A DNA stretch of 64,000 nt. Origin: a virus. The notes beneath the pieces are model-generated. The model was not told the origin of the DNA, ran no database searches, and saw only the letters and a list, made by a program, of their open reading frames with translations. Where the stretch lies: IMG/VR virus record IMGVR_UViG_3300037461_000986, positions 1-64,000 of that record, one strand, 5' to 3'. Of the stretch, positions 1 through 64,000 are shown one piece after another (within the stretch, counting starts at the first letter, position 1; each line of letters begins with the position of its first letter). A program made the translations under genes and the position numbers.

Positions 1-2310
1 AAAAACGACCGGGTCCAAGGCGCTCGCCGGATCGAACGAGTACATCACGATGCGGTTCGCACCGTAGGCCTTGGCGAACAGGTACACGCGCGCGCCATCG
101 CAGGCGAGCACCGGGCTCGTCTCAGCGCCACCATGCGCCCAAAGGTTGTTCGTCGCGCCTTCGAAGATCTCGACCCACCGGTTCGCCTCCAAGGCGCCGC
201 ACCCCTTGTGATAATGCTGCCACACGGTGCCCAGGTGATCGGCGAACCAGGCCGAGGCACCATCGAAGGTGCACCCCTGGACAACCGTCATGCCGAAATA
301 GAACACGGCGGCCGGGGATGCCGGCGCCACGACGGCAGTGACGAGCCCGCCGATGACCGTCGCCTGCGCCGCGCACGCGTTCGCGTCAGTCCCACCGCCG
401 CCGCCGTACATGCAATAGATGTAGGTGTCATCCCCGATATGGCATAGCGCCCCGGACGCAATACCCAAAACCCCACCTCCGCCAAGCGGGACGTTGCCCC
501 GTCCGTGGCTCCACGAGCTGACATCCGCCTGCGATACGATCACCAGGTTCGTGTCGGCGTCGAGCGGGCCGGTCGAAGCCTTCGCCGTGAACGCGAGCGT
601 GTTCGTGCCGACGGCGAGCGAGGTCAGGCGGTGGGCGGCGCCGTCCCAGACCTCGACGGCGTCGAAGTACTCGTCCTTGAAAAGCGTCGGCGTGGCGAGC
701 GGGTTCGTGTAGCAGTCGTACTGGAGCATGCGCGCGCGATGCGTCACGGAGTCCGCGGTCAGCACGTAGATGTACTTGCCGTTGCTCGCCACCGCGAGCG
801 GCATCGCGGTCGGGTAGGTGCCAGCCCATGTCACGACGACATCCAAGTTGCCTATGCCGTTGCTCAACGTGGCGACGTGGTCTACCCGATAGACGGACGC
901 CGCTTCATTTGACACCGCATAGAAGCACGGCTTGCGATTGCTCCAGTACCACCCCGGGCACACGTCGACCCAGGTCCGCGTGCTGACGTCCCGGTAGTTC
1001 GGAGCCGCCCACGGGACGCCCGGCTGCACGCCATAGTTCGAACCCGCATCGCCGTAGTTTTGCCCGATGAGGTCTTTCCACGAGACCGAGGGCGCGGGCG
1101 CGACGAGCCCGCGCAGCGCGCCGTAGTACATCACGTCGGCCCCATCGACCGAGACCTTCGGGTTGACGTTGGTCACGTTCACCGGCAGCGCGTTATTGAG
1201 CGCCGTGAAGATCCCGGCGAGCTGCGTCTGGATCGTGCCAGCGGCCTGCGTGAACCAATCCCACGCGGTCGTGACCGCCGCGACGTTGCCGATGCGCGCC
1301 GCGCCCGGGGTGCCGGTCTGGAGCGCCAGGTCGTCAATGATCTCGTTAATGGCGGCGGCCACGGTCGCGCCCGCGATCCACGAGTAGGGCGTGTACGTGA
1401 TCGAGGTCGCCGCGTGCTGCGGCGCGGCTCCGCCGATGTGCTGGTTCACCGCCGTCGCCGTGGCGCTCAGCGCGCCCGCCACCGACGCGGTCGTCCAGTT
1501 GAGGTACGTGCCCGCGACGTTGGCCGTGCCGATGAGGCCCGAGCCCGTCGAGCGCGACAGGTCGTACACGATGCCGTCCAGCGCCTCAAGCACGGTCGTG
1601 ATGGGCGGGGCCACGCCGGCCACGTCCACGGCCGAGAACCACTTCGAGGTGAAGGCCATCACGCCGCCCGCCGCGCCGAGGATGTCCATCTCCGCCCAGA
1701 GCTCGCCCACCGCATCGTGCGCCGTGCCGTGCGCCTTGTCGCCAAACGAGATCGTCACCGCGCGGAACCAGTCCTCGCGCCGCGTGACGTCGATGTCCCC
1801 GGTCGTGATCGCCGTCTGCCCGAACGCCAGCTCCACCTCGCCCAGCAGGAGCGCCGAGGCCGAAAGCGCGACCTGCGCCGGCCCCACGCCCTCCGACCCT
1901 TGGCGCACGAAGACCTCCGCCGCCTCGGACTGGATGGTGTAGACCTCGTTGCCGTTGCCGTCCGTGCGCGGCTCCGAGAGCACGCGCGTCGGCCGCACGA
2001 AGACCGCGACCCACTTGGTATTGCCCGGTACGGTCACTGCCGTCGGCACGCCGTACTCGTCGTTCGAACAATCGATGGTCCCCGCCACCGCCACGCTGCA
2101 CCGCTCGCCCGCCTTGGCGTAGGCCACGCCGTCCGCGTAGGCGAGCGCCATCGAGGCCGGCCCGGTCTCGGCTAGCGTCAGCCCCTCGGCTACGCCCGCC
2201 TCGTCCCGGTCGAGCACGATGGCGCGGTCCGCGTCCTGCGCCCACGACATCACTTGGTCAAGTTCGGCCTCGGTCACGCGCTGGCGGTAGTAAAAGTTCC
2301 GTAGATGCAC
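1..2310 (-). CDS. tail fibre / receptor-binding-like protein; 3' end lies beyond the window start (at least 770 codons)
   Basis: The minus-strand frame has no stop from 2310 down to 1, so it is absent from the ORF track. GTG at 2310-2308 is preceded by AGGAGA (2317-2322). My translation starts (M/V)HLRNFYYRQRVTEAELDQVMSWAQDADRAIVLD... with GC-rich third positions. It is the last gene after the baseplate block. Function is inferred from position only. Confidence 0.6.
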   Translation of the reverse strand, partial: MHLRNFYYRQRVTEAELDQVMSWAQDADRAIVLDRDEAGVAEGLTLAETGPASMALAYADGVAYAKAGERCSVAVAGTIDCSNDEYGVPTAVTVPGNTKWVAVFVRPTRVLSEPRTDGNGNEVYTIQSEAAEVFVRQGSEGVGPAQVALSASALLLGEVELAFGQTAITTGDIDVTRREDWFRAVTISFGDKAHGTAHDAVGELWAEMDILGAAGGVMAFTSKWFSAVDVAGVAPPITTVLEALDGIVYDLSRSTGSGLIGTANVAGTYLNWTTASVAGALSATATAVNQHIGGAAPQHAATSITYTPYSWIAGATVAAAINEIIDDLALQTGTPGAARIGNVAAVTTAWDWFTQAAGTIQTQLAGIFTALNNALPVNVTNVNPKVSVDGADVMYYGALRGLVAPAPSVSWKDLIGQNYGDAGSNYGVQPGVPWAAPNYRDVSTRTWVDVCPGWYWSNRKPCFYAVSNEAASVYRVDHVATLSNGIGNLDVVVTWAGTYPTAMPLAVASNGKYIYVLTADSVTHRARMLQYDCYTNPLATPTLFKDEYFDAVEVWDGAAHRLTSLAVGTNTLAFTAKASTGPLDADTNLVIVSQADVSSWSHGRGNVPLGGGGVLGIASGALCHIGDDTYIYCMYGGGGGTDANACAAQATVIGGLVTAVVAPASPAAVFYFGMTVVQGCTFDGASAWFADHLGTVWQHYHKGCGALEANRWVEIFEGATNNLWAHGGAETSPVLACDGARVYLFAKAYGANRIVMYSFDPASALDPVVF

Positions 2311-2352
2311 TGCACTTCTCCTGGGTTGCGAGCCCGTCGAGCCCGTTGTTTT

Positions 2353-4476
2353 TTATCCGAGCACCTGCCCAAGCATCGAGTCATAGTCGAGCGTGCCGAA
2401 GCCAAGAATCCATTCGTTCGGCGCGGGCAGCGTCGGCGCGAGCCGCACGTTGGCCAGGTGCGTGTGCGCCGGCTTCATGTACTCTGCCACGCGCCGCGCC
2501 ACGGTGACCTCGTCCGCGGTGAGCGTCGTCGCCGTCTCGAGGTCGAACGTGTAGAGCGTCGCCTGCGTGCTGGGCGCGAGGATGGCCGAGCCCACGCCCG
2601 CGGTCGCGCCGACGAGCCCGAGCACCAGGGCCGCCGCGCCCGCCGTCACCGTGATCTCCGCATCGGTGGATGGCGAAATCGAGTACACCGCGACGCACGG
2701 CCCGTCCGCGCCCAGCCAATCGTCGCCCGGTGCCCAGCCCAGGGGCAGCATCATGTCCCCGCTCACGACGGCGATGCTGGCGGTCATGCCGCGCAGCCCG
2801 GTCGTCACGCGGACCACGCCGCCGTCGTCCACGGCGACCACGTCGGGCACGTCGAGCGTGATGCGCGCCGCGACCTCCGCCGCCGTCGCCGCGCCCGGGG
2901 CCGCCATGTCGGCCGCGTGCATGACCACGGAGCACGGCGCGCCGTTGACGGTGAGCTCAAGGCCGTCGCCCGCGTTGACCGCGTAGGGCTCGGCGGCCAG
3001 CGCCAGCGCCACGGCGGGCACGCCGCGCGTGACCACCTCGGCCTGGCAGCCGCTCAGGCGCGCGGTAATCGCGTCCGCGACCTCTTGCGCCGTGGCGATC
3101 GACGGGTCGGCAAAGTCGGTGGTGAGTAGGGTCATCGCGCTCGGTCCGGCCTCGGTCGTCACTGCGAACGCCAGCGGCACCGCGGACAGGTCGAACGGCT
3201 CGACGGTGTCGCCGGCCACCCACGCGGTCTCCTCCTCGCCGAGCAGGTCCACGCCGAGCGTCCACCCCTCGATGGTGTAGGGCACCACCGTCACGGTCTT
3301 GCCGAGCAGGAAGTAAATCACGTTCTCGATGCCGGGCGCCGTGCCCTTGAGCTTGTAGATGTCGACCAGCACGCGCAGCAGCTTGCGCCGCTGGTTCGCC
3401 GTGAGGTCCAGCTCCGACCAGGTGAACGGGTTGCCCGCGTCCTCCAGCATCGCGTCGATGCTCGCGTCCGAGCAGCGGTCCGGGTCGTACTCATCGACCC
3501 AGTGGTCCACTTGCGCAAACAGGTAGCTGAGCGTCTCGTTCACCACGCGCGCGAAGCGCTCGAGGTCGCGCGTCGCGTCCTCGGCCTTGTTCTTCGCCGG
3601 GACGCAGAGCCGCCAGTAATCGAAGGCGCGGGTCGGCGGGGCGTCGGGCGCGAACCCCACGAAGGCGGCCGCGCGCACGTCCACGAGGTTGCCCGCGTCG
3701 TCGGTCGCCGTGGCGGCCACGTCCACGGTATACGGCCCGTCGATGGTCATGGCCCAGTTCGTCGTCAGGTCCCAGACGGTCGCCGTGGCGTCCACGGCCT
3801 CGACCGCGGTGCAGGTCATGGTGACCGCCGGATAGGGGTCCACATTGTTGCGCGTGAAGGTCCACGCGGCCGGGTCGCTGACGTTGCCCGCGCCCGAGGC
3901 CATGGCGTCGTCGAAGGTCACGCGCACGGTGCGCGGCCCGACTGCGAGCGCAGCGAGCAGGCTCGGGCGCGCCGTATCCTCCGCCGTGAAGGTATAGGTG
4001 ACGCTGTCGGTGATCGGCAGCACCGGGGTGTAGCCCCAAGCAAAATGGCCCCAGTCCGCATGGCCCCAGCCGCCGACGCTGACCGTGATCTCCACGCGCA
4101 CCGTGACGAGCAGGTCGCTGGCGAACACGGCCGGCCCCTGGTCGAGCCGCACGTCCTTCCAACAGTAGAAGTCCGCCCCGTCCGAGGCGTCGGCTGCGGC
4201 CAGCGCGCCCGCCCACGGGGCCACCGGCGTCGTGCCGTCATAGGCCAGCACCTCGCCCGCGCCGAGGTCCACGTACACGCGAAAGTCGATGGCGCTCGGG
4301 TCGGCCGGCGCCCCGTCCAGGTCCACCACGCGCAGGTAGATCGTGCCCGCGCTTGGCGTGCCCACGTCGCCCTCTTGCGGGTCGCGCAGGATCATCACGA
4401 AGCGATCCGAAACCTGGACCGCCTGCGCGGCGTCGAGCGCGAGCGCGGCGAGGAGCTGCTGGACGGTCACTGCCAT
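2353..4476 (-). CDS. baseplate/tail protein with a central P2 gpI-like (Tail_P2_I) domain
   Basis: 707 aa. The central stretch DPDRCSDASIDAMLEDAGNPFTWSELDLTANQRRKLLRVLVDIYKLKGTAPGIENVIYFLLG fits the gpI pattern (DP..C...L..LA.....W......KR.........KGT). The flanks look like Ig-like or beta-rich regions. GGAG precedes the ATG. Confidence 0.6.
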   Translation of the reverse strand: MAVTVQQLLAALALDAAQAVQVSDRFVMILRDPQEGDVGTPSAGTIYLRVVDLDGAPADPSAIDFRVYVDLGAGEVLAYDGTTPVAPWAGALAAADASDGADFYCWKDVRLDQGPAVFASDLLVTVRVEITVSVGGWGHADWGHFAWGYTPVLPITDSVTYTFTAEDTARPSLLAALAVGPRTVRVTFDDAMASGAGNVSDPAAWTFTRNNVDPYPAVTMTCTAVEAVDATATVWDLTTNWAMTIDGPYTVDVAATATDDAGNLVDVRAAAFVGFAPDAPPTRAFDYWRLCVPAKNKAEDATRDLERFARVVNETLSYLFAQVDHWVDEYDPDRCSDASIDAMLEDAGNPFTWSELDLTANQRRKLLRVLVDIYKLKGTAPGIENVIYFLLGKTVTVVPYTIEGWTLGVDLLGEEETAWVAGDTVEPFDLSAVPLAFAVTTEAGPSAMTLLTTDFADPSIATAQEVADAITARLSGCQAEVVTRGVPAVALALAAEPYAVNAGDGLELTVNGAPCSVVMHAADMAAPGAATAAEVAARITLDVPDVVAVDDGGVVRVTTGLRGMTASIAVVSGDMMLPLGWAPGDDWLGADGPCVAVYSISPSTDAEITVTAGAAALVLGLVGATAGVGSAILAPSTQATLYTFDLETATTLTADEVTVARRVAEYMKPAHTHLANVRLAPTLPAPNEWILGFGTLDYDSMLGQVLG

Positions 4477-4477
4477 G

Positions 4478-4927
4478 TCATAACTCCACGATCACGCGGT
4501 CGAGCCCGTAGCCGCTGCGCAGCATGTAGACGTTCGTGCCCACGCGCCGGAACAGCGGCATCTTGGTCACGTCCCAGCCCGGCCCGGTGGCGCCCGAGCT
4601 GATCGAGCCCAGGGTCGCCGTCGCTATCGGCCGCGACAGGCCATTGAGCCAAGCGACGTGCCCGTCGGCGAGCGTGATGCTGCCCGCCGCAATCGTGATG
4701 ACCGCATTGCTGCGCCCGGCGAAAATCTTGATGTCGCTCGACCAGCTGAGCGTGCTGCCCACGAGCGCGAACGTGCCGCCCTCGGCCAGCATGCAGGAGG
4801 CATCCTCGAGCGCCGCGGCGAGGTAGCCGTCCGTCGCGTCGATGGCCGTATTGAAGTTCGTGTGAAACGGATTGTCGTTCTCGGCCGGGAACGGCAGCTC
4901 CAGGATCGGGGTGAGGCGTGTGCCCAT
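4478..4927 (-). CDS. hypothetical tail-fibre-associated protein
   Basis: 149 aa. A strong RBS (GGAGGAGGAG) precedes the ATG at 4927. The gene abuts its neighbours and its third positions are GC-rich. No confident family. Confidence 0.6.
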   Translation of the reverse strand: MGTRLTPILELPFPAENDNPFHTNFNTAIDATDGYLAAALEDASCMLAEGGTFALVGSTLSWSSDIKIFAGRSNAVITIAAGSITLADGHVAWLNGLSRPIATATLGSISSGATGPGWDVTKMPLFRRVGTNVYMLRSGYGLDRVIVEL

Positions 4928-6061
4928 CTAGATCTCCTCCTCCAATGCCAGCCGCACCTCGACGGTATGCACGCCGGACAGGTGGCGGACCGGCGCCATG
5001 AAATCCGTCCAGGCGCGGTCCTCGTTCGCCTCGACCTTGCGGCGGCAGTACACGTCGCCGTCCACGCGGACCTCCATGTACCAGGCCGCCTCGTGCTGCA
5101 CCGCCTCGTCCACGCAAGCGTCGTAATCCGCCAGCACCGCGCCGGCATTGTGCGCCGTGTCGCATAGGCGCACCTGGCTGATACCACCCCAGAGGCTCGG
5201 GGATGCGACGGTGATGGCGCCCGCCGCCGTGGCCGCCGCGGGGCTCACGGTCATGATGCTGGCGCCATCGCAGGCGTAGATGCCATCGACGTAGAGCTTG
5301 CACCGCGCGACCCCGACCAGCGTCGCGTCATAGACCACGGTGAGCAGGTGCCAGCCGGTCGTCGTCGTGATCGGGTAGCCGCCAAAGATCACGGCGCTCG
5401 TCGTGCCGCCGTTGACGTGCGTTATCTGCGGCCACCAGCGGTGCTGCGGCCCCGGCCCGCCCTCGCCGGCCAGGGAGAATGCAAGCCCGGCCCCGGCCTC
5501 GGTGAGGGCGACAATCGAAGGTGAGATGCCATCAGAGTCGGCGTGGTCATCGGCATCGAAACGCAGCCAGGCGTCGAGCGTGTATGCCGTCAGCGCACCG
5601 GGACCGTAGAGCACCGGGTCATTTGTTCCGAGGAGGAAACCACCAAGCACGGTCGGCGGCACGATGCGACAGGCACTCCCGTCAAAGGAATAGATCTCAG
5701 CACCAACGGACAAGGCCGCCTGCGCCAGCAGCGCGGGGCCGGGTTGCACCAGGTTCGAGGCGTTCACGTAGTCTTCCCGCAGGCTCCAGAGCGCCAGCGT
5801 ATCCGCGGCGACCTCGAAGCCGACCGGATAGACAAAGCTCGCGATGGGCACGCCCAGGCTGCGCAGGTTCGCGCCGACGAGGTCGATGCTCGTCAGGTCC
5901 ACGTCCTGTGAGGCCGCCGCGTAGTCGCCCGCCGCCAGCTCCGCCGCCACGGTGCACGCCTCCGCGCCGAGCACGAACACGAACGCGCCGTCGGCCGTGA
6001 TCGTCTGCGGCTCGATGCGGCCGGACGCGCGGCCGCGCAGGCGGTCGAACGCGGTGGCCAT
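4928..6061 (-). CDS. LamG / concanavalin-A-like lectin-domain protein
   Basis: 377 aa. It contains ...GWHLLTVVYDATLVGVARCKLYVDGIYA...GGISQVRLCDTAH, a typical LamG jelly-roll signature (W.h....d......LYvDG ... i..vri). The start shares a TGATG overlap with the upstream stop. Confidence 0.6.
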   Translation of the reverse strand: MATAFDRLRGRASGRIEPQTITADGAFVFVLGAEACTVAAELAAGDYAAASQDVDLTSIDLVGANLRSLGVPIASFVYPVGFEVAADTLALWSLREDYVNASNLVQPGPALLAQAALSVGAEIYSFDGSACRIVPPTVLGGFLLGTNDPVLYGPGALTAYTLDAWLRFDADDHADSDGISPSIVALTEAGAGLAFSLAGEGGPGPQHRWWPQITHVNGGTTSAVIFGGYPITTTTGWHLLTVVYDATLVGVARCKLYVDGIYACDGASIMTVSPAAATAAGAITVASPSLWGGISQVRLCDTAHNAGAVLADYDACVDEAVQHEAAWYMEVRVDGDVYCRRKVEANEDRAWTDFMAPVRHLSGVHTVEVRLALEEEI

Positions 6062-6804
6062 CAGGCGTCCCTCTTGATTTGCAGGCCGCAGAACGCGGCC
6101 CGCCGCGCGAGCCCGTTGTTGAGCGCGTAGCCGAAGCCCGCATAGCCGCCCCAGAGGGGGTCGGTGCCGGTCGTGATCCCGGTGTTGTCGTCGTTGACGC
6201 CATCGGTCGCGATGCCGGTGACCGGCTGCCAGCTGAAGCTCGAGGGGATATCGAGCCCGTGCAGCGTGACGTCGTTGCTGTAGACCTTGAGCAGCACGTC
6301 ACCGTTGTTCTCCACGCGCGCGGCGAGCATGAGGTGATGCCAGAGCTGGTCGGCCATGGCGTACTGCGCGCTCGACTCGGCAAGCTTGATGAACGACGTG
6401 GCGTCCGGGTTGAGGCCGCTCACGAGCGGAGCCTTGGCCAGCATGATGCGGTACGGGTCCGCGTCGCTGAGCCCGACCATGTAGGCGACATCGTTGACCG
6501 ACGGCGGTCCGCCTGCCGCACAGATGAACATGAACGGCGAGAAGCCGGTATTGCTGGGCGACGACACCCGCCGCATCGCGCCGGAGATCGCCCCGCCACC
6601 GATGGGCGTGGCACCGGGATTCGACGGGGAGAATCCGGCGAGGTTGCAGTAATAGCCCACCGCGCCCACGGCCGTCGCGATGCTGTTAAACACGAAGGTG
6701 TTATCGCCGCCGCCGTTCGGGGGCGCGATGAGCGGGCCGACGCCGCGCTTGACCGTGGCGATGCTGAGCGACGAGCCGAGTTCCGTCCAGTCTGCCTGTC
6801 CCAT
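6061..6804 (-). CDS. hypothetical ConA-like beta-sandwich protein
   Basis: The track ORF 6061..7146 has an Arg/Ser/Pro-rich N-terminus that overlaps the upstream gene. The credible start is ATG at 6804 (MGQADWTELGSS...), preceded by GAGGAG. It contains ...WHHLMLAARVENNGDVLLKVYSND.... Confidence 0.6.
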   Translation of the reverse strand: MGQADWTELGSSLSIATVKRGVGPLIAPPNGGGDNTFVFNSIATAVGAVGYYCNLAGFSPSNPGATPIGGGAISGAMRRVSSPSNTGFSPFMFICAAGGPPSVNDVAYMVGLSDADPYRIMLAKAPLVSGLNPDATSFIKLAESSAQYAMADQLWHHLMLAARVENNGDVLLKVYSNDVTLHGLDIPSSFSWQPVTGIATDGVNDDNTGITTGTDPLWGGYAGFGYALNNGLARRAAFCGLQIKRDA

Positions 6805-6808
6805 AGGG

Positions 6809-8161
6809 TTACTCCTCGTAATAGTCCGGCCAGCCGTCCGCGGCCTGGGCAAATAGCTCGATGGTGGTAGTCGACCCGAGCCCGAGCACGAAGACGGCCT
6901 CGACGCGCGACACCGCGAGCAGGTCGGACACCCAGACCGCGTCGACCCCGCGCCAGGGCACCAGGTCGAAGCGCTCCATGCGCAAGGGCGTCGCCCCTGG
7001 GTCGAACGCGTTGAACGTCGCCGGCACGCCGCCGCCCGCGATGAGGTAGTAGTCGTCGCCCGCGAGGTAATCCACGGCGCGCACGTCCACGGTGGCGGCC
7101 GGATTGAAGATCGCAAAGTAGGCCCCGGCGCCGCCGATGGCCGCATAGGGCACGACCACGAAGCCGTCCCGGTCCGTCGGGCCGAAGCCTACGAGGCCGA
7201 GGCGCGCACGCGCGTCGCGCGATTGCCGATGCAGCGGGACGACCAGGGTCGCCCGGTCGATGCCCCGGGATCCATTCCAGCCGAACGCGAGCCCGGTCGC
7301 GCCGTCCGCGCTCCAGGCGCTCCAGGCCAAGGTCGTCGGCACGGGGCCGCAGGCCGTCGCCCATGCCGCCTGCACCGCGGCCGCGAGCGCCGTCGCGCTG
7401 GCGTAGGTGCCCGGTGTCAGCAGGATTTCGAGCAGGCCCTCGACGCCGTGCAGCCAGACCCAGACGGTGCGCTGGTTTGGCGGCAGGGTGAGCGGGAAGG
7501 TGAGCGCCTGGCCGCGCAGCTCGCCGTTGCCCGCGCACGGCACGCTGCCCACCGGGGCCAGCGGGTCGAGGCCCCAGCCGCTTGCAAACGTCTCGACCGC
7601 CTCGGGCCACTGTGGCGTCGAGGGGATGACCTCCCCGCCAAGCAGGGCGGTGTCCGCGGTCCCGCGCCAGCCCACGCCCCACTCGTCCTGGCCGAGCGGG
7701 GGCGGCCGGTCGAGCTGCCAGGGCGGCCCGTCCCACAGGCGGAACAATTCGATGGATGATTCGTAGCTGCTGCTGCCGTTGAAGAACGCGGCGGTGCGCG
7801 GCGGGCTCACCAGGTCGCTGACCCAGTCCTCGACGCCGTCGGCCAGCTCGGCCCAGACGGCAGGATCTGGCGCGGACAGAATCCAGATCGCCTTGGTGTC
7901 CGCCTGGCGCGCGACGAGCCCCGTCTGCCCCGGGCCAAACGGCCCAGCGGCCAGGCGCGCGGCCTCGTCCGCATAGGTCACATGCCACATGAGGTTGAAG
8001 CATGCGGCGAAGTCCTCGATGGTGTCGAGCCACGCGGGGTCGGCCGCGTTGAACGCCGCCCAGTCCTCGCCGGTCGAGACGGTGGTCCACGTCCAGCCCA
8101 GCGCCTCGCCGGGCGTCTCGGTCGCATCGGGCAGCTCGAAGCTCGGGTTGATAAATGCCAT
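6809..8161 (-). CDS. hypothetical baseplate-distal protein (occupies the gpI position after gpJ)
   Basis: 450 aa, starting MAFINPSFELPDATETPGEALGWTW... It follows the gpJ-like gene directly. It is Trp-rich and no family was recognised. Confidence 0.65.
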   Translation of the reverse strand: MAFINPSFELPDATETPGEALGWTWTTVSTGEDWAAFNAADPAWLDTIEDFAACFNLMWHVTYADEAARLAAGPFGPGQTGLVARQADTKAIWILSAPDPAVWAELADGVEDWVSDLVSPPRTAAFFNGSSSYESSIELFRLWDGPPWQLDRPPPLGQDEWGVGWRGTADTALLGGEVIPSTPQWPEAVETFASGWGLDPLAPVGSVPCAGNGELRGQALTFPLTLPPNQRTVWVWLHGVEGLLEILLTPGTYASATALAAAVQAAWATACGPVPTTLAWSAWSADGATGLAFGWNGSRGIDRATLVVPLHRQSRDARARLGLVGFGPTDRDGFVVVPYAAIGGAGAYFAIFNPAATVDVRAVDYLAGDDYYLIAGGGVPATFNAFDPGATPLRMERFDLVPWRGVDAVWVSDLLAVSRVEAVFVLGLGSTTTIELFAQAADGWPDYYEE

Positions 8162-8164
8162 CGT

Positions 8165-9679
8165 TTACAGTGCGTTCCCGGTCCGCCCATCGCGGATCGT
8201 CACCGTGCCGAGCGCCGGGAATTGAAAGTTCGCCAGGTCCACCGAGGTGACGCCGCCGTTCAGCGTCATGCCGGGGTCCACCTTGCGCACGCCGCTCACG
8301 TCGCGGATGGCGTTAAAGACGTCCGACCACGGCACCTGCCCCGCCGGGTTGCCGTCCTCGTCCTTGTACTCGTAGCCAAAGCCCACCGACGGGTTCGGCG
8401 CGCCGGTCACCAGCATCGGCTCGAAGTAGTCCTCGAGCGCCGCGAGGATCGCCGCGCGCACCGTGCTGGCCACCTGGTGCTCGCGCAGCCAGACGGTGAC
8501 GTCGATGTCGATGGTCCGGTAGACCGCCGCAAGGACCTCCAGGCGGAACGTCACGGTGCTCGGATAGGTCACGGTGCACATGGTGAGGACGTCGTCGAGG
8601 AGGCCCTGCGACGGCGTGCCGCCGCCCACCGGGATGATGTAGAGCTCGCCCGCGTTCTCGTCGATGCCGACGTACTCGTTGCGGGTCAGCATGAGCGCGC
8701 GCCCCACGCCCGCCACGCGCCGCGCGTTGATCTCGAAGTCCTCGCGCGCGACCGTCCGCGTGAGCACGCGCAGGCTGGTCGGCGCGTTGACGCGCGCGGC
8801 CGCCACCTCCTCGCGCGGGCCGCCGCCCGTCGCGCGCAGGGGGTTGGTCACCGTGAAGTAGGCGCGATTGCCGGCCACGTCGCGCATCTCGGTCTCGAGC
8901 ACGCTCAGGCCGCCCGGCTCCACGTTGCCCTCGCTGCCGCCGCCGATGTCCCAGACCGCCGTGATGTTGCCCGCTGGAATCTTGCCGTTGCGGCCGTCGC
9001 CAAACTGCACGGTGGCGAGGTCGTTCTGGTCCACGTCCACGCGGTAGTGCTTGTCGGTCGGCCCGGAATCCAGGAACGAATCCACGCGCGTGTAGGCGCC
9101 GTCGATTGAGGTCGACACGGCCTCGCTGTCCCAGAGGAACGGGCCGAAGGGCAGCCGGACGATCTGGTCGGGGCGGCTCGTGGACACGATGACGTAGGGC
9201 GCCTGCGTGAGCTGGTGGCGCCAGGTAAAGGTCTTGATCGTCTCACCGGGCGCGAAGCTCACCGGCGCGTCGAGCTGGCCGCGCACGGGCGTGGTCACCT
9301 CGTTGGTCGCCACCACGACGGGCACGCCGCCCACGGGTGACACGGTGCCGACGAGCGCGCTCGCGTTGGTGAGCGTCATCACGACGTCGCCCATCGCCGC
9401 GGTCGCGAGCGGCAGCTCGTACCCGATGAGCTTGGCCAGCGCGATGGCGTTGCGCCGCAGCTCGACCGTACCCCAGCGCGCCTCCCGCGCCTGCTGGTCC
9501 TGGTAGTAGGTCAGCACGTCGCCCACGAAGGCGAAGGATTCCACGAGCAGATTCCCGAAGTTGGCCGTGGCGTCGTCGGTCCACTCGGGGAACACCGACC
9601 GGATCGCATCGAACAGGCGCGCCCGCAGGGACGCGAAGTCCTTGTTGATGTAGCTGTCACTGATCGGCAAGATCGCCAT
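8165..9679 (-). CDS. baseplate J-like protein (P2 gpJ / Mu gp47 family)
   Basis: The N-terminus ...INKDFASLRARLFDAIRSVFPEWTDDATANFGNLLVESFAFVGDVLTYYQDQQAREA is the classic Baseplate_J opening. Synteny is W then J. Confidence 0.9.
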   Translation of the reverse strand: MAILPISDSYINKDFASLRARLFDAIRSVFPEWTDDATANFGNLLVESFAFVGDVLTYYQDQQAREARWGTVELRRNAIALAKLIGYELPLATAAMGDVVMTLTNASALVGTVSPVGGVPVVVATNEVTTPVRGQLDAPVSFAPGETIKTFTWRHQLTQAPYVIVSTSRPDQIVRLPFGPFLWDSEAVSTSIDGAYTRVDSFLDSGPTDKHYRVDVDQNDLATVQFGDGRNGKIPAGNITAVWDIGGGSEGNVEPGGLSVLETEMRDVAGNRAYFTVTNPLRATGGGPREEVAAARVNAPTSLRVLTRTVAREDFEINARRVAGVGRALMLTRNEYVGIDENAGELYIIPVGGGTPSQGLLDDVLTMCTVTYPSTVTFRLEVLAAVYRTIDIDVTVWLREHQVASTVRAAILAALEDYFEPMLVTGAPNPSVGFGYEYKDEDGNPAGQVPWSDVFNAIRDVSGVRKVDPGMTLNGGVTSVDLANFQFPALGTVTIRDGRTGNAL

Positions 9680-10093
9680 CTAGGCTCCTATGGCGCGGTC
9701 AAAGAAGACCGGGCCTTGCGTGCCGTCGAACGTCGTGAACGCAAACCGCACCGTGAGGCTGCCCTCCATCGTGCCGGGCACCACCTGCACCGCGCTCGTG
9801 CGGACGCGCTTTTCAAACTTGCGCAGCACGCCCGCGGTCATGTGCTCCGCGCGCGCGCGCACGATCTCGGCGTGCATCTGGCGGTGCCGCAGCGCGTCCA
9901 GGCGGCTGCCCAGATCGGTGCGCCAGGGCACCTCGCCCGGCAGGTCGCCGTATGGCCCGGCGATGCCGAGCAGCTCGCCGACATCCGAGGCCAAGAGCCC
10001 GCCGCCACCGCCGTTGGCAAAGTCGCCCTTTTGATCCCGCTGAAACGGGCAGAGCAGGCCGCGACCGAACTGGTTGACGTTGGAGCTAGTCAT
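9680..10093 (-). CDS. baseplate wedge protein gpW / gp25-like
   Basis: 137 aa with GRGLLCPFQRDQKGDF...EVPWRTDLGSRLDALRHRQ, the GPW/gp25 pattern. It sits immediately upstream of gpJ. Confidence 0.85.
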   Translation of the reverse strand: MTSSNVNQFGRGLLCPFQRDQKGDFANGGGGGLLASDVGELLGIAGPYGDLPGEVPWRTDLGSRLDALRHRQMHAEIVRARAEHMTAGVLRKFEKRVRTSAVQVVPGTMEGSLTVRFAFTTFDGTQGPVFFDRAIGA

Positions 10094-10105
10094 GGCGCCT
10101 CCATC

Positions 10106-10882
10106 CTAACATTGCTGTTCTCCCAGGGCCAAGGTCAGGGCGAGGTCGGGGTCGGGGATGGCCAGGGCGATCTCGCTGAGCACGGCCGCCAGCGCGGTCA
10201 GGATCTCGATGACCGCCGCCAGTCCGCCCGCGATGTTGTCGCCGATGGTGGCGCCGAGGCACGGAATCTCCGGCCCGCCGAACATGCCCATCAGTAGGTT
10301 CATGATGAGGACAATCGATCCGATACCTTTGAGCGCCTCGCCCGTGCTCATCGCCGTGTCCTCGAGCGTGCCCTGCGCGCAGACCAGCAGGCCGTTCAAC
10401 GTGCGGTCGTTGAGCGCGGCCGCGCGGTCGATGGCGTCGAGCACGCGCTGCGCCTGATTTTCCAGGAACGACAGGTCGCCCGCGATCTCGCGCAGCAGGA
10501 GCGCCGTGTTGTTCAGTAGCGCGATGATCATCTTGGGCAGCGAGAGCTGCGGGATGAGGTCGAGCAGCTTGTCCACCGCCTGCGCGAGCCCCGGCACACA
10601 CTTGATCAACTCGCTCGGGTTGAGCTGGGTGATGGCGTCGGGGATGGCCTGCACGCACCGGAAGATCGCCAGCACCGTGTCGAGGATGTTGAAGATCGGC
10701 GCGAGCGGCGCCATGGCCGGTCCGATTTGCGAATAGAAATCCATGGCCATGTCGGCCGCGCTGGGAATCTTCCCGATAGAATCCCAGATGTAGTCCAGAC
10801 ACACGCCGCCCGGCAGGCAGATCCGATCGAGCGTCGGGATGGCCGGCATCGGCAGGCAGATGGTCGTCGAGGGAAAGGTCAT
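10106..10882 (-). CDS. hypothetical helical, Cys-flanked, hydrophobic protein in the baseplate module
   Basis: 258 aa. The ends are Cys-rich (ICLPMPAIPTLDRICLPGGVCLDY...; ...EIPCLG...EQQC). The long Ala/Leu/Ile-rich segments look helical, e.g. GGLAAVIEILTALAAVLSEIALAI. It lies between the spike and gpW genes. Confidence 0.65.
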   Translation of the reverse strand: MTFPSTTICLPMPAIPTLDRICLPGGVCLDYIWDSIGKIPSAADMAMDFYSQIGPAMAPLAPIFNILDTVLAIFRCVQAIPDAITQLNPSELIKCVPGLAQAVDKLLDLIPQLSLPKMIIALLNNTALLLREIAGDLSFLENQAQRVLDAIDRAAALNDRTLNGLLVCAQGTLEDTAMSTGEALKGIGSIVLIMNLLMGMFGGPEIPCLGATIGDNIAGGLAAVIEILTALAAVLSEIALAIPDPDLALTLALGEQQC

Positions 10883-10885
10883 GCG

Positions 10886-11458
10886 TCACCCATTGAGCGG
10901 CCTCCGCACGGGCAGGACCTTGCGGCCCTTGACCTGCACGTCGCCGGCGCAGTCCAGGTCGATCAAGCCCAGCGCCGAGAGCTGGATGGCGCTCGTCGCG
11001 AACAGGCGCACGCCGTTGCCCAGCGCGTCGAACAGCAGCTCCACGACCATCTCCTCGGCCGTCCCGACGGTCTTCATGATGCGCACCGCCGCGGTCTGCA
11101 CGTCCGGCCGCTCGTCGATGACCAGCCGGAACGGGCCAACGCCGAACACCGAGATGTCGGGGTCGAGGTGCTCGGGGAAGGCCTCCCCCGCGCCATACGG
11201 CCCCGGCTCCCAGGTCGGCATGTTGGGGTCGCCGTTCACGAACTGGACGAACACGTCGCAGCCCATGGGCGGGACAGACAGCGCGCCCCGGTAGCGGCTG
11301 CCGCCGCCGCGCGGGAGCGCCCAGCTACTCTCCGGCTCGATGAGCCCCGGCACGAGCACCTTGATGCGGCCGAGCCGCTCGGGGTCGTCGCGGTTGACCA
11401 CGGTGCCCGCATACAGGCCCCAGAGGCGGTCGCCCTCAAACTGTCCGGTGTTGTCCAT
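10886..11458 (-). CDS. baseplate central spike protein (P2 gpV / Mu gp45 / gp5-VgrG OB-fold family)
   Basis: GTVVNRDDPERLGRIKVLVPGL..ESSWALP....G.LSVPPMGCDVFVQFVNGDPNMPTW matches the Phage_base_V signature. Confidence 0.85.
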   Translation of the reverse strand: MDNTGQFEGDRLWGLYAGTVVNRDDPERLGRIKVLVPGLIEPESSWALPRGGGSRYRGALSVPPMGCDVFVQFVNGDPNMPTWEPGPYGAGEAFPEHLDPDISVFGVGPFRLVIDERPDVQTAAVRIMKTVGTAEEMVVELLFDALGNGVRLFATSAIQLSALGLIDLDCAGDVQVKGRKVLPVRRPLNG

Positions 11459-11459
11459 G

Positions 11460-12839
11460 CTAGTCCGGCAGCGGGGTCATCGCCCCGTCCCTCGCCAGCG
11501 CCCGCAAGGTGCGGTCGTCCAGCGCGTTGATTTCGTCCTCGGTCATGTCGCGCGTGATGCCGTTGGCCTCGCCCGCGTCGTTCACCCACATCCAGGCCGC
11601 ACGCCCGTCCCCGTTGCCGGTGTAGCGCACATACGGCGCCATGTTCTGCAGGCGCCCGTCGTCGCCCTCGATGAGCGAGTCCTCGAGCCGCAGGATCGGC
11701 GCCGCGCGGCGACGGCGGACCTTCGAGCCCGCGTTGACCATGGACAGCGCGTCGCGGTCGGCGCTGAGCGCGACCTCGTAGCTGCCGGCCTTGATCGAGT
11801 GCGTGGCCTCGGTGATGTAATACAAGCCGTCGTATGGAATCGAATGCCCGACCAATTGGATCAGGCGCTTCGCGCTGACCACCGCGTCGCCCACGATGCT
11901 CATCGTCAGCTTGTAGACGCCCTGCGCATTGTCGCGGTAAATCGCGCGCGCGAACGCGCGGGCCTCCTCCTCGGTCATGTACCCGGCCGGGCGCGCCTCG
12001 TACTTCTGGGTGCGCGATTGGCGCTTGCTCGACGTGCCCTCCAGCGGGTCGGCCGTCTCGATCTCAGCGCCGAGGCTCTGCCAGTCGTAGTCCTTGTTGG
12101 AAATCTCGATTGAAAACGACCGCTTGGTTTGCGGGTCGCGCGCGTGCACGACCACGGCCGCGAACGCTCGGTCGGTGATTTGCGCAATCTGTGGCTCGCC
12201 CAGGATGCTGCCTTGCCCCAGGCCCGACCGGAACACAAAGGTGCGCACGGGCTCCTCGCTGAGCTGGCGCGGTCCCCAGTACAGGCCCTCGGCGTCGATG
12301 TAGAACTCGAAGCCGTTCTTCTTCGCCATCGTCCAGAGCTGGCCCGCGTCCGTGCGGTTCGCCGGCTGCGTGACGGCGTGGCGCACGGTGGTCGGCGTGA
12401 TGCGCGCGGTCGGCCCGCGATAGCCCCACTCCTGGGCCACGCGCCGCACGAACTCCGAGTCGGTGACGTTGGGCATGTTGCGGCCCTTGGTCCGCTGGTT
12501 CAGCACCGAGGCCATGTCCCGCATCCACACGACGTAGGGGTTGTTCTGCTCGCGCTTGACCACCACCATCTGGCGGTAGGGCGCGAGCGCCCCGCGCCAG
12601 CCCCACGACACCGCGAACTTCATGCCCTGCATGAACGCGCCCGCGTCCGTGAGCGCGCGGTCGAAGTTCTCGAAGGACACGCGGCACTCGTCGAGCTTGT
12701 CGGTGTTGTCGGAGAACTGGAACTCGAGCAGGCGCTCGCGCACCCAGCGGTTCACCGAGGCGGCGTCGCTCTCGTCCAGCATGTCGTCCCCGTCATTGAT
12801 GAGCAGGGTCAGGTGGACTTGGGGCACGCCGTCCGGCAT
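11460..12839 (-). CDS. P2 gpD / Mu gp44-like tail (baseplate hub) protein
   Basis: 459 aa, placed between the LysM tail-X and the spike as in P2 and Mu. Segments ...FAVSWGWRG... and ...RTDAGQLWTMAKKNGFEFYIDAEG... resemble the late-control-D family. Confidence 0.7.
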   Translation of the reverse strand: MPDGVPQVHLTLLINDGDDMLDESDAASVNRWVRERLLEFQFSDNTDKLDECRVSFENFDRALTDAGAFMQGMKFAVSWGWRGALAPYRQMVVVKREQNNPYVVWMRDMASVLNQRTKGRNMPNVTDSEFVRRVAQEWGYRGPTARITPTTVRHAVTQPANRTDAGQLWTMAKKNGFEFYIDAEGLYWGPRQLSEEPVRTFVFRSGLGQGSILGEPQIAQITDRAFAAVVVHARDPQTKRSFSIEISNKDYDWQSLGAEIETADPLEGTSSKRQSRTQKYEARPAGYMTEEEARAFARAIYRDNAQGVYKLTMSIVGDAVVSAKRLIQLVGHSIPYDGLYYITEATHSIKAGSYEVALSADRDALSMVNAGSKVRRRRAAPILRLEDSLIEGDDGRLQNMAPYVRYTGNGDGRAAWMWVNDAGEANGITRDMTEDEINALDDRTLRALARDGAMTPLPD

Positions 12840-13183
12840 TAGTGAAACCTCCGCTGGTCCGAGGAAAACACGCGCTCGCGCACGAACCGCTCACTCGGGA
12901 TGACCACCGTGCTGCCCGCTTGCAGGCGGAGCGTCGGATCGACCACGATGTCCGGCGCGGGCTGGTACTCCGCGAGCACCCACCAGAGCCCGGCCGGGCG
13001 CGCGAAGCTGCCCAGGTAGCGGTGCGCCAGGCCCCACCAGGTGTCGCCGTCGATGACCGTGTGATAGCGGTTGTCGGTCTGGTCGCTGTAGCGCACCGGC
13101 TCGCGCTCGTCCAGGGTGACCAGGTCGGTCACGCCGTCGCGATAGCCGATGCAGTACCGGTAGCGGCTCAGTTCATAGATCAT
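12839..13183 (-). CDS. LysM-like tail protein X
   Basis: 114 aa. HTVIDGDTWWGLAHRYLG....WWVLAEYQP....DPTLRLQAGSTVVIP is a LysM / P2 gpX-like pattern. Confidence 0.75.
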   Translation of the reverse strand: MIYELSRYRYCIGYRDGVTDLVTLDEREPVRYSDQTDNRYHTVIDGDTWWGLAHRYLGSFARPAGLWWVLAEYQPAPDIVVDPTLRLQAGSTVVIPSERFVRERVFSSDQRRFH

Positions 13184-13184
13184 G

Positions 13185-13868
13185 TCACGTCCTCTCGCGG
13201 GCGATGAGCAGGCCGCGCCCGAGCACGTCGTCCATCGTGATCTGCTCGAGCGGGGCGCCCTCGAACCGCACCGAGGCGGTCCACTCGATGAGCGCGCCGC
13301 TCGTGTCGCATTGGGTGTACTGCGCGCGCCACTCGGTCAGGCGACAGCGCGCGGACACGATGCCGGGAATCACCAGCAGGCACGCCGGGGGCGCCTCGGC
13401 CTGGCCCTCGCCCAGACGCGGCGGGTACAGCAACGCCTGCAGAAAGCGGCGCGATTGCTCCATGCCGGCGCTGATTTGTCCGAGCTGCGACGCGGTCGCG
13501 CGCCCGAGCTGCTGGCTGGCCCCGGCCGCGGTGTGCACGGCCGCGCCCTGGCTCGCGCGGAAGTAGCCCGCCACGTCCCCGGACGGGCCGACCTCGCGCA
13601 GGACCATGACCCGGTGCTGGTACACGTCGAAGCTCCAGCCGGGGTTGCTCGTGCCCTCGTATGGCATGTACTCGAAGCTCATCCCCAGCGAGCGCGTGCG
13701 CGCGTACTGCGGCGTGACCTCCTCGTTGATGGCGTTCGGGCGAAACATGAACGGCATGATGGCGTTGTCGGCGCCGCCGAGCAGCAGGTTCTCGACGTAG
13801 CCCTTGACGCCCCGCGCCAGGGTCGCGGCCGGGCCGGCGCTCGTCGAGGTCGTTTGCGTATTGGCCAT
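13185..13868 (-). CDS. CIS-tube-like / tube-initiator-like protein
   Basis: 227 aa. MPFMFRPNAINEEVTPQYA...SFEYMPYEGTSNPGWSFDV resembles the F.FNPE... opening of contractile-injection-system tube-like proteins, which are often fused to LysM. Here LysM is the next ORF. It sits right after the tape measure. Confidence 0.5.
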   Translation of the reverse strand: MANTQTTSTSAGPAATLARGVKGYVENLLLGGADNAIMPFMFRPNAINEEVTPQYARTRSLGMSFEYMPYEGTSNPGWSFDVYQHRVMVLREVGPSGDVAGYFRASQGAAVHTAAGASQQLGRATASQLGQISAGMEQSRRFLQALLYPPRLGEGQAEAPPACLLVIPGIVSARCRLTEWRAQYTQCDTSGALIEWTASVRFEGAPLEQITMDDVLGRGLLIARERT

Positions 13869-13875
13869 GCGCCTC

Positions 13876-16395
13876 CTAGAAGCCTACGGGCATCGGGGCC
13901 AGCGACCGGCCCGCCTCGTGGGCCGCGCCAGCCTGTGCGGCCTTCGCCACGGTGACGGTCTCGATCTGTGCGATGAGGTCCTTACCGGCCAGCTGCTTGA
14001 TGGCCATGCGCAATTCCGCCAACTCCTTTATGAGCGCGGCGTCGTGGCGCAGCGCGTCTCGGTCGCCCTTCTGCGTGAGCAGGCGCTTGCGGATCTCCTC
14101 CTCGCCGCCACCCGCCGCGGCCACCGCCTTGTACTCGGCGACCTTCTCGTTGATAGCGCGGTTCTTGTTGTCGATGGCGTAGTATTTCTTGTCGCCCTCC
14201 GAGCCGCCGTACTCGCCCCCGCTCAGCGACGACACCATGTCCTTGATCTGACCGGACTGCGCGTCGCTCGTGCCGGTCACCGTTTCGAACGAGCGCACAG
14301 CCCAGTTTTTCACGGTGGTCGCGGCGCCCGCGAAGTCGAAGCTCAGTACCTTATCGATCACGGAGAACAGGGTCATGAAGCTGTCGATCCACATGCCGAC
14401 CAACTCGCCGATGCGCGTGCCGACGAACTGGAGCAGGTTCCAAAAGCCGCCGATGGCGCGCGCCACGACGGTGACGACCCCAACGATGGCGCGGAAGCCG
14501 GTCACGAGGTTGCCAATGCCGTTCGCGATGTCCTCGCCCGTAATGCCCTTGAAGTAGGCAATGACCGGCGGCAGCAGGTCGAGCAGGGCCGACATCACCT
14601 GGATACCGATCTCGCCCAGCCGCGCCAGCGCGCCGCCAGCCCCGCGCCCCATCTTGCCCATCTCGTCGAGCTGCGCCGCCGGGTCGCCCGCGTCGAACAT
14701 ATTCATGATGGTGCCCAGCTTGGCCACGAACGCGTCGATCTGCGGGCCGAGCCCCGCGACGCCGTTCTCCCACCCCGCGCTGAAGCCTTTCCAAAAGGCG
14801 TCCCACTTGACCAGCATGCCCTCGAACCACTTAACGAACCGCGCGACCCCGCTGTTCTCCGGCGAGCCGATGGCCTTCTTGGTCGCCTCGCTCAGGCTGC
14901 CCGTCTTGATGAGCTCGAGCGCCGCCTTCCAGGCCAGCCCGAACTTTTGGAGCACGCCCTCCATCGGCCCGCCCGCCCGCGCCATGGCCTTGTACGCGGC
15001 ATAAAACGCCACGCCCAGGCCGGCGACGAGGATGGCAAACGGCGCGATGATGAGCGCCGACTTTACAATCTTGATCGCCAGACTCTTCACGGACAGGCCG
15101 AGCTGGTCGAAGATTGTCGACGCTACGATGAGCGCGCCCGTGATCGACAGGAATCCGCCGATTACCGCCGCGCCCGCGACGAACGCCTTCTTGAGCGGCT
15201 CCGGCAGCGCGTTGATGGCGTCCGCGATCTTGTTGAACGCCTCGGCGGCCTTGCTCTTAAACGGGTTCATGAGCGCGACCATGACGTCGCCGATGGCGCC
15301 CTTGATGCGGTCCATCGCGCCCTTAGCCTTGTCGCCCGCAACCACCATCTCCTTGGCCATCTTGTCGCCCATGCCGCCCGCGCCGCCCATCTGTTTGGAT
15401 AGGTACTCGGCTGCGTCCGCGCCGTAGAGCATCTTCCCGGAGAGGTCCTGCACACCGCCCTCGAGCTGCTTGATGATGGTCATCATGCCGCCCGCCGAGC
15501 GCGGACCAAAGATGTCGCGCAGCGCGGTAGCCTTAGCCGCCTGATCCATACCCTCCATCTGCTTCATCAAGCCGATGAGCACCGACGACAGGCCCTTGAA
15601 GTTCTTCTGCTCGTCTACGACCTCGACGTTGAACTTTTTGAGCTTCTTCTGCACGTCCTCGGCGGCGAGCTGCTGGAACGCCATGTTGACCGCCGCCGCC
15701 GCCTTCTCGGTCTGCGGGAAGACGGTGCCGACCATCGAGGTCGCCATGAGCATGTCGTCGAACGAGGCCCCAACGAGCTGCGACGCGGACGCGGTGTTCT
15801 GCATCAGCGTGCTGACCTGCTGGCCGCTAAGGCCGAACTGCCGCATGGCCCACGCCATCTTGTCGACCCGCAGCGTGCTGTCGCCCAGCGTGCCGCCGAA
15901 GATGTCCAGCATAGAGTCCAGCATGGCACCGGATTGCGAGGTATCCATGAGACCGATGCGCGCGAGGCGAAGCGCGTCATTCATCGATCCAATCGACTCC
16001 TGCACGGAGTTCCCGCTCATCGTCAGCGCCTTGAGCGCGCTCGCCGCCTGCTCTCCGGTGAAGCCCAGCGCGGCCACCTGCTCAGACCGGATGACTGCGT
16101 TCATCGCGGCGGCGGTCTGTTCCGTCTCCCCGCGCATGGCGCGCACCTCGCGCACGACCCGCTCGACTCCGAGCGCGGACTCACCCATCGCCCCGAGCGC
16201 GCCCGTGATGCCACTACCCATGCGCCTCATGGCCGCGCCGATGTCCCGGCGCGCGGCGGCCTGGTTCAGCAGGTCCACGCCCGTCTTGCCGGCCTTGAAC
16301 ATGCCGGTCATGGCGCTCGTGATGCCCTTGAGGACGCTCGAGGTCTGGTCGTAGGCGCGCAGGACAAAGCCCGCGCCGAAGTTGTTCATCGCCAT
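13876..16395 (-). CDS. tail tape measure protein
   Basis: 839 aa, Ala/Gly/Met-rich and helical. It has a central hydrophobic stretch (AFVAGAAVIGGFLSITGALIVASTIF...IIAPFAILVAGLGVAFYAAY). Position is chaperone, then TMP, then baseplate. Confidence 0.85.
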   Translation of the reverse strand: MAMNNFGAGFVLRAYDQTSSVLKGITSAMTGMFKAGKTGVDLLNQAAARRDIGAAMRRMGSGITGALGAMGESALGVERVVREVRAMRGETEQTAAAMNAVIRSEQVAALGFTGEQAASALKALTMSGNSVQESIGSMNDALRLARIGLMDTSQSGAMLDSMLDIFGGTLGDSTLRVDKMAWAMRQFGLSGQQVSTLMQNTASASQLVGASFDDMLMATSMVGTVFPQTEKAAAAVNMAFQQLAAEDVQKKLKKFNVEVVDEQKNFKGLSSVLIGLMKQMEGMDQAAKATALRDIFGPRSAGGMMTIIKQLEGGVQDLSGKMLYGADAAEYLSKQMGGAGGMGDKMAKEMVVAGDKAKGAMDRIKGAIGDVMVALMNPFKSKAAEAFNKIADAINALPEPLKKAFVAGAAVIGGFLSITGALIVASTIFDQLGLSVKSLAIKIVKSALIIAPFAILVAGLGVAFYAAYKAMARAGGPMEGVLQKFGLAWKAALELIKTGSLSEATKKAIGSPENSGVARFVKWFEGMLVKWDAFWKGFSAGWENGVAGLGPQIDAFVAKLGTIMNMFDAGDPAAQLDEMGKMGRGAGGALARLGEIGIQVMSALLDLLPPVIAYFKGITGEDIANGIGNLVTGFRAIVGVVTVVARAIGGFWNLLQFVGTRIGELVGMWIDSFMTLFSVIDKVLSFDFAGAATTVKNWAVRSFETVTGTSDAQSGQIKDMVSSLSGGEYGGSEGDKKYYAIDNKNRAINEKVAEYKAVAAAGGGEEEIRKRLLTQKGDRDALRHDAALIKELAELRMAIKQLAGKDLIAQIETVTVAKAAQAGAAHEAGRSLAPMPVGF

Positions 16396-16404
16396 GCGCG
16401 CCCC

Positions 16405-16695
16405 TCAGTCGTTGACGGTGAGCCCGGCCAACCGGGCCACCAGCTTGAAGTCCGTGTGGCGCTGCGCCTCCGCGCGCTCGAGCAAGGCCTGCGCCTCCCA
16501 GGGCGTGAGCGCCAGCGTCTCGGCCCAGCCGATACCGCGCCAGCCGCCGCCAAGGACAGGTTGCCACGCAAGCGCGGTTCGCGCATCGAAGATGTCCTCC
16601 TCGGTTAGGAGCCCAAGGACGTGCTCCCAAGGCGGCGCCGCCGCTTCCGCTGCGCAATCCCAATGCCCGGCGCCAGGAATCCCGCATCGAAAGGG
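16405..16695 (-). CDS. -1 frame extension of the tail assembly chaperone (GT-type fusion product, predicted)
   Basis: The -1 frame is open for 95 codons from the slippery site to TGA at 16405-16407. Third positions are GC-rich (..TEEDIFDARTALAWQPVLGGGWRGIGWAETLALTPWEAQALLERAEAQRHTDFKLVARLAGLTVND*). There is no ATG and no upstream GTG or TTG in that frame. Confidence 0.55.
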   Translation of the reverse strand, partial: PFRCGIPGAGHWDCAAEAAAPPWEHVLGLLTEEDIFDARTALAWQPVLGGGWRGIGWAETLALTPWEAQALLERAEAQRHTDFKLVARLAGLTVND

Positions 16696-17447
16696 AGGGC
16701 GATCATATACTTGCGGCCGCAGTGCTCGCAGGTAATCTCCACATCGGTATCAATCCCGCACTCGTGCTCGTCCATCGCATCGCGGAGCCGCTCGGCGTCG
16801 GCCGCGCGGAGGCCCGCATGCGTCTTGCTCAGGCCGTTGTTACCGTCGAGCCAGTTGATGATCTCAATGGGCTCGATGCCCTCGACCGCGATAATCCGCG
16901 AGCGCAGGCGCGTTGCCATCATGCGCTTTGGGAACTGCCCATCGAGCTTGCGCACGCGCTTGACGGTGGCCCCGGTGGCAAGCACGAAGCCGACATTGCG
17001 TCCATCGACCGTGCAAGACAGCGGCACATCGTTGCGGACGTGCTCAGCGCCCACCGCGTCGAGGTCCCGCCGTATGATGTCCACCTCGAGATCGATGTCG
17101 TAGTCGAACTTAGGGCACTGCCCGCTCGGACATTGCAGATCCAACACGGTGAAGGTCTTGCCGTCGTCATAGCTTATCTTGCGCAGCTCGAGCATGGCCG
17201 CAAACGTGTCCCCGGATAGCAGGTCATCCCACACGACGCTGCCGCCCTCGACCAGGTGCGGATACGGACCGGGGTCCACGACGGCGCCGATGCGCGCGCC
17301 GAGCACGGTCTCCACGACGTTGTCAAAGTTGTCGTTGGCTTTCGCCGCCTGCGCGAGGCGGTTCTCGTCGGCCATGCGCAGGGGCGTGAGCTTCACCACC
17401 AGACCAGAGGGCAATCGAACATCGCAGGCATCGGTCGCGGACATCAT
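16605..17447 (-). CDS. tail assembly chaperone (zero-frame product)
   Basis: 280 aa between the tube and the tape measure. It has Cys pairs (CPSGQC, CEHCG). The zero-frame C-terminal tail after the slippery site is Arg-rich and looks like junk (IAQRKRRRRLGSTSLGS). Confidence 0.55.
   Translation of the reverse strand: MMSATDACDVRLPSGLVVKLTPLRMADENRLAQAAKANDNFDNVVETVLGARIGAVVDPGPYPHLVEGGSVVWDDLLSGDTFAAMLELRKISYDDGKTFTVLDLQCPSGQCPKFDYDIDLEVDIIRRDLDAVGAEHVRNDVPLSCTVDGRNVGFVLATGATVKRVRKLDGQFPKRMMATRLRSRIIAVEGIEPIEIINWLDGNNGLSKTHAGLRAADAERLRDAMDEHECGIDTDVEITCEHCGRKYMIALPFDAGFLAPGIGIAQRKRRRRLGSTSLGS
16689..16695 (-). promoter_or_regulatory. candidate -1 programmed ribosomal frameshift heptamer C_CCT_TTC
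   Basis: The minus-strand sequence CCCTTTC is in X_XXY_YYZ phase with the 280-aa ORF (codons CTC CCT TTC). It lies 28 codons before the zero-frame stop. Confidence 0.5.
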
Positions 17448-17505
17448 GCGGCTGCTTCTCCTTCTGCGGACGCGCGCGGGCGCGTCATGGTTGCGCGTCT
17501 AGCGG

Positions 17506-17961
17506 CTAGGCCGGCACGCGCTCGAAGTGATCGTAGCCGACCACCACGGACTCCACCTGGAAGTCCGCCGAGCTATTGTCCCAGTCCTCGGGGCCGTACT
17601 CCTTGACGAAGGCGTCATACAGAATCCAGCGCTCCAGCTCCGAGCCGTCCCGGTCGAGCTGCACGTACTCGATGGTGCGCAGCACGTCGGGCTCGGTGCC
17701 ACCGGTCTCGGAGGCGGCATCATAGGTCGCCTTAAACCAGTTGTAGAGGTCGAGGTCCGTGGTCAAGCCGCGGACTAGCGTCACATCGTTGAAGGTGACG
17801 GTCGTGGGCGCCTTGTGGGGATGCGCGCGACCGCCCTCGTAGTGCTCGCCTTGGTTGATGGTGGCGCGCGGGGCCGTGCCGCTCTTGAACGCCGCGGAGC
17901 CCACGCCCTCGATGCGAATCAAGAACGCATACTTCTTATGGAACTTGCGGGCCTTCGCCAT
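17506..17961 (-). CDS. tail tube protein (T4 gp19 / Afp1-like family)
   Basis: 151 aa. FLIRIEGVGSAAFKSGT...EHYEGGRAHPHKAPTTVTFNDVTLVRGLTTDLDLYNWF matches the conserved phage tail tube pattern. It is directly downstream of the sheath gene. Confidence 0.85.
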   Translation of the reverse strand: MAKARKFHKKYAFLIRIEGVGSAAFKSGTAPRATINQGEHYEGGRAHPHKAPTTVTFNDVTLVRGLTTDLDLYNWFKATYDAASETGGTEPDVLRTIEYVQLDRDGSELERWILYDAFVKEYGPEDWDNSSADFQVESVVVGYDHFERVPA

Positions 17962-17973
17962 AGAGTCCTCCTA

Positions 17974-20220
17974 TCAGGCGGCGAGCTGCTCTTGCAGGGC
18001 GCGCGTGTCTTGCGTGACGAGCAACACGACGAACTCGGTCGGCTTGTTCGTCGCTAGGCCCACGCGGATCGTCATGATGCCGGCCATCTCATTGACCAGC
18101 GGGTTCAGCTGGTCCGACGTGTCGATAAAGAACGCATCCGAGGGCACTGTCGAGCGGAAGGCGCCCTTCGCCATCTCCCGCTTGAGAAATGACAGGATGA
18201 TGAGGTGCGCGGTGCGGCGCGTGGTGCGATTGTTGAAGCGGTGGCGCAGGATGTCGAGGCCCACGCGCAGCGCGTTCTCGATGAAGATCACGCCCCGGCG
18301 CTCGCCCACGTTCGGGAAGTTGCCGGTGCTCTTGAGCGTGCGCCCACCGTCGATGTACCACGGGGTGCTGTCGCCCTTGCGGATCGGGTTGATGCGGTAC
18401 GGGTACACCAGGTCGCGCACGTTGGCGTCCATGACCGGATGGATGCTGCCGCCGGCCGGGTCGTCCTCGACGCCCAGGATGCCGCGCAGCACGCCGTAGT
18501 TGTCCATGTAGCCGGCCGGGCTCTCGTACACGCCGCCGAGCTTCTGGTCGTTCGCGGCCATGCGGCCGGCGATGGCGCCGCTGGGCGGCACGGTGATGGC
18601 GTTGTCGGTGCCGTAGATGGTCGTGGACGGGTTCGCGATCTTGATGCGCGGCCAGTAGATCGCGCCGTACTCGCTGTATTCTGACAGGCCCGAGCCGGTG
18701 ACGTAGGTCACCATCTGCTGCGCGGTCTGCGCGGCGGCCGGGTCGAGGATGACAAACATGCTGCCGTTGCGGGTGACCTCGGCGTAGTCGCACAGGCCCA
18801 GGTGCACGGCCTGGCTGGTCACGCCGGGGGCGATGAGCAGCGTGCCGTTGGTCACGCGGTCGAAGCAGGACAGGCCGGTCGGCCCGGCGGAGCTGCCGAG
18901 GTAGTCGCTATCGGCCAGGGCCGCGAGGCCGTCGTTGCCGCCCGACAGCGCCGAGCTGGTGCCGTTGACCGGCCGCTTCTGGGTCGGCGTCAGCACGAGC
19001 CCGAGGTCGGTCACCGTGATGAGCTGGCTGCCGAAATCGAGGTGGTTGACGCGCGTCTCGACGTAGTCCACCGAGGTGTCGTCCATGGTGAGGTTCGGGA
19101 AGGTTTCCTGCACCAGGCCGGACTTGAGGACCGCCATGTTGAAGGAAGCCGCCGCGCCGTTGCTGGCGGCAGAGATGCGGATCGTGATGGCGTCCCCGTA
19201 GATGCCAGGGGTCTTGCCGTCGATGGTGAGCGTGGGTTGCGGCGCGGTCGTCGCGCCCTCGTGCAGATCGGTGTCGAAGCCGAAGTCGATGTCGCCCGTG
19301 CCCTCGACCTGCAAGCTCGCGGCGGGGCCGGTGGCCGTTGTCGTGATGGTGATGGTGCTGCCGCCGTTGACGGTGACCGCGGTGCCCGCGAGCGCGGCCT
19401 CGAGCACGGCCTCGACCTCGGCCGGGGTGATCGCCTTGATGTTGGCGACGTTGCCGGTGCCGTTGGTGTCGGCCGTCGGGAATGAAAGTATGGCATTCAA
19501 AGTGCCGCCAGTCGTGATCTGGAGGCTGGCGCCCGAGCCGAACTGGTCGGTCGTGAGCTTGACGTGCCCGGTATCGACCACGGCGTTCACGCCGACGAGC
19601 TTGCCGTTCAAGTCGGCCGCGACCTCGGCGGCGAGCGTGAGCCCGGCGGCGATGACTACGGTCTGCTCGAGCCCGCCATTGACGCCAGCGACCGTCACGC
19701 CCATGGACTCGGTGCCCGCGGTTGCGGCGATCGGCCAGGTCGCGGCTTCGGTGATCGAGGCGGCCGTGGCGGTGAAGGTCGCGACGTCGTGCACGCCGCC
19801 CACCTTGATATGGAACTCGTCATTCGGGTCGGCCACGAATGGCCCCGCGTCGCTCGGCCCTACGGAGGCGGGCGTTGCCGCCGCGCCCGCGTTGCTCAGG
19901 TTGCGGGTCGACACCACGGCCGTGAAGCTCGTGGGGTCGGTGATGTCGGTATAGTGGCAGGTGCGCACGACCCACGCGAACGAGCCGCCGGCCGCGAAGA
20001 ACTGCTGCATGGCGGGCGCCACCTGGCCGCTCGCGGTGTATCCGCCGAACGTGGCGACGTACTCATCGAACGAGGTCACCAGGACGGGATCGCCAATCGG
20101 GCCGCGCTCCGTGATGCCGACGCAGAGCAGCACCGCGCTTGGCAGCGCCGTAATGGCCGGGATGGCCGGCTGCTCTTCGAGGACCACGACCTTTGAGGAT
20201 AACAGTGCAGTGCTCGCCAT
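17974..20220 (-). CDS. contractile tail sheath protein with a large internal insertion
   Basis: 748 aa. Sheath-type N-terminus (PAITALPSAVLLCVGITERGP..VTSFDEYVATFGG) and C-terminal core (GVYESPAGY...INPIRK...GGRTLKS...FVVLLVTQDT). Residues ~105-325 form an extra repeat-containing domain. Confidence 0.9.
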   Translation of the reverse strand: MASTALLSSKVVVLEEQPAIPAITALPSAVLLCVGITERGPIGDPVLVTSFDEYVATFGGYTASGQVAPAMQQFFAAGGSFAWVVRTCHYTDITDPTSFTAVVSTRNLSNAGAAATPASVGPSDAGPFVADPNDEFHIKVGGVHDVATFTATAASITEAATWPIAATAGTESMGVTVAGVNGGLEQTVVIAAGLTLAAEVAADLNGKLVGVNAVVDTGHVKLTTDQFGSGASLQITTGGTLNAILSFPTADTNGTGNVANIKAITPAEVEAVLEAALAGTAVTVNGGSTITITTTATGPAASLQVEGTGDIDFGFDTDLHEGATTAPQPTLTIDGKTPGIYGDAITIRISAASNGAAASFNMAVLKSGLVQETFPNLTMDDTSVDYVETRVNHLDFGSQLITVTDLGLVLTPTQKRPVNGTSSALSGGNDGLAALADSDYLGSSAGPTGLSCFDRVTNGTLLIAPGVTSQAVHLGLCDYAEVTRNGSMFVILDPAAAQTAQQMVTYVTGSGLSEYSEYGAIYWPRIKIANPSTTIYGTDNAITVPPSGAIAGRMAANDQKLGGVYESPAGYMDNYGVLRGILGVEDDPAGGSIHPVMDANVRDLVYPYRINPIRKGDSTPWYIDGGRTLKSTGNFPNVGERRGVIFIENALRVGLDILRHRFNNRTTRRTAHLIILSFLKREMAKGAFRSTVPSDAFFIDTSDQLNPLVNEMAGIMTIRVGLATNKPTEFVVLLVTQDTRALQEQLAA

Positions 20221-20222
20221 GG

Positions 20223-20534
20223 TTACTCCTTGTCCTTGCTCGCGCGGCGGCGTCGCGGCGCCTGCGGATCGTGCGGGGTTTCTGCGTCTGCACTGCTAGC
20301 TTGAGCGGGCGCCTGGCGCACGCGCAGCGTGCCGGCCGCTATCATGGCGGCGATCTCCGACGAGCGCAGCACGCCCAGCGGTAGGCCGCGCTGCCACAGG
20401 CCCGGCATGAGATGGATGGAAGCCCAGCGGCCGTTTCGGCACAGGCAGGTGCCCCCGCCGCAGCAGACCTCCGCATGGGTCAGGTTGATCGTCTTGGGCG
20501 TCGCACCACCATAGCGTAGGTCAACAGTCGGCAT
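20223..20534 (-). CDS. small hypothetical protein (Cys cluster CCGGGTCLC)
   Basis: 103 aa with GC-rich third positions. Its end supplies the GGAG for the sheath start. Confidence 0.55.
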   Translation of the reverse strand: MPTVDLRYGGATPKTINLTHAEVCCGGGTCLCRNGRWASIHLMPGLWQRGLPLGVLRSSEIAAMIAAGTLRVRQAPAQASSADAETPHDPQAPRRRRASKDKE

Positions 20535-20542
20535 CGGACCTC

Positions 20543-21508
20543 CTATTGCTCTTGAACATCGAGGACCGGCGCCCCGTCGTTCGAAGCGATTCGCCAGCCG
20601 CGCTCAATCACGGTAGCAGAGTCATCATCCAGATGCACGCCCCTGACCAGTATGCGCGCGTCGAACATATACAGGTCGTCGGTATTGGGCGCCGCGTCGA
20701 AGCGCGGGAACTCCGTATCGACGATCTCAATTTCATACTCGTTATCGACCGAGAGCGTCACGCCGGGCACGGCCGGGAGCGCGAGCAGCTGGACGTCGCG
20801 CAGCGCGAGCATGAACGCCTCGCCCAGCGCGCCAAGGTGCACGGGCGAACTCGCAAGCCCGCGCACGTCATAGGCCAGGTCCACGGTCACCGGCTCGCGG
20901 CGCCGCAGCCACTGGGTCGCGCCCACCGCCTCGTCGTCCTCGCGGTTGAAGCCGTAGTCCCGATTGCGCTCCAGGATCGGCCCGCTGAGCAGGAGCGCCG
21001 GGGTCGATGCGCGCAGGCGCTCCCAGGTGGCCGGGTCGTCGTCGTAGTCGCGTCCCTGCGTGAGCGCCACGTTCGCAATGACGTGCCGTTTGAGCAATTG
21101 GATTACGGCGATGTTGAGCCGCACGAGCATACTGCGCGCGCTGAGCTCGGGCCGGGTCATCGCGTAGGCGTCCGGCTTGGTCACGTTCTCGAGCGCCACC
21201 TCGTCCTCGTCGTCGTCCAGGTTGGCGACGCGCACGTCCTGCAGCAGGGGCCAGGTGGTCGGCGGGGTGCCGGTCAGGGTCGGGACGACCGCGTAAATCA
21301 GCGTCGCGGAGGCCGCCTGCGCCGAGGGCGATTCGACCCCGTCGAACTTCACCGACACCGAGCGCGGCGCCGGGCCGCCCAGGTACCCGTCCGGGTCGGG
21401 CGCAGCCGGCAGCGCGAAGTTCGTCCCGGTGATGGCCACGACGTTGGTGCCGCGCGTGTACCCAGCGTTGGGTACAATCGTGGTGATGGTCGGAATCTTC
21501 GGGGCCAT
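20543..21508 (-). CDS. IPT/TIG-like Ig domain fused to a possible tail terminator (DUF4255-like) domain
   Basis: 321 aa. The N-terminus ITTIVPNAGYTRGTNVVAITGTNF is an IPT/TIG-type strand pattern. The remainder (..LVRLNIAVIQLLKRHV...PALLLSGPILERNRDY..) weakly resembles sheath-terminator proteins. It is positioned just before the sheath gene. Confidence 0.4.
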   Translation of the reverse strand: MAPKIPTITTIVPNAGYTRGTNVVAITGTNFALPAAPDPDGYLGGPAPRSVSVKFDGVESPSAQAASATLIYAVVPTLTGTPPTTWPLLQDVRVANLDDDEDEVALENVTKPDAYAMTRPELSARSMLVRLNIAVIQLLKRHVIANVALTQGRDYDDDPATWERLRASTPALLLSGPILERNRDYGFNREDDEAVGATQWLRRREPVTVDLAYDVRGLASSPVHLGALGEAFMLALRDVQLLALPAVPGVTLSVDNEYEIEIVDTEFPRFDAAPNTDDLYMFDARILVRGVHLDDDSATVIERGWRIASNDGAPVLDVQEQ

Positions 21509-22257
21509 TACTTGCCTCCGCTCTGGCGCGCCACGCCCTTGAGGTAGGCCGCCACGCCGGCCATGCGGCCGCCGCCAGCGGGCGCCGCGCCTCCCCCGCC
21601 CTGCGGCCCGCCCGAGCGACTGCCGCGCGCGCGCTCCGCCAGCTTGAGCTTATCCTGCATGTAGGTGGTCCAGCGCTCCGTCGCGGGCTTGCCCGGCAGC
21701 GAGCCGCGCAGGTCCCAGCCGCGCCCGGTGAACCACTTCTCATAGGGCGCCCGCAGGAACGACCGCACGGGCAGGCCCGGATGGTTGATCACCGTGGTCG
21801 TCTTCTTGAGCGGGCGCTTGAAGATCTTCTTCTTGAACATGGCGTACCAGAACCGGCGCATCTTGGGCGTCACGTTGATCACGTAGGGCGATGTCCCGAA
21901 CTCGTGGATCTCCGCGATGTTGGCCAACGACCCGCCCGTGCGCGAGCGCGCGGAGCGGTGCACGCCCACGAAGTACCCCGCCTTGCCACTACCGGTCGCG
22001 ATCTGCTGGTACTTGATCGACGCCAGCAGGTCGCCATGGTTGATGAGCGGCTTGGAGCTACGCTTCATCTTGATGGTCGATTTCGCTAGCGGATAGAAGG
22101 ACTTGCTCGTGCGCATGCGCTGGATAATGGCGCGCTGGAGCTCGGTCGTGAGGCGCAGGGTGGCCCAGTCCACGGCCTTGGGCATCTTGTCCTTGAGCGC
22201 GCCGACCTCCTTGAGCATCAGGCGCGACAGCGAGTAGTCGAACTCGAAGGTGATCAT
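21508..22257 (-). CDS. HK97 gp10-like / tail completion (virion morphogenesis) protein
   Basis: 249 aa. ..LINHGDLLASIKYQ..GYFVGVH..LANIAEIHEFGT...PGLPVRSFLRAPYE fits the gp10-family pattern. The C-terminal tail is Gly-rich. Confidence 0.5.
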   Translation of the reverse strand: MITFEFDYSLSRLMLKEVGALKDKMPKAVDWATLRLTTELQRAIIQRMRTSKSFYPLAKSTIKMKRSSKPLINHGDLLASIKYQQIATGSGKAGYFVGVHRSARSRTGGSLANIAEIHEFGTSPYVINVTPKMRRFWYAMFKKKIFKRPLKKTTTVINHPGLPVRSFLRAPYEKWFTGRGWDLRGSLPGKPATERWTTYMQDKLKLAERARGSRSGGPQGGGGAAPAGGGRMAGVAAYLKGVARQSGGK

Positions 22258-22766
22258 GCGCGCCCGCCCGCGGTCTGCGCCGCGTACTTGCAGAACAGGA
22301 TCACGAGGTTGCTGCGCGGCGTGCCGAAGGCCGCAATGGCGGGCTCGCAGCGCTCGACCTTGACCACGAACAGGCCCGGCGGATTGTCGAAGGCCTCCTC
22401 CACCGTGCCGTCGCTCCGCAGCAGCGCGCCCACGCGGTCGCCGTTGGTGATCATCGGCCGGCCGTTCGCGTCCATGAGGCCCGCCGCCTCCAGGTCCGGA
22501 ATGTGCAACACGAACTCCAGGTCGTAGTCGATCTCGTAGCCCGTCCCGCGCGGCGTGGCCGCGCCCCAGGACCGCCGCCCGACCTGGCAGGGCAGGTCTA
22601 CCGGCGCCTGCTCCACGCGGGAGCTAGCGCCCGTCTGGGTGTCGTCATCGACGGGCAGGAGGCAGCGCAGGTCCTCATCGTAGCCGCCGCCCACCACGGC
22701 CGCCGAGGCCGTCGCATCGAGGCGATAGAGCCGCACGACCGCGCGGTTGATGAGGCGGCCGCGCAT
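22254..22766 (-). CDS. head-tail adaptor / head closure protein (by position)
   Basis: 170 aa between the connector-like and gp10-like genes. ATGA-type overlaps at both ends. No sharp motif. Confidence 0.4.
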   Translation of the reverse strand: MRGRLINRAVVRLYRLDATASAAVVGGGYDEDLRCLLPVDDDTQTGASSRVEQAPVDLPCQVGRRSWGAATPRGTGYEIDYDLEFVLHIPDLEAAGLMDANGRPMITNGDRVGALLRSDGTVEEAFDNPPGLFVVKVERCEPAIAAFGTPRSNLVILFCKYAAQTAGGRA

Positions 22767-23791
22767 CAGACGACGCCCACGCCGATGGGCGCCATAAAGC
22801 CCATCAGGATGTTGTCGACTTCGAGGTCGCCCGTGATGCCGTAGGAGTTATCCCCGACGCCCGCGCCGCCCAGCGAGTAGGACTGGTCGCGGGTGGTCTC
22901 GCTCATGAGCCGCGCTTGATTGCGCAGGTCCGTGCCGAGGCCGCTGCCGATGGTGTACGCGAACCGCATGGCCAGGCGCAGCGCAGCGTAGCGGATCAGC
23001 TCGGGCGTCTCCCCGTAGGTGGTCGGGATTTGCGAGCCGGCCACCGTCTCCCCGGGCGGCACGCCGACGCCCAGGTCAGTGTAGCCGAACACCCCGGACA
23101 CGGTGACGATCTGCCGGTCCTCGTACCACCGCCGCGAGCCGTCGTCATAGGCGGAGATGCGCCGCGTCAGCTCGGTGCCGGCGTAGTTCGCCTGCCGCCA
23201 CGCGATGCGCGGATTGGCGCGGTCATCCGGGGCGGTGAGGCCCTGGGTCAGGTGCCGGTTGTAGACGACCAGGTCCGCGAGGTCGATGGTCTCGTCGAAC
23301 AGGGCGATGCCCGTGGGCGCGATGACTGGCACCTCGAACCAGAGGTCCCGCCCGGGGTTGGCGTCGAGCTTGAACGCGCGCGTGCGCGGCTCGAACCACT
23401 GCCGCGTGACCTGGTCGATCATCGCGGTCGCGCGCGCGAGCCCGAGGATGGCGCGCGCATCGGGCACGCTCGTCGGCAGGCCCTCGTTGCGCAGGTCCTC
23501 CAGGCTGGCGTAGCCCGCGAGCCCCGGCGTGATGGGATCGGACAGCCCCGAGTCCTCGGTCGTCAGCGAATTGTAGTAGCTGACCGCGTAGTAGTAGGTC
23601 GTCGCGCCCGCCATGTCGTCGTACAGGTAGCTGGTGACGCCCGCCGCGAGCGCCACGCGGCTGCCCGGCCCGGTGATCTCAGTCCACGGCCCGCTCGATC
23701 CGACCGTCGAGCGCCAGACGCGCTGCGTATCGAACTGCGTCATGACGTTCGCCAACTCCTGCACTTCCCAGCGAATCTTGACGGTCGTCAT
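22766..23791 (-). CDS. FN3-like domain fused to a head-tail connector-like protein
   Basis: 341 aa. The N-terminal ~90 aa have an FN3-like pattern (..GPWTEI...VTSYLYDDMAGATTYYYAVSYYNSLTTEDSGLSDP). The rest (..LEDLRNEGLP...ARAILGLARATAMIDQVTRQWF..) resembles gp6-type connector / DNA-packaging adaptor proteins. Confidence 0.45.
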   Translation of the reverse strand: MTTVKIRWEVQELANVMTQFDTQRVWRSTVGSSGPWTEITGPGSRVALAAGVTSYLYDDMAGATTYYYAVSYYNSLTTEDSGLSDPITPGLAGYASLEDLRNEGLPTSVPDARAILGLARATAMIDQVTRQWFEPRTRAFKLDANPGRDLWFEVPVIAPTGIALFDETIDLADLVVYNRHLTQGLTAPDDRANPRIAWRQANYAGTELTRRISAYDDGSRRWYEDRQIVTVSGVFGYTDLGVGVPPGETVAGSQIPTTYGETPELIRYAALRLAMRFAYTIGSGLGTDLRNQARLMSETTRDQSYSLGGAGVGDNSYGITGDLEVDNILMGFMAPIGVGVV

Positions 23792-23937
23792 GTCGGGACC
23801 ACCTCGCCCTTCACGCGCGCGGGCCGCAGCACTTGCGCGGTCGTGAGCGTCGGCCGCAGCTGCGTCGGCTTTGCCGCGGGCGGCGGCGGCGTCGCGCCGG
23901 CCAGGTTGATGATCGGAAAGCGGTGGCTCGTGATCAT
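23788..23937 (-). CDS. small hypothetical ORF (49 aa), not in the ORF track
   Basis: My translation is MITSHRFPIINLAGATPPPPAAKPTQLRPTLTTAQVLRPARVKGEVVPT*. AGGAGG lies 7 nt upstream of the ATG at 23937. The stop overlaps the next start (ATGA). Third positions are GC-rich. Confidence 0.45.
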   Translation of the reverse strand: MITSHRFPIINLAGATPPPPAAKPTQLRPTLTTAQVLRPARVKGEVVPT

Positions 23938-23953
23938 TGCCGCACCTCCTGGC

Positions 23954-24523
23954 CTATACCTTTGCGAATCCCAAGTTAGTATGCCACGTCAGCCCGGCCC
24001 GCGTCGCCTCACAGGCGAGGTAGTACTCCTGCCCCGCGTCGAGGTCGATGGCCGCCATCGAGAACGTGAACACGCCATCCGCATTGTCGTCGGTGTCCGT
24101 GCCGAGGTCCTGCACCTCGGTGCCGTCCGGTAGGCGCACGCTCGCGGCGATGCTGAGCATGTCGAGCTGCCGCTGTCCGTCCCGCTCGAGCCAGATCGAA
24201 AATGTCACGTCCGTGGCGTCGTCCGCCGCCGCAAAGCCCCACGTCAGCGGGGCCTGGGTCACGACGTAGGTGCCGCCGTAGACGGCCTGCGTCGCATCGA
24301 CCCCAACCTCGGTGACCCACTTGCCGGGCACGTCCGGGGTGAACTCAAACACGTACTCCCCACTCGTGCCAATCTCGGCGATGGTGTAGGCCACGACGCG
24401 CGGCACGCCATCGACCCAGAGCGTCACCGAGAAGGCGGTCTCCCCGGTAATCTTTGTCCAGCCATCCGGCTCGTAGATCGGGAACTGGTCCAGGATCGTC
24501 GTCCCTAAATCCACGGTCTGCAT
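23954..24523 (-). CDS. hypothetical protein, two Ig-like/beta-sandwich halves
   Basis: 189 aa with internally similar halves (..GEYVFEFTPDVPGKWV.. and ..DGVFTFSMAAIDLDAGQEYY..). AAGGAGG RBS. Confidence 0.6.
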   Translation of the reverse strand: MQTVDLGTTILDQFPIYEPDGWTKITGETAFSVTLWVDGVPRVVAYTIAEIGTSGEYVFEFTPDVPGKWVTEVGVDATQAVYGGTYVVTQAPLTWGFAAADDATDVTFSIWLERDGQRQLDMLSIAASVRLPDGTEVQDLGTDTDDNADGVFTFSMAAIDLDAGQEYYLACEATRAGLTWHTNLGFAKV

Positions 24524-24574
24524 GGGGCCTCCTTGGGATCGCTCCCGGTCAATCGCGGCGCGCGGTCAACCCGT

Positions 24575-27500
24575 TTAAATAATCTGCATATCGCACATGG
24601 ACGTCATCACCGCGCTCGCGCCGGGCGTCACGCCGACGTGGATGAAGGCCGGGCTCGCCGCGCTGTTAAAGGTCGCCGTCGCGGTCGGCGCGCCCGCGAT
24701 GCGCCCGAGCCCCGTCGCGCTGGTCAGCGTGTTGACGTAGAACGCATTGCACCGCGCCGTCGCCGCCGCGCCCAGCGTGAGGATGTCGCACACGATGCGC
24801 AGCCGCGCCTGGTCGATGGCCGCCGTGTTGGTGCCGCTCGTCCACGAGGCGATAGCCGTGTCACCCGTCCCGCCCGTCGTGCCGAACTTCACCTGCACGG
24901 CCCAGGTCGCCGTGCCCGCCGCCGTCTTGATGAGCACGATCTCCCAGACGAAGCGCGTGCCGACGAGCAGACTATTCACCGGCAGGCTCAAGAGCGAGCC
25001 AGTCAGCACGTTCGCCGACACCGCAAGGGCCTGCATCGCCGTCGTGAGCGCCGGCATGGCCGAGATCGGCATCGCGTTGTTGTTGTACGCGATCCGCTTG
25101 AAGACGCCGGTGCCGCCATCGTTGATGAAGGGCGCGGTGTTATTGTTGCCGACGTCGTTCTGGATGATCTGGTACCGGTTCGACGCGCCCGCCGCGATGT
25201 TGATGGCGTAGCGCTGCGTGTTCGCCGCCGTGCCCGCAAGGCCGATGCGGTTGCCGACGAGCTCGAAGTCGCTGACCGCCGCCGCAATGGCGATGCCATC
25301 GTAGGTGTTCGAGGCGGAGGCCGAGTTGCCCGCGACGGTCGAGCCGTTCACGCGGATGTTGGTGCCGAATAGGTAGTTAATGCCGTGCCTGCCGTTGTCC
25401 AGGAAGCGGCAGGACGCGAAGCTGACGTCATCGAGCACGCCGTTGCTCGCGCCCTCGAGCGTCACGCCGTGGCCAACGCCCGCCGCGTTCGCGCGCCCGA
25501 ACCAGCAGCCAACGAACTTGATGGACCGAAGCTGCCCCGGCGACGCCTGGTTCGGCGTGTACAGGTAGGCGCCGTTCGTCCCGGCGAGGTCGAACATGCT
25601 GTCACTGATAAAGCCGTACTGCACATTCGCGCCGCTGCTCGGGTACAGGTACAGCCCGTGCGTCACGTTGTTGACCGTGACGTTCTGGATGCTGAACGCG
25701 CCGGCCGCCTTGACCATGATGCCTGCCAGTGGCTTCGCGCCCGCCCCGTTCGTCACCATGATCCACGGCCCGAGATTGACGTCGAGCGCCGTGCTATTGT
25801 CCACGTAGACGCCCACACCGTTCGTCGCCACGCCGTCCTTGAGCTGGACGTTGCTCACCGTGACCTTGCCCGACCCGCCGCGAATGTAGATGCCATAGTA
25901 CCAGCCGAACATATTGACGCGGTCGATGAGCACGTTATGCGCGCCGTTCGTGTCGATGAAGCTGGAGCCCGCGACCTGCGCCGTGATGGTGCCAATCTCG
26001 AGGTCGCGGAACGTGATGAACTCGTTGCCGGCCGTGAGCTGAAACACCGGCAGGTTCGTGCTCGTCGGGTTGATGAGCGCCGCGCCGGCGCCCGGCCCGC
26101 GGAACGTCAGGGCCACATCGTTGACCGTGATGGTGCCCGTGGTCTTGTAGATGCCGCCTGGAAAGAAGATCGTCGCGCCGCGGTCGCCCGCCGCGGCCGC
26201 CGCCGTGAGCGTGTCCCGAATCGCCGTGGTGTCGTCCGCGATACCGTCGCCCACTGCGCCATAGTCCTTGACGTTGAACACCGGGAACACGCCGCCCACC
26301 GCGCCGAAGGACGGGGCCGCCGCCACGCCGCCGCCCTTGAGGACCGTGCCGGCCGCGCCGAGCGCGATCTCGGAAAACACGCCCGAGCCGTTGCTGTGGA
26401 ACAGCTTCCAGTTGCCACGCGCCGCCGCGAGCCGCGAGGTGTCGGTCGGATGGCGGTGGTCGGAGCGCGGCACCAGGCTCGTAGTGCCCACGCTGACCGC
26501 GCCGTCCATGAGGATGTTGGCTGTCGAGGTCTCGTAGTCGGGAATGGCCGCGAGCGCCGCCTTCTCCGCGTCCAGCTCCTCGAGCGCGAGCTGCACGTTG
26601 GCCGACGAGATATCGCCAGCAGGCGTGAACGTCACCGCTGAGGCTGTCGTCGAGGTGATACCGCCCGCCATCGGAAGCGACGAGACGAGCCGGTAGTCAT
26701 CCTCCCCGGCAATCGCCTGCACGACACCATCGGCGCGTACAATAAGGCGATAGAGCGGCTTGAGTTCCCCGGACAGGTTCTTGTTGGCAAGCGAGGGAAA
26801 GGCTGCCGCGCGCGCGAGCACCAACGAGCGATACCCGTTGTCGGCCGCGACGGCGGGGGACACGGTCTCGGCCACGCAGTAGACCGGGGTGTGCAGGTCC
26901 GTCGCGCCATAGACGAAAAAGTTGAAGTAGCGGTTCGCGGCCGAGCTGGCCTGCGTCAGCACGTACCCGGTCAGGTTGACGTAGGTCGGCCGGCCCGCCG
27001 CGCCCGCGCGGAACGGAATCGTGGACGGTGTGGTATCGAACGCGTAGGTGTTGGCGTCCGTCTGATAGAGCGTGCGCAGGGCATGCGGCGCGGGCCACGA
27101 TGCCGAGGCCAGCGCCGAAAAGGCGATGTCCTCATCCCATAGCTCGCCCCCGGACATCGTGAAGGTAGCACCGAGCCCGGTACCCGTGGGCGCGAAGTCA
27201 AACCCCGATCGATAGCGCGTGCCCACGGTGTCGTGCGCCCACGCATGCCACTGCGTATCCCGCAGGTAGCTGTGGCGCTCGTCCGAGACGAGGCCATAGT
27301 TGCTGCCGTTCCATGAGATTCCGGCGATCACGACGTTCGAGGTAGACGTAAAGCCCGGGAAGGTCTTGGTCGCCAGCAGCGTGCCGGTCGCGCGGTTGAA
27401 GTAGACCCAGTAATAGCCCGCCGTACTGCCTCCCACGCCGTCATCCAGCGTGGCCGTCTTATCGGCCGCGACGGTGCAGCTCACGCCCTTGTAGAAGTAG

Positions 27501-30500
27501 CGGATCGGATTGGCGGTCGCGCCCAGCGTGAAGGTCGTGGTCGTGATGTGGGTCGGCAGGCAGTTGAGGCCCGCCGCTGTCGAGCGCGCGTACACGCCGT
27601 GAAACAGTTTGGTGCCGTCGTCGTTGGTGATGGTGCCCGCGCCGATGGCGCCGTTCGCGGCGACCACGGAGTCGAACTCGGTGACGATCAGGTCCCCGGT
27701 GGCGATGTCCGCGAGGTAGTTATTGGCAAAGCCCGTCACGTCGATGACGTTGTGGGTGCTCTTGATGTACGCGCCCCCGGCCAGCGACGCGCAGATGAAC
27801 GCCGTGCCCGTGCCGCTTGCCCCGCCGACGGTCTTGCGGACTCGGATGCGCGTGTCCGCAATGTACTTGTCGATGGCCACGGAGCTGTGCTTCATGGCCG
27901 CCGCCACGCCGCTGTAGACCGCCGCCGTCACGTTCACGTCGATGATGCTGTTTTGCCAGATGACCGTCTCGGTACCGGCGGAGTCGGACTTGAAGGCGAT
28001 GGCGTTGTCGTTGGCGTCCTCAATACTCAAGGTCGCATTGACACCGCGCACGTAGATGATCGTGCCGCCCTCGCTGTGAACGAGCACATTGTCGTTGCCC
28101 GCGCCCGTCGCCGTGCCGGCCTGCACTAGGGTGCACGCACCGGTATTGATCTGAAGCGTGCCCGTGCCGCTCGTGTGAATCAGGCATCCGTAGGCGTCCG
28201 TCGAGAACTGTTCGATCACGCAATCAAAGAGCAGGTGCGTGCCCGCCGTCACCTCGATGCAGTGATCGCCATTAACCGCCGACGTGCGCTGCACGGTCAG
28301 GTTGCGCAGGTCCGCCCGGTTCGCGTTGCTCATCGTCACGACGGTGCCGGACGACGACTTGAGCACCACCGAGCGGGGTGGCCCCACGCCGATGATATCG
28401 ACGTAGTCCTTGAGGCTCAGGTTGACCGCGTACTCGCCCGGGAAGATCTGGAGGCAGTACCGCTTGCTGGCCGTCGCGTCCACGATGGCCGCGAGCGCGG
28501 TCGCCGGGTCGGTGTAGTCGCCGCCCGACTTTGCCACCGTCACATACTGCGCATAGTCCGGAATGCCCGTTTCCACCTTGGTGAAGTGCGCCGCCGACAT
28601 GAAGCCGGCCGCGCCCGCCGAGGCCACCGCGTGGTGCGTGTCCGTGGACTGCGCGCCGTGGTCGTGCACATGGTTGCTCTTGGCGAACGAAGCGGCGTCG
28701 CCCTCGACGTTGGCCGCGCCAATCGCAACCGGCGCGGCGGTCGCCAGGAAGTCTAACCCGCCAGGCAGGTGCCGCGCGGCGTGCGCGCTCACGGTCACGC
28801 CGTCCACGGTGCCCACGTTCGTGATGTTGTGCGTCCCCATCTGGAGGTCGCCGCTCATCGCGCGCGTGCCCGCCGCGAGCAGGTAGTGCGGATGGTCGTC
28901 GGCGGTCAGGCCACCGAGCAGGCCGTGCACGGTCGTGCCCGCGCCACCGCCACCGCCGCCGCCCGTCGCTGGCTGGGGTCGGATGTCGATGAACGACTCG
29001 ATGCCGACGCCCTGCTTTACGATGACCTGGTAGAGCTCAAACTTGCTGGCCTCCAGGAACGTGGGAATGTTCGCCGTGAGCGCGGCCTCGGCCTCCGGCT
29101 GGGTCTCGAACTCGGCCGTGCCGTAGATGAGGCTGAGCCGCCCGTCGCTGGTGAGCACCAGGGTGTCCGCGCGGAACCAGTCAGCCGTCATCGCCGTGAG
29201 CACGCCCGCGAGGTCGTACTCGGTGATGTTGACCTGCGTCACGCTCGGCACCTCGGTCGCGCCGCCCGCGCCGTAGAAGTAGCTCCACGTCGCGTCCGTC
29301 ACGCCGGTATAGTCCACGCGGTCCTTGGCGATGTAGTAGGCGCCCGAGTCGGTCGTGATGTTGCGCACGCCCGTGCCCGTCGCGCACGTTAGCCCCGAGA
29401 TGAGCGCGCGCGGGCGCGTGGCCAGTAGGTAGTCCCGGTCCTGCTCCGCGGGCGCGAGCATGGGGGTGCGCGTCTGGTGCGAGAAGCGAATCCCGACGCC
29501 GTCCGTGATGATGGTGCGCAGCAGGATCGAATCCCCGTAGGCCACCGGGGTGAGCGTCTTCTTGACGAGCCCGGTCGCGCCCTCCACGTAGACGTAGTTC
29601 GTGTTGCTGGCCGTGAGCGCCAGGGGCGTGGTGAGGTCCCACGTTACCCACTTGGCGTCGTGGTCCGGGTGACCCCGGCGGACCCAGCCCTTGCCCGCCG
29701 CGATCGCCACGTCGAGCCCGCCGAGCGCCGTGACCTCGCCGCCCTCGATCACGCCGGTGCTGATGAACTGGTGAAAGAACTCGCCGAGGTCGGCCTGGCG
29801 CCCCGAGGCGAGGTACTGGTAATTGACCTCGCCGATGAACGCCTGCGACTCCGCGTCCCGGCTCTGCACGCTGCCGATGACCTTCGCGCCCGCCACGATG
29901 CTCTGCGTCAGCGTGTCCACGGTCACGTTGATGAACGCGCGGCCGGTGGCCGATTCGATCTTCACGTCCAGCGTGTTGCCCTGGAGGTTCGAGCCGTGCA
30001 CGAGCAGCTCGGAGCCCGCGCCCACCGAGCCGATGTGCAGCGCCGTTTCGCAGCCGGCCAGCTCCACCGCGGACAGGTAGCAGAAGCCGCCGTCGTCCAC
30101 GAAGATCACGTCGGCGGTGTTGTCCTTGGCGGCCACGCGGAACGAGCCCGTGGCGATGAACCCCTGCGCCCCGGCCGTGACCTTCATCACGCGCTGGATC
30201 GGATTGTTTGCGTAGTAGCCCAGCAGGAGCGGCGAGACGTTGGCGAAGAACCCCTGCATGGCGAGGAACGACGGCGTGCCCGTAAACGCGCCGACGCCCG
30301 TCACCGTAAGCCCCGTGCCGATGTTGTTCGCCGGGCCGCCGATGATCATGGCGAGGTTCGTCCCAACCGCCTGGTACCCGTTCGCAATGAGGATGCCGTT
30401 CGAGCAGCTGTGGATCGCGAGGTCCATGAGCGACGAGAAGCCGCCCTCCGTCTCGCACCGCACCAGATATTTATTCGCCCCGCTCACGCCGATGAGGTGC

Positions 30501-33500
30501 GGCCCAAACAGGTGCCCGCCGCCGTCCATCACGATGAGGTCATCGGCCGGATCGATCGCCACGATGAACACGGAATCCATGCGGACCTGCGCACAGACCA
30601 AGTAGAGCCCAGGAACCAGCGTGAACTTGGGCTCAGGGTAGACGCCGGGATACACTTGCACGACCCAGGGATTCGCGGGCGTCACGCCGCTCGCCTTCGC
30701 CTCGGCGCAGGCCGCCGCGATAGAGCCCACGCCCAGAGCGTAGTCGCACTGGCTGCCGACCTGGCCCACCGTGCGGAAGTTCGCGATGCTCGGGATATGC
30801 CAGTGGTTGGTCGCCCGGACGTTCGTCGTCAGCTGCGTGTTGTCCGCCGCGGTCAGGTGCTTGTAGTCGCCCGCGTTCAAGCCGTCGAGCGCGTTGTGCG
30901 TCAGCAGCGAGCCCGTGCGCGGCGTGATGTTGCGCCCCAGCCAGGTGACGTAGTTCAGCCCGCCCGGCTCCTTGCGCACGCGCCCCTTGACCGCGTTCGC
31001 GTAGAGGTCGTTCGTTTGAAAGATGACCGTGCCCAGCGCGGACCACTCCTGCGCCGGCAGCGCCCCCGGGATGAGCGCGTTCATCTCGGTCGCGGCGCCG
31101 TTCCGCGCGTCCTCCAGCGTGGCGTAGGCCGCCTGCCCCTGCACCGCAAAGAACTTGTAGGCCGCGTCGTTCGTCGCAAAGACGTGCGCCAGCACGAAGC
31201 CGCCGTCGGGCACCTCGGTCTGCTGCCACGCGCCCCCGGTCAGCTCGTTCCACGCGAGCCGCCCCGTGCCGGTGGTCAGCACGGCGTAGCCCGCGTTGAG
31301 CGCCCGGCGCCAGACCCCGGTGAGGCCGTCCCGGTAGTAGATGGGCAGGCCCGTCGTCGCCGCGACCGGGGCGGCAAAGTGCGTGAGGTCCTCATCCACC
31401 ACCATCGACGACTCGAGGCCGAACTGCGCGTGCGCGGCCGACGCGCCGGACTCGTCGGCCTGGAACGTCACGAGGTTCCCGCCCAGCGTCAGGTACATCC
31501 CGAACCGCCAGTGCATGGTCTCGTGGGTCATCGAGTCCATGGTGATGCCGTGCCGCTCGTTGGCGAAGTAGATCTGCTGCTTGTTAGTCGCGTCCCAGTA
31601 CACCCACGCGCAGAGCGCATACTCGCGGAACAGCTGGCCGTAGACCACCGTGCTCGGGTTCGTCGCCACCGCGAGCGCGCCGGTCGCGTCGAAGTAAATG
31701 CCGTGAATGCCCTCGGTGTCCGGGATGTCCACGGTCAGCGCGGTCGTCTTCGTGAACGTCTGGCCCTTCACCCAAAAGTGGTAGCTCGAGAACGGCGGCG
31801 AGTTCGGCCGGATCGTAAAGCGGCGGTTGGCGTTGTCGAAGCTAATCACCGAGTACAGGAACTGGTCCGCAAACGGAAAGCCGGTCGGCTCCAGGGTGTC
31901 GGTCTCGCGCAGCCGGCTGTGCGCCTGCATCTCGTCGATGGCGGTCTGGAACCGCGTGGCGAGCAGGCCCGAGACGGCGTTGCTGTACTCCTCGATGTTC
32001 GCGGGCTCATAGGTAGCGTCATAATCGTACTCCACGACCGACGACGCTGTGGCCGCGTTCGCGATGGCGCGCGTGCCGATCTCGGAGAACAGCGCGGTGT
32101 TGCCGTCCGCGAGCCAGAGCTGCGTCGTGCAGGCATCGATGACCCAGTTATTCCACGATTCAAAGATCTGGTAGGTGCCCTGCTGGATCGCCAGGCAGGT
32201 GCCGCAATCCTTGAAGCGCGCGGCGGTGCCACCTCCGTAGATGCCCGTTGACAGCACGCTGCCCTCCTGCACGAAAACGCCGTACAGGCAGTCCCGGAAG
32301 AGCACGTCGTGGATGCTCATGAAACGGCCTGAACCTTCGAGGCCATACCACATGCCCACGATATGCGAACGCGCGATCCCGGTCGTGGCCCCACGATTTG
32401 AATAGATGCCGTTGCCCATATAGATGCCACCGTCATCCGCGAACAGACAGCATCCGGAAATAGCTGTATTACCCGAGCCAACAAATCCGAGGTCTCGGAG
32501 ATCGACGTAGCATCGGTCCAGATACATGGTGGCTTTTTCGGTCGCGTTGAGCAGCGAGACTAAGCCCTCGAACGAAACGTTCTGGCAGGTGACGCGCTCG
32601 CCGAGGTAACGATCCATCAGCCATATCTGCGGCGATGCCTTGTTCTCTCGCTCTATGCGGAAGTTCTGGATCAGGACGTTGGCAATCGAGCTATCCTGCA
32701 CCTCGATGTAGTCGTCGACGTAAGCAATCGGCACGCCCGGAGCGGCCACAGTTGCCGGGCGAATGATGGTCATGTCCACGATGTCGAAGCGCGTGGCGCC
32801 CGACATATCTGGCAGGTCCGTAGACCAGAGCCGCGTCGCGGTGTTGCTCAGGATCGGGTAGTAGCTCGCGTTGCCCGCGACCTTGATGTAGCGCCCCTGA
32901 TATTCGTTCGGCGTCCACGTCGCGCCGCTCACGTCCACGTAGGCGTGATAGTCCCACGCGGTGCTCGTATTCTGGTACGCGGTCGGCGTGAGCGTCGCCA
33001 CGACCGTCGTGGGCGCGCCGATGATCTCGATGGTGCCCGCCCCGGTAAAGCGCTTGATCTGGAGGTGGCCCACGTTGTCCGCCGAGAGCACCGTCCCGCG
33101 CGCGTACACGCGCACGGTCACGAGCGGGAGCACCTCGCCGTAGTGCGTGCGCAAGAACGCGAAGGTCTTCTTCGCCGTGCCCCACGAGAGCCCATCCGCC
33201 GCGTCGCTGCCGACGTCGCCGTCCACGTAGAAGGTCTCGTCCGCCTTGATGGTGAGCGCGGCCAGCTCGTCGATGGCGGTCTGATAGCGCACCGCCGTGA
33301 GCTTCGACGCGTCGTTGCTGTACTCGTCCTGGAGGATCGGCAGGTAGTCCGCGTCGGAGTAGCACAGGCGCAGCTGAACCCGACTCTGAAGGCGCGCGGC
33401 GGAGAAGTCCGCGAACGAGCCCACGTCGTTGTCCGAGAACACGAACTCGTGGTCCACGGCCCAGCCGCGGATCTCAAACTCGGCCTGGCGCACGAGGTCG

Positions 33501-34798
33501 CCCATGCCGACGAACGCCTGCCGCACCGTGTCGAACCGCAACTGCAAGGGCGGCGCGATGGGGGTCGCGAAGACCACCTTCCCGCCCTCGACGAGCACGC
33601 CCACGTCGCAGTCTTGAATATAAATCGAGCGATTGAACACGATGACGCCCGAGCTGATAACGTCCATCGCGAACAGCTGATTGCCGATCCAGGACTCCAT
33701 CAGCGTGAAGCTGCCGCCCTCCATGACATAGACGCCGTACCCGGTCCCGTCGGTCGAATCGAAGGCCGTGTTGCCCGCGAGCACCTCGCACCCATAGACC
33801 AGCATGAGGCCGTAACTCGTATGATTGATGTAGCACTGCGAGAGGTCGCCCAAGGACAGGTTGGTGATGGCCGGCGGCGGGCTCGCGACGTAGGTATTAT
33901 AAACCTTGAACGAATCCTCGTAGCGCGGACCCCAGCCGCCGTCCTCGTCGATCCACATGCCCTGGATGGTCACGGGGAGGTTGCAGTGATGGACGTAGAC
34001 AAAGTTGTCCCAGTCGAAGGCGTACTTCACGCCCGGGTCCGCGTCGAGTTCCCGCAGCAGCTCCGGCGCGCTGTAGATGGTCGCCGCGTAGGCCCCGGCC
34101 TGGTCATCGCCGAAGCCCATCCACAGGGTCGTCGCGTTGTTCTCGCGGATCGGGTAGTACCACGTGTGCCCCAGGTTCACGAAGTGCCGCCGCCACTGGT
34201 TCGGCGTCCACGCCTTGGTCGGATCGGCCACCCACTGTAGCGAGCCGCGCACCTCCGGGTCGTTGCTGTAGGCGGTTGCGGTGAACGTCTCGACGGGCGT
34301 GAGCGCGCCTCGGATCGTGATGGACCCGCCGCCGTAGAACCCGTCCAGGATGAGCAGGCCCTTCGCGCTGCGCGCGCGCACGGGGTTGCGCCAATCGATG
34401 GTCACGGCCGCGTTGAGCTGGCGCGGCAGGCTGTCCGGCTCGTCGGCCATGAGAAAGCCGAAGGTCTTCTTCGCGGTGCCCCAGCTCAGGCCGTCGTTGG
34501 CGTCGTCGCCCGCGGTGCCGTCCACGTACATGGCGAGCGGCTCCTCGACGGCCTCGCTCCCCACGCGCTGCCACGCGCCGTCCGCGAAGACGAACATGCG
34601 CTGCACCGTCGTATCGAACACGAGCAGGCCCTCGGTCGGCGTGGCGATGGCCTCGCGCTGGGCGGTGCTCATGCGCGGCGGCAGGAGGCCCTTGGTCGTG
34701 CTGTTGATCGCCAGCATCGCGTCGGCCGGATGCGCGCCGCGCCCGACTAAGAACTCCCGATAAACGCCCGTCAGATTCCCACGCTTCACGTCGCCCAT
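24575..34798 (-). CDS. giant (3407 aa) multi-module tail fibre / tailspike protein with several right-handed beta-helix (pectate-lyase-fold-like) domains
   Basis: A single uninterrupted 10.2-kb ORF. Motifs seen: two copies of YVDG.(A/V)G(D/S)DA.DGLSWGTAKKTF; GGDYTDPATALAAI..IFPGEY; FNVKDYGAVGDGIADDTTAIRDTL (Pectate_lyase_3-type start); HxH fibre motifs; and a Gly7 hinge. Confidence 0.85.
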   Translation of the reverse strand: MGDVKRGNLTGVYREFLVGRGAHPADAMLAINSTTKGLLPPRMSTAQREAIATPTEGLLVFDTTVQRMFVFADGAWQRVGSEAVEEPLAMYVDGTAGDDANDGLSWGTAKKTFGFLMADEPDSLPRQLNAAVTIDWRNPVRARSAKGLLILDGFYGGGSITIRGALTPVETFTATAYSNDPEVRGSLQWVADPTKAWTPNQWRRHFVNLGHTWYYPIRENNATTLWMGFGDDQAGAYAATIYSAPELLRELDADPGVKYAFDWDNFVYVHHCNLPVTIQGMWIDEDGGWGPRYEDSFKVYNTYVASPPPAITNLSLGDLSQCYINHTSYGLMLVYGCEVLAGNTAFDSTDGTGYGVYVMEGGSFTLMESWIGNQLFAMDVISSGVIVFNRSIYIQDCDVGVLVEGGKVVFATPIAPPLQLRFDTVRQAFVGMGDLVRQAEFEIRGWAVDHEFVFSDNDVGSFADFSAARLQSRVQLRLCYSDADYLPILQDEYSNDASKLTAVRYQTAIDELAALTIKADETFYVDGDVGSDAADGLSWGTAKKTFAFLRTHYGEVLPLVTVRVYARGTVLSADNVGHLQIKRFTGAGTIEIIGAPTTVVATLTPTAYQNTSTAWDYHAYVDVSGATWTPNEYQGRYIKVAGNASYYPILSNTATRLWSTDLPDMSGATRFDIVDMTIIRPATVAAPGVPIAYVDDYIEVQDSSIANVLIQNFRIERENKASPQIWLMDRYLGERVTCQNVSFEGLVSLLNATEKATMYLDRCYVDLRDLGFVGSGNTAISGCCLFADDGGIYMGNGIYSNRGATTGIARSHIVGMWYGLEGSGRFMSIHDVLFRDCLYGVFVQEGSVLSTGIYGGGTAARFKDCGTCLAIQQGTYQIFESWNNWVIDACTTQLWLADGNTALFSEIGTRAIANAATASSVVEYDYDATYEPANIEEYSNAVSGLLATRFQTAIDEMQAHSRLRETDTLEPTGFPFADQFLYSVISFDNANRRFTIRPNSPPFSSYHFWVKGQTFTKTTALTVDIPDTEGIHGIYFDATGALAVATNPSTVVYGQLFREYALCAWVYWDATNKQQIYFANERHGITMDSMTHETMHWRFGMYLTLGGNLVTFQADESGASAAHAQFGLESSMVVDEDLTHFAAPVAATTGLPIYYRDGLTGVWRRALNAGYAVLTTGTGRLAWNELTGGAWQQTEVPDGGFVLAHVFATNDAAYKFFAVQGQAAYATLEDARNGAATEMNALIPGALPAQEWSALGTVIFQTNDLYANAVKGRVRKEPGGLNYVTWLGRNITPRTGSLLTHNALDGLNAGDYKHLTAADNTQLTTNVRATNHWHIPSIANFRTVGQVGSQCDYALGVGSIAAACAEAKASGVTPANPWVVQVYPGVYPEPKFTLVPGLYLVCAQVRMDSVFIVAIDPADDLIVMDGGGHLFGPHLIGVSGANKYLVRCETEGGFSSLMDLAIHSCSNGILIANGYQAVGTNLAMIIGGPANNIGTGLTVTGVGAFTGTPSFLAMQGFFANVSPLLLGYYANNPIQRVMKVTAGAQGFIATGSFRVAAKDNTADVIFVDDGGFCYLSAVELAGCETALHIGSVGAGSELLVHGSNLQGNTLDVKIESATGRAFINVTVDTLTQSIVAGAKVIGSVQSRDAESQAFIGEVNYQYLASGRQADLGEFFHQFISTGVIEGGEVTALGGLDVAIAAGKGWVRRGHPDHDAKWVTWDLTTPLALTASNTNYVYVEGATGLVKKTLTPVAYGDSILLRTIITDGVGIRFSHQTRTPMLAPAEQDRDYLLATRPRALISGLTCATGTGVRNITTDSGAYYIAKDRVDYTGVTDATWSYFYGAGGATEVPSVTQVNITEYDLAGVLTAMTADWFRADTLVLTSDGRLSLIYGTAEFETQPEAEAALTANIPTFLEASKFELYQVIVKQGVGIESFIDIRPQPATGGGGGGGAGTTVHGLLGGLTADDHPHYLLAAGTRAMSGDLQMGTHNITNVGTVDGVTVSAHAARHLPGGLDFLATAAPVAIGAANVEGDAASFAKSNHVHDHGAQSTDTHHAVASAGAAGFMSAAHFTKVETGIPDYAQYVTVAKSGGDYTDPATALAAIVDATASKRYCLQIFPGEYAVNLSLKDYVDIIGVGPPRSVVLKSSSGTVVTMSNANRADLRNLTVQRTSAVNGDHCIEVTAGTHLLFDCVIEQFSTDAYGCLIHTSGTGTLQINTGACTLVQAGTATGAGNDNVLVHSEGGTIIYVRGVNATLSIEDANDNAIAFKSDSAGTETVIWQNSIIDVNVTAAVYSGVAAAMKHSSVAIDKYIADTRIRVRKTVGGASGTGTAFICASLAGGAYIKSTHNVIDVTGFANNYLADIATGDLIVTEFDSVVAANGAIGAGTITNDDGTKLFHGVYARSTAAGLNCLPTHITTTTFTLGATANPIRYFYKGVSCTVAADKTATLDDGVGGSTAGYYWVYFNRATGTLLATKTFPGFTSTSNVVIAGISWNGSNYGLVSDERHSYLRDTQWHAWAHDTVGTRYRSGFDFAPTGTGLGATFTMSGGELWDEDIAFSALASASWPAPHALRTLYQTDANTYAFDTTPSTIPFRAGAAGRPTYVNLTGYVLTQASSAANRYFNFFVYGATDLHTPVYCVAETVSPAVAADNGYRSLVLARAAAFPSLANKNLSGELKPLYRLIVRADGVVQAIAGEDDYRLVSSLPMAGGITSTTASAVTFTPAGDISSANVQLALEELDAEKAALAAIPDYETSTANILMDGAVSVGTTSLVPRSDHRHPTDTSRLAAARGNWKLFHSNGSGVFSEIALGAAGTVLKGGGVAAAPSFGAVGGVFPVFNVKDYGAVGDGIADDTTAIRDTLTAAAAAGDRGATIFFPGGIYKTTGTITVNDVALTFRGPGAGAALINPTSTNLPVFQLTAGNEFITFRDLEIGTITAQVAGSSFIDTNGAHNVLIDRVNMFGWYYGIYIRGGSGKVTVSNVQLKDGVATNGVGVYVDNSTALDVNLGPWIMVTNGAGAKPLAGIMVKAAGAFSIQNVTVNNVTHGLYLYPSSGANVQYGFISDSMFDLAGTNGAYLYTPNQASPGQLRSIKFVGCWFGRANAAGVGHGVTLEGASNGVLDDVSFASCRFLDNGRHGINYLFGTNIRVNGSTVAGNSASASNTYDGIAIAAAVSDFELVGNRIGLAGTAANTQRYAINIAAGASNRYQIIQNDVGNNNTAPFINDGGTGVFKRIAYNNNAMPISAMPALTTAMQALAVSANVLTGSLLSLPVNSLLVGTRFVWEIVLIKTAAGTATWAVQVKFGTTGGTGDTAIASWTSGTNTAAIDQARLRIVCDILTLGAAATARCNAFYVNTLTSATGLGRIAGAPTATATFNSAASPAFIHVGVTPGASAVMTSMCDMQII

Positions 34799-34827
34799 TG
34801 CTTGCTCCTACCCGGCGCCGGTCGCGC

Positions 34828-35640
34828 CTAAAGCTGCACCCACAACACCGTCAGGTTCGCCGCGCCGGTCGCCGCGCCGGGCGCCGCCAGCGTGGCCGTC
34901 ACCTGGGTCGAGAGCGCGTACAGGTGCGAGGCGTCCGCGACCTGCACGGCCACCTCGGTCAGATCGTTTTCGTCGAGCGCCATGAACCGGTCCGGGGCGC
35001 CCGCGTCGCCCACGGTGAGCGTCGGCCCGGCCCCGTCGAACGCCTCGCTCACGTTGAGCTTGACCTCCAGCACGCGCGCGCTCGCGGGCAGCGCGGTGCC
35101 GATGCCGAACGGGCTCCCGGTCGCGTAGGTGAAGTCCACCGACCGCTTTTGCACCACGCCGCCCAGCGTGAGCGTCGCCGGGCCGAGGTCCACCCAGTCC
35201 GCGCCGTCCGCGTCCCACACGTACATATGGTCCGCGAGGAACTCGACGACGCCCCCGGCCAGCGCGTCGGTCACGCGCATGGTCAGGCCCTCGATCTCGG
35301 GGATTTCATCCCACGCCGCGCCGGTATCGTAATACAATCGCCGCACGGTGAAGGCCCCGCCGGTCGTTGTGCAGACGAAGACTCTCCCCACGGTTCCGGC
35401 GGCCGGTGGGGCCGCACCGTCTATCTGCCCCAGCACCACCACGTCCGCGCGCGTCCGCAGGTACTTGAGCGTCACCACGTCGTCCTCGTCGGACGGCGCG
35501 GCGGCCTGGAGGCGCGTGTAGGCCGTGCCCGCCGCGTCGCGCACCTGCACGACCCCGCCCGCGTCGATGAGGCGCGGCCCGCCCTCGCCGAGCTGGAGGT
35601 CGCCGCTGACGCCCGTCAAGGTCCAATGTCGTGAGCCCAT
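34828..35640 (-). CDS. hypothetical fibre-associated protein
   Basis: 270 aa. It contains DDVVTLKYL and GRVFVCTTTGGAFTVRRLYYDTGAAWDEI, which are fibre-type motifs. It is directly upstream of the giant gene. Confidence 0.6.
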   Translation of the reverse strand: MGSRHWTLTGVSGDLQLGEGGPRLIDAGGVVQVRDAAGTAYTRLQAAAPSDEDDVVTLKYLRTRADVVVLGQIDGAAPPAAGTVGRVFVCTTTGGAFTVRRLYYDTGAAWDEIPEIEGLTMRVTDALAGGVVEFLADHMYVWDADGADWVDLGPATLTLGGVVQKRSVDFTYATGSPFGIGTALPASARVLEVKLNVSEAFDGAGPTLTVGDAGAPDRFMALDENDLTEVAVQVADASHLYALSTQVTATLAAPGAATGAANLTVLWVQL

Positions 35641-35649
35641 GCGGCCCTC

Positions 35650-36027
35650 CTATGCGGGCGCGCGGGTCACGCGATAACGGAACCGCGTGGCGTCGCCGAC
35701 CGATGACTTGGCTAACACTAACTGAGCTTGTCCGGCGGCGATAGCGGCCGACCAGGTCAGTCCGGCGATCTCCGGGTCCTGGTAGCTGAAGGCGTGGTCG
35801 TCGATGGCGGCCACGCCGCCGTGGTGCGTGATGGTAATCAGCCCGGTCTGCGCGCGCCCGCTGGCGGGCAGCGTGAGCACGTACTCCACCACGAAGCCCA
35901 CGTAGCTCGCGACCGCGCCGAGGGCGATGGTGTCCGTGGCGTCGTCGAGCCCGTCGAGCGTGGTCCAGGCCAGCGCGACGTAGCGCGCGTCCGCGGCGGC
36001 CGGGGTCAGGACGTTGCGCAGTTCCAT
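35650..36027 (-). CDS. hypothetical protein
   Basis: 125 aa with coherent composition, packed between neighbouring genes. Confidence 0.55.
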   Translation of the reverse strand: MELRNVLTPAAADARYVALAWTTLDGLDDATDTIALGAVASYVGFVVEYVLTLPASGRAQTGLITITHHGGVAAIDDHAFSYQDPEIAGLTWSAAIAAGQAQLVLAKSSVGDATRFRYRVTRAPA

Positions 36028-36030
36028 GGC

Positions 36031-39000
36031 CTACTCCGTGATGCGTACTTTGGTGCTGCCGGCGGTCGCGCGCACGGCGTCGATCCAAACGTACTGCCCG
36101 GCCCCGGGCGTCTCGCCGAACAGCCCGAAGGCGCCCGGCAAAATGTGATTCGTATCGACCGCGGTGGCGACGCCCGCGTGCGCGCCGCTCATGGTCAGGG
36201 TGATGGTGCTGCCGGTCGCGGCCAGCTCAAGCGTGACGACCGCGCTCGCCGTGTAGGTCACGGCCTCGGTGGTCAGCACGGAGACCTGCTGCACGCCCGC
36301 GCCGTCGCGGTAGTAACGCGCGATGACCAGGTTGGCCGTGGCGGCCCCCGTACAATGCAGATAGCCCGCATAGCCGTGCGCCAGGCCTAGGCCCGCGAAC
36401 GCCCACTGGAGGCGCGTGAACAGGCCCACCTTGCCGCCCGACGGGGCCTTGACCTCCGCCAGCACGGCGCAGTCCCGCAGGTAGGGATAGGCGATCCAGC
36501 GCTCCCAGCCGACCTGGTCACAGCGCGCCTGATTCGACGAGATGTTCCAGCCGTTGCCGGTCTGGATGATGACGTCCCAATTGCTGCCGAGGTTGGCGTC
36601 GTCCCCGCGCGTGAACGTGTCGCTGTAACGGAAGGTGCCGCGCGCCGAGACCTGCCCCGATGTCGGGTCGCGGTCGCCGATGAGCAGCGCCCCCTGCGGA
36701 AAGGGCGCCTTGGTGTAGCGCGCCTTCCAGAGGCGGTCCATCTCGAGCGTCTGCGGCTCGGCCCACCAGCCGCCGCCGTGCAGGATGACGCTCGCGGGCG
36801 CGATCCAGGTGGCGGGCGTCATGCGCGAGGCCATGATCTCCCAGCCCTCGGCCCAGCCGTTGCGCACGACCAGCCCGCTGCCGATGCCCGCGTGATTCCA
36901 GATCTCGATCTGGATCGGCGTGTCGAACCGGCTTAGCGCGGTGTCGCGGATGTACCCGCCCCAGTAGCAGGGCACGTCTATGCTGTCCATATCCTCGCCT
37001 TGAACGCGCCACAGCCGCAGCACCGGCTCGGGCGTACTAACCGCAGTGCCGCGCACGTACTCGCGCTGGGCGCTCGAGGAGTTGACCGCCCACAACTCAA
37101 AATGGCTGCCCTCGTCACCGCCGATGGTGGCCAGCTTGACGTCGCTAGTCATCGAGATGAACGGCGCGGCCGGCAGCCAGTCCAGTTGCAGCCGGAACCA
37201 GCGCGGGTCGAGCGCGTCCGCCCAGGTCGCCGTCTCGACCGCGCGGGTCGTGCCCGCGGGGCTCCAGCTCGACGGCCACAGCGTATCGACCTGCACCATC
37301 GGAGCATCGACGAGCATGCCCTGCGCTTGCCGATAACCCCGCACGTATAACCGCAACTCGTCCTCGGTGTAGTCCGGACGCGCCATGGCAAGGTTGACGG
37401 CCGCATGGTCACGCCACCACCACTGCGGTGGGTGCATGTAATAAGTACGCACGCGACGCGTCGTAATAATGCCTGCACCGCTGTCGCCCGGCGCGATGTT
37501 GAGGCGTGCGTACATAGCGGACTGCGTGGCCGGCGCTACAGTATCCGCGCGCACGCTCCAACTCATGTTCGCTTTGTCCCACGCGCCGACATCAATATGG
37601 CTGTTTAGCGTCACATAGCCGTAGTTGTAATCGGCCGGCCGCCCCATCTCGTCATCGGCCACGTAGTGCGCGTAAAAGCCGCGCATATTATTTCTATCGG
37701 TTTCATCCGTCCCATCCGACAGCCGCTCGAGCCCGCCGAACAGCATGTGTACGTATTTGCCCAACGTTGAGTCATAGGTGCGCACGCCGCGCCAGTAGCG
37801 GAACGGACGAATCCACTCCTCGTCCCCGGCGTAGTCTTCGGGGTCGCCGTCATCGGACAAACCCGCCTGGAGCACGTGGTTCTCGACCGCATCGAAACCC
37901 GCGCCGTTCCAATGGATGCTCCAGGTCGAGTGATACACGTCCCCGCTGCCGACGTGCTCGCCGCCATAGAACCAGACCGTATCCACGCCGTCGTAGACCA
38001 CCGCGCAGTGCATAATCGAAGGCGGCTTGCCCGGTTCCGTGTCATCGAACGCGCCGGGGTCCACGTCGTACTCGTCCAGGGATCCATCGCTGGGATCGAA
38101 CACGCGCACGCGCAGGCCCAGCTCGCCGTCATACGTCCCGCCGACGAGTACGATCATGCCGTCCAGGTCGCCGCCCGAGCAGAAGGCGGAGCCCATGCCG
38201 TAGTCGGCATCGCCCAGCAGATCGGAGCCCACTTCGGTCAAGGTCTCGGCCGTGCAGTTCGCCTTGTGCACCTTGGGCGTGTCCGCCGCCGCACCCCGAC
38301 CGCCAAAGATATAGAGGTTGCCATTCGCATGATCGAGGCAAGCACCCGCGTCCTCGAGTGAATCTGTATGAGTCGTAAGAGGAGTTGGCGTCCAAACCCC
38401 AACACTGAGTGTGTACTTCACAAATACCGCACTCGTCGGAACATCTTTATCGCCCAAACCCACGAGATAAATTACGCTCGTCGGAGTCGACTTACCAAGA
38501 CGCCATTGCTTATGTAATGAAAACTGAGTCCAAGATGCACCCTCGAAAAGAAATACAGGGTCGCTCACTAAATCGCACGAATACACACGAAGTTCACTAG
38601 CTCCAGTCTCACCTTCCGCACGCGCCGCCAGCACGACGCTAGTGGTTGCTCCATGTATAAATACGATATCGGCGCCACCCTCTTCATCATACCGATCTGG
38701 CTCCGGCAACTCCATGGTCACGTCGATGCTCGCGCGCACCGGCCGACCCGTACTGAGCATGTGCTTCTCCGCGGACGTGCTCGCCGCGAGGATCGCCCTC
38801 GAGCGGCTCCAATACTGCGGCCGATAACCGTCAGCGGTAATTGTTGACCACTCCTCGAACTCGGAGTTGGGCACCTGGTTGTCGCCCACCTCGTGCTCGA
38901 TGAGCACCGCCGCCTTGCGCTCCGTGAGCCCGCCCTGCGCCACGAGGGCCATGGCGATGATGTGATCGAAGTTGTAGTCGGAGGCGGACTTGTAGGTCTC

Positions 39001-40053
39001 CAAGTCCGACGTGACGACCTGGCCCGACACCTTGTTGTGCTCGCCGACCATCGACACGCAAGGGATGCCGCCGTTCTCGGTCTGGCTCAGCGTCGAGAGG
39101 TACGAATGCCAGTGCGGCCGCCAGCGCGACCGGAAGTAGTTCACCCACAGGTCCGGGTTCGGCCCCTCGTGCACGCGCCGCGCTTGCACCGCGCGCAGCA
39201 GGCGCCAGATCGTCCAGTCCGCCCAGAGCTTCTCATAATCATCTTCACCCAGATTGCGGAAGCACCGGTCACGCGACACGTAGCGCGCGCCGTCACCCGC
39301 CGTGGCGTGCTGGTCGAGCGCCCACGCAATCGGACGCGGGTCGCCGCCGTTGTACCGCCATGCCTCCATCGCCGTTGCCTCGAGGCAGCAGGTGATGGGC
39401 GCGTCGCCCTTGCTCTCGCCCGCCGTCGGAACGAACTCGTCCCAATACCAGGGCCAGACGCGATTGAGGTTGATGCCCGTATCGACGCCGCTCGGATGCG
39501 GGCCGAGCAGGTTGATGTTGCGCTGGCCAAGGTAGTAGCCGTCCGGGTTGCAGCACGGCATGAAGACGATGTTGAACTGGTTCCGCAACGGCGCGAAGTC
39601 GTCGTGCGTCATCAGCAACTCGAACGCCTTGAGCGTGCCGAGTACGCCGTCCGGCTCGTTGCCATGGATCAGCGTATCAACTAGGAAATACTCGGGCGCA
39701 TCGATCATATAGGTGAGCAGCTCGAGCGGGCGGCCGTCCTGCGATAGGCCATCCCCGCAGGCGATACGCTGAAAGCCGCTGACGCCCGCCAGCGCCGCCT
39801 CGAGGGTATCAAGCTCATCAGTATAAACGTGCGTCTGCTCGCCAACGCGGTCGTAGCAACCGATCTCATTGGAATACCGCACGAATCCCTGGGATTCCGA
39901 GAAGCGGTGATAGATGGGAATGTTGCCGACGCTGGCCAGAATGCGGTCTGCCTGCACGCGCGGGGTGTTCGGCCCCACGGGCCTGCCCGAGATGGGGCAC
40001 CACGCATCGGAGGCGCGCGAAAAGGCCATTTGCTCAAACGTGAGCCGCTTCAT
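36031..40053 (-). CDS. M14 zinc-carboxypeptidase domain fused to a Kelch-like propeller and a ConA-like C-terminal domain (1340 aa)
   Basis: The start was re-set to ATG 40053 (MKRLTFEQ...), which overlaps the upstream stop as ATGA. M14 motifs appear in order: LIHGNEPDG (HxxE, 39655-39666), VFMPCCNPDGY, GINLNRVW, ALDQHAT, VGEHN. Four hhhhGG blade motifs follow (LYIFGGRG, MIVLVGGTYDG, VWFYGGEHVG, HMLFGGLERL). Confidence 0.8.
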   Translation of the reverse strand: MKRLTFEQMAFSRASDAWCPISGRPVGPNTPRVQADRILASVGNIPIYHRFSESQGFVRYSNEIGCYDRVGEQTHVYTDELDTLEAALAGVSGFQRIACGDGLSQDGRPLELLTYMIDAPEYFLVDTLIHGNEPDGVLGTLKAFELLMTHDDFAPLRNQFNIVFMPCCNPDGYYLGQRNINLLGPHPSGVDTGINLNRVWPWYWDEFVPTAGESKGDAPITCCLEATAMEAWRYNGGDPRPIAWALDQHATAGDGARYVSRDRCFRNLGEDDYEKLWADWTIWRLLRAVQARRVHEGPNPDLWVNYFRSRWRPHWHSYLSTLSQTENGGIPCVSMVGEHNKVSGQVVTSDLETYKSASDYNFDHIIAMALVAQGGLTERKAAVLIEHEVGDNQVPNSEFEEWSTITADGYRPQYWSRSRAILAASTSAEKHMLSTGRPVRASIDVTMELPEPDRYDEEGGADIVFIHGATTSVVLAARAEGETGASELRVYSCDLVSDPVFLFEGASWTQFSLHKQWRLGKSTPTSVIYLVGLGDKDVPTSAVFVKYTLSVGVWTPTPLTTHTDSLEDAGACLDHANGNLYIFGGRGAAADTPKVHKANCTAETLTEVGSDLLGDADYGMGSAFCSGGDLDGMIVLVGGTYDGELGLRVRVFDPSDGSLDEYDVDPGAFDDTEPGKPPSIMHCAVVYDGVDTVWFYGGEHVGSGDVYHSTWSIHWNGAGFDAVENHVLQAGLSDDGDPEDYAGDEEWIRPFRYWRGVRTYDSTLGKYVHMLFGGLERLSDGTDETDRNNMRGFYAHYVADDEMGRPADYNYGYVTLNSHIDVGAWDKANMSWSVRADTVAPATQSAMYARLNIAPGDSGAGIITTRRVRTYYMHPPQWWWRDHAAVNLAMARPDYTEDELRLYVRGYRQAQGMLVDAPMVQVDTLWPSSWSPAGTTRAVETATWADALDPRWFRLQLDWLPAAPFISMTSDVKLATIGGDEGSHFELWAVNSSSAQREYVRGTAVSTPEPVLRLWRVQGEDMDSIDVPCYWGGYIRDTALSRFDTPIQIEIWNHAGIGSGLVVRNGWAEGWEIMASRMTPATWIAPASVILHGGGWWAEPQTLEMDRLWKARYTKAPFPQGALLIGDRDPTSGQVSARGTFRYSDTFTRGDDANLGSNWDVIIQTGNGWNISSNQARCDQVGWERWIAYPYLRDCAVLAEVKAPSGGKVGLFTRLQWAFAGLGLAHGYAGYLHCTGAATANLVIARYYRDGAGVQQVSVLTTEAVTYTASAVVTLELAATGSTITLTMSGAHAGVATAVDTNHILPGAFGLFGETPGAGQYVWIDAVRATAGSTKVRITE

Positions 40054-41414
40054 AGTGGATTCGCCCCTCGCGCAAGGTCGCGCATGCGCGCGGAAAGCGC
40101 GCGCGCTGTAGCTCGGTTGATGCGGTTGGTGCCGTAGGCGACCCGCGAGATCATGCACTCGGCGGGCGAGCCGTCCGTCGCGCTATTGCCGATGATGAGC
40201 GTGCCGGGCGTGGGCGTCTGCGGATACCACGTCGCCGGATTGAACGCGCCGTCTAGGCGCTCGCCGTTGACCCAGAGCGTGGCCTGCGTATCGGTATTCA
40301 CCTCCTCCCAGGTCGCCACGATGCCCAGCGCCGCGAAGTCGTCCCACGAGGTCGGCCCATCGAGGAACGCGAAGTTCGTCCCGGACGTGTCCCCGAGCGT
40401 GACCACCACGCGGTCGTAGGTGTCGCTCATGGACACGCGCAGGCGCCATGTATCGCAATCGAGGTTGAGCATGCCCAGGAAGCGGTAGTTCGCGTTGCCC
40501 GCGTTGTCCGTGTGCCCGCGATCCGTCGAGCGGTCCGGCAGCACCACGCTCATCGCCAGCCACCCGCTCGGGCGCAGGCAGACCTCGGCCACCGAGGACC
40601 GCACGGCGTACTCCAGGCGCGAGTCGGCGCCGAAGCCCGCGCGCGTGATGCGCTCCGAGCCGGTGTACTGATTGAAGAACCCCGGGAACGCGAACTCCCA
40701 CTTGCCGTTATCGGCCACCACGGCGATCGAGCCGTAGCCGGTGGTCGAGGCGTTGTTCGGCACTAGGATGCTGAGCGCCCACCAACCGTCGTACCCGAGG
40801 CTGCGATAGACCGGGGTCGAGGTGGCGCGCGTGCCGGCCGTCGCGTTCCAGCCGAGCGTCACGATGCCGGCCGGGTCCTCGGTGCCGCTCTCCCCGCGCA
40901 CGAGCACCTGGAACTGCCGCAGGTAGGTCGCACTGCGCGCCTGGGACTTCTCCACGACGCAGTCATTGACCGCGTCCAGCGAGCTGTCGAGGTACACCCG
41001 GCGGCGGCTCGTGGCGATGTCGGGATCGCGTGCGATGCTCGGGAAGTCCGCGCCATCCTCGCTGAGCTGGCTCGCGTCCGTCGGCGCCACCACCGCGTAG
41101 TTGTACTTCGAGGTCCCATAGCCAACGTGATAGTTGGCGTTGGTCATGTAGAACGCACCGACGCTGCCGAGGCAGCGGTCCTTGCCCGCGGCCGTGTCGA
41201 TGCCGTCGGTCATGAACGTCCACTGCTTGTGGCTGTTCATGATGAGCCACTTGGCGGTGCTCGCCCCGCTCGCCGTCTCGTAGACCTCCGCGAGCATGGG
41301 GCCGCCCGCCTTCGCCGGCCCGACCGCCTGCTGCGCGCGGAGCGCGTCCCAGTAGAAGCGCGGGCGCAGCCGCAGGATCGCGCTCGCCCCGGCGCCTACC
41401 AGGCCGCCCATCAT
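40050..41414 (-). CDS. LamG-like lectin-domain protein
   Basis: The start was re-set to ATG 41414 (MMGGLVGAG...), an ATGA overlap with the upstream stop. The C-terminus TLWVNGERLDGAFNP....GTLIIGNSATDGSPAECMISRVAYG is a LamG signature. Confidence 0.65.
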   Translation of the reverse strand: MMGGLVGAGASAILRLRPRFYWDALRAQQAVGPAKAGGPMLAEVYETASGASTAKWLIMNSHKQWTFMTDGIDTAAGKDRCLGSVGAFYMTNANYHVGYGTSKYNYAVVAPTDASQLSEDGADFPSIARDPDIATSRRRVYLDSSLDAVNDCVVEKSQARSATYLRQFQVLVRGESGTEDPAGIVTLGWNATAGTRATSTPVYRSLGYDGWWALSILVPNNASTTGYGSIAVVADNGKWEFAFPGFFNQYTGSERITRAGFGADSRLEYAVRSSVAEVCLRPSGWLAMSVVLPDRSTDRGHTDNAGNANYRFLGMLNLDCDTWRLRVSMSDTYDRVVVTLGDTSGTNFAFLDGPTSWDDFAALGIVATWEEVNTDTQATLWVNGERLDGAFNPATWYPQTPTPGTLIIGNSATDGSPAECMISRVAYGTNRINRATARALSARMRDLARGANPL

Positions 41415-44311
41415 CGCAGCACCCCGAGGCTCATCGGCAGCACGCGCACGTAGAAGGTGGCCTCGTTCGTCGCGTGGTTGTTCCGCACATGCAGGAACGC
41501 GCGCCCGCGATTGGCGGGCGTGCTGTCCTCGTTGCGGAAGGGCACGTTCTCGAACTCGACCACCGAGCAGACCAGCGAGTCGGCCGCCCACGACGAGCCG
41601 TCCACGAGCACCTCATCTAGGTCCATGTTGCCCGCCGAGCGCGCGAGGATGCGCACCAGCTCGTAGCGGTTCGCGTCCTCGAAGACGACCGCCGCCTCGT
41701 CCGTGTCAAACATGTCCTCGTCGTTCACCTCTACGTAGTCCTGCGCCGCGGGCAGGATCGCGGAGAGGTAGCTCTGCCGCGCGACGCCGCTTGCCTGCCA
41801 CATCACGTCGCGCCCGTATCCTTGCGACGTGCGGTAGACCCGCAGCCGGAAGTCGGTCGAGTAGTTGTCCGGGTCGGCGACCACGGCCCAGACCTGCACG
41901 AGTTGCAGGATGCCCGCGTCGCCGGTCGTCAGGATCTCCAGCATCTCGTCGCCGCCCGCGCTCAGCGCCGCGGTGGCGTAGTCCGCCTGCGCCTCGGCAA
42001 TCGAGTCGGCCAGCTCCCACGTCCCCGGCGTGCCGGCCCCGGTGCAGCGATACTTGATGCCCTCGTCGTCGAGCACCTCGTGCCCGGCCGCGTAGGTGCC
42101 GGCCGTCGGCGCGCCGGTCGCGCCCAGCGGCGTGCAGCCCACCGCGTCGAACAGCTTCTTCGCCGCGACTACCTCATCCGTGGTCGTGGTGACCGCGTTG
42201 GCGATGGCGACCCCGGCCGCGCTCAAGGTCGGGTAGACGTCGGCAGTGAGGTCGGGCTTGAGCTTGAGCTTGCCGGTCGCGAACTGGAGCCCGCCGTCGG
42301 AGGGGAGCGCGACGCGCGGCTTGCCGAGGCCGTCGTCCTCGATGCCGTCGCCGTATGGTGATGGAATGGCCGGAGGAGAAGCAGACGGCTGGAAACCGCC
42401 TGCAGTAACCGCAATGTCAAACGTCTGACTCGGGACCACGCCCGTAACGAATGCCGTGCCGTAAAGCGTGCCCGCCGTCTCGAGCTCGAAGCCGAACGGT
42501 TCCGCCGACCGATAGGTATCCGCGTCGCTCAGGTCGACGACCATGGTATAGACCGGCTCGAGCCGAGCGACGTCCTGATACAGGATGACCGTGAGCGTGC
42601 CCGTGCCCGTGGTAGGCGTGACCGCCAACATGTAGCCCACGCCTTCGGTGACATATAGGTTCGCATCGACCGCTGTGAAGTCCGTGTCGTCTACGAGATC
42701 AATAGCGGTCTCTTCAAAGCTAACGAGGTGCACGGCACCACGAGCAGCAAGCTCGTCAAGCGCGTTTTGATAATTCCTCGCCGAAAGTCCCGAGACCGCG
42801 TTGTCATATTCGTTCGGCACTTCGATGTCGAAGTCCAGGTTTGTATAGACAACGTCCAAGCCAGCACGACCTTTGAGCGTCTTGGCGGCAAGCTCTGCAA
42901 ACGTTCCTTCGTCGTCAGTTCCGAAAAGGATCTCCGTACCGACATCCCAGCCCAAGAGGCTGACCGTGTCCAATAGTACAATCGCACCCTGGCCATGGAT
43001 GCCCGTGGTGCACGTATCAAACCGCGTCTGCGGAGCTACGCCGCCCGGATGAACCAATTCGAGAATGCTGTCATAAAAGTCTATGCCGACATCGCAGTCG
43101 GCGAAGTAGACCCCCTCTTGAGAGAGAATCGTACCGCCGTGCGTCATATATACGCCAAAAAGCTGTCGACTAAAGGTGGTGCGGTAAAGCGTTGCGTAGG
43201 CGTGATCGTATGAATTATACCCCCATCCTGTGTCATCCAGAGAATGAAAGGCACAATTCCAAAAACTAGAAGAGCTGTACCCGTCTAGGACGTAACCATA
43301 GTTTGATAAGTTGTAATAGCAACCGTAGTGATTAATACCAACGATATTGGAGCTGATCAACGAAGTGGCTGATATGCGGGTCAGGTCCACTTTATAACAA
43401 TTAAGAAAGTTCGCACTGTCAGTCCACGAAGCCGCCTCGTCCAGCCAAAGGTTCTCGATGCTCACTGGCACGCCGCACTGCCTTGCACCAAAATAAATCG
43501 AAGGCCATTCGCCGAAATCATACTTGACACCAGGGTCGGACTCGAGCTCTTCCAGCAGCTCTGGTGCTGCATAGATTGTTCCGACAGGAGTTCCCGCTAG
43601 TCCCGTATGCAGCGCCATGTAAAGCGTAGTCTCGTCATTCGAGTACACCGGATATTGCGCAGAGCCAGGAGCTAAACCAACGAAGTGCCGCCGCCATTGT
43701 TCAGGCGTCCATGCCTTTGCCGGGTCTTGAATCCAGATGCGAGAACCGCGCGTTGCAATATCATTTTGATAAGCTGTCGCAGTGAATGTTTCAACCGCAG
43801 TGAGGACGCCAACGAGGGAAATGCGTCCAGTGCCGTAGAACGCCTTCAAATAGAGATGCCCGTCGGCGTTGCGCGCGCGAATGTCATTACGAAAGTTGAT
43901 GGTCAACACCGCGTTGATTTCGCGCGGCAGGGCATCGGTCGCTCCGGGGATCAAAAAGCCAAACGTCTTCTTCGCCGTGCCCCAGGTGAGGCCATCGTTG
44001 CCGTCGTCGCCAGCCGTGCCGTCGACATAGTAGGTTGTGTCGACGTCAATGGCCGAGCCACCCATCGTCTGCTCGACCCAATCGCCGTTGGTGATGCCGC
44101 CAGAGAGCGTATAGACCTTGTTCTCGGACAGTACCTTGACCCACATGCCCTCCTTGCGGCGGTCATCAGTGATGGCATCGCGCTCGAGGGAATCCGCCAC
44201 CGCGCGGAATCCGCCTCGCCCGTAGGTGTCATCGTGGGTCGGGTATGGATCGGACGTGAGGGACGGGGCGATGAAGCCGCCGACGCGAACGCTGCCGGGT
44301 ATTGTTGGCAT
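41411..44311 (-). CDS. tail fibre / tailspike with a beta-helix module paralogous to modules of the giant protein
   Basis: 966 aa. Residues 94-523 (YYVDGTAGDDGNDGLTWGTAKKTFGFL...EYDNAVSGLSARNYQNALDELAA) are collinear with aa 90-515 and 523-958 of the 3407-aa protein. Confidence 0.75.
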   Translation of the reverse strand: MPTIPGSVRVGGFIAPSLTSDPYPTHDDTYGRGGFRAVADSLERDAITDDRRKEGMWVKVLSENKVYTLSGGITNGDWVEQTMGGSAIDVDTTYYVDGTAGDDGNDGLTWGTAKKTFGFLIPGATDALPREINAVLTINFRNDIRARNADGHLYLKAFYGTGRISLVGVLTAVETFTATAYQNDIATRGSRIWIQDPAKAWTPEQWRRHFVGLAPGSAQYPVYSNDETTLYMALHTGLAGTPVGTIYAAPELLEELESDPGVKYDFGEWPSIYFGARQCGVPVSIENLWLDEAASWTDSANFLNCYKVDLTRISATSLISSNIVGINHYGCYYNLSNYGYVLDGYSSSSFWNCAFHSLDDTGWGYNSYDHAYATLYRTTFSRQLFGVYMTHGGTILSQEGVYFADCDVGIDFYDSILELVHPGGVAPQTRFDTCTTGIHGQGAIVLLDTVSLLGWDVGTEILFGTDDEGTFAELAAKTLKGRAGLDVVYTNLDFDIEVPNEYDNAVSGLSARNYQNALDELAARGAVHLVSFEETAIDLVDDTDFTAVDANLYVTEGVGYMLAVTPTTGTGTLTVILYQDVARLEPVYTMVVDLSDADTYRSAEPFGFELETAGTLYGTAFVTGVVPSQTFDIAVTAGGFQPSASPPAIPSPYGDGIEDDGLGKPRVALPSDGGLQFATGKLKLKPDLTADVYPTLSAAGVAIANAVTTTTDEVVAAKKLFDAVGCTPLGATGAPTAGTYAAGHEVLDDEGIKYRCTGAGTPGTWELADSIAEAQADYATAALSAGGDEMLEILTTGDAGILQLVQVWAVVADPDNYSTDFRLRVYRTSQGYGRDVMWQASGVARQSYLSAILPAAQDYVEVNDEDMFDTDEAAVVFEDANRYELVRILARSAGNMDLDEVLVDGSSWAADSLVCSVVEFENVPFRNEDSTPANRGRAFLHVRNNHATNEATFYVRVLPMSLGVLR

Positions 44312-44312
44312 G

Positions 44313-45251
44313 TCAGCTCACCACGATGTTGATGGCGCCACCAATTAGGTTGGTGGTCCGATGCACGTTGTAGTTCGTCGTCACGCCGTTGGCGTTGGTT
44401 ACGGATACCGTGGCGACGGCCTCCATGGGCACGTCGAGATTCGTGGACTGGTCCTTGAACGAGGTCGCGGTGCCGAGCGCGGCCGCATAGGCGAGATACT
44501 TGTACTTGAGCTCGTCCTCGACAAACGCATAGGTGCCCGCGAAGCCCGCCGCGAGCGCGTTGGCACGCAGGCCCTCGACGCCCGCCTCGTTGAGCGACGC
44601 GGAGGCCGACTCGCCGTAGTACGTGCGCCACTGCCAGACGTAGGTCGCGTCCCGCGTAAAGGTGTTGCTGCGCGTGTCATCCGCGCGCACGCGGAACACG
44701 TGCGAGGTCGCGGTCGTCTTGGTGATCGCCGCGAGCGTCACGGCCTGGCTGCCGTCGTCCGCGATGTTGGACGCCAGCGTTCCGCTGCCGGTCACGTCGA
44801 GGATGTCGACGGTGTTCGGCGCCACGTTGCTGGGGTTGGTGGTCGTCCAGGAGAAGGTCGGATCGACGAGCAGCGACGCGCCGACCTCGACCGGCGAGCT
44901 TTGTCCGGCCATCGCGAACGCGCTGAATGCCGGGTACTGGTACGGGTACAGCAGGCCGTCCAGGACGTCGTCGAGCGCCATTCCGGCGAACGTCGAGCCC
45001 GCCTCCCAGCCGCCCACGTCCTCGGGCATCGGGGTCGCGTTGGTATAGTCCGGGATCGCCGCCATCGGCTCCCAGGTCACGGGCGCGTGGTTCGCGAGCA
45101 CCCAACAGCTTTGGTTGTCGAGCTGGCGCGCGCCCTTGCCGACGTCGGCGGCGGTCAGGCCCACCGCGCCCAGGCGCGCCGCGGCGTCCGCGTACTCGAA
45201 CGAAAAGGGGCCGTGGCGTTGCGCCAGCGGGATTGCCTTGTGTTGCGTCAT
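44313..45251 (-). CDS. hypothetical fibre-associated protein
   Basis: 312 aa. N-terminal motif GKGARQLDNQSCWVLANHAPVTW. The remainder is beta-rich and Thr/Ser-rich. Confidence 0.6.
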   Translation of the reverse strand: MTQHKAIPLAQRHGPFSFEYADAAARLGAVGLTAADVGKGARQLDNQSCWVLANHAPVTWEPMAAIPDYTNATPMPEDVGGWEAGSTFAGMALDDVLDGLLYPYQYPAFSAFAMAGQSSPVEVGASLLVDPTFSWTTTNPSNVAPNTVDILDVTGSGTLASNIADDGSQAVTLAAITKTTATSHVFRVRADDTRSNTFTRDATYVWQWRTYYGESASASLNEAGVEGLRANALAAGFAGTYAFVEDELKYKYLAYAAALGTATSFKDQSTNLDVPMEAVATVSVTNANGVTTNYNVHRTTNLIGGAINIVVS

Positions 45252-45262
45252 CGCGCGCCTCC

Positions 45263-45526
45263 TTAGCGGCCGCGGTTACAGAGCTGCTTGAGCACGCGCA
45301 CCGCGTTGTCGAACCGCTGGCTCTCGGAGTTCGCATAGGCGAACAGCAGGTCATCCCAGCGGCCGGCGTCATCGCGAAACGCGAACTCGTACTCCACGTT
45401 ACCCAGCCCTTGCCCGCGCGACTTGTGCGCGCGAACGATCTCGAGATTGTTCATGTAGGCGAACGCGGCGAACGACAAGTTCGAGGTTTCTCGAACCGGC
45501 GCCCCGCGCGATAGGTCTGCACTCAT
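45263..45526 (-). CDS. small hypothetical protein (possibly DUF5659-like)
   Basis: 87 aa. ..SFAAFAYMNNLEIVRAH.....VEYEFAFRDD...DLLFAYANSESQRFDNAVRVLKQL resembles my recollection of that family. This is not verified. Confidence 0.45.
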   Translation of the reverse strand: MSADLSRGAPVRETSNLSFAAFAYMNNLEIVRAHKSRGQGLGNVEYEFAFRDDAGRWDDLLFAYANSESQRFDNAVRVLKQLCNRGR

Positions 45527-45567
45527 GGCTGCTCCTGCGTTCGAGGCCTGCGGCCCGGCTGATACGG

Positions 45568-46113
45568 CTAGGCGGACTTGGGCGCGCGCGCACGGCGCCC
45601 TCCAGAGCGCGTGGGCTTGACCGGCCCCGGCTCGTCCTCGTCGGCGCTAGCGCGCGCGGGGGGCGGCACCGTCGGGCGGCGCGCGGCCACCTGCACGGCG
45701 AGCGCGTCCGCGTCGTCGTCCTCGCCGATCTGGGTCGGCGTGAGTACGGTCTCGAGCGCGGTCTTCGGGACCGGCAGCCGCTCCTCGGCCGTCACGGCGT
45801 CTGGCGCGGGCTGGTCCACGATGGCCGCGCGGACGGCGGACCCGCCCACGCGCGCGCGCGCCTCCATCTCGGTTTGCAGCCGGTCGCGGAGCGCCTGCTC
45901 GTTAGGCGCGGTGAGGATCTCAAACTGCGGGATCTCCCGCAGCTCGGCCAGCTCGCGCGGGTCGCTGACCATGCGCAGCGGCGAGGGGCTGGCCTCAGTG
46001 CCGGCCGTGTACTTGCTGCCCGAGGCGCTGGTATAGGACCGCATCAGGAAGCCGCGCACGCGGTTCGGCTCGCGAAGGCGCACGGCGTAGAGGGGCGTGA
46101 GGGCGTCGGTCAT
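45568..46113 (-). CDS. hypothetical protein with a disordered basic/acidic C-terminus
   Basis: 181 aa. GAAGGAG RBS. It follows a terminator-like structure. Confidence 0.6.
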   Translation of the reverse strand: MTDALTPLYAVRLREPNRVRGFLMRSYTSASGSKYTAGTEASPSPLRMVSDPRELAELREIPQFEILTAPNEQALRDRLQTEMEARARVGGSAVRAAIVDQPAPDAVTAEERLPVPKTALETVLTPTQIGEDDDADALAVQVAARRPTVPPPARASADEDEPGPVKPTRSGGRRARAPKSA

Positions 46114-46153
46114 GGGGCTCCTTCATCTGCATCTGCGCGATGCGCGTCATCTC

Positions 46154-46214
46154 AAAAAAGCGGCGGGCGCACCAGAGTCCTGTGGGGGGGCAGGACGGGG
46201 ATGGCGCACCCGCC
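46154..46214 (-). terminator. intrinsic terminator candidate (nested hairpin plus U-tract) after the capsid sub-operon
   Basis: The minus-strand sequence reads GGCGGGUGCGCC-AUCCCC-GUCCUG-CCCCCCCA-CAGGAC-UCU-GGUGCGCCCGCC-GCUUUUUUG. The outer stem is 12 bp (2 G.U pairs), the inner stem is a perfect 6 bp, and a T6 tract follows. It begins 7 nt after the stop at 46221. Confidence 0.6.
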
Positions 46215-46220
46215 ACAAGC

Positions 46221-46583
46221 TCACTTGATCTTGAACGTCACATAGAACGTGGTGGCCTTGAGGTCCACGCCGTTGGCGATCTCGTCCACCGTGGCGTGGC
46301 CGCCGTCGCGGACCTTGAGTCCGGCCGCCACCCACTCGGGCTTGTACGCGCCGCAGTCCGAGGCCTCGATGCCGTAGATGGTGACGTCGCGCGTGCCGCG
46401 CACGTTGGCGTCGCCCTTGGCGAGTTCGGCCGTCTTGATGGCCAGCTCGAGCGCGGCCTTGACGTTGGCGACCAGCGTGCCGCCGGTCGGGTAGGCGCTG
46501 TCGCCTGCGAACGAGCACTTGATTTCGGCGAGGCCGCCGCCGTGCTCGACGGTATCCAGGATCGTGATGGTTCCAATGGCCAT
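46221..46583 (-). CDS. hypothetical protein (candidate head decoration/accessory protein, by position)
   Basis: 120 aa, the last ORF before the terminator and two genes downstream of the major capsid protein. Confidence 0.55.
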   Translation of the reverse strand: MAIGTITILDTVEHGGGLAEIKCSFAGDSAYPTGGTLVANVKAALELAIKTAELAKGDANVRGTRDVTIYGIEASDCGAYKPEWVAAGLKVRDGGHATVDEIANGVDLKATTFYVTFKIK

Positions 46584-46617
46584 GATGCTTCTCCATGCGG
46601 GGGTTGCCCGCCGTTAG

Positions 46618-47760
46618 TTAGATCTGTCGTCCGACCACGGTCACGTCGATCTCGAGCGTGCCCGCGCCGGTCTCGGCGGTCTCCACGTTGACGTACAGCG
46701 TCGCGTTGCCCGCGACCGGCACCGCGTGTGCTGCGATCGGGACCATGCGGGCCGTGCCCACGGCGCCGATGCCGGTCAGCACCGCACCCGAGACGAGCTG
46801 CGCGCCGTCCGCGGCGGTGCCCACGTTGATCACGCCGTCCGCGTTGAGCGCGCCCACGTTGAGCGAGCTCTTGATGAGCAGGTGCGTCGCGAGGAACCGC
46901 TTGCCGGCCGCGCCATTCAGCGCCGCGCTGTGCTCGTGCTCGTCGGTCTTCATGTCGAGGCCGGTGACCTGCATGTAGACGTGGTCGTCCACGATGGCGC
47001 CAATCGACACGTCGTGCGCGGCCAGCATGGTGGCCATCGCGCCCGTCATGAAGCCGTCGCTCACGCCCGCGACCGCGTCGGCGTGCAGCGTGCCGCCGAG
47101 TTGATCGCCGTGCGCGTGTACGTGGTCGTCGTTCGAGGGCCGGCCGCTCGTGCCGGCTGCTGCCACGCCAACCGCGGCGGGCGTCGCTACCGACGGGGCC
47201 TTCTGGATGATGTACCACGCGTTCGTCCGCCAAACGATGATGTCCCCGGTCAGGAAGACCTGCGCGGTGTTCGTCTTGGTCGGGTCGTTGTCCGTGCAGC
47301 CGGTGGTCACGCGATAGACGTGGCCGTCCTTGACGCCGGTGGTCGCGGTCGCGGCCGGGGGCGGGAAGGCGGCGGCGTTGGCGATGCTGCCCTTGAACTG
47401 CCAGGCGTTGGTCAGCGCGTCGCCGACCACGGTCCAGTTCGTGCCGTTCCACGCGATCTCCTGGCCCGCGAGGAACACCTGTCCGGTGTTGGTCTTCGTG
47501 CCGTCGTTGTCGGTGACGTCGGCGGTCACGGTGTAGAGCCAGCCGGTCTGCACGAGCAGCGCGGTCGGGAAGCCGGCGGCCGCCGCGATGTTGCCCTTGT
47601 AAAGGAACGGACTCGTCACGGTGCCGGTGATGGTGTTGAGATCGGTGACGACCTCGTTGAGGATGTCTTCCAGCGAGCGCACGTCATTGCCGGTGGTCGG
47701 GTCTACGCTGAGCCCCCGGCCGCCTTGGAAGTGCCCGCTTGGTACTGCGGTAACGGTCAT
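46618..47760 (-). CDS. fibre-like protein with a tandem internal repeat and an HxHxH motif
   Basis: 380 aa. Repeats are aa 52-113 (FLYKGNIAAAAGFP...TDNDGTKTNTGQVFLAGQEIAWNGTNWTVVG) and aa 120-186 (WQFKGSIANAAAFP...TDNDPTKTNTAQVFLTGDIIVWRTNAWYIIQ). SNDDHVHAHG is at aa 209-218. Confidence 0.6.
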   Translation of the reverse strand: MTVTAVPSGHFQGGRGLSVDPTTGNDVRSLEDILNEVVTDLNTITGTVTSPFLYKGNIAAAAGFPTALLVQTGWLYTVTADVTDNDGTKTNTGQVFLAGQEIAWNGTNWTVVGDALTNAWQFKGSIANAAAFPPPAATATTGVKDGHVYRVTTGCTDNDPTKTNTAQVFLTGDIIVWRTNAWYIIQKAPSVATPAAVGVAAAGTSGRPSNDDHVHAHGDQLGGTLHADAVAGVSDGFMTGAMATMLAAHDVSIGAIVDDHVYMQVTGLDMKTDEHEHSAALNGAAGKRFLATHLLIKSSLNVGALNADGVINVGTAADGAQLVSGAVLTGIGAVGTARMVPIAAHAVPVAGNATLYVNVETAETGAGTLEIDVTVVGRQI

Positions 47761-47778
47761 GAGTGCCTCCTCGCCCTA

Positions 47779-48714
47779 TCAGGCGGTGCGAACGTGGGTG
47801 ACCTTCACGACGGCGTCTTCTTCCTGCCAGTTGCAGCCGACGCGCAACGTTGCGACCGCGATCCACTCGCCGGTCTGGACGTCGTAGTCGGTGTTGATTT
47901 TGATCTTGCGCCACACGCCCCAGATGAAGTTCTTCGGGTGCGTGTAGATGATGTTCGTGCAGCTGCCGCCGTTCAGGTTGTCCGGGAACACGGGGATGGG
48001 CATGATCGGGCGGCCGCCGTAGCGCAGGGCGTCCATGGATTCCAGGAACCGGTCGCCGAGCACTGTGGCGCGATCCGCCAGGTAATCCCGGTAATCGATC
48101 TCGGCGTCCTCGGAGGTCCAGAACTCCTGCTTGTTGCGCAGGCGGTTGTACTGCGACGGCATGGCCTTCACGGCGGACTTCAGCACGCCCTTGTGGATCG
48201 GCACGGTGCCGCCGTTGACGGTGTGCGAGCTGGTCAGGGCCAGCATGCCGTTGAACTGCGCGAGGAACGCGTCGGCCGACCCGGTGCTGCCGTTGACGGC
48301 CAGCTCGTCGGAGTCGAGCGCGATGTGCTCGGAGAACATGCTCATGATGGTGTTCTTGAACGAGCCGCCCTCGATGTTGTCCTCGAGGTACTCGTCGGTC
48401 AGCCGGATCTCGGCCTTCATGAGCTTGGTCTCGATGGTGACCTGCTCGGTCGTCGGCTCGACGCGCTCGGTCAGCGTGAGGGCGCGGCCGCTCTGGGCGG
48501 GGCGCAGCACGCGGCCGCTGATGCCGACCTTGGGCAGCACGGTCGTGTGCGACATCATCGGCTTGACCGTGACGCTCTTCAGCACGACCGACTCCTTGAT
48601 GTAGTCGGTAATGAATGAGGAGGCGACCTCGTCGGGGAGGTAGCCGCCGTTCGATACGAGGTCGGCGACCTCGGCATCGGCCTTTTGGATGATGTTCAGA
48701 TTGGACTCGGCCAT
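47779..48714 (-). CDS. major capsid protein, HK97 fold
   Basis: 311 aa. ..LMKAEIRLTDEYLEDNIEGGSFKNTIMSMFSEHIALDSDELAVNGSTGS..FLAQFNGMLAL.. fits the HK97-family capsid pattern. It follows the protease and scaffold genes. Confidence 0.85.
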   Translation of the reverse strand: MAESNLNIIQKADAEVADLVSNGGYLPDEVASSFITDYIKESVVLKSVTVKPMMSHTTVLPKVGISGRVLRPAQSGRALTLTERVEPTTEQVTIETKLMKAEIRLTDEYLEDNIEGGSFKNTIMSMFSEHIALDSDELAVNGSTGSADAFLAQFNGMLALTSSHTVNGGTVPIHKGVLKSAVKAMPSQYNRLRNKQEFWTSEDAEIDYRDYLADRATVLGDRFLESMDALRYGGRPIMPIPVFPDNLNGGSCTNIIYTHPKNFIWGVWRKIKINTDYDVQTGEWIAVATLRVGCNWQEEDAVVKVTHVRTA

Positions 48715-48730
48715 GGTGTGTCTCCTGCTC

Positions 48731-49501
48731 CTAGCGGAGCGTGTTCATGTCGGGCGCCCACAGTTTGCGCGGCGCGGCCTTCTTTGGGTCGGGAACGGCC
48801 TTGGCGATCTCCCCGGACGGCATCGCGTGCGATGCGCCGACGGTCGCCTTGAGCGCGCGCGCGCGGGCCTCGGCGGCGACCTGCGCCTGCCGGGCCTTCT
48901 CCAGCTCCGCGCGGACCGCGGAGAGTTCATGCTCGCGCTCGACCAGGGCCTTGGCGATCGCATCGCTCGGGTCGGCCTTGGTCGTCTCCACGCGCGCGGG
49001 CGGAGCGAGAGGCGGGTCGGACAGCGCGGCGGGAGGCGGCGCGACAGCGGCGGCATGCTTCTCGAAGGCGACCTCGGCCATAGCCAGGGCGATGGCCTCG
49101 CTGGCCGCGACCAGCTTCGCCAGGAAGTCCACAGCGGGGACGACCGGCAGGGAGGGCTCGGAAGGGGATGCGCTCAGCTTGCCCATGGGTTCCTCTCGGG
49201 GGGACGTGGCAGCGGGCGCCGCGTCCGAGTCATTCGAAGCGCCGGGGGGGGCGCTCCGGGATGCACTGTCTTCGGTCTTGCTGGCGGGCGCCATCGCCGC
49301 GCCGCACGCCGGGCAGGTCACGTCGTCGGGATCGACGGCCGCGCCGCACTCGGGACAGGTCAGGGCCTTGATGATCATGAACGCCTTCTGTCGGTTCGCG
49401 CCGGCCGTGACCAGCGACACGAAGCTGACGTCCATATTCTCCAGCCGGGTCACGGGCTTGGTCTGCTCCTCGCCCTTGTCCAGCGCTGCGGTGTCATCCA
49501 T
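48731..49501 (-). CDS. scaffold-like protein with a zinc ribbon and a coiled-coil C-terminus
   Basis: The start was re-set to ATG 49501 (MDDTAALDKG...). It contains VSFVSLVTAGANRQKAFMIIK, then CPECG..x12..CPACG, then an Ala/Glu-rich helical tail (..EHELSAVRAELEKARQAQVAAEARARALK..). It lies immediately upstream of the capsid gene. Confidence 0.5.
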   Translation of the reverse strand: MDDTAALDKGEEQTKPVTRLENMDVSFVSLVTAGANRQKAFMIIKALTCPECGAAVDPDDVTCPACGAAMAPASKTEDSASRSAPPGASNDSDAAPAATSPREEPMGKLSASPSEPSLPVVPAVDFLAKLVAASEAIALAMAEVAFEKHAAAVAPPPAALSDPPLAPPARVETTKADPSDAIAKALVEREHELSAVRAELEKARQAQVAAEARARALKATVGASHAMPSGEIAKAVPDPKKAAPRKLWAPDMNTLR

Positions 49502-50213
49502 TGCGTGGCGCCTCCACCTCGACGCGGCGGGCCGACCCGCCAATCGAGAACGCTCCCAGTTTGCCATCCTTCGCCGCCGCCCACAATTCATCGTCGAGTA
49601 CGCGCAGCCCTAAAAGCCACGAGCCCTTGAGCACCTTGGCCTCACCGATGGTCATGTCGACCGGCGCGAGGTAGTTCTCCACGACCTTCACGCGCTCGAC
49701 GCCGAGCGCCTTCCAGTTGTGTTGCAGGTCCACCGCGCCGCCCTTCTCCATCCAGCCGTGCGCCGCGCGCCGGATCTCCGCCGCGCTGTAGATGTCGCCC
49801 TGCGTGTCGGGATGGAACGGGGCGTCCTCGCCGTCGTTCGGCTCGAGCACCATGGACAGCACGAAGCGCTCCTCGGCCTCCTCGTTGGCGGCCTTGCGCA
49901 CGTCGGTCGCGAGCACGCGGAGCTGGGCGGCCACGCGCCGGGTCAGCGTGCCGACCTGCTCACCGAGATGCTCGACGACGGGCTCGCGTGGACACTCCTT
50001 GTAGATGAACACTTCCGGCCTGTCGCTGCGCAGCTCCGCCACGGTGATGAAGCCTTCGATGCGTAGGCGCGCGCCGTGCGCCGGCCGGTGCCCCTTGGTG
50101 AGCGGGCCGAGGCGCGTTGCGAGCGCGGCGATGCCGTCGACGATCTGGTCGTCGGACCCGGGGATGAACATCGTCTCCCCGTCGCGACAGATCGGCAGGC
50201 CGATCATATTCAT
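49494..50213 (-). CDS. prohead protease, XkdF-like (Peptidase_S78_2-type)
   Basis: The start was re-set to ATG 50213 (MNMIGL...). ..FVLSMVLEPNDGEDAPFHPDTQGDIYSAAEIRRAAHGWM...DLQHN...VVENYLAP....VLKGSWLLGLRVLDDELWAAAKDGKLGAFSIGGSA fits the XkdF-family signature as I recall it. Confidence 0.7.
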   Translation of the reverse strand: MNMIGLPICRDGETMFIPGSDDQIVDGIAALATRLGPLTKGHRPAHGARLRIEGFITVAELRSDRPEVFIYKECPREPVVEHLGEQVGTLTRRVAAQLRVLATDVRKAANEEAEERFVLSMVLEPNDGEDAPFHPDTQGDIYSAAEIRRAAHGWMEKGGAVDLQHNWKALGVERVKVVENYLAPVDMTIGEAKVLKGSWLLGLRVLDDELWAAAKDGKLGAFSIGGSARRVEVEAPRNG

Positions 50214-51277
50214 CAGGTCGGCCGCGAGCTGCACGCGCGCTTGAAGGCGCGGAAGCGCTCGCCCACGGGCTCGTCCGGGGACAGGTCGCCGGCCCACGCG
50301 AACTTGGCGACGTCGTCGTCTGTCGCGACGGTATCCGTGGCCTCGGGCTCGGTGGCCGCATCGGCGGCCTTCGCCGTCGGCTTCTTCTTGCCGCCCGCGC
50401 CGCAGCCCTTCATGTCTTCGGATTCCTCATCCTCGTCCAGGTCCGTCTCGGGCGCGCCGTTCGGCGCCTCCTCCTCGGCGGCCGGCGGGAACGGGGCCTT
50501 CTTCGGCTTCTCGGCGCGCGTGGCCTTGGCCTTCTCGAGCGCCTGCGCGGCCTCGACCAGGTCGGCGGCCTTCTGCGCGATGGTCGCGGCGCAGGTGACC
50601 AGGTGCGCGAGGTCGTAGGTGCCATCGAGCAGCTTGCGCAGCTCGTCGGAGTCGTCGGCCTCGTCGGCGGCCTTGGCGGTCAGGGCGCCGATGGCGGCCA
50701 TGAGCGCGTCCACAGACGACAGCGTGAGGGCGGAGTCGATGGCGTCCTTGGACAGGGCGTCCTTGGCCTGCTCGACGGGCGGCGCCTCGGGCGCGACCTC
50801 GACGGTGGCGGCGGGCGCGGGCTCGGGCGCCGGGGCCGCGTGCTCGCGCGCGACGGGGTTGCCCACGCCGGTGCGGAAGCGCTGGTCGAATTTCTTTTCC
50901 ATCTCGTCGAGGCGGCGCAGCACGACGTCCATGGGGTCGAGCTTCTCGACCACCGGCACGCGCACGGCGTAGATCGTCGCGCCCCGCTCGGCCTGCTTGC
51001 GCACGCCCGCGACGTTCTCACGCAGCAGGGCGAGGCGGTCGAGGTCGGGGGCCTTGGCGAGCGCGGCCTGCTCCTCGGCGAGGAACTTCTCGAAGTCCGC
51101 GGCGGCCATGGTGGCCAGCTCGGCCGTGACCGCGTTGGCGTCTCCGGTCTTGCTCGTCGCAGAGACAAGCTTCTCGGTGATGACGGCCAGCTCCGCACGT
51201 TCGGTAGCCGTCGCGGTCCCGTCGAAGACCTTGCCACTCAGCTCGATTTGCTTTCGCACTGCGTCCATCATTGTCAT
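50213..51277 (-). CDS. acidic coiled-coil scaffold-like protein
   Basis: The start was re-set to ATG 51277, preceded by GGAGGAG (MTMMDAVRKQ...). Ala/Glu/Lys-rich helical protein with an acidic tract (ETDLDEDEESED). Confidence 0.5.
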   Translation of the reverse strand: MTMMDAVRKQIELSGKVFDGTATATERAELAVITEKLVSATSKTGDANAVTAELATMAAADFEKFLAEEQAALAKAPDLDRLALLRENVAGVRKQAERGATIYAVRVPVVEKLDPMDVVLRRLDEMEKKFDQRFRTGVGNPVAREHAAPAPEPAPAATVEVAPEAPPVEQAKDALSKDAIDSALTLSSVDALMAAIGALTAKAADEADDSDELRKLLDGTYDLAHLVTCAATIAQKAADLVEAAQALEKAKATRAEKPKKAPFPPAAEEEAPNGAPETDLDEDEESEDMKGCGAGGKKKPTAKAADAATEPEATDTVATDDDVAKFAWAGDLSPDEPVGERFRAFKRACSSRPT

Positions 51278-51633
51278 GCTTCTCCTCCGGGTAACCATAC
51301 GCGGTTTTTGGGGGGCGGCTGATACGCGTCGCCGTCAAGCTCGCACCGCAGTGCGCGCGAGAGATCGTCTATGCTGCGCTCGACCGAGTGGCCCAGGCCG
51401 CGCAGCGCGCGAAACCACTTCGCGAGGATGGCCGCGCGGCGGCGACGCTCGGCGGCCGTGTTGATGCGCGCCGCGAAGTCCGTGCCGTCCCGCTGCGCAT
51501 CGAACGCGAACGAGGCCTCGAGGATGCGCTCGAAGCGCGCCATCGTTGCGCGCAGGCGCGCGGGATCGCGCTCCAGTTCCTTGAACGGGTGCTGCCTATC
51601 CGAGGCGTGAAACGGATCGATGATGGCCGGCAT
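51274..51633 (-). CDS. hypothetical protein
   Basis: The start was re-set to ATG 51633 (MPAIIDPFH...), preceded by GAGGAG. ATGA overlap with the next gene. Confidence 0.55.
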   Translation of the reverse strand: MPAIIDPFHASDRQHPFKELERDPARLRATMARFERILEASFAFDAQRDGTDFAARINTAAERRRRAAILAKWFRALRGLGHSVERSIDDLSRALRCELDGDAYQPPPKNRVWLPGGEA

Positions 51634-51701
51634 AGGGCTCCTCTCGCGTACACGGTACAGCGCGACAGCGGGCGCGGTCAAACCGCTGCCGTGTTGTCAC
51701 C

Positions 51702-52073
51702 CTATTCGGTCAACCATTCGACAGGCTCCTCGGGCGGCGGGGCCTCGTCGTAGACGTCTTCCTCGCCCTGGTCCGCGTCCGGTCCCTCAAGGCGTGCCCA
51801 GTCCACTGCAAACCCTACTGTCGGCAACGCCAGGCGCAGCGCGCAGGCCGCGCCCCAGAAGCCCTCCCACCCAAACACGGGGCCAAGCGGCGCACGAAAT
51901 GACACGCGCGCAAGGTCGCTGTGCGCGCGGACGGCCGCCGCAATGCGCGCCTCGAGGTCCGGATTGTGCGGGGTCGAGACAATCTTCCAGGTCCCTGCTG
52001 TATCGACGCGCACCTCAGCAACGACCTTGCCCGCGCCTTCGCTCGCACCCTCGGTGATGGGAATCGAATACAT
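51702..52073 (-). CDS. hypothetical protein
   Basis: 123 aa with an acidic C-terminus. Confidence 0.55.
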   Translation of the reverse strand: MYSIPITEGASEGAGKVVAEVRVDTAGTWKIVSTPHNPDLEARIAAAVRAHSDLARVSFRAPLGPVFGWEGFWGAACALRLALPTVGFAVDWARLEGPDADQGEEDVYDEAPPPEEPVEWLTE

Positions 52074-52082
52074 TTTGTCCCC

Positions 52083-55000
52083 TTAGTGTGGCACATAATG
52101 GCCGCGCAGCGCGGAAATCATAAAGGCAACCTGGTCGGCGGCCACCTCCCAGTTCTTCCCGATCTCAGCGGCGCTGCTAAGCCGCTCGACTGCTGTCGAC
52201 AGGAACTCGGTATTAGTTCGCGTATCGTACTCGTCGATGGACGCAGGCGTTTGATAGTCCTTGGCCTTCAGCGGCTTGCCCAGATTCTTGATCAATGCCT
52301 TTGCTTCTTCGCCATACACTTTCGCATCGTACCGATCCATGAACGCACCCGGTAACGCGTATTCGTCCTCGGTGCCTCCCTTGCCGTAAAGGGAAATGTC
52401 GCCCTTGAGCAGGTTATCGACATCACGCGCAAGACGGTTGCGCACAATGCGGGCGGCCACGCCGTTCTTTCCAACGCGATCGACGAGGTGCGCGCCCTCG
52501 TGCTTCAACACACGGCGGCCCGCGACCGCCGCTCGCCCGCTTTGCCCTGATAGCGTCCGCTCGTAGTTATCTGGCATGGAGATAAAGGCGCCCTCGCCGT
52601 CCTCTCCGAATAATACCAGCCGGCGCTTCATGAATCCTCGCCGCCATTGGAGGGATCGATAGAACCGCGGCGCGCCCATTGCGGCAACCGCCTGAACTAC
52701 AGGATCGGAACAATGCTGCAGGGCGAAGTCGAGCGCCTTGCGGGCCGTCTCCCCGCGCTGCATCTCGAGTGACCCCTTGATCTTGTCAGACACCGTGGCA
52801 CGGTCGGCGGCCGTCTGGGCCGCTACCTGTGCCGGCGTCATCTTGGCCGTGCGGTCGACCAGCACGTCGCTAGGCTTGGCCTTGGCCGCGCCCTCCTTCA
52901 CGATCTTCGTAATGATCTGGCCCTTTTCCGCCGTCTTCAGCGCGCGGCCGAGCCGCTCCTCTTCTTTGCGGATGCGCCCCTGGACTTCATCGCGAACGAT
53001 TGCCAACCGCTTGTCGACCTGCTCATGCACGGGCACGCCAGGGATCAAATTCCGTTGGTTCCAATCGATGCGCGCCTTGGGATACGCCTGGCGCACGTCG
53101 GTGAAGAGTTCGACGCCAAGCTTCGCGAGCTTCTCTGCATTGCCCGTCTGGATCCACGCATCGGCAACGCGCGTGAATACATCCGTCGGCACCTTGCCAA
53201 GCACGGCGCCGTCGATGCGCAGGAACACCGCATTGCCCTCGTGGTCATTGACCACCCAGTCGCGCTTGCCAGCCAAGTTCGAGGCGACCTCGGCTTCGAG
53301 GGCCGAGACGAGAAACCGCCGGCTCGCTGGAAATCGTGGGTTTACGAGCTGCGTTGCGGTGACGTTGACGACATGGTCCGACGGCTGGGGCCGGATGACG
53401 CGCAGCGAGGTTTGGAACGTGACCGCCTTGTCGCTCAACGCGGCCCACTCGGACCGCTTCACCGGCACGCCGTTGGCATCAACGGTGGCACTCGACCAGA
53501 CGGCGTGCTCTTGTTTCCACTGCGCCTTGGTAATGATGGCCCCGTCGGGCCGCGCAGCATAGAGTTGCGCCCCGATGGGTGCGTCCTTAAGCGCGCCGGT
53601 CAAACGCGGTCCGGCCGGTTCCTCCAAGGGCGACGGCCCAGCATTCGGCTTTGTCCCAGTCTGCGGCTGCGCGCCGGTCGTGCGCGGCTTGGCCAAGGGA
53701 CTACGCGCGGGCAGACCACTCGTTCCCATGGTCACGCGCGCGGTTGCCGGGTTGCTCACCGCGTCCACGGTTTTACCAATCCGCACAGCGCCCGCGAGCT
53801 CGGCGATGCGCAGCAACTCCTCAGCCGCTACCTGGGCCTCGGCGGGCGTCGTGGCTAGGCGCACAGCCATGGCGGCATCGGCCATCGCCTTGGTCATGCG
53901 CCCAGTGAAGCGCGCCCAGATCGTCTCGCCCTTGGTGTCCACCATCTGCACGAGACGCGACCGACCTGCCGAGGCGGGATTTGCCACGAGCGCACCAAGT
54001 GCCGCGCGACTACTCGATTGCGCGGTGAGGTGCATGACCGCATGACCAGGAGTTGCAAACAGGCCCGGGTTCGTCGCGAGTTCGTCTATTTGCGCGCGCG
54101 CCCAGGGGGCAGCCTCATCGAAGCCGCGCGTCATGGGATCAGAGCCCATAGTGCGCACGCCATACACCTCGGCCGAGGCACCTATAGCGCGCCGCGTTCC
54201 AGCATCAGGCGCCTTCCACCTGGGCAGGCCGTAGTCGTCGACCGGAGTGAGGGTGCCGGTGACTACGGGCTTACTCGGCGTCGGCATCTTGAACTGCTCC
54301 AACGCGCCGAAGGAAGTCCAATCGCCATTCTCGGATGGAGCCGGGCCGACCGCGCGCATCGCACTGCCTTTCGGCACTTGCGCGACATCCATGCGCGGCA
54401 CCAACGTCGTGCGGCAGTTGTGGTGGTAGGGCGGCGCGCCGACATTGGCACCATTGAAGCCTGCCCCGGCGACGAATTGTTGCGCGCGACCGCGGTCGTC
54501 CACATTGCCCGAGCCCTCGCGCTCGAAGCGCCCGAGTAGGGTCTTGCCCGCGTGGATCTCCATGGCGCCTTGATCGTTGCGCGTCTGTCGTAGGAAGGGC
54601 GCGACCTTGCCGATGTCCTCCGGGGTCGTCACCGCCGCCGCACGATTCGCAAGATCTAACGCGCCGGCAATGGGAATCACTTGCCCGTCCATCAGGCGGC
54701 AGTTGTGCACCACCACCGTCTCGGCCACGTAGGTCGGGTCATCCTGCACCTCGAGGTTGTAGACGTCGTACATGCCATCGGCGAACACGTCGACCTCGGT
54801 GACCAGCACGTTCGCGCAGCGCTCGGCGTAGGCGCTGGCAGGCAGCTCGGCCCACGGGTCTGCCTGCTCGCCGCGCCGCCGCAGGTACTCGGTATAGAAC
54901 CACGCGACCTCGCGCGGGGGGCGCGTCGAGCGATGGCGCGTCGAGACGACGTCGCCACTGCACAGGGCGCCCGCCGGCTGCCACCCATGCCGCGTGAGGA

Positions 55001-56201
55001 ACGGGTGCTCCTCGGTGACGTAGAGCTGCCGCCCGGATGAGGTGCGCACGCGCACGATCGAGTGGACCAGCCGCTTGCTGCGCTTGAGGACGGTCCCGAG
55101 AAAGCCGAAGCCCGTGACCACCTTGTCGCCCGGATGGATGAGTTCGATGGCGCGCTCGCCCGCCTCGGTCAGGATCTTGGTATTCCCTAAAAAGCAGATG
55201 TCGGTGGTGCGTTCGTCGAGCATCGCCACGACCTCCGCGTACTCGATGCCGCCCTCGGCGTAGGTACTCAGCTCGGCGTGGCTGCGCGCGCGCGCCAGGC
55301 CGTTCGCGGCCACGGTGTGCGCGTAGCCCTTGCCCATGCCCTGCCACAGATCCGGGAGTTGTTTACGGAGATCGTCGGCGACCTCGGCCCGTCCGAGTCC
55401 CTGCGCGAAGCCGGCCGCGACGATCTTGCGCGCGCGCAGGGTGAGCGCGTCGTTGCGCTGGCCGTCCATGCCGCGCACGAACCAGCTCTGCTGCGCCACG
55501 AGGCGTTCGACAGCGGCGACCTGCGGCGCGCTGATGTCGATCTCGACCGCGCCCAGAAAGCGGTCCTTGACGCTGCCGCGCGTGCCCTGCGCCATACCCT
55601 TAAAGTGCGGATCGGCTGCGTCCATCCACGCCCGGTCCAGGCCCCGCTGCTCGGTGCGCAGAGCGGCGGCCGCGCGCTTGAGCTCGTCCGCGGAGTTCTC
55701 TTGTGTAACGTCTTGGAGGCGGTCCACGAACCGGTCTACGGCGGGCAGGCCGGCCGCGGCATCGGCGGCCGCGAGGTCGGCGGCCGCGCGCCGGGTCAGG
55801 CCCTTGAAGTCGTCCGGCCGAAACGGGTCGAGCTTTGCTTTGAGGATCACGCCGGTCGGCGCAAGGATCTCCGGGCTCGGCGTCGTCGAGAAGCGATCGG
55901 TGGCGGCCCACAGGATGCGGCCGTCCGCGCGCACGCGCGCCCCCTGGTAGAGCGTGACCGCCTTCGCCCCCTGCGCGCCCAAGTCCGCGACGCATGCCAG
56001 GGCATCCCGATGGCCCGAGACCGGCAGGCGCCAGCGCTGCGCGCGCTCGAGCCGCACGGCCCACAGCGGAAGCGTCCCCTTGGCAATCGCCGCGCTCCCT
56101 ACCCCTCCGTACGCCGCCGCCGCCGCCGCGTCGCGCCCGAGATCGACTAGCGGCCAGAGCAGGGCGTAATCGCCCGCCGGATGTCGGAAGAGGGGGGTCA
56201 C
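52083..56201 (-). CDS. MuF / SPP1 gp7-type head morphogenesis protein, polyvalent form (1372 aa) with an intein and a C-terminal HExxH module
   Basis: The start was set to GTG 56201, which overlaps the upstream TGA as GTGA. The MuF core is ..ARSHAELSTYAEGGIEYAEVVAMLDERTTDI[intein]CRLMDGQV...APPYHHNCRTTLVP. A ~720-aa extension follows, ending with ..RRVLKHEGAHLVD.. (HEGAH at 52488-52502). Confidence 0.8.
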   Translation of the reverse strand: MTPLFRHPAGDYALLWPLVDLGRDAAAAAAYGGVGSAAIAKGTLPLWAVRLERAQRWRLPVSGHRDALACVADLGAQGAKAVTLYQGARVRADGRILWAATDRFSTTPSPEILAPTGVILKAKLDPFRPDDFKGLTRRAAADLAAADAAAGLPAVDRFVDRLQDVTQENSADELKRAAAALRTEQRGLDRAWMDAADPHFKGMAQGTRGSVKDRFLGAVEIDISAPQVAAVERLVAQQSWFVRGMDGQRNDALTLRARKIVAAGFAQGLGRAEVADDLRKQLPDLWQGMGKGYAHTVAANGLARARSHAELSTYAEGGIEYAEVVAMLDERTTDICFLGNTKILTEAGERAIELIHPGDKVVTGFGFLGTVLKRSKRLVHSIVRVRTSSGRQLYVTEEHPFLTRHGWQPAGALCSGDVVSTRHRSTRPPREVAWFYTEYLRRRGEQADPWAELPASAYAERCANVLVTEVDVFADGMYDVYNLEVQDDPTYVAETVVVHNCRLMDGQVIPIAGALDLANRAAAVTTPEDIGKVAPFLRQTRNDQGAMEIHAGKTLLGRFEREGSGNVDDRGRAQQFVAGAGFNGANVGAPPYHHNCRTTLVPRMDVAQVPKGSAMRAVGPAPSENGDWTSFGALEQFKMPTPSKPVVTGTLTPVDDYGLPRWKAPDAGTRRAIGASAEVYGVRTMGSDPMTRGFDEAAPWARAQIDELATNPGLFATPGHAVMHLTAQSSSRAALGALVANPASAGRSRLVQMVDTKGETIWARFTGRMTKAMADAAMAVRLATTPAEAQVAAEELLRIAELAGAVRIGKTVDAVSNPATARVTMGTSGLPARSPLAKPRTTGAQPQTGTKPNAGPSPLEEPAGPRLTGALKDAPIGAQLYAARPDGAIITKAQWKQEHAVWSSATVDANGVPVKRSEWAALSDKAVTFQTSLRVIRPQPSDHVVNVTATQLVNPRFPASRRFLVSALEAEVASNLAGKRDWVVNDHEGNAVFLRIDGAVLGKVPTDVFTRVADAWIQTGNAEKLAKLGVELFTDVRQAYPKARIDWNQRNLIPGVPVHEQVDKRLAIVRDEVQGRIRKEEERLGRALKTAEKGQIITKIVKEGAAKAKPSDVLVDRTAKMTPAQVAAQTAADRATVSDKIKGSLEMQRGETARKALDFALQHCSDPVVQAVAAMGAPRFYRSLQWRRGFMKRRLVLFGEDGEGAFISMPDNYERTLSGQSGRAAVAGRRVLKHEGAHLVDRVGKNGVAARIVRNRLARDVDNLLKGDISLYGKGGTEDEYALPGAFMDRYDAKVYGEEAKALIKNLGKPLKAKDYQTPASIDEYDTRTNTEFLSTAVERLSSAAEIGKNWEVAADQVAFMISALRGHYVPH
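54702..55196 (-). other. mini-intein (165 aa, Hint domain, no endonuclease) inside the MuF domain
   Basis: It begins CFLGNTKILTEAG (block A). It has VTEEHPF (block B, TxxH). It ends DVYNLEVQDDPTYVAETVVVHN, followed by a +1 Cys. Removing it restores the contiguous sequence DERTTDI-CRLMDGQV. Confidence 0.8.
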
Positions 56202-56491
56202 TTGTCCCCCACTAGGCGCGGCACGCCGGTATGAATAATGAACCACCGTCCGCAGCGCCGGCAGGTCCCAGCCCCGCAATGGATCGGCGTGAGCAGGTTC
56301 GGCGCGTCGGCATACCCGGTCGCCACCTGGGCCGTGAACTGGAGCGCGGCGCACGCCGGACAGCGCAGGATGGCCACGGGGCCGCGCTGTACGATGTCGC
56401 CGGACTCTAACGCGCCCGCCGCATAGGCCGCGCCCAGCGACGTGACGTCCGCCCGCAGGCGATAGCGGGCAATGCGCAGGGCGTCAGGCAT
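56198..56491 (-). CDS. small zinc-ribbon protein (Com-like arrangement)
   Basis: 97 aa with CPAC...x24...CGAGTCRRCG. Confidence 0.55.
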   Translation of the reverse strand: MPDALRIARYRLRADVTSLGAAYAAGALESGDIVQRGPVAILRCPACAALQFTAQVATGYADAPNLLTPIHCGAGTCRRCGRWFIIHTGVPRLVGDK

Positions 56492-57185
56492 GGGTGGCCT
56501 CGAGGCCCGGGTCGGTGCCCGGGTAGCCCCAGGCCTGCGCCACCTGCTGCACGTCGCGGCGCCAGCCGCTCAGCCGCGCGCGCGGGTCCCACATGGCCCG
56601 CAGCACCATCGCGCGGTACACGCGGCAGAGCGCGCGCTTGAACGGCCAGGGGGTCATCCAGTAGCCCGGATGCGCGAGCGCCGCGGTCGCCTGGTCGATG
56701 CCCGCCGCGCGCGTCATGCCGAAGCACCGCATGGCCGTGACCTGCACCGCGTAGGCCTCGGCCTCGAAGGTCGCGCGGCTGGGCGCGGGCCAGGGCCACG
56801 CGAGCAGGCCGAGCACGCCGAACGGCACCCAGGCTGGCAGCAGGCCCCGCGCGGTCGCCACGAGCGCCGCGATGTACGCGACGAGCAGCAGGAGCTGCTG
56901 CAGGAAGTAGAGCGGATAGAACCGCAGGGGATGGACCAAAGCATGCGTGCCCTCGTGCGCGACCATCGCCACGACCCACGGCGCGTCGAGCAGGCGGCCC
57001 GGGTCTCCGACGTACCAATGCCGGCCCCAGCTCACGACGCGGTTCCCGATGAGCGGCCGCAGCGCACGCCAGAGCCACGGCGCCAGGGCCGCCTCGAAGG
57101 ACGTTACAATGGGCCGCCAGCCGAGCCGCGCGCGCAACGCGTCCAGCAGCTCCTCGCCGGCCTGGTGCATGGGCTCAACCCGCAT
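56484..57185 (-). CDS. HExxH-motif protein with hydrophobic (membrane-like) segments
   Basis: 233 aa. VVAMVAHEGTHALVH is followed by FYPLYFLQQLLLLVAYIAALVATARGLLPAWVPFGVLGLLAWPW. Confidence 0.55.
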   Translation of the reverse strand: MRVEPMHQAGEELLDALRARLGWRPIVTSFEAALAPWLWRALRPLIGNRVVSWGRHWYVGDPGRLLDAPWVVAMVAHEGTHALVHPLRFYPLYFLQQLLLLVAYIAALVATARGLLPAWVPFGVLGLLAWPWPAPSRATFEAEAYAVQVTAMRCFGMTRAAGIDQATAALAHPGYWMTPWPFKRALCRVYRAMVLRAMWDPRARLSGWRRDVQQVAQAWGYPGTDPGLEATHA

Positions 57186-57210
57186 CGGTGCCTTTCTCTA
57201 CCGTGCGGCG

Positions 57211-57570
57211 CTATTTGAAAACGCCGAGTCCGGCGGCCACCGCCGCGATGAACAGGTGATCCTTGGCCTTCTGCGCCTCCGGCAGGTCTGCATATGGAAC
57301 CATGCACGGATGCTCTTTGAGGTCTGGATCCTTGACCGGGCCGTACTTCCACCCGTCGGCTACCTTCTGCTCGAGCCAGGATACGTGTGAGTCCTCTGGC
57401 TTCATCTCGGGATTAGCCTCGATGTTTTTAACTCCCATAATCGCGCTGTACTGCTGCCACTCGGGCGCGTCCTCCCACGCGGGCTGCGACATATCGCCCA
57501 GCAACGCGCAGTACAAGCGATTGACCTCATGCGCAAAGCGCGCGACCTCGATGGCATACTCTTTCGTCAT
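57211..57570 (-). CDS. RyR-domain protein
   Basis: The start was re-set to ATG 57570 (MTKEYAIEVARFAHEVN...), preceded by AGGGAG. HVSWLEQKVADGWKYGPVKDPDLKEHPCMVPYADLPEAQKAKD matches the RyR-domain signature (H..W....GW.YG...D...K.HP..VPY..L.E..K..D). Confidence 0.7.
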   Translation of the reverse strand: MTKEYAIEVARFAHEVNRLYCALLGDMSQPAWEDAPEWQQYSAIMGVKNIEANPEMKPEDSHVSWLEQKVADGWKYGPVKDPDLKEHPCMVPYADLPEAQKAKDHLFIAAVAAGLGVFK

Positions 57571-57580
57571 GGTGCTCCCT

Positions 57581-58060
57581 TTATGATGGCGGTGTGACAA
57601 AGTACGGCTCGACCCACTCGCTGAAGCTGGCCACACTCTCGGAGGCGCAGAGCGGCCGGACGCAGGCGGCGCGCCCGCTCGCCCGCAGCCCGCGGTCCGG
57701 GCCGACCACGATCTGCGTGACCAGCTCATCGTAAAGCGGGAACGTAACCGGGTGCACCAGCGTGCCGCCGACGGTCGGGCCGAGCGCGTACACGCCGAGC
57801 GCGCGCGCAATCTGCCGCAGCGCGTCGGTCGCCACGAGCGCGTCCGTGCGCTCGTTCCACGCGGCGCTGAACGTGATGATGCGCGGACCACCTTCGTATG
57901 TGATCGTCTGCGTCCACCGCGCCACGTTGATGAAGTCGCCACCACCGCCGTCCGGCCGCGGGACGATCGGTTGCGCGTAGGCCTCCATGCCCAGCGCCAC
58001 CGTGAACGTGTCGCCGTTGCAGTTGCTCACCAGGAAGCTGCCGAGGACGGGCGGGATCAT
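57581..58060 (-). CDS. hypothetical protein
   Basis: 159 aa. ATGA overlap with the upstream ORF. Confidence 0.55.
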   Translation of the reverse strand: MIPPVLGSFLVSNCNGDTFTVALGMEAYAQPIVPRPDGGGGDFINVARWTQTITYEGGPRIITFSAAWNERTDALVATDALRQIARALGVYALGPTVGGTLVHPVTFPLYDELVTQIVVGPDRGLRASGRAACVRPLCASESVASFSEWVEPYFVTPPS

Positions 58061-58341
58061 GACGCCCTCGACGGGTCGTCAGTGCGCAGCACCGGCCGGT
58101 AGCCGTTGCAGTCGAGGCGCGGCATGCAGCGCTCCGGGATGATGTCGCCCTCGCGCCGCGCGAGGTAGGCCGCGGCGGGCGAGATGCAGTAGTAGCCCGC
58201 GCCGTCGGTCTTGGTGATGATGACGTCCGCCCACGGATTCGTGATCGGATCGTGCTCGGGGCCGAGCCGCCAGCGCGAGCCCACCTCCAGCGTTCGATAC
58301 GGCCCCATGCTTTTTGTTTCGAAGCACAGCGGTAGCGTCAT
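58057..58341 (-). CDS. hypothetical protein
   Basis: This is the credible C-terminal part of track ORF 58057..58878. ATG 58341 (MTLPLCFETKSMGPYRT...) overlaps the portal stop as ATGA. The upstream part of that track ORF is antisense-like junk lying inside the portal gene. Confidence 0.5.
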   Translation of the reverse strand: MTLPLCFETKSMGPYRTLEVGSRWRLGPEHDPITNPWADVIITKTDGAGYYCISPAAAYLARREGDIIPERCMPRLDCNGYRPVLRTDDPSRAS

Positions 58342-60212
58342 GGTTCCTCGCCCTCCATCGCGCGGGTATCGCGCAGCGTGACGCGGAGCGCGTCCGCGTG
58401 CCCGGCCTCGACCAGCTCCTCGGTCAGGATGCGCGCGATGCGCTCCTCGAGCTTGGTGAGCTTCTGCTCCATGGCGAACTGGGTCTCGTACTGCGGCACG
58501 CCCGCGCCCGGCTGGTACCCGGCGAGCGTGAGCGGGAGCGGCTGGTTCGCCCACTCGGGCGGCACGTGGTCCACCGGCAGGTTGAGCACGTCGGCGGCGA
58601 GCCGCTGGATCTGCGCCGGGGTCAGGCCGCCGTGCGGCGCGACCTGCGCGACGAACGTGCCGACCTGCTCCGCACTGCGCGTGGGCGGCGTGTTGGATTG
58701 GAAGCGCAGGAACCGGATGCCCAGCTCGGGCAGGATGACCCGGTTCATGACATTGTCGAACGCCTCGCGGAGCGGCTGATAGACCTGCTGCTCGGTGAAG
58801 TTGAGCACGGCCTCGGCCGTCGCGCGGTTGAGGTTGTCGGGCGTGTAGCCGCGCATGAGCGGCGACTGCCGGAAGCACGCACCAATGATGTTGGCCGCCC
58901 GGGTGTCGTACTCAAGGAACATGGCGTCTTGGGTCTGCGCGTCGCGGAAGCTCTGGAAGGTGATGGTCGGCAGCATTGAGCGCTCGCCGGTCACACCGCG
59001 CGAGGCCAACGCCTCGACCACGAGGAATCGTGAGGTGTTCTTGCTGCCCTGCATCTCGGTGCGCAGCCGGTGCTCGAGCCGGGCCTTGACGTCCTGCTTG
59101 ATGGACCCGCCGGACACGAACAGCATGCCGCCGACGAACATCTTGTTCCGCAGGTGGTAGTAGTTCGTCTCGTTGGCCTCGCGCGTGCCGAGCACGTTGA
59201 GGATGGCCGGCGCCCAGCGCGGCGGCGAGCACGGAGACTTGGCGTAGTGCGGCGCGAAGAACAGCAGCTCGTTGGCCGGTAGCGCGGTCGGCCCCTCCTC
59301 CGCCTTGAGCGCGCGCGGCGTCGGAAAGAACTTGCCGGACTGGAGGCTGACGGTGCGCGGGTCGCCCGGGCTCTTAAAGAAGACGACGCGCCCGTCCACG
59401 TTCTGCACGTAGCGCCGCAGCCGGCGCCAGGTCTTCATCTCCCGCCCTTGCGATAGCACAGTGATGTTGTCGTCCTCGATGACCTCGACCGCCTCGTCGA
59501 AGTTCGCCACCGGGCGCACGGTGTAGCCCTGGACGTAGGCCAGGCGCCGCAGCCGCTCGTCCGAGTCGCGAATCATCTCCATGCAGCCCCAGCCGCTGGA
59601 CTCCACATCGATGCGTACCGCTTTGCGCAATTCGACGAACGAGCGGTCCGAGCAGCAGTTCGCAAACCACGAGTCGAAGCGGAAGTGCTCGCGCCGCAGC
59701 CGGCGGCCGATCATGTCGACCACCTCGTTGATGTCCTCGTCGGTGGCGTCGGGGGGCTCGGGCGTATCCTGGCCGACCGGGGTCGTCAGGTCGAGGTCGA
59801 ACCAGCGCTCGTACTCGAGCGCCTCCCGGATGGCCTCCCGGGCCTCGTCGCTCTCCAGGTCGGTCATCCAGTTAGCGATCGGCACGCCGGTATAGCCGAA
59901 GCCGTCGATGTTCTGGGCATAGCCGTCGATGTTCGGGCCGAGGTGCGGGCACAGCTCCACGAAGTTCAACATCGCGGCCGGGTCCCACGGCGTATCGCAG
60001 GCGCCCTGGGCATCCCAGGCCGCGGCGCTGTCGGCCATGGTCTGGAGCGCGGTCGCCTCGTTGATGGTGGCGTCCACGGCAACCGCGGCCTTGGCCAGCA
60101 GCTCGCGCGTGCGCACGGGCTCCGCGGTGTCCAGGCCGAACACGCTCACGCCCGCCTCGCCCGCGCCGCCGCGCTTCCCGCGCTTGTGCTTGGTGATGGT
60201 GTCGTCGGTCAT
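58338..60212 (-). CDS. portal protein
   Basis: 624 aa, of typical size and position. ..FFAPHYAKSPCSPPRWAPAILNVLGTREANETNYYHLRNKMFVGGMLFVSGG.. resembles the conserved core of P2 Q/PBSX-type portals. Confidence 0.8.
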   Translation of the reverse strand: MTDDTITKHKRGKRGGAGEAGVSVFGLDTAEPVRTRELLAKAAVAVDATINEATALQTMADSAAAWDAQGACDTPWDPAAMLNFVELCPHLGPNIDGYAQNIDGFGYTGVPIANWMTDLESDEAREAIREALEYERWFDLDLTTPVGQDTPEPPDATDEDINEVVDMIGRRLRREHFRFDSWFANCCSDRSFVELRKAVRIDVESSGWGCMEMIRDSDERLRRLAYVQGYTVRPVANFDEAVEVIEDDNITVLSQGREMKTWRRLRRYVQNVDGRVVFFKSPGDPRTVSLQSGKFFPTPRALKAEEGPTALPANELLFFAPHYAKSPCSPPRWAPAILNVLGTREANETNYYHLRNKMFVGGMLFVSGGSIKQDVKARLEHRLRTEMQGSKNTSRFLVVEALASRGVTGERSMLPTITFQSFRDAQTQDAMFLEYDTRAANIIGACFRQSPLMRGYTPDNLNRATAEAVLNFTEQQVYQPLREAFDNVMNRVILPELGIRFLRFQSNTPPTRSAEQVGTFVAQVAPHGGLTPAQIQRLAADVLNLPVDHVPPEWANQPLPLTLAGYQPGAGVPQYETQFAMEQKLTKLEERIARILTEELVEAGHADALRVTLRDTRAMEGEEP

Positions 60213-60541
60213 CGGCGGTCCTTGCCGGCGACCCGCACGATGGTGTCGTCCCCGTAGTCCCCGGCCGCGGTCACCCGCACGCGCACAAAGTTGTAGTGCG
60301 CGTCGATGGCGCCCTGGCCCGTCACGAGGGGACTGACTAGCGCCTCCCAGCGGTTACCATCGACGCTGACCTCGAGGTCCGCCGTGAACCCCGCCAGCGC
60401 GTCGAGGAATACGTCGTAGCCCTTATCCGTAGCGCCACTGAACCAGGTATCTACACCGTCAGCGACGAGCGCCTGGCGCACGGCCGGGGGCACAGGCACG
60501 TCGCATGGAATATCGAGGATCGCAAAGAACGGGTGGCTCAT
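60209..60541 (-). CDS. hypothetical small protein, paralog of 60770..61069
   Basis: The start was re-set to ATG 60541 (MSHPFFAILDIP...), preceded by AAGGAGAAG. It shares GAI..HYNFVRV.V..AG.....T..VAGKD with the other copy. Confidence 0.6.
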   Translation of the reverse strand: MSHPFFAILDIPCDVPVPPAVRQALVADGVDTWFSGATDKGYDVFLDALAGFTADLEVSVDGNRWEALVSPLVTGQGAIDAHYNFVRVRVTAAGDYGDDTIVRVAGKDRR

Positions 60542-60768
60542 GATCGCTTCTCCTTTACGGGCACGATGACGTCGTCGAGATAGCACTGGAAGTGGCAGCC
60601 GCGCGTCGGGCAGCGCGCGAGGATAACCCACGCGCGGCGCGGCGCCTTGGCCTGCACCGTCGTGAGCTGGAGGCGCCGATTGCAGGCCGGGCAGACCTTG
60701 AGGTCCACGAGGGTCTGGCCCGCGTAGGCCTCGGTCCACTGCGCGCCGGTCTTGCGCTCCGCGGGCAT
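60538..60768 (-). CDS. small zinc-ribbon protein
   Basis: 76 aa with CPAC...x21...CPTRGC. Confidence 0.55.
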   Translation of the reverse strand: MPAERKTGAQWTEAYAGQTLVDLKVCPACNRRLQLTTVQAKAPRRAWVILARCPTRGCHFQCYLDDVIVPVKEKRS

Positions 60769-60769
60769 G

Positions 60770-61069
60770 TCAATCCTTGCCGGCCACCGTCAGCGCCGTG
60801 GTCGCGCCGAGCGCCCCCGCGACGGACACGTTGACCCGCACGAAGTTGTAGTGCACGGGGATGGCGCCCGAGCCGGACGCGTTGAGGTTGGCAATCGCCG
60901 TCCAGTTGTCGTTGCCGGTCACGCTGCCCTGCAACGCGGCCGTGAACGCAGCGCCCGCATCGCGCGTGTAGCCGTAGCCCTTCTCGAACAGGCCGCACAG
61001 GTTGATGAGGTCGCTGGTGCCCCCGGCGACGGCGGGGATCGTGATGGACGCAAACATGGGCACGCTCAT
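60770..61069 (-). CDS. hypothetical small protein, paralog of 60209..60541
   Basis: 99 aa: MSVPMFASITIP...GAIPVHYNFVRVNVSVAG...TALTVAGKD. Confidence 0.6.
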   Translation of the reverse strand: MSVPMFASITIPAVAGGTSDLINLCGLFEKGYGYTRDAGAAFTAALQGSVTGNDNWTAIANLNASGSGAIPVHYNFVRVNVSVAGALGATTALTVAGKD

Positions 61070-61524
61070 GGGGCCTCCTCGGGGACGGGCGGCGCGGCCG
61101 CGTCGGCTAGGGCGGACAGGCGGTGCATGAGCACGCGCCGCGCATGGGTGAGGGCGAACGTGCGCGCGGCCCCGGTCGCATCGGCCGGCAGGGCGCGCAT
61201 GAGATCGTCGATGGCACTAATGGTCTTCGGCAGCAGGGCGGGCGGCAGGCGCAGCGCGGCCTTGACGATCTCGTCGGCCTTGGCCTGCGCGAGCTGGTCC
61301 GCGGTGAGCACGCTCGAGTCGGGGCGCACGCCGCCCTCCCGGACGACGCACCGGCAGACGACCGGGATGCGCTGGTCGTCCTTGAGCAGGTGCCCCGTGA
61401 TGCCCACGCCGTGGCAGCGCTTGCAGCTGGGCTTGGCCTTGGTGAGGTCCACGTCCTCGGCGTAGCGCATGAGCCCCTGGTCGTATGCGAAAAGCGCCTG
61501 GTGCTTTTGCGGGGTCGCGGTCAT
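61066..61524 (-). CDS. hypothetical protein with a DnaJ-type CxxCxGxG zinc motif
   Basis: The start was re-set to ATG 61524 (MTATPQKHQ...), preceded by GGAGGA. It contains CKRCHGVG...CRC. Confidence 0.5.
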   Translation of the reverse strand: MTATPQKHQALFAYDQGLMRYAEDVDLTKAKPSCKRCHGVGITGHLLKDDQRIPVVCRCVVREGGVRPDSSVLTADQLAQAKADEIVKAALRLPPALLPKTISAIDDLMRALPADATGAARTFALTHARRVLMHRLSALADAAAPPVPEEAP

Positions 61525-61931
61525 AGCGTATCCTCCAGCGGCCCGCCGTCCGCCGTGAGCAATCCGGCCTCGATGGCGCGCGTCCGCCAGCGCGCATAGT
61601 AGCATGGCAGGCACGTCGCGTCTGCCGCCATGTTGCGCGTGCGATGGTGCGCACATGCCTCGCGCGTGGCGCCCACGCGTGGCCCGCGCGCGCCCGTAGA
61701 CAAGGGGGTCATGTGCCGCAGGTCGTAGGCCGTCACGCCGACCACCACCCGGGGGAAGTACGGGTCGACCACCACGAACGCGGCCGACAGGTTCGGGTGC
61801 GCGGACAGGTCCGGGTCCGCGATGGCGTCGAGCTCGGTGCCACCCGGCAGCTCGACCGTCGCGCCGAGCGCGAGGTACCACTTGTCGAGGATGACCGCGG
61901 TCACGGGCGCTATGGTTACTTGGTTCATCAT
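61521..61931 (-). CDS. hypothetical protein
   Basis: The start was re-set to ATG 61931 (MMNQVTIAPV...), preceded by GGAGGT. It lies directly after the terminase stop. Confidence 0.5.
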   Translation of the reverse strand: MMNQVTIAPVTAVILDKWYLALGATVELPGGTELDAIADPDLSAHPNLSAAFVVVDPYFPRVVVGVTAYDLRHMTPLSTGARGPRVGATREACAHHRTRNMAADATCLPCYYARWRTRAIEAGLLTADGGPLEDTL

Positions 61932-61944
61932 GTGCGCACCTCCG

Positions 61945-63549
61945 CTATAGCAGATAGCCGCCGCTCTCCGCGCCCACATTGAGACGGATCTCATCTTCAC
62001 CGCCGGTCGCCCAGGCGTCAAGGAAGTACCGCCTTGCGGCGTCGAGCGCCTGGCTGAAGGTATCCACTAGGTCGTCGTGCTTGCCGAACGGGAAGTCCAG
62101 CAACTCGCTCACGAGGTCGCCGCGGCCGGGCATCCAGGCCGGGTCGTCACTGTTGAGCGTTCTCGAAAAGATGACCTCGCCGCGCTCCATGAGGGGCGTC
62201 ACCGCGATGAGGCGCTGCGCCTTGCTTACGCGCGGCTTCGTCACCTCGATGATGCCGGCCAGGGCGGGCTCAATATTGAGCACCCACTCGTCCAGTGAGG
62301 CCTGCCCTACCTTCTCGATGAGCACGCGCAGCGGGTTGTACTTCCGGTGTTCCTTGATGACCTGCTGGGCCATGACGTTTAGCGTCAGGCGCGCGGCCCA
62401 GCTATCGATGACGTACACGCGGCGGGCATCGGCATCTACCGCGATCGTGCAGCTCGCAGAGTAATCCTGGTCGGCGTTGCCCGTCGGCGAGCCCGCCGTG
62501 TCGTAGCTCGTAAAGAACACGAGGTGGCCGCCGGCCAGGCGGTCGGCAAAGATCGGGTCGCGCGCGAGGTCGGAGAACTTGATCCAGCGATCGCGCACGA
62601 TCGCCGAGTCCTCATCGACGGGGTTATTACGGAAGCCCCGGTTGAACTCGATGGACTGGATCTCCTGATAGCGCGCGCGCAGGTTCGCCTCGCTCCACTT
62701 CTCCGGCCACATGGCGCCGAAGGCGTGGTCGATGGCGTAGAAGTAGGTCGCAAACGCAGGGTTGACCATGAGCTGGTGCGAGAGGTCGTCCTTGTGCCAG
62801 AGCGTACAGATGTACCAGATGCGCGAGTCGGGCTCGAGCAAGTTCGTCCAGTCGCTCTTCCATGCCTGCTTGATCTGCTCGCGCAGCGCCGGGAAGGACA
62901 GGGCGTTGCGGCGGTCCACGGCGTCGTCCGCGATGAGCAGGTCCGCACGGCCGCCCGTAGCCGTCGAGGTAATACCGAGCGCCTCGATGCTGGCATCCCT
63001 ATGGAACGCGCTACGCTCGACGATGATCTTGTGCTTCGACCACTCGCCCCGCTCCGCCTGCACGAGGCGCGGAAAGACCTCGCGGATGCGCGGGTTGTAC
63101 TCCAAGTGCTGCACCACCTCGAAGAGCCGCTCCTTCGCGCGGCCATCGCTCGCGCACGCTATCTTGATGCGCAGGTTCGGGTCGCGCCCGAGCTCCCAGA
63201 GCGCGCGCCCAATAATCTGCGACGTCTTGCCGTGGTCGCGCGGCGCGATAATGAGCACGCGGCCGCCCGTATCCATGGCCGTGCTCCACTCATCGTGGAA
63301 CCACTGCTGGGCGAACGGCCGCCCCGTATGCGAGTCCATGAAGCAATACTGCATGAAGGTCGGGAAGTGCTCGCGCGCGCGCCGCCGATGTACCTCTTGC
63401 AGGGCACTGAGCCGCAGGCGTAACTCTTCCGCGCTGGCCTCGGGCGTGCGCATGTTCGCCGGCCCGATCATCTCGTCGAGATAAACGAGGTGCTCCTGCG
63501 GCGGTCGGTAGCGCGCATCAAGATGCCCGATCTGATCGAATGCGTTCAT
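61945..63549 (-). CDS. terL: terminase large subunit
   Basis: 534 aa. Walker A-like IIAPRDHGKTS and Walker B-like DLLIADD. The nuclease half has FFTSYDTAGS and the C-terminal GKHDDLVDTFSQAL typical of terminase large subunits. Confidence 0.9.
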   Translation of the reverse strand: MNAFDQIGHLDARYRPPQEHLVYLDEMIGPANMRTPEASAEELRLRLSALQEVHRRRAREHFPTFMQYCFMDSHTGRPFAQQWFHDEWSTAMDTGGRVLIIAPRDHGKTSQIIGRALWELGRDPNLRIKIACASDGRAKERLFEVVQHLEYNPRIREVFPRLVQAERGEWSKHKIIVERSAFHRDASIEALGITSTATGGRADLLIADDAVDRRNALSFPALREQIKQAWKSDWTNLLEPDSRIWYICTLWHKDDLSHQLMVNPAFATYFYAIDHAFGAMWPEKWSEANLRARYQEIQSIEFNRGFRNNPVDEDSAIVRDRWIKFSDLARDPIFADRLAGGHLVFFTSYDTAGSPTGNADQDYSASCTIAVDADARRVYVIDSWAARLTLNVMAQQVIKEHRKYNPLRVLIEKVGQASLDEWVLNIEPALAGIIEVTKPRVSKAQRLIAVTPLMERGEVIFSRTLNSDDPAWMPGRGDLVSELLDFPFGKHDDLVDTFSQALDAARRYFLDAWATGGEDEIRLNVGAESGGYLL

Positions 63550-63612
63550 CCAGTCCTATGCGTATAAAAAGGGCGGTTTGAAAGTCTCAGCCCGGCGATC
63601 GGGGAGACAAAA

Positions 63613-63649
63613 GTGAATAGCCCGTGAATATTGCATGCGCTTGTGAATA
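63613..63649. repeat. three direct copies of GTGAATA around a GCATGC palindrome
   Basis: GTGAATA occurs at 63613, 63624 and 63643. GCATGC is at 63634-63639. The region is noncoding and lies 65-100 bp upstream of the terL start. Confidence 0.5.
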
Positions 63650-63660
63650 GATTGGCCTCA

Positions 63661-63880
63661 CTAATCCTCATGCTGTCTCACTACTTTCACCTTTGCTCAC
63701 TCTTGTTCAAGTTCGTCCCTAATTGCTCAGGTTTGCTCAAGTTCGTCCCTATTTGCTCAGGTTCGTCCCTGTTCGTCCCTGTTTGCTCAAGATTGCTCAA
63801 GATTGCTCAAGATTGCTCACTCTTGCTTACCCTCGTCCCTAGTTGCTCACCCTCGTCCAGTGTCGCTCACCTTCGTCCAC
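63661..63880. repeat. array of 22 perfectly phased 10-bp units (two interleaved motif classes), noncoding
   Basis: Units start at every xxxx1 coordinate. TTGCTCA-type units: 9 exact (63691, 63721, 63731, 63751, 63781, 63791, 63801, 63811, 63841) and 3 variants (63701, 63821, 63861). TCGTCC-type units: GTTCGTCCCT x4 (63711, 63741, 63761, 63771) and 3 variants (63831, 63851, 63871). Three degenerate units sit at the left end. Confidence 0.9.
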
Positions 63881-63885
63881 TAACC

Positions 63886-64000
63886 TCAGTCGTCCTGCGC
63901 GCGCCGCGCCGCCCCGGCACTTGTATCGCGCGTGCGCGCATGCGGCGGGGTAGTGCCCGTCCGCGCGAACTCCATCAGCTCCTCGTTACTCCAGCCCCGG
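63886..64000 (-). CDS. C-terminal 37 codons of an upstream ORF (function unknown; 5' end beyond the window)
   Basis: My translation is ..RGWSNEELMEFARTGTTPPHARTRDTSAGAARRAQDD*, with mostly GC-rich third positions and a TGA at 63886-63888. It is too short to assign a function. Confidence 0.35.
   Translation of the reverse strand, partial: RGWSNEELMEFARTGTTPPHARTRDTSAGAARRAQDD

What the first reader, a model, noticed from the sequence alone, without database searches (positions are those of the whole stretch)
24575..34798. 3407-aa single polypeptide that strings together about five tailspike-like beta-helix modules
The ORF is one uninterrupted 10.2 kb. Its parts in order: a fibre-type N-terminal motif (aa 33-80); two tandem ~430-aa modules (aa ~90-515 and ~523-958), each opening with YVDG..G.DA.DGLSWGTAKKTF; a further beta-helix-like block (aa ~1340-1650); a Gly7 hinge (aa 1946-1952, 28943-28963); and HxH fibre motifs. 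Then comes a pectin-lyase-fold-like block opening GGDYTDPATALAAIVDA..RYCLQIFPGEY (aa ~2090-2400). A Pectate_lyase_3-type block follows, opening FNVKDYGAVGDGIADDTTAIRDTL (aa 2841 on, 26243-26278), and then a ~165-aa C-terminal domain. Tailspikes normally carry one enzymatic beta-helix. Multi-specificity phages normally use several separate spike proteins. A covalent chain of several putative glycan-degrading modules would be an unusual adsorption device. It might be processed into pieces, or act sequentially on a thick, layered exopolysaccharide.
Basis: partly seen in the sequence, partly recalled or inferred. Interest (0 to 1): 0.8.

Follow-up and report, generated by a model that had tools for sequence, protein, structure and literature searches.

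The report
Giant phage fibre with five beta-helices
An uncultured high-GC contractile-tailed phage encodes one 3407-residue fibre protein that carries five tailspike-like beta-helix domains in a row, and close relatives carry shorter versions of the same gene, so the protein seems to grow and shrink by whole modules.

Summary
Window 24575-34798 (-) is one uninterrupted, uniformly coding 3407-codon ORF inside the structural module of a novel myovirus.

Five right-handed beta-helix modules are supported to different degrees:
- Modules A and B (30% identical paralogues): AlphaFold pLDDT 90, with only beta-helix and tailspike matches.
- b4: a pectin-methylesterase-like fold, TM 0.5-0.56.
- b5: Pfam PF12708.
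- b3: only its N-terminal cap and part of its body.

Between the helices lie two copies of an undescribed 350-aa domain (X) with an invariant ERH/H/DED motif, a domain Y, a conserved Gly hinge and conserved HxH spacers.

Syntenic relatives carry 604-, 1232-, 1398-, 2339- and at least 2550-aa alleles at this locus. The 1232-aa allele is the giant minus residues ~525-2700. The distal module has moved between phages of different GC content. The gene is therefore a cassette "accordion", not an assembly artefact.

Enzymatic activity is not shown. The CE8 catalytic motifs are absent from b3 and b4. The gene lies between head and neck genes, not by the baseplate, so the attachment site is open.

Verdict: a real and unusual new variant of a phage receptor-binding fibre. 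Its function is inferred only.

The parts
34547..34798 (-). N-terminal anchor, aa 1-84, with the fibre-type motif TTKGLLPPRMSTAQREAI..GLLVFDT (PTL_trimer-like)
   Evidence: 69-75% identical to P0001 and P0002, whose precomputed Pfam is PF26696 PTL_trimer. The motif recurs in P0012-P0017. The local Pfam scan gave no hit on the giant itself.
33239..34546 (-). Beta-helix module A, aa 85-520
   Evidence: AlphaFold2 gave pLDDT 90.4 and pTM 0.87, all-beta. Foldseek PDB hits are right-handed beta-helix tailspikes, depolymerases and other beta-helix glycan-active enzymes (7w1c, 4y9v, 8bke, 4ru4; E 7e-5 to 1e-3, TM 0.2-0.3). BFVD hits are tail fibre, tail spike and beta-helix proteins (best E 3.6e-12, TM up to 0.49).
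31919..33238 (-). Beta-helix module B, aa 521-960, a paralogue of A
   Evidence: 30% identity to A, E 3e-37. It belongs to the same family alignment A1. Its GC3 is lower, 0.78-0.86.
30797..31918 (-). Domain X1, aa 961-1334: an undescribed fibre domain with invariant ERH..H and DED residues
   Evidence: More than 45 metagenomic homologues at 30-60% identity, several ending in Peptidase_S74, and one named 'tail fiber domain-containing protein'. Invariant columns are listed. No PDB, PHROG or Pfam match.
29819..30796 (-). Module b3, aa 1335-1660: a probable pectin-methylesterase-like beta-helix
   Evidence: The N-cap is homologous to that of b4 (hhalign 96.5%, E 8e-10, 57 columns). AlphaFold gave pLDDT 70-90 for aa 1340-1470, below 50 for aa 1473-1558, and 60-73 for aa 1559-1641. 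Two-helix PL6 lyases align across both b3 and b4.
28964..29818 (-). Domain Y, aa 1661-1945: a mixed beta/alpha domain
   Evidence: Homologous to parts of P0018, P0056, P0026 and P0042. Modelled at pLDDT 50-89. No specific structural match was identified.
28943..28963 (-). Gly7 hinge, aa 1946-1952
   Evidence: The hinge is conserved as GGGSGGG in P0018. Its model confidence is low, as expected for a flexible linker.
28562..28942 (-). Fibre spacer 1, aa 1953-2079, with HPH and HVHDH motifs
   Evidence: The motifs ..GL..DDH.QY.. and ..DH.H.. are conserved in P0018, P0056, P0059 and P0065. The spacer is not modelled as a monomer (pLDDT below 50).
27587..28561 (-). Beta-helix module b4, aa 2080-2404: pectin-methylesterase-like fold without the CE8 catalytic motifs
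   Evidence: AlphaFold pLDDT is 70-90 with regular short strands. Foldseek gave 1gq8 TM 0.56 and rmsd 5.2 A, 1xg2 TM 0.53, 5c1e TM 0.51. A profile search against PDB hit 1xg2 at E 5.7e-4. Homologue P0069 hits Pfam Pectinesterase. The QDT, DFIFG and GRxW motifs are absent.
26699..27586 (-). Domain X2, aa 2405-2700: a divergent second copy of X
   Evidence: 23-29% identical to the X regions of many homologues. It aligns in A3 and keeps the invariant ERH/H/DED columns.
26279..26698 (-). Stem with the HRH motif, aa 2701-2840
   Evidence: Part of the 83%-identical colinear stretch with P0002, where it follows module A directly. The HRH motif is at aa 2781.
25079..26278 (-). Beta-helix module b5, aa 2841-~3240: Pectate_lyase_3 / RHGA-epimerase type
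   Evidence: PF12708, E 3.7e-10, 40.4 bits, above the cut-off. PDB sequence hits are 7chu, 3zpp, 4mr0 and the AlgE epimerases. It is 80-86% identical in L001 and L008.
24578..25078 (-). C-terminal domain, aa ~3241-3407, fold not determined
   Evidence: Conserved together with b5 in P0002 and L008. No family or PDB match.
34828..35640 (-). Conserved 270-aa gene that always precedes the variable fibre gene; it has a fibre-type N-terminus
   Evidence: Present in L001-L005 and in IMG/VR loci. It matches phrog_4302 and phrog_4042.
23954..24523 (-). 189-aa gene directly downstream, conserved in L001; its role is unknown (a fibre assembly factor is a guess)
   Evidence: 81% identical in L001. No family hit.
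41411..44311 (-). Separate 966-aa spike carrying a sixth A-type beta-helix module
   Evidence: 43% identical to module A over 429 aa, E 2e-108. It is 71% identical to P0006.

Best explanation
The ORF encodes a very long, probably trimeric virion fibre of an uncultured high-GC myovirus.

Its order of parts is:
- a conserved N-terminal anchor that fixes it to the particle;
- five right-handed beta-helix modules of three unrelated families (A and B; the pectin-methylesterase-like b3 and b4; the Pectate_lyase_3-type b5);
- between them, two copies of an undescribed domain X, a domain Y, a glycine hinge and HxH-containing fibre spacers.

Each helix most likely offers a separate binding groove, possibly a cleaving one, for a surface polysaccharide. 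One fibre could then engage several glycans, or several layers of one envelope. This step is inferred from fold only.

The gene evolves as an accordion. Whole modules are gained, lost and exchanged by recombination at module borders. The N-terminal anchor is shared by three of the five relative alleles and the distal b5+C-terminal module by two. This step is shown by comparison with relatives.
For: Structural context: terminase, portal, capsid, adaptor, neck, sheath, tube, tape measure and baseplate genes lie on the same strand.

Fold evidence:
- Module A is a confident beta-helix with tailspike and depolymerase neighbours.
- Module B is its paralogue.
- b4 has a PME-like fold with TM 0.5-0.56.
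- b5 is PF12708.
- The b3 cap is homologous to the b4 cap.

Cassette evolution, with the same synteny (270-aa gene, then the fibre gene) in every locus:
- The fibre gene is 604 aa in L003, 1232 aa in L001, 1398 aa in L004, 2339 aa in L005, and at least 2550 aa in L002.
- P0002 equals giant aa 1-524 (69%) joined to aa 2690-3407 (83%). It still keeps 'TFY', the first residues of module B.
- L005 is colinear with aa 1-1127 at 78% identity, L002 with aa 81-2103 at 60%, and P0018 with aa 927-2076 at 59%.
- b5+C-term is 80-86% identical across phages of 51-68% GC. In L008 it has GC3 0.675, against 0.45 for the 5' ORF.

The A/B module family is rare: 47 clusters at E<=1e-30 among 1.84 billion representatives. 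It nevertheless includes other giants with 2-4 copies: 3042, 2844, 2392 and 2379 aa.
Against: - No catalytic residues were identified in any module. The CE8 signature motifs are missing from b3 and b4.
- Foldseek TM-scores for module A are low (0.2-0.5), so only the fold class is established.
- Part of b3 is poorly modelled.
- Trimerisation, virion location and host are all untested.
- The gene lies between the head and neck genes, whereas the nearest cultured relative by sheath protein (Streptomyces phage BRock) has only small genes there and large ORFs of unknown function, possibly fibres, after the baseplate.
- A lectin-like protein follows the baseplate genes in this window.
- The exact protein is not on record in the public collection, so there is no read-level check of this contig.
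- The junction b4-X2 (aa ~2100-2610) is not covered by any independent contig.
Confidence: 0.62

Rival explanations
1. The protein is a purely adhesive or spacer fibre with no enzymatic activity. The beta-helices serve as rigid, glycan- or protein-binding shaft elements, as in bacterial beta-helix adhesins. The fibre is attached at the neck or head rather than the baseplate. It mediates reversible first contact with cells, biofilm or particles.
For: - b5 matches the non-enzymatic adhesin PfbA (4mr0) and a cell-wall-anchored surface protein (3zpp) as strongly as it matches lyases.
- CE8 catalytic motifs are absent from b3 and b4.
- The bodies of the A/B and b4 families contain few invariant polar residues.
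- The gene sits between the capsid genes and the head-tail adaptor.
- A lectin-like candidate receptor-binding protein exists after the baseplate genes.
Against: - The structural neighbours of module A are dominated by capsule and O-antigen depolymerases and glycoside hydrolases.
- The conserved DSxDxTGxG and RFD motifs in the helix body could be an active site.
- Gene position alone does not fix the attachment site. In T4, the fibritin and short-tail-fibre genes also precede the neck genes (established knowledge).
Confidence: 0.28
2. The full-length chain is only a precursor. It is cut, or translated in pieces, into several separate spikes that assemble as a branched complex.
For: - In the related L002 the ORF is interrupted by an in-frame TAA.
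- In L008 the reading frame switches at the very same codon. Both give a ~1030-aa first product.
- Relatives encode single-unit proteins that correspond to parts of the giant: P0001, P0018, P0031 and P0068-71.
Against: - No Peptidase_S74 or other protease or chaperone domain is present in the giant.
- The interruption in L002 and L008 falls inside module B, not at a module border.
- It is absent from the window, L005 and P0002.
- Internal units lack their own anchor domains.
Confidence: 0.07
3. The giant ORF is an artefact. Either a metagenomic assembly concatenated alternative alleles of a hypervariable fibre locus, or neighbouring genes look fused because stop codons are rare at 68% GC.
For: - The locus is hypervariable, with alleles of 604-3407 aa.
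- The window's protein is not on record elsewhere.
- The stretch aa ~2100-2610 has no independent colinear contig.
Against: - The longest exact internal repeat is 18 nt, and DNA self-similarity is limited to three 66-87-bp stretches at 73-76%. That is too little for assembler mis-joins.
- Independent contigs from other samples are colinear across the N-A-B-X1 junctions and across the run from A through B, X1, b3, Y, the hinge and the spacer into the first residues of b4. One of them has only 51% GC.
- GC3 is uniformly high in this frame.
- Homology is continuous across every module border.
Confidence: 0.05

Closest known systems
Single-helix phage tailspikes and capsule/O-antigen depolymerases (P22 gp9, LKA1 gp49 4ru4, AP22 gp54 4y9v, KP34p57 8bke, K1 lyase 7w1c)
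   Same: They share the right-handed parallel beta-helix as the working domain, an N-terminal particle-binding part, and a place in the phage structural module. They are the best structural neighbours of module A.
   Different: These proteins have one helix per chain and are 500-1000 aa long. The giant has five helices of three families plus the X and Y domains in 3407 aa. Sequence identity is 8-14% only, no catalytic residues could be mapped, and the gene is not next to the baseplate genes.
Branched multi-tailspike systems (CBA120 TSP1-4, Klebsiella phage K64-1 with many separate depolymerases)
   Same: Several different beta-helix specificities are carried on one virion.
   Different: Those systems use separate polypeptides docked on one another (PMC8825819 abstract). 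Here the modules are covalently linked in series, and the number of modules changes within one gene between relatives.
CE8 pectin methylesterases (1gq8, 1xg2, 5c1e)
   Same: b4 superposes with TM 0.51-0.56 and shares the N-terminal cap motif (VAxdGsGdyxTIqxAidaa...GxYxE). The b3 cap shows only sub-significant sequence similarity to pectinesterases (E ~0.1) and is linked through its homology to the b4 cap.
   Different: The catalytic QDT, DFIFG and GRxW signatures are absent. Sequence similarity is limited to about 70 residues.
Two-domain PL6 alginate lyases (AlyGC 5gkd, 8bwk)
   Same: They have two beta-helix domains in one chain, and they are the top Foldseek hits that span both b3 and b4.
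   Different: They are soluble bacterial enzymes of about 730 aa. The global TM-score is only 0.15-0.2, and they have no fibre elements.
Mosaic trimeric fibres with intramolecular chaperone (T5 pb1, K1F endosialidase stalk, Bdellovibrio MAT proteins, PMC10769870)
   Same: Both show a mosaic build with a conserved proximal end, and both are long trimeric adhesins. Homologues of domain X end in Peptidase_S74.
   Different: The giant has no S74 domain. Those fibres use intertwined triple beta-helices rather than strings of single-chain right-handed helices.
T4-type long and short tail fibres (gp12, gp34-37) with HxH metal sites
   Same: HxH motifs occur in extended spacers and are conserved across homologues.
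   Different: Metal binding is untested here. There is no detectable sequence homology to the T4 fibres.

Membership tests
Phage tailspike / depolymerase (pectin-lyase-fold receptor-binding protein) | Right-handed parallel beta-helix domain | tested here: met
   Module A: AlphaFold pLDDT 90 with exclusively beta-helix neighbours. b4: TM 0.5-0.56 to PMEs. b5: PF12708 above the cut-off. B is met by homology to A. b3 is only partly met.
Phage tailspike / depolymerase (pectin-lyase-fold receptor-binding protein) | Encoded in a phage structural module and carrying an N-terminal particle-binding domain | tested here: met
   Structural genes lie on both sides. The N-terminus is shared with P0001, P0002 and P0004, which are annotated PF26696 PTL_trimer. 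However, the position is next to the head and neck genes, not the baseplate genes.
Phage tailspike / depolymerase (pectin-lyase-fold receptor-binding protein) | Glycan-cleaving active site (acidic catalytic pair or lyase site) and activity on the host polysaccharide | not testable with these tools
   No coordinates or superpositions were available, and the host is unknown. Only the conserved motifs DSxDxTGxG and RFD were noted in the A/B family.
Phage tailspike / depolymerase (pectin-lyase-fold receptor-binding protein) | Homotrimer | not tested
   Only monomer models were made. The low confidence of the HxH spacers as monomers is compatible with a need for trimerisation but does not prove it.
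CE8 pectin methylesterase | CE8 beta-helix fold with the N-terminal cap | tested here: met
   b4: 1gq8 TM 0.56 and rmsd 5.2 A over 315 columns. The profile hit to 1xg2 has E 5.7e-4.
CE8 pectin methylesterase | Catalytic signature motifs (QAVAL, QDTL, DFIFG, LGRPW) | tested here: not met
   A regular-expression search of b3 and b4 found none. Only GxYxE is present, and only in b3.
Pfam PF12708 Pect-lyase_RHGA_epim (formerly Pectate_lyase_3) | Score above the Pfam gathering threshold | tested here: met
   40.4 bits against a cut-off of 27, aa 2841-3051.
Pfam PF26696 PTL_trimer N-terminal domain | Match to the family model | tested here: inconclusive
   The local Pfam scan at E<=1 reported no hit on the giant. 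Homologues that are 69-75% identical over this part carry the precomputed annotation.
Peptidase_S74 (intramolecular chaperone) tail fibres | C-terminal S74 autoproteolytic chaperone domain | tested here: not met
   No PF13884 hit on the giant. The domain is present in some proteins that share domain X: P0022-24, P0031 and P0044.
T4-like HxH metal-binding fibre segments | HxH motifs that coordinate a metal on the trimer axis | not testable with these tools
   The motifs are present and conserved. Metal coordination needs a trimer structure.

The most novel reading that the evidence does not exclude
The protein is a covalent 'multi-tool' fibre. Each of the five beta-helices, and perhaps the metal-site-like X domains, recognises or cleaves a different host glycan. 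The phage lineage changes host range by adding, deleting and swapping whole modules inside this one gene, and the fibre is mounted at the neck or head rather than the baseplate. That would be a mode of receptor-binding-protein evolution and architecture distinct from both single tailspikes and branched multi-spike complexes.
Probability: 0.3. Interest if true: 0.75.

Novelty: new variant of a known kind. Interest (0 to 1): 0.6.

Why it matters
Receptor-binding proteins set phage host range, and they are the main target of phage engineering.

Characterised systems reach multi-specificity with several separate spikes. A serial, covalent array of five beta-helices would be a different design principle, and its natural alleles of 604 to 3407 aa differ by whole modules. 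Those alleles form a ready-made natural deletion series for asking which modules are needed for which host or glycan.

The protein also exposes three uncharacterised building blocks:
- the A/B helix family;
- the PME-like helices that lack CE8 motifs;
- the X domain with an invariant ERH/H/DED motif.

These blocks are absent from the cultured-phage family library searched (PHROGs gave no hit on the giant beyond one weak head-protein match, and none on domain X) and from the PDB by sequence (A/B and X none; b3/b4 only their N-terminal cap). The A/B family was also not found in 185,000 reference genomes.

Tried and rejected
- A full-length search of the 5.8-billion-protein collection timed out, so the protein was searched in three pieces.
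- Megablast of the ORF against 50,697 phage genomes gave no match.
- An exact look-up of the giant and of P0008 found neither on record.
- Profile searches of the A/B family and of domain X against PDB sequences gave nothing significant. The N-terminus alone also gave nothing.
- PHROGs and NCBIfam added nothing for the giant or for X.
- An attempt to fold X1+b3+b4 as a deletion construct failed. The natural stretch aa 1330-2420 was therefore folded, and X has no model.
- A viral-contig scan with the single 270-aa protein found nothing. The alignment-based scan found only distant loci.
- Both metagenome-contig scans were unproductive. The 189-aa gene gave no relatives. The b5 query returned only generic Pectate_lyase_3 cap matches of 28% identity or less over the full length.
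- The genome-contig scan with the A/B profile gave only short motif matches, so no prophage or host was found.
- Assembly artefact by repeats was rejected.
- S74-type autoprocessing was rejected.
Full report
**The object**

Window 24575-34798 on the minus strand is a single ATG-initiated ORF of 3407 codons with no internal stop. The window has 68% GC, so roughly 2.2% of random codons would be stops. An open stretch of this length therefore has a chance probability near 1e-32 (own arithmetic). GC3 stays between 0.78 and 0.96 in every 200-codon block of this frame, which is the signature of real coding sequence in a high-GC genome.

The longest exact repeat inside the ORF is 18 nt. It is the DNA that encodes the linker motif QTAIDE. 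DNA self-similarity is limited to three stretches of 66-87 bp at 73-76% identity. The 'tandem modules' are therefore old paralogues, not collapse-prone repeats.

**Genomic setting**

All convincing genes lie on the minus strand. In order of transcription they are:
- large terminase (61945-63549);
- portal (58338-60212);
- a Mu-F-like minor head protein interrupted by an intein (52083-56354);
- major capsid protein (47779-48714);
- several small genes;
- a 966-aa protein (41411-44311);
- a 513-aa protein;
- a 1375-aa Peptidase_M14/Kelch protein (36031-40158);
- a 125-aa protein;
- a 270-aa protein;
- the giant;
- a 189-aa protein;
- head-tail adaptor, neck/tail-completion protein, a TIG-domain protein, sheath, tube, tape measure and baseplate wedge;
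- a Laminin_G_3 lectin-like protein.

This is a myovirus with no close cultured relative. The ORF has no DNA match. The sheath is 28% identical to that of Streptomyces phage BRock, and the capsid is 37% identical to various phage capsids.

In BRock, only small genes lie between capsid and sheath, and two ~780-aa ORFs annotated only as hypothetical proteins, possibly fibres, follow the baseplate genes. The block of about 20 kb of fibre-like genes between the head and neck genes is thus a peculiarity of this lineage. It leaves the attachment site of the giant open.

**Anatomy of the protein**

- **aa 1-84, anchor.** This part carries the motif TTKGLLPPRMSTAQREAI..GLLVFDT. It is 69-75% identical to proteins annotated PF26696 PTL_trimer.
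- **aa 85-520 (A) and 521-960 (B).** These are paralogues with 30% identity, E 3e-37. A 15-sequence family alignment gave an AlphaFold2 model of A with pLDDT 90.4 and pTM 0.87, all-beta.
  - The significant Foldseek PDB neighbours are right-handed beta-helices: the K1 capsule lyase, the AP22, LKA1 and phi297 tailspikes, KP34 and K64-1 depolymerases, and GH110 and GH136 enzymes. TM-scores are only 0.2-0.3.
  - Among predicted viral structures the neighbours are tail fibre, tail spike and 'right-handed beta helix' proteins, with a best E of 3.6e-12.
  - The fold class is therefore established. A closer family relationship is not.
- **aa 961-1334 (X1) and 2405-2700 (X2).** These are two copies of a domain of about 350 aa found in more than 45 metagenomic fibre proteins. 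Some of these end in Peptidase_S74, and one is named a tail-fibre protein. The family has invariant Glu-Arg-His, His and Asp-Glu-Asp positions. It has no match in PDB sequences, PHROGs or Pfam. I could not fold it.
- **aa 1335-1660 (b3) and 2080-2404 (b4).** Both begin with the same cap motif that opens pectin methylesterases (hhalign 96.5%; 1xg2 E 5.7e-4; P0069 Pfam Pectinesterase).
  - In the AlphaFold model of aa 1330-2420 (mean pLDDT 63), b4 is well defined (70-90). It matches PMEs with TM 0.51-0.56 and rmsd 5-7 A.
  - Two-helix PL6 alginate lyases align over both b3 and b4.
  - b3 is confident only in parts.
  - The CE8 catalytic signatures are absent from both.
- **aa 1661-1945 (Y).** This is a mixed domain shared with P0018, P0056, P0026 and P0042.
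- **Gly7 hinge, aa 1946-1952.** It is conserved as GGGSGGG in P0018.
- **HxH motifs.** Those in the two spacers (HPH, HVHDH, HRH) recur in homologues as DHxH.
- **aa 2841-~3240 (b5).** This is PF12708 above threshold. PDB sequence matches include a phage 'pectin lyase' (7chu), the adhesin PfbA and the AlgE epimerases.
- **The last ~167 residues.** They form an unassigned domain.

**Relatives show that the gene is a cassette array**

The conserved 270-aa gene marks the locus. Directly after it, the fibre gene has these lengths:

| Locus | Fibre gene length |
|---|---|
| L003 | 604 aa |
| L001 | 1232 aa |
| L004 | 1398 aa |
| L005 | 2339 aa |
| L002 | at least 2550 aa |
| this window | 3407 aa |

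- L001 shares the downstream genes of 189, 341 and 170 aa with the window. L005 shares everything from the capsid gene down to the 270-aa gene.
- The 1232-aa allele (P0002) equals giant aa 1-524 at 69% identity, joined to aa 2690-3407 at 83%. At the joint it retains 'TFY', the first residues of module B. It thus looks like a deletion or recombination derivative of a longer form.
- L005 is colinear with aa 1-1127 at 78% identity.
- L002 is colinear with aa 81-2103 at 60% and has one extra B-type module in front.
- P0018 equals aa 927-2076 at 59%, with a different N-terminus and its own short C-terminal end.
- The distal b5+C-terminal unit is 80-86% identical across phages of 68, 61 and 51% GC, whereas the neighbouring 270-aa protein drops to 48%. 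In L008 this unit has GC3 0.675, against 0.45 for the upstream ORF. That indicates recent lateral transfer of the unit.
- Within the window, module B and X2 have lower GC3 than the rest, which is compatible with a mosaic origin.
- An exhaustive profile search finds the A/B family in only 47 clusters at E<=1e-30 among 1.84 billion representatives. Those include other giants with 2-4 module copies, of 3042, 2844, 2392 and 2379 aa.
- The family was not found in 185,579 reference genomes, so no host can be named.

**How it probably works**

Shown:
- The protein is a virion-module protein with an anchor-type N-terminus.
- It carries at least four (A, B, b4, b5) and probably five (b3 only in part) beta-helices, conserved hinge and HxH spacers, and modular alleles.

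Inferred:
- It forms a trimeric fibre.
- Each helix presents a groove for a surface polysaccharide, as in tailspikes.
- Several different helices in series allow binding, and perhaps cleavage or deacylation, of several glycans or layers.
- Module gain, loss and swapping retune host range.

Whether any module is catalytic is open. The absence of CE8 motifs and the adhesin-like matches of b5 make a purely adhesive fibre a serious rival. The position of the gene, and the lectin-like protein after the baseplate genes, allow a neck- or head-mounted fibre. Processing into pieces has little support, because there is no S74 or protease domain.

One oddity remains. In L002 an in-frame TAA, and in L008 a frame switch, fall at the same codon inside module B. 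I cannot explain this.

**Artefact check**

Independent contigs cover every junction from the N-terminus to aa ~2100 and from aa ~2610 to the end. The stretch b4-X2 is seen only here. The exact protein is not on record elsewhere, so read-level confirmation is still needed.

**Verdict**

The functional reading (glycan-degrading, tailspike) is plausible but unproven.

As far as I could find, no characterised phage receptor-binding protein strings several right-handed beta-helices in one chain. This rests on literature searches and on my own knowledge, and the literature coverage is incomplete. I rate it a new variant of a known kind, with moderate to high interest.

Noticed in passing
window 41411-44311 (-): A separate 966-aa protein carries its own A-type beta-helix module. 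The module is 43% identical to module A of the giant, and the protein is 71% identical to P0006. The phage therefore combines a classical separate spike with the giant.
   Followed up: partly
window 52083-56354 (-): This 1423-aa Mu-F-like minor head protein is interrupted by a Hint_2/Intein_splicing domain at aa ~386-551. The syntenic gene in L005 has the same Pfam hits.
   Followed up: partly
window 36031-40158 (-): A 1375-aa protein with a Peptidase_M14 zinc-carboxypeptidase domain and Kelch repeats sits among the fibre genes. It is conserved at the same place in L002, L005 and L006. It may be a virion-associated cell-wall peptidase.
   Followed up: no
window 30797-31918 and 26699-27586 (-): Domain X is about 350 aa long and has invariant ERH, H and DED positions. 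It occurs in more than 45 metagenomic fibre proteins but is absent from Pfam, PHROGs and PDB sequences. It is a candidate metal or active site of unknown fold.
   Followed up: partly
L002 13085-13087 and L008 ~14020-14034: Two related contigs from different datasets end the first fibre ORF at the same codon, after ...VDNVGHL (giant aa 579). L002 does so by an in-frame TAA where the window has CAG. L008 does so by a junction that switches frame into the distal X2-b5 part. The cause is unexplained.
   Followed up: partly
window 24578-26278 (-); L001 3089-4804; L008 14712-16421: The distal b5+C-terminal unit is 80-86% identical in phages of 68, 61 and 51% GC. In L008 it has much higher GC3 (0.675) than the rest of the gene (0.45). 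This points to recent lateral transfer of the unit.
   Followed up: yes
window 4928-6061 (-): A 377-aa protein with a Laminin_G_3 (concanavalin-A-like lectin) domain lies downstream of the baseplate wedge gene. It is a likely baseplate-attached receptor-binding protein, independent of the giant.
   Followed up: no
P0106 (3716 aa, metagenomic representative): This is another giant fibre with one A/B-type module. It appears to contain an intein-like insert with a homing-endonuclease-like segment. I saw this only by reading the sequence.
   Followed up: no
window 34828-35640 (-) and P0018 N-terminus: The conserved 270-aa protein and the 1398-aa allele P0018 share an N-terminal motif (..G.V.LG.GGPRL.D.GG.VE.R..). 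This suggests that they dock to the same site, and that the fibre locus also swaps anchors.
   Followed up: no

Follow-up and report, generated by a model that had tools for sequence, protein, structure and literature searches.

Phage particles carry glycosidases, transglycosylases and peptidases of the M15, M23 or CHAP type to breach the cell envelope, and phi29 gp13, Tuc2009 Tal and T5 Pb2 are examples of virion-associated peptidoglycan hydrolases. The virion wall hydrolases known to us are lysozymes, transglycosylases and M15, M23, CHAP or NlpC/P60 enzymes placed on the tape measure, hub or tip; to our knowledge, no M14 enzyme is known to act in this way. Peptide polymers of the cell surface are phage targets as well, since a peptide capsule is removed by PghP of Bacillus phage phiNIT1, a poly-gamma-glutamate hydrolase of Pfam PF05908 and a zinc enzyme with a carboxypeptidase A (CPA)-like fold. 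A peptidase motif is carried by the T5 tape-measure protein (PMC11445458). M14 genes are already known in the tail modules of the cultured phages J2-1, Palmer, Moonbeam and BUCT702, and literature searches found no experimental study of the proteins that they encode. An earlier note on the DNA analysed here had called an M14 enzyme on a fibre-like scaffold unusual, which was overstated, as GenBank annotates tail-module M14 proteins in Palmer, Moonbeam and BUCT702, and J2-1 encodes an M14-Kelch protein.

The gene under study (36031-40053, minus strand) encodes 1340 aa and lies among the structural genes in the window, a stretch of 64,000 nucleotides from an uncultured phage with high GC and a contractile tail. 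Terminase, portal, MuF and capsid genes are followed by the block that contains this gene, then by adaptor, Neck1, sheath, tube, tape measure and baseplate genes, and judged by this gene order the window is a myovirus structural region. The open reading frame spans 36031-40158 when opened at its first GTG; the true start is assigned to the ATG at 40053 rather than to this upstream GTG. The ATG and the stop of the upstream gene overlap as ATGA, a GAGGGG Shine-Dalgarno-like stretch is placed 8-16 nt upstream, and the same Met is the start in 34/34 full-length homologues (37-85% identity). From N to C terminus, an M14 domain, a six-bladed Kelch propeller, a beta-sandwich region and a LamG/ConA-like jelly roll succeed each other, as follows:

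36031..40053, minus strand: whole M14-Kelch-LamG gene, 1340 aa, stop codon at 36031-36033
39844..40053, minus strand: N-terminal extension, residues 1-70 (family alignment)
38899..39843, minus strand: M14 zinc-carboxypeptidase domain, residues 71-385 (profile, fold, conserved motifs)
38674..38898, minus strand: linker, residues 386-460 (pLDDT <50, poorly conserved, 32%)
37591..38673, minus strand: Kelch beta-propeller, residues 461-821, the most variable domain (model, Foldseek, family identity)
36604..37590, minus strand: low-confidence beta-sandwich region, residues 822-1150 (pLDDT 30-88)
36034..36603, minus strand: LamG/ConA-like jelly roll, residues 1151-1340 (pLDDT ~85-90, BFVD matches)

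Residues ~71-385 form a true M14 zinc-carboxypeptidase domain, predicted to be an enzyme and probably active. The five motifs that the earlier note had listed are all present in the order given there: HGNE (130-133, nt 39655-39666), NPDGY (169-173), NLNR (195-198), DQHA (247-250) and GEH (337-339). The Pfam profile Peptidase_M14 (PF00246) matched the protein with E=3.1e-9 and 37.3 bits, for a gathering score of 21.6, and matched 34/34 family members (best E=8.6e-23). A profile of the family retrieved carboxypeptidase B (2e-9) and carboxypeptidase T (2e-6) among PDB sequences, and HHalign aligned it with canonical M14A-type sequences at a probability of 99.9% (E=2.4e-30). Structure prediction also recovered the carboxypeptidase fold: with an AF2 model of moderate quality (pLDDT 62.5), Foldseek returned carboxypeptidases T, A and B (E=2e-10, prob 1.0, TM 0.46-0.60, 320-360 columns). 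The agreement of motifs, profiles and fold goes far beyond chance. The subfamily proposed in the earlier note was not supported, however. It had read the HG(N/D)E variant as pointing to the murein-peptide amidase/gamma-D-Glu-mDAP branch, whereas the closest solved relatives, by profile as well as by fold, are M14A-type carboxypeptidases B, A and T, and members of the M14B (N/E) subfamily usually carry HGNE too. Among PDB chains with E<=1, the profile search gave carboxypeptidases A/B/T/M/D/N and bacterial M14 chains and no MpaA-named chain, which lends the MpaA/M14C branch no support; the top 50 Foldseek matches of the M14 model were of the A/B/T/U types, and an NCBIfam search gave no M14 subfamily match for the target.

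The predicted zinc ligands are H130 and E133, from HGNE, and H249, from DQHA. All three are invariant in the 34 homologues; H249 aligns with the His of DxHS/T in carboxypeptidases A and T, and the spacing of this third ligand fits M14 (~110-125 residues after HxxE). R178, after NPDG, and N197-R198, in INLNR aligned to DLNRN, are the equivalents of R127, N144 and R145 of bovine CPA, predicted to bind the substrate carboxylate, and are kept in nearly all relatives. The putative general base E338 (candidate equivalent of CPA E270) and Y306 (candidate equivalent of Y248) are invariant or nearly so. Altogether H130, E133, R178, N197, R198, H249 and E338 are invariant across the 34 homologues, down to 37% identity, and nearly invariant in about 25 more clusters, built at 50% identity, whose proteins measure 640-1836 aa. 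In this the earlier note is supported: the catalytic motifs are complete and conserved. The C-terminal half of the domain gave no significant sequence or profile alignment to known M14 sequences, and for this reason the assignment of E338 as catalytic Glu is based on its invariance and on the order of elements in the model, where Y306 and E338 fall in a series of loop, short helix, strand and long helix, as in CPA.

This divergence, together with the large low-confidence insertions in the M14 model, leads to the question of whether the domain cleaves anything. It might instead bind a peptide C-terminus or an anionic surface ligand, or dock to the virion, and its N-terminal location, the usual anchoring end of fibres, would suit such a role; binding alone would account for the conservation of R178 and N197-R198. 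We nevertheless consider a pseudo-enzyme quite unlikely, given that the three zinc ligands and E338 are invariant or nearly so in very distant members, while at least the general base is usually lost in pseudo-enzymes. Compared with the distant half of the family, identity is 51% for M14, 45% for the C-terminus, 32% for the linker and 28% for Kelch. The M14 domain is thus the best conserved part of the protein and Kelch the least, which argues for selection on catalysis.

The 70 residues that precede the canonical M14 alignment (which begins at about residue 71) contain invariant W18-C19-P20, G23, R32, Y48, F51, Q55-G56 and Y60. This segment is always the extreme N-terminus, in distant relatives too, and is a possible docking segment. 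Beyond the linker, the earlier note had counted at least four Kelch-type blades, and the model extends this to a complete propeller (24 strands, six four-stranded blades, ~residues 462-821, pLDDT mostly >90) with KLHDC10 and KLHL12 as Foldseek matches (E ~1e-10). The Pfam Kelch match is below the gathering score in the window protein and above it in relatives. Residues 822-1150 carry the very conserved motifs RRxRTYYMHPPxWWWREH, DAPMVQxGTLWPSSWSP and GGGWWxEP; the model suggests a beta-sandwich there, not confidently. The lectin-like jelly roll proposed for the C-terminus was found again (~1155-1339), with BFVD matches to LamG/ConA-like Caudovirales proteins (prob 0.96-1.0) and to a Rhodococcus phage tail fibre. 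Pfam gave no LamG/ConA-type match in the target itself, and Laminin_G_3 was found in genes neighbouring the homologue in relatives. A classical trimeric tail fibre or tailspike is a poor fit, as no coiled coil, beta-helix or trimerisation element was predicted or seen in the model of the 1340-aa protein, and the C-terminus is well conserved. The classical layout runs from an N-terminal anchor over a trimeric shaft or beta-helix to a variable, receptor-binding C-terminal tip, whereas here variation peaks in the internal propeller.

The neighbouring genes of the block are the following:

41411..44311, minus strand: cassette partner A, 966 aa (PHROG, homology)
40050..41591, minus strand: cassette partner B, ~450 aa (homology; its stop overlaps the M14 start as ATGA)
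34828..36027, minus strand: two short genes downstream (125 aa, 270 aa), with synteny limited to the closest relatives
24575..34798, minus strand: 3407-aa fibre-like protein with a pectate-lyase-like domain at residues 2841-3051 (domain match)

Comparison of the loci that carry homologues indicates that the real unit is a three-gene cassette, missed in the earlier note, and not the M14-Kelch gene alone: the order A (a module of ~450-500 aa), B (~450 aa), then M14-Kelch was found in 7/7 distinct contexts examined. In the window, the conserved module of A is its C-terminal ~450 aa; its N-terminus matches a tail-protein PHROG, and an inserted module (residues 43-523) has its paralogue at the N-terminus of the 3407-aa protein. 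Partner B gave no match in Pfam, PHROG, PDB or cultured phages. Its longest frame opens at GTG 41591 and homology begins at residue 72 only, which puts the probable true start around 41380-41420; the ATGA overlap points to coupled translation of B and the M14-Kelch gene. The 270-aa downstream protein matches PHROGs without assigned function, and the 3407-aa protein is likely a polysaccharide depolymerase of the same block. The earlier note's location in a fibre cluster is thus borne out by the nearby 966-aa tail-PHROG protein and pectate-lyase-like protein, and by homologues that end tail modules.

Across these contexts, the cassette either closes a tail module or, in myoviruses, falls between the head and the neck genes. 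The homologue comes last in L009/L010, preceded by tape measure, Dit-sized protein and tail-fibre-PHROG protein, and in L017 and L018 it closes the structural genes, ahead of integrase or early genes. In L012 and L016 a T4 gp15-like gene comes just downstream of it, and in L016 there is also a T4 gp13-like gene upstream. The second type of placement would suit an appendage of the neck, collar or head, whose M14 domain acts on outer envelope layers at first contact and not in tail penetration. The window block itself is flanked by the capsid gene on one side and by the head-tail adaptor and Neck1 genes on the other, and the fibritin (wac) gene of T4 adjoins gp13. We regard this reading as unlikely: the cassette is far from neck genes in L009/L010, L017 and L018, gene position is weak evidence for an attachment site, and the baseplate region of the window also has unassigned large ORFs. 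The myovirus head-neck position is compatible with neck/collar or baseplate attachment. Contigs carrying the family range from 35 to 67% GC, which suggests a widely shared target such as peptidoglycan, and no prophage copy was found in 185,579 species genomes.

Could the protein stay outside the virion, as a late enzyme secreted or released at lysis that degrades peptides of envelope or matrix and serves as free depolymerase, helping progeny to spread, or as auxiliary lysis factor? The M14 gene of BUCT702 adjoins holin and amidase genes, the 1340-aa protein matches no PHROG structural family, and PghP is soluble and of carboxypeptidase-like fold. Such a role is nevertheless very unlikely for a protein of this size that bears a propeller and lectin-like domains and has no signal peptide. 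Its gene is translationally coupled to its neighbours inside a structural operon, the cassette ends tail modules in several lineages, and the C-terminal domains of the protein are similar to structural and tail-fibre proteins of phages.

The reading that we prefer, with a probability of about 0.55, is a virion appendage protein, fibre-like or baseplate/neck-peripheral, with a competent N-terminal M14 carboxypeptidase. Incorporation into virions, attachment site, catalytic activity and substrate are all things that we infer; literature searches found no virion proteomics or activity assay for any family member. Its synthesis, and probably its assembly, would go together with that of the two proteins encoded upstream in the cassette. 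The propeller, as the most variable part, would be the probable specificity determinant; with the LamG/ConA-like beta-sandwiches it may attach to glycans or peptides of the envelope and keep the M14 domain close to the cell surface. At that site, the enzyme would remove C-terminal residues from peptides with a free carboxylate, most likely peptidoglycan stem peptides or an anionic peptide polymer such as poly-gamma-glutamate, beside the pectate-lyase-fold depolymerase of the same block. Independent precedents come from cultured phages in which an M14 gene adjoins a pectin-lyase tailspike or closes the tail module. Several points speak against this reading: the enzyme occupies the usual virion-anchoring end of fibres, trimming the free ends of stem peptides does not in itself open the sacculus, and the model displays no trimerisation element. 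The unalignable C-terminal half of M14, the moderate quality of its model, the head-neck position in myoviruses and the lack of prophage copies in the genomes searched also count against it.

More tentatively, and with some doubt on our part, the cassette may build a previously unrecognised kind of appendage, with M14 active on stem or anionic envelope peptides at adsorption, as the first M14-class virion wall enzyme; the same tentative reading has the cassette move as a unit among siphovirus-type, temperate and large myovirus genomes. If the protein is active and in the virion, a metallocarboxypeptidase, that is an exopeptidase, joins the list of envelope-breaching virion enzymes, trimming of free peptide ends in wall or capsule would be useful for adsorption or penetration, and the family would be a new source of wall- or capsule-modifying enzymes. 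This may be an unstudied phage route to trim peptides on the bacterial surface. With its two partners of unrecognised fold, the cassette would represent a portable appendage module in many uncultured phages, for which J2-1, Palmer, Moonbeam and BUCT702 could serve as cultured experimental entry points.

Among characterised enzymes, those of the M14A type (CPT of Thermoactinomyces vulgaris, 1OBR/3V38; CPA/B, 7EQX and 1JQG) share the fold (Foldseek prob 1.0) and the HxxE, NPDG, (D/N)LNR and DxH motifs, which align with the window protein. Unlike them, the latter has neither pro-domain nor signal peptide and starts with a conserved 70-aa extension. Its M14 domain, with insertions and an unalignable C-terminal half, is joined to ~950 aa of propeller and beta-sandwich domains and encoded within an operon of phage structural genes, and invariant H-x-T-x-G-D-G-x-R-Y and Y-x-R-S-R-x-x-P-H-x-H motifs are particular to the window family. 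Only one cultured-phage protein has the same order of M14 then Kelch, the 'Kelch motif family protein' of Pseudoalteromonas phage J2-1 (ATN93378.1, 1098 aa, MF988720 4362-7658; Pfam M14 8.7e-14, 25% identity over residues 77-433). The BFVD structural match A0A2D1GN51 (1098 aa) was taken as this protein by its length alone. The J2-1 protein differs from the window protein by its shorter length, unalignable C-terminus and absent peptidase annotation, and its gene adjoins terminase and has no A and B partners.

Two proteins of Bacillus megaterium phages, Palmer gp14 ('carboxypeptidase A, peptidase M14-like', 613 aa) and Moonbeam gp85 ('carboxypeptidase M14 domain', 521 aa), have the HGNE motif and are encoded in the tail module. 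Both directly follow a pectin-lyase-fold tailspike, much as the window pairs its M14 gene with a pectate-lyase fibre; in contrast to the window protein they are much shorter and lack Kelch and the A/B partners, and comparison with the family profile detected no kinship beyond the core motifs. The 'M14 family metallopeptidase' of Stenotrophomonas phage vB_SmeS_BUCT702 (759 aa) matched the family profile with E=1.5e-10 and, like the family, has an unusual H...AGDG motif that follows the third zinc ligand. Its gene closes the tail module, behind that of an M23 tail protein; unlike in the window, M14 is C-terminal, Kelch and cassette are absent, and lysis genes adjoin. PghP is likewise a zinc peptidase from a phage, is related in fold and strips a peptide capsule, but is a small soluble enzyme and not a structural fusion, and a Pfam search gave no PF05908 match in the target or its family. 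From the known virion wall hydrolases, the window protein differs by its M14 class, and its place in the virion and its activity on peptidoglycan are predicted. With virion-associated peptidoglycan hydrolases, where an enzyme domain presumed to act on the cell wall is carried by a tail-module protein, it has in common that its gene is likewise part of the structural module.

The longest reading frame at the M14-Kelch locus runs from 36031 to 40158 on the minus strand and has a GTG start. An ATG at 40053 forms an ATGA overlap with the stop of the upstream gene and is preceded by a GAGGGG stretch, and its methionine is the start of all full-length homologues. The product is therefore a protein of 1340 aa, the length given in the earlier note. 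It carries the motifs HGNE (residues 130-133), NPDGY (169-173), NLNR (195-198), DQHA (247-250) and GEH (337-339).

The proposal that its N-terminal part is an M14 zinc-carboxypeptidase was borne out by Pfam, by the homologues, and by PDB profile, HHalign and Foldseek comparisons. The Peptidase_M14 HMM, suggested in the earlier note as a check, matched residues 119-207 only (E=3.1e-9, 37.3 bits against a gathering score of 21.6), and was matched by 34 of 34 full-length homologues (best 8.6e-23). In the PDB, a profile built from the first 455 residues found carboxypeptidase B (2e-9), an insect carboxypeptidase A (2e-7) and, at 2e-6, carboxypeptidase T, with alignments spanning HxxE, NPDG, NLNR and the DxH histidine; the single-sequence PDB search returned REP34 alone (E=0.07). 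HHalign against canonical M14A-like sequences gave a probability of 99.9% (E=2.4e-30), with confident columns reaching H249. Structure prediction, also advised previously, agreed: the AF2 model of the M14 domain (pLDDT 62.5, pTM 0.66, with a confident core and non-confident loops) resembled carboxypeptidases T, A and B (Foldseek E=2e-10, probability 1.0; TM 0.46-0.60 across the full target-structure length). PHROGs and NCBIfam gave zero matches to the protein, and a homologue search using its N-terminal alignment recovered fragments only. The narrower assignment to the MpaA/gamma-D-Glu-DAP branch was not supported, the nearest enzymes in both the PDB profile and fold searches being M14A-type carboxypeptidases, and NCBIfam having no match.

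Residues 236-385, the C-terminal half of the M14 domain, could not be aligned by PDB profile search or local HHalign, and a forced global HHalign of the domain is unreliable beyond H249. We infer that E338 corresponds to the catalytic Glu270 of carboxypeptidase A (CPA), and Y306 to its Tyr248; as this half aligns to nothing, the assignment is based on invariance, on the order of elements in the model and on a likeness seen by eye. Near E338, the AF2 model places a loop, a short helix (315-321), a strand (333-341) and a long helix (351-373), in that order. The likeness is between Y306-x-x-S-x-x-x-x-x-W315 and the Y248-W257 segment of bovine CPA, which we take to read Y248-Q-A-S-G-G-S-I-D-W257.

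Residues H130, E133, R178, N197, R198, H249 and E338 are invariant across 34 homologues, with identities down to 37%. When the N-terminal profile was run against 1.84 billion cluster representatives, 34 clusters scored below 1e-30; their proteins are 640-1836 aa long and all begin with the entire 1-452 module. Catalytic residues were kept in nearly all of these distant clusters, and M14 and Kelch were found together in all 8 members scanned. Compared with the distant half of the family, the M14 domain is the most conserved (51% identity) and the propeller the least (28%). This pattern is a better fit for an enzyme than for a decayed scaffold. Five family-specific basic residues (R257, R308, R310, H314 and H316) are also invariant and fall where the lining of the S1' pocket would be expected; speculatively, they hint at an acidic C-terminal substrate residue, such as Glu or diaminopimelate.

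The rest of the architecture described in the earlier note, a Kelch-like propeller followed by a ConA-like domain, proved correct. The model of residues 441-1340 (pLDDT 71) contains a six-bladed, 24-strand propeller at about 462-821, where pLDDT mostly exceeds 90. Beyond it comes a beta-sandwich region of lower confidence, and then, from about 1155 to 1339, a C-terminal jelly roll that is confidently modelled. Foldseek matched this model to Kelch domains in the PDB (about 1e-10) and, in a viral library, to LamG/ConA-like Caudovirales proteins, a Rhodococcus phage tail fibre, cyanophage structural proteins and A0A2D1GN51, which from its length alone (1098 aa) we take to be the M14-Kelch protein of Pseudoalteromonas phage J2-1.

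The structural genes of the window all lie on the minus strand, in the following order.

61945-63549, minus: terminase, first in the order
58338-60212, minus: portal, after the terminase
57211-57945, minus: RyR-domain protein, 244 aa (Pfam RyR 3.8e-11), between the portal and MuF genes
52083-56354, minus: MuF-like minor head protein, 1423 aa, with Hint_2 and intein-splicing matches at residues 386-551, directly after the MuF domain
48731-49591, minus: zinc-ribbon protein, 286 aa (motif at residues 78-99), immediately upstream of the major capsid gene
47779-48714, minus: major capsid protein, preceding the block of unknown genes that bears the M14-Kelch gene
24575-34798, minus: giant protein, 3407 aa, ending that block, with a pectate-lyase-like domain at residues 2841-3051
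After the 3407-aa gene, minus: head-tail adaptor, Neck1, sheath, tube, hub, tape measure and baseplate wedge
20543-21508, minus: protein of 321 aa with an N-terminal IPT/TIG domain, between the Neck1 and sheath genes

The phage is contractile-tailed. No DNA similarity to cultured phages was found, and its capsid and sheath relatives share only 26-38% identity; it is only distant kin of cultured phages. Streptomyces phage BRock, a sheath relative, is devoid of the M14-bearing block. A search of 185,579 GTDB species genomes yielded no relatives, prophages included, and therefore no prophage or host clue.

Two large reading frames were reassigned. The 1423-aa frame was dropped as a tape measure, since its product combines MuF and Hint domains; either an intein interrupts this head protein, or Hint links it to a C-terminal cargo of some 870 aa. 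The 3407-aa frame was dropped as an N4-like virion RNA polymerase, given the sheath, tube and tape measure genes and its pectate-lyase domain. In a 173-kb relative (L002, 15361-20843), its equivalent is split into genes for a 1030-aa (PTL_trimer) and a 797-aa (pectate lyase/beta-helix) protein, with 79% identity in the last 800 aa. The 286-aa zinc-ribbon protein occupies the position expected of a scaffold or protease.

Upstream of the M14-Kelch gene, the C-terminal 450 aa or so of a 966-aa protein (41411-44311, minus; partner A) and a protein of about 450 aa (partner B) always accompany it in the close relatives L004-L007, in which neither the small genes downstream nor the giant fibre is constant. 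Distant M14-Kelch homologues are preceded by A (417-526 aa) and B (434-455 aa) in five further contigs, placed as follows.

L009/L010: end of a siphovirus-style tail module, in the order tape measure, 266-aa product, 592-aa product matching a tail-fibre PHROG, two small genes, A, B, M14; replication genes on the opposite strand
L017: end of the structural genes, with glycosyltransferase and integrase next
L018: ahead of the early genes
L012: just upstream of a T4 gp15-like gene
L016: between T4 gp13-like and gp15-like genes

Kinship was read from single-pass phmmer values (Z=1e6), because iterated jackhmmer E-values are circular. Every pair of A proteins was linked (1e-13 to 1e-131), and the B proteins were linked transitively (e.g. 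window-L012 4e-7, L012-L018 2e-34, L018-L009 2e-18). We conclude that the A-B-M14 cassette is a real unit. Neither partner matched Pfam, the PDB or cultured phages, PHROGs matched the N-terminus of the 966-aa partner A only, and no relatives of known function or structure were detected; by HHalign, B is unrelated to the C-terminal domains of the M14-Kelch protein. Within the 966-aa protein, residues 43-523 have two paralogous stretches in the 3407-aa protein, at 47-514 (40% identity) and at 517-982. The shorter A proteins in other contigs lack this module, which is repeated in the two fibre-like proteins. Siphovirus-type contig L009 also carries GTP cyclohydrolase I and radical-SAM genes beside its DNA polymerase (17939-20096), which suggests a 7-deazaguanine DNA modification pathway.

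Most likely, the three cassette products would assemble into a virion appendage, whose lectin-like domains would bind the cell surface and whose M14 domain would cleave C-terminal residues off envelope peptides with a free carboxylate. Going by gene order, the attachment site would be the tail tip or baseplate in three of the contexts and the neck region in three others, all from myoviruses. Since the family spans contigs of 35-67% GC with a well-conserved enzyme domain, a near-universal substrate such as peptidoglycan stem peptides is favoured; an anionic peptide polymer is possible. An M14 gene neighbours one for a pectate/pectin-lyase-fold depolymerase in the window, in L002 and in phages Palmer and Moonbeam, which suggests that glycan and peptide components are attacked as a pair.

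Palmer and Moonbeam are unrelated Bacillus megaterium phages, one a podovirus and the other a herellevirus, and in both the M14 carboxypeptidase gene (Palmer gp14, L013 6416-8257; Moonbeam gp85, L015 5707-7272) directly follows a pectin-lyase tailspike gene. Capsules of B. megaterium contain polypeptide as well as polysaccharide, so a two-enzyme capsule attack would fit this gene pair. Stenotrophomonas phage BUCT702 encodes a 759-aa tail-module protein (L014 5429-7708) with M14 at its C-terminus, sharing an unusual H...AGDG motif with the window family; its gene is flanked by that of an M23 tail protein on one side and by holin and amidase genes on the other. The annotated M14 proteins in these three tail modules are shorter than that of the window. 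One cultured phage, J2-1, has the same M14-then-Kelch order, in a protein encoded at 4362-7658 and annotated as Kelch only; unlike in the window, partner genes A and B are absent. Our literature search on M14 or carboxypeptidase with phage tails or Kelch found nothing relevant, nor any experimental work on the M14 proteins of this family, J2-1, Palmer, Moonbeam or BUCT702; the V22 paper mentions J2-1, not its M14-Kelch protein. Tail-module M14 enzymes are thus already in the databases yet unexplored, and neither the 1340-aa architecture nor the three-gene cassette has been described before. We would rate the M14-Kelch protein among the enzymatic virion appendage proteins.

Follow-up and report, generated by a model that had tools for sequence, protein, structure and literature searches.

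The zincin-like metallopeptidase (MPTase) is the commonest domain of phage polyvalent proteins, in which a three-strand sheet is followed by a helix carrying HExxH and, past a variable insert, by a helix with a Glu (Iyer 2017, PMC5512222). The described examples, including those of the N4 virion RNA polymerase and P1 DarB-type proteins, lie within large multidomain proteins encoded among virion genes, and anthrax lethal factor is their best solved-structure analogue. MuF/SPP1 gp7 proteins carry DERTxxCxxxDG and PPYHxxCR motifs and are encoded in the head module after the portal gene. The long MuF proteins have a long C-terminal extension followed by a small ORF, and metallopeptidases make up 20% of MuF toxin domains (Jamet 2017, PMC5576092). 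Inteins in phage minor capsid proteins of the SPP1 gp7 family (IPR006528) were reported in a survey of actinobacteriophages (bioRxiv 10.1101/2025.01.02.630785).

The gene analyzed here lies in a 64,000-nt viral stretch (IMGVR_UViG_3300037461_000986:1-64000, hereafter the window), and all coordinates count from its first letter (Table 1). ORF calling and translation agreed with the first-pass annotation in giving a single ORF for a 1372-aa protein. Its GTG start overlaps the stop codon of the upstream 97-aa gene (GTGA) and is preceded by a GGGGGA ribosome-binding site; in the closest homolog (P0001, locus L002) the identical start was called and the gene limits are equal. The upstream gene encodes a zinc-ribbon protein with 46-79% identity to the product of the same-position gene in L002, L003 and L004, and a gene of similar size occupies this position in L005, L006, L007 and L028. 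The MuF gene lies in the packaging/head module after the portal gene, an order matched in seven related loci; the full order TerL, portal, zinc ribbon, MuF fusion, partner, XkdF-type protease and capsid was found in the window and in L002-L007, L013 and L028. It encodes a head-module protein of the MuF family that has long extensions and an intein.

Table 1. Features of the MuF fusion gene and of the surrounding head module in the window
Feature	Positions	Strand	Residues	Basis or remarks
TerL	61945-63549
Portal	58338-60212
Zinc-ribbon gene	56198-56491	-	97 aa	CPAC ... CGxGxCxxCG; directly upstream, overlaps MuF start; conserved
MuF fusion protein, whole gene	52083-56201	-	1372 aa	ORF and translation; GTG start at 56201; stop codon 52083-52085
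N-terminal extension	55542-56201	-	1-220	Motif GxYALLWPxxDLG; conserved family-wide
MuF/SPP1 gp7 core, N-terminal part	55197-55541	-	221-335	Ends DERTTDI; Pfam PF04233; PHROG head-morphogenesis/minor-head-protein families
Mini-intein	54702-55196	-	336-500 (165 aa)	Pfam Hint_2 and Intein_splicing; PDB matches to RecA and other mini-inteins
MuF core, C-terminal part	54384-54701	-	501-606	CRLMDG ... PPYHHNCR; intein-removed sequence above Pfam gathering score
Low-confidence linker	54249-54383	-	607-651	AlphaFold2 pLDDT 50-66
D1, alpha/beta	53739-54248	-	~652-821	AlphaFold2 pLDDT ~90
Disordered proline-rich linker	53619-53738	-	~822-861	pLDDT 29-53; candidate hinge/cleavage region
D2	52782-53618	-	~862-1140	pLDDT 85-98; invariant W919, G989, R995, G1055, Q1061, R1065
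D3, zincin-like	52086-52781	-	1141-1372	D3-only AlphaFold2 model, Foldseek, motif statistics
HEGAH (HExxH motif)	52488-52502		1234-1238
Glu1332	52206-52208		1332	Candidate third ligand; conserved
Partner gene	51702-52073	-	123 aa	GWxGFWG...ALRLALPxVG...VDW motif, acidic tail; immediately downstream of D3
XkdF-type protease	49494-50297
Capsid	47779-48714

An N-terminal extension of ~220 aa and an intein-interrupted MuF core at 54390-55532 had been annotated, and both were recovered, the core at residues ~221-606. The estimate that the core makes up about a quarter of the protein holds when the intein is counted; without the intein the share is ~16%. The N-terminal extension, which the long MuF proteins of Jamet (2017) do not share, aligned in 18/18 full-length homologs (18-34% identity; 77% to P0001) and gave no match in a Pfam search. 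Pfam Phage_Mu_F (PF04233; cut-off 29.6 bits) scored 36.9 bits without the intein and 21.4 bits with it, and was matched by all 18 full-length homologs. The DERTxxCxxxDG and PPYHxxCR motifs are present as in other MuF/SPP1 gp7 proteins, and the invariant columns of the core are C501, R502, D505, G506, P590, P591, Y592, H593, C596 and R597.

The intein was matched by Pfam Hint_2 (33.5 bits; cut-off 28.4) and carries the intein motifs, with Cys1 at C336, block B at T396-E-E-H399 (TEEH), H499-N500 and the +1 Cys at C501. It is inserted precisely, the site (...DERTTxxCRxxDG...) being uninterrupted in every homolog but P0001. Like the minor-capsid inteins of actinobacteriophages, it interrupts a MuF-family head protein and is sporadic, occurring here in the window protein and P0001 only. 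On the other hand, those inteins carried non-canonical homing endonucleases (bioRxiv 10.1101/2025.01.02.630785), whereas that of the window is a mini-intein with no homing endonuclease domain, and its insertion point, unlike theirs, is exactly the conserved Cys of DERTTxxC.

The C-terminal extension is long and ends in an HExxH module, as annotated, but comprises 766 aa rather than ~720. Its AlphaFold2 model (pLDDT 86.4) consists of three domains, named D1, D2 and D3. Identity to P0001 falls from ~85% to ~50% near residue 650. D1 remains joined to MuF even in the relative without D2-D3, P0028, which terminates just past D1. D2 contains the motif that is best conserved within the extension, FYPKAxVDWxxRNLIPGVPxxEQV (residues ~1039-1063), and had no Pfam, PHROG or PDB match; a Foldseek search with the AlphaFold2 model gave no significant PDB fold match for D1 or D2.

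The first-pass annotation could not name the C-terminal cargo. Indeed, the 766 aa matched no named Pfam, PHROG or PDB sequence family, but D3 has the layout of a zincin-like metallopeptidase in its AlphaFold2 model. The D3-only model (pLDDT 91.2, pTM 0.88) contains strands at 39-43, 50-56 and 59-69, a helix at 83-101 that includes HEGAH, and a helix at 193-202 that begins at Glu1332, giving the three-strand sheet, HExxH helix and later Glu helix of a zincin. A protein of such composition is expected to contain 0.02 HExxH motifs by chance, and the motif aligns with an HExxH in 20 of the 26 homologs covering the site, indicating that the annotated HExxH is not a chance occurrence. Its conservation among orthologs, on which the annotation had made its proposal depend, was incomplete, since the remaining six homologs have lost it and retained the domain; catalysis would therefore be dispensable in some lineages. 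Glu1332 was kept in 20/20 HExxH-positive and in 2/6 HExxH-negative homologs (22/26 overall; Fisher p=0.001, a test that ignores phylogeny).

Foldseek comparison of D3 with BFVD retrieved large uncharacterised phage proteins (E 1.3e-4 to 4e-3) and, more weakly, metallopeptidase, SprT-like and M48 entries (E 0.14 to 5) as well as 'large polyvalent protein associated', minor capsid, 'internal core protein' and 'structural protein' entries. Against the PDB, matches to lethal factor (E 0.3, probability 0.5, TM 0.42), Certhrax, a minimal zincin (2ejq) and ACE were all non-significant. A Pfam search of the window D3 with E up to 10 gave no match to any model, zincin and MPTase models included; over 26 family members Pfam gave a single match, to Reprolysin_3 at E 0.063, short of a curated-zincin profile match, and the family profile found no peptidase among PDB sequences. 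Neither in sequence nor in PDB structure comparisons did D3 significantly match a proven peptidase. It resembles the polyvalent-protein MPTases (Iyer 2017, PMC5512222) in its strand/helix/Glu layout, in lying within a large multidomain protein encoded among virion genes and in having lethal factor, although weakly matched, as best solved-structure analogue. It differs from them in escaping the Pfam models and in its non-significant PDB similarity, and also in its insert of ~90 residues between the HExxH and Glu helices, a near-invariant C-terminal tail, RGH(Y/F)VP(F/H/Y), and an obligatory downstream partner gene. The nominal top PDB match was the HExxH domain of ChlB (8s5f, E 0.26), which would make D3 another kind of metal enzyme, such as an HExxH-type Fe/2-oxoglutarate oxygenase. 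We find this hardly credible: 8s5f aligned with TM 0.22-0.28, rmsd up to 15 A and probability 0.14-0.21, the lethal-factor matches are higher in TM (0.41-0.42) and probability, and the strand-helix-Glu-helix layout is that of a zincin. Judged by its predicted fold, D3 appears to be a divergent member of the known zincin-like metallopeptidase class and not a new kind of effector domain.

An exhaustive HMMER search of 1.84 billion proteins returned only 27 family representatives. Most full-length representatives align end to end, with the order N-terminal extension, MuF, D1, D2 and D3 kept. In the comparison of C-termini, all near-full-length members had one D1-D2-D3 array; judged from these alignments, the extension is a fixed part of a small family, not variable or swapped-in cargo. 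Such an architecture, kept end to end and inherited with MuF in strict synteny inside the head-assembly module, could also be that of a structural component, in which D1, D2, D3 and the partner together make up a body inside the head or near the portal (scaffold-like, core or DNA-pilot) and the zincin fold is a binding module with a vestigial or stabilising metal site. The repeated loss of catalytic residues while the fold, C-terminal tail and partner stay, and the weak Foldseek matches to 'internal core protein', 'structural protein' and 'minor capsid protein' entries, agree with this. However, about three quarters of members retain HExxH and Glu1332 at sequence identities of 20-30%, and the two residue sets disappear together, which argues for a selected metal site, and D2-D3 is dispensable in the otherwise syntenic L028. 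We consider the structural explanation unlikely.

The partner gene (~120 aa; HMM of six orthologs) directly follows the D3-coding gene in 12/12 D3-carrying comparison contigs and is absent from L028, where D2-D3 is absent. It had no Pfam or PHROG match. That it is also kept next to D3 copies without the catalytic motif suggests a binding or structural function besides catalysis. An N-terminal MuF domain with a long C-terminal extension, followed by an ORF of <150 aa, is the pattern of the classical MuF polymorphic toxins of temperate phages, in which the small ORF would encode the immunity protein and metallopeptidases are well represented (20%; Jamet 2017, PMC5576092). Nevertheless, the partner persists with a dead D3, so that an immunity role alone is an insufficient explanation. 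In contrast to the variable toxin domain of the long MuF proteins, the extension here is a fixed three-domain array common to the whole small family; its C-terminal domain is identical in kind family-wide, is not polymorphic or common to other toxin families, and matched no toxin family. In the 64 kb of the window, which comes from a large myovirus, no lysogeny gene was seen, and two degenerate-motif scans with narrow patterns found no true copy of the family, and hence no prophage sign, in 185,579 species-representative genomes. We consider a classical MuF toxin very improbable.

The extension and partner evolve faster than the rest of the module: they share 44-54% identity with those of the closest relative of the window, as opposed to 65-97% for portal-side genes and 77-85% for the N-terminal extension and MuF. 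Their GC3 in the window is also low (0.76-0.77 vs 0.84-0.95), which sets them apart as a block. A conflict cassette would be expected to show both properties and the joint gain and loss of D2-D3 with the partner, and MuF fusions and MPTase domains are characteristic of polyvalent proteins that are packaged and injected (PMC5512222; PMC5576092). D2-D3 might then be delivered with the DNA and the zincin might act on the host, cleaving for instance a defence or envelope protein; the partner would be an inhibitor or chaperone that protects the producing cell, and self-processing would be secondary or absent. However, rapid evolution and low GC3 could equally reflect relaxed constraint or low expression, 6/26 members without the catalytic motif retain the domain and partner, no similarity to known toxin or anti-defence families was seen, and no host target can be proposed. 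We regard an injected anti-host or anti-defence effector as rather unlikely; self-processing agrees with the comparative data at least as well.

The reading that we favor, with slightly less than even confidence, is that of a packaged, self-processing MuF polyvalent protein. The analysis shows the architecture, its conservation throughout the family, the zincin-like layout of the model, the joint loss of HExxH and the Glu, and the co-inheritance of the partner gene; from these we infer packaging, zinc binding, proteolysis, the cleavage site and any host action. The intein would splice out and restore a normal MuF domain, which, by analogy with SPP1 gp7 and Mu gpF, would target the protein to the portal and procapsid interior. 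MuF would carry D1 permanently and, in most members, also a separable unit of D2 and the zincin-like D3, which would work with the small protein encoded directly downstream. Most likely, D3 would cut the exposed proline-rich linker(s), acting in cis or within the assembly, and D2-D3 would thereby come off the MuF-D1 anchor while in the head or once delivered with the DNA.

Natural gene splits bear on this reading. Three lineages encode D3 as its own gene with different cut points, comprising D2 and D3 in L011/L012 and L009/L010, and the end of D2 with D3 in L013; in L011/L012 the split falls just past the proline-rich linker, at about residue 890 of the window protein. HExxH was lost in all three, each with a different replacement sequence, as would be expected if the protease serves to separate fused parts, versus 3/23 other homologs (p=0.008, from small numbers and ignoring phylogeny). 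On the other hand, P0015 with its relative P0012, and P0022, are fused yet lack HExxH, so self-cleavage cannot be universal. The XkdF-type S78 prohead protease encoded nearby is an alternative candidate for any processing.

A further-reaching proposal, which we hold to be doubtful, is that D3 (usually with D2) and the partner form an undescribed two-gene head-module cassette that is MuF-fused, separate or absent, in which the zincin chiefly cuts the fusion and D2, with D1 beside it, contributes at least one new fold; the catalytic site would then decay wherever gene fission makes cleavage unnecessary. If this proposal is true, the family would be direct comparative evidence for the long-proposed self-processing role of polyvalent-protein MPTase domains, and a simple system for testing it. 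The MuF fusion appears to be a rare new variant within the known class of packaged polyvalent phage proteins. Overall, our best explanation, which we put a little below an even chance, is that a rare clade of high-GC myoviruses encodes, at the MuF position, a minor head protein with the build of a polyvalent protein. In the nearest cultured phage by capsid (36-38% identity) MuF has only 125 aa. One family member lies on a MAG contig, where it adjoins a resolvase gene.

The minus-strand reading frame ending at 52083 stays open to 56354 in the ORF analysis of the window. Within it, the GTG at 56201 overlaps the stop codon of the upstream 97-aa gene as GTGA and is preceded by GGGGGA, and the start of the closest homolog (P0001, on contig L002) was called independently at the same place, indicating that this GTG is a credible start and that the gene product has 1372 aa, as given in the first-pass annotation. 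Pfam and PHROGs both placed a MuF/SPP1-gp7 domain in this protein. Removal of the mini-intein, which matches solved RecA mini-inteins, raised the Pfam score of MuF from 21.4 to 36.9 bits (cut-off 29.6), confirming the intein-interrupted core described earlier. In this family the intein is confined to the window protein and P0001; inteins in SPP1-gp7-family minor capsid proteins are already documented (bioRxiv 10.1101/2025.01.02.630785), and the window gene adds one further case. The HExxH reported near the C-terminus was also recovered, as HEGAH; the chance of any HExxH at this protein composition is ~0.02.

The upstream gene encodes a zinc-ribbon protein. It occupies the same position in L002, L003 and L004, and similarly sized genes are found there in other family loci. 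Some MuF homologs start with CxxC, and a frameshift joining the zinc-ribbon ORF to the MuF N-terminus was considered; it was rejected because those loci also hold a separate zinc-ribbon gene.

Neither the gene nor its 766-aa extension matched any of 50,697 GenBank phages by megablast or tblastn, and the extension protein had no match in IMG/VR. In a word-indexed protein database the extension again gave no match; two were obtained with the D3 profile and two with the MuF half. This search is too insensitive for the family. The homologs, 27 proteins, came from HMMER, run exhaustively with the extension as query over 1.84 billion cluster representatives. One related contig was added by an IMG/VR search with the capsid and one by a DNA motif. 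The comparison of C-termini among MuF homologs proposed in the first-pass annotation aligned the same extension, mostly or entirely, in the near-full-length members (1034-1369 aa), with PF04233 at the front in 18/18. Conservation is highest in MuF (38-54% identity, against 17-36% for the extension domains), the identities of individual domains rise and fall in parallel from homolog to homolog, and the family loci are syntenic with the window. Judged from these comparisons, members of the family inherit the extension as a fixed component. The earlier view of a C-terminal cargo thus stands in that no named domain was matched by sequence, but not as a variable cargo. Per-member scans against Pfam and PHROGs and a family profile against PDB sequences linked no part of the extension to anything.

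An AlphaFold2 model of residues 607-1372 (28-sequence alignment; mean pLDDT 86.4, pTM 0.69) contains three domains, D1 to D3, and D3 modelled separately reached pLDDT 91.2 and pTM 0.88. In D3 a three-strand sheet is followed by a long helix with HEGAH, a ~90-residue insert and a helix starting at Glu1332, the strand/HExxH-helix/Glu-helix zincin layout described for polyvalent-protein metallopeptidase domains (PMC5512222). The domain-wise fold search suggested earlier had a divided outcome. The whole extension had no significant Foldseek match in the PDB (best E 0.41), and its matches to Cmr2, BubCD and ricin, none below E 0.4, were discarded as noise; D1 and D2, searched within this model, have no known relative there. 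The PDB matches of D3 were all non-significant but enriched in zincins: anthrax lethal factor (E 0.3, TM 0.42), Certhrax, the minimal zincin 2ejq and ACE. In BFVD, the significant matches of D3 (E 1.3e-4 to 4e-3, probability at least 0.99) were to phage proteins of 221-637 aa that are uncharacterised, and weaker matches carried the annotations metallopeptidase, SprT-like, M48, large polyvalent protein, minor capsid protein, and ART or RelA/SpoT fusions. Since layout and motifs fit but no sequence profile links it to curated families, we call D3 zincin-like only and place it in no curated peptidase family. MuF fusions, polyvalent proteins bearing metallopeptidases and metallopeptidase-bearing MuF proteins are already documented (PMC5512222, PMC5576092). 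New here, as far as the models go, are a rare family with two confidently predicted domains, D1 and D2, without significant PDB fold match, and a zincin-like domain too divergent for any curated model.

Features of the window and of the MuF fusion protein (linker and D1-D3 limits from the AlphaFold2 model)
Feature	Position in window	Strand	Residues	Identity to L002	Remarks
Terminase large subunit	61945-63549	-
Portal	58338-60212	-		97%
Several small genes		-		65-85%	After portal, before MuF fusion
RyR gene	57211-57945	-			Small gene between portal and MuF; RyR (ryanodine-receptor, PF02026) domain at ~57255-57408
Zinc-ribbon gene	56198-56491	-			97 aa; CPAC...CGxGxCxxCG; directly upstream of MuF gene, overlapping its start
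MuF fusion gene	52083-56201	-
N-extension				77%
MuF/SPP1-gp7 domain			~221-606	85%
Mini-intein			336-500		165 aa; every splicing-critical residue present (Cys1, TEEH, HN, +1 Cys)
Floppy linker			607-651
D1			~652-821	48-54% (D1-D3)
Disordered proline-rich linker			~822-861
D2			~862-1140	48-54% (D1-D3)
D3			1141-1372	48-54% (D1-D3)
HEGAH			1234-1238
Partner gene	51702-52073	-		44-46%	123 aa
XkdF-type S78 protease domain	49494-50297	-
ORF in scaffold position	48731-49591	-			Between protease and capsid gene; zinc-ribbon motif at residues 78-98
Major capsid protein	47779-48714	-
Several very large ORFs		-			After capsid gene
966-aa ORF	41411-44311	-			No Pfam match
513-aa ORF	40050-41591	-			No Pfam match
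1375-aa ORF	36031-40158	-			M14 zinc-carboxypeptidase domain (154-242), Kelch-type repeats (563-744)
3407-aa ORF	24575-34798	-			Between head genes and head-tail adaptor; sole Pfam match pectate-lyase-like domain (2841-3051)
Sheath	17974-20220	-			Head-tail adaptor, tape measure and baseplate also present

Conservation of the HExxH among orthologs, on which the first-pass annotation had made its proposal depend, is broad but incomplete: the motif is kept in 20/26 homologs covering the site and lost in six (P0012, P0015, P0020, P0022, P0023 and P0025). The replacement sequences differ among these six, indicating about five independent losses. Glu1332 is present in all 20 HExxH-positive homologs but in 2/6 of those that lost the motif (p=0.001 by Fisher's test, not corrected for phylogeny), which supports it as a candidate third metal ligand. 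An aspzincin arrangement, with an Asp of LPGxxxDxYDxKVYG as third ligand, was rejected: unlike Glu1332, the Asp positions are not constant among HExxH-positive members, several of which have Q, A, S, T or E there. In the catalytically dead proteins the remainder of D3 survives, and with it the near-invariant C-terminal tail RGH(Y/F)VP(F/H/Y).

D3 is encoded as a gene of its own in three lineages, with three different cut points. In L011 and L012, from two independent samples, the genes share a TGATG junction: the upstream gene runs through D1 and the proline-rich linker, and D2 with D3 is encoded by a 466-aa gene. L013 encodes a MuF protein of 897 aa and, directly after it, one of 342 aa that holds D3 and the end of D2; L009/L010 encode a 389-aa D2-D3 protein with no MuF within 1.9 kb upstream. 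HExxH was lost in all three separate-gene versions compared with 3/23 remaining homologs (p=0.008, uncorrected for phylogeny). P0028, in the otherwise syntenic locus L028, stops right after D1 and wholly lacks D2-D3.

A ~120-aa partner gene (motif GWxGFWG...ALP.VG..VDW) directly follows the gene for D3 in the window, as it does in 12/12 D3-carrying comparison contigs, beside split, standalone and catalytically dead D3 alike. It is missing exactly in L028, where the downstream genes begin with the ortholog of what is the second small gene at the other loci. From the split genes, the end of P0028 and the absence of the partner in L028, D1 belongs with MuF, and the partner is inherited as one unit with D3 and, usually, D2. 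On this sequence evidence the obligate partner gene beside D3 is likewise new. The retention of dead D3 together with its partner favours a mainly structural role. The classical polymorphic-toxin model fits poorly, as the C-terminal domain shows no polymorphism, the partner outlasts the catalytic motif, and two narrow motif scans found 0 prophage copies in 185,579 genomes.

Zincin-carrying polyvalent virion proteins are widespread; to our knowledge, a protease role in them is still conjecture, be it self-processing, attack on the host or nothing catalytic. The present family offers natural experiments within one syntenic frame, with fused, split and absent versions, catalytically intact and dead ones, and an obligate partner gene. 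These variants, also new, make protease function testable with few constructs in this small family. We propose that MuF with D1 would act as a head-targeting anchor and D2-D3 with the partner as its passenger, the main job of the zincin being cleavage of the fusion in an exposed linker; self-processing has already been proposed for the metallopeptidases of polyvalent proteins (PMC5512222). Such self-cutting would account for most of the data, its key support being gene fission coupled with loss of the active site. It leaves two fused lineages without the motif unexplained; these would have to make do with the XkdF-type protease nearby or with no cleavage. An injected effector role of D2-D3 would also be plausible, given their cassette-like behaviour.

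Identity to L002 steps down at about residue 650. The window extension and partner form a low-GC3 block (0.76-0.77) flanked by genes at 0.84-0.95, and L002 has no such dip. This pattern fits either replacement by a divergent allele or faster, less constrained evolution. The RyR gene, which has strong PHROG matches, has no counterpart at that place in L002, suggesting that it was inserted as an accessory gene.

The window covers a block of structural genes of a myovirus with high GC content (~68%), every gene lying on the minus strand. It has no close GenBank phage, the terminase showing <27% and the capsid protein <=38% identity to anything deposited; the nearest phage by capsid has a MuF of 125 aa. 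The 3407-aa ORF may encode a giant fibre, a depolymerase or a polyvalent virion protein. The domain combination of the 1375-aa ORF is unusual for a phage structural module. Positions 42001-44000 have the lowest GC of the window (0.579 vs ~0.68) and may mark a laterally acquired segment. Among related contigs, L003 (52 kb) encodes, at 1-1376, ParB_N and TAGT (PF20691) family proteins upstream of terminase, and the TAGT match may point to DNA base modification in the clade. In L006 (NCBI MAG contig JARPNI010000487.1), positions 811-1775 just upstream of portal hold an HTH_17 gene and a resolvase-family recombinase, the family's sole sign of a possible temperate or mobile lifestyle.
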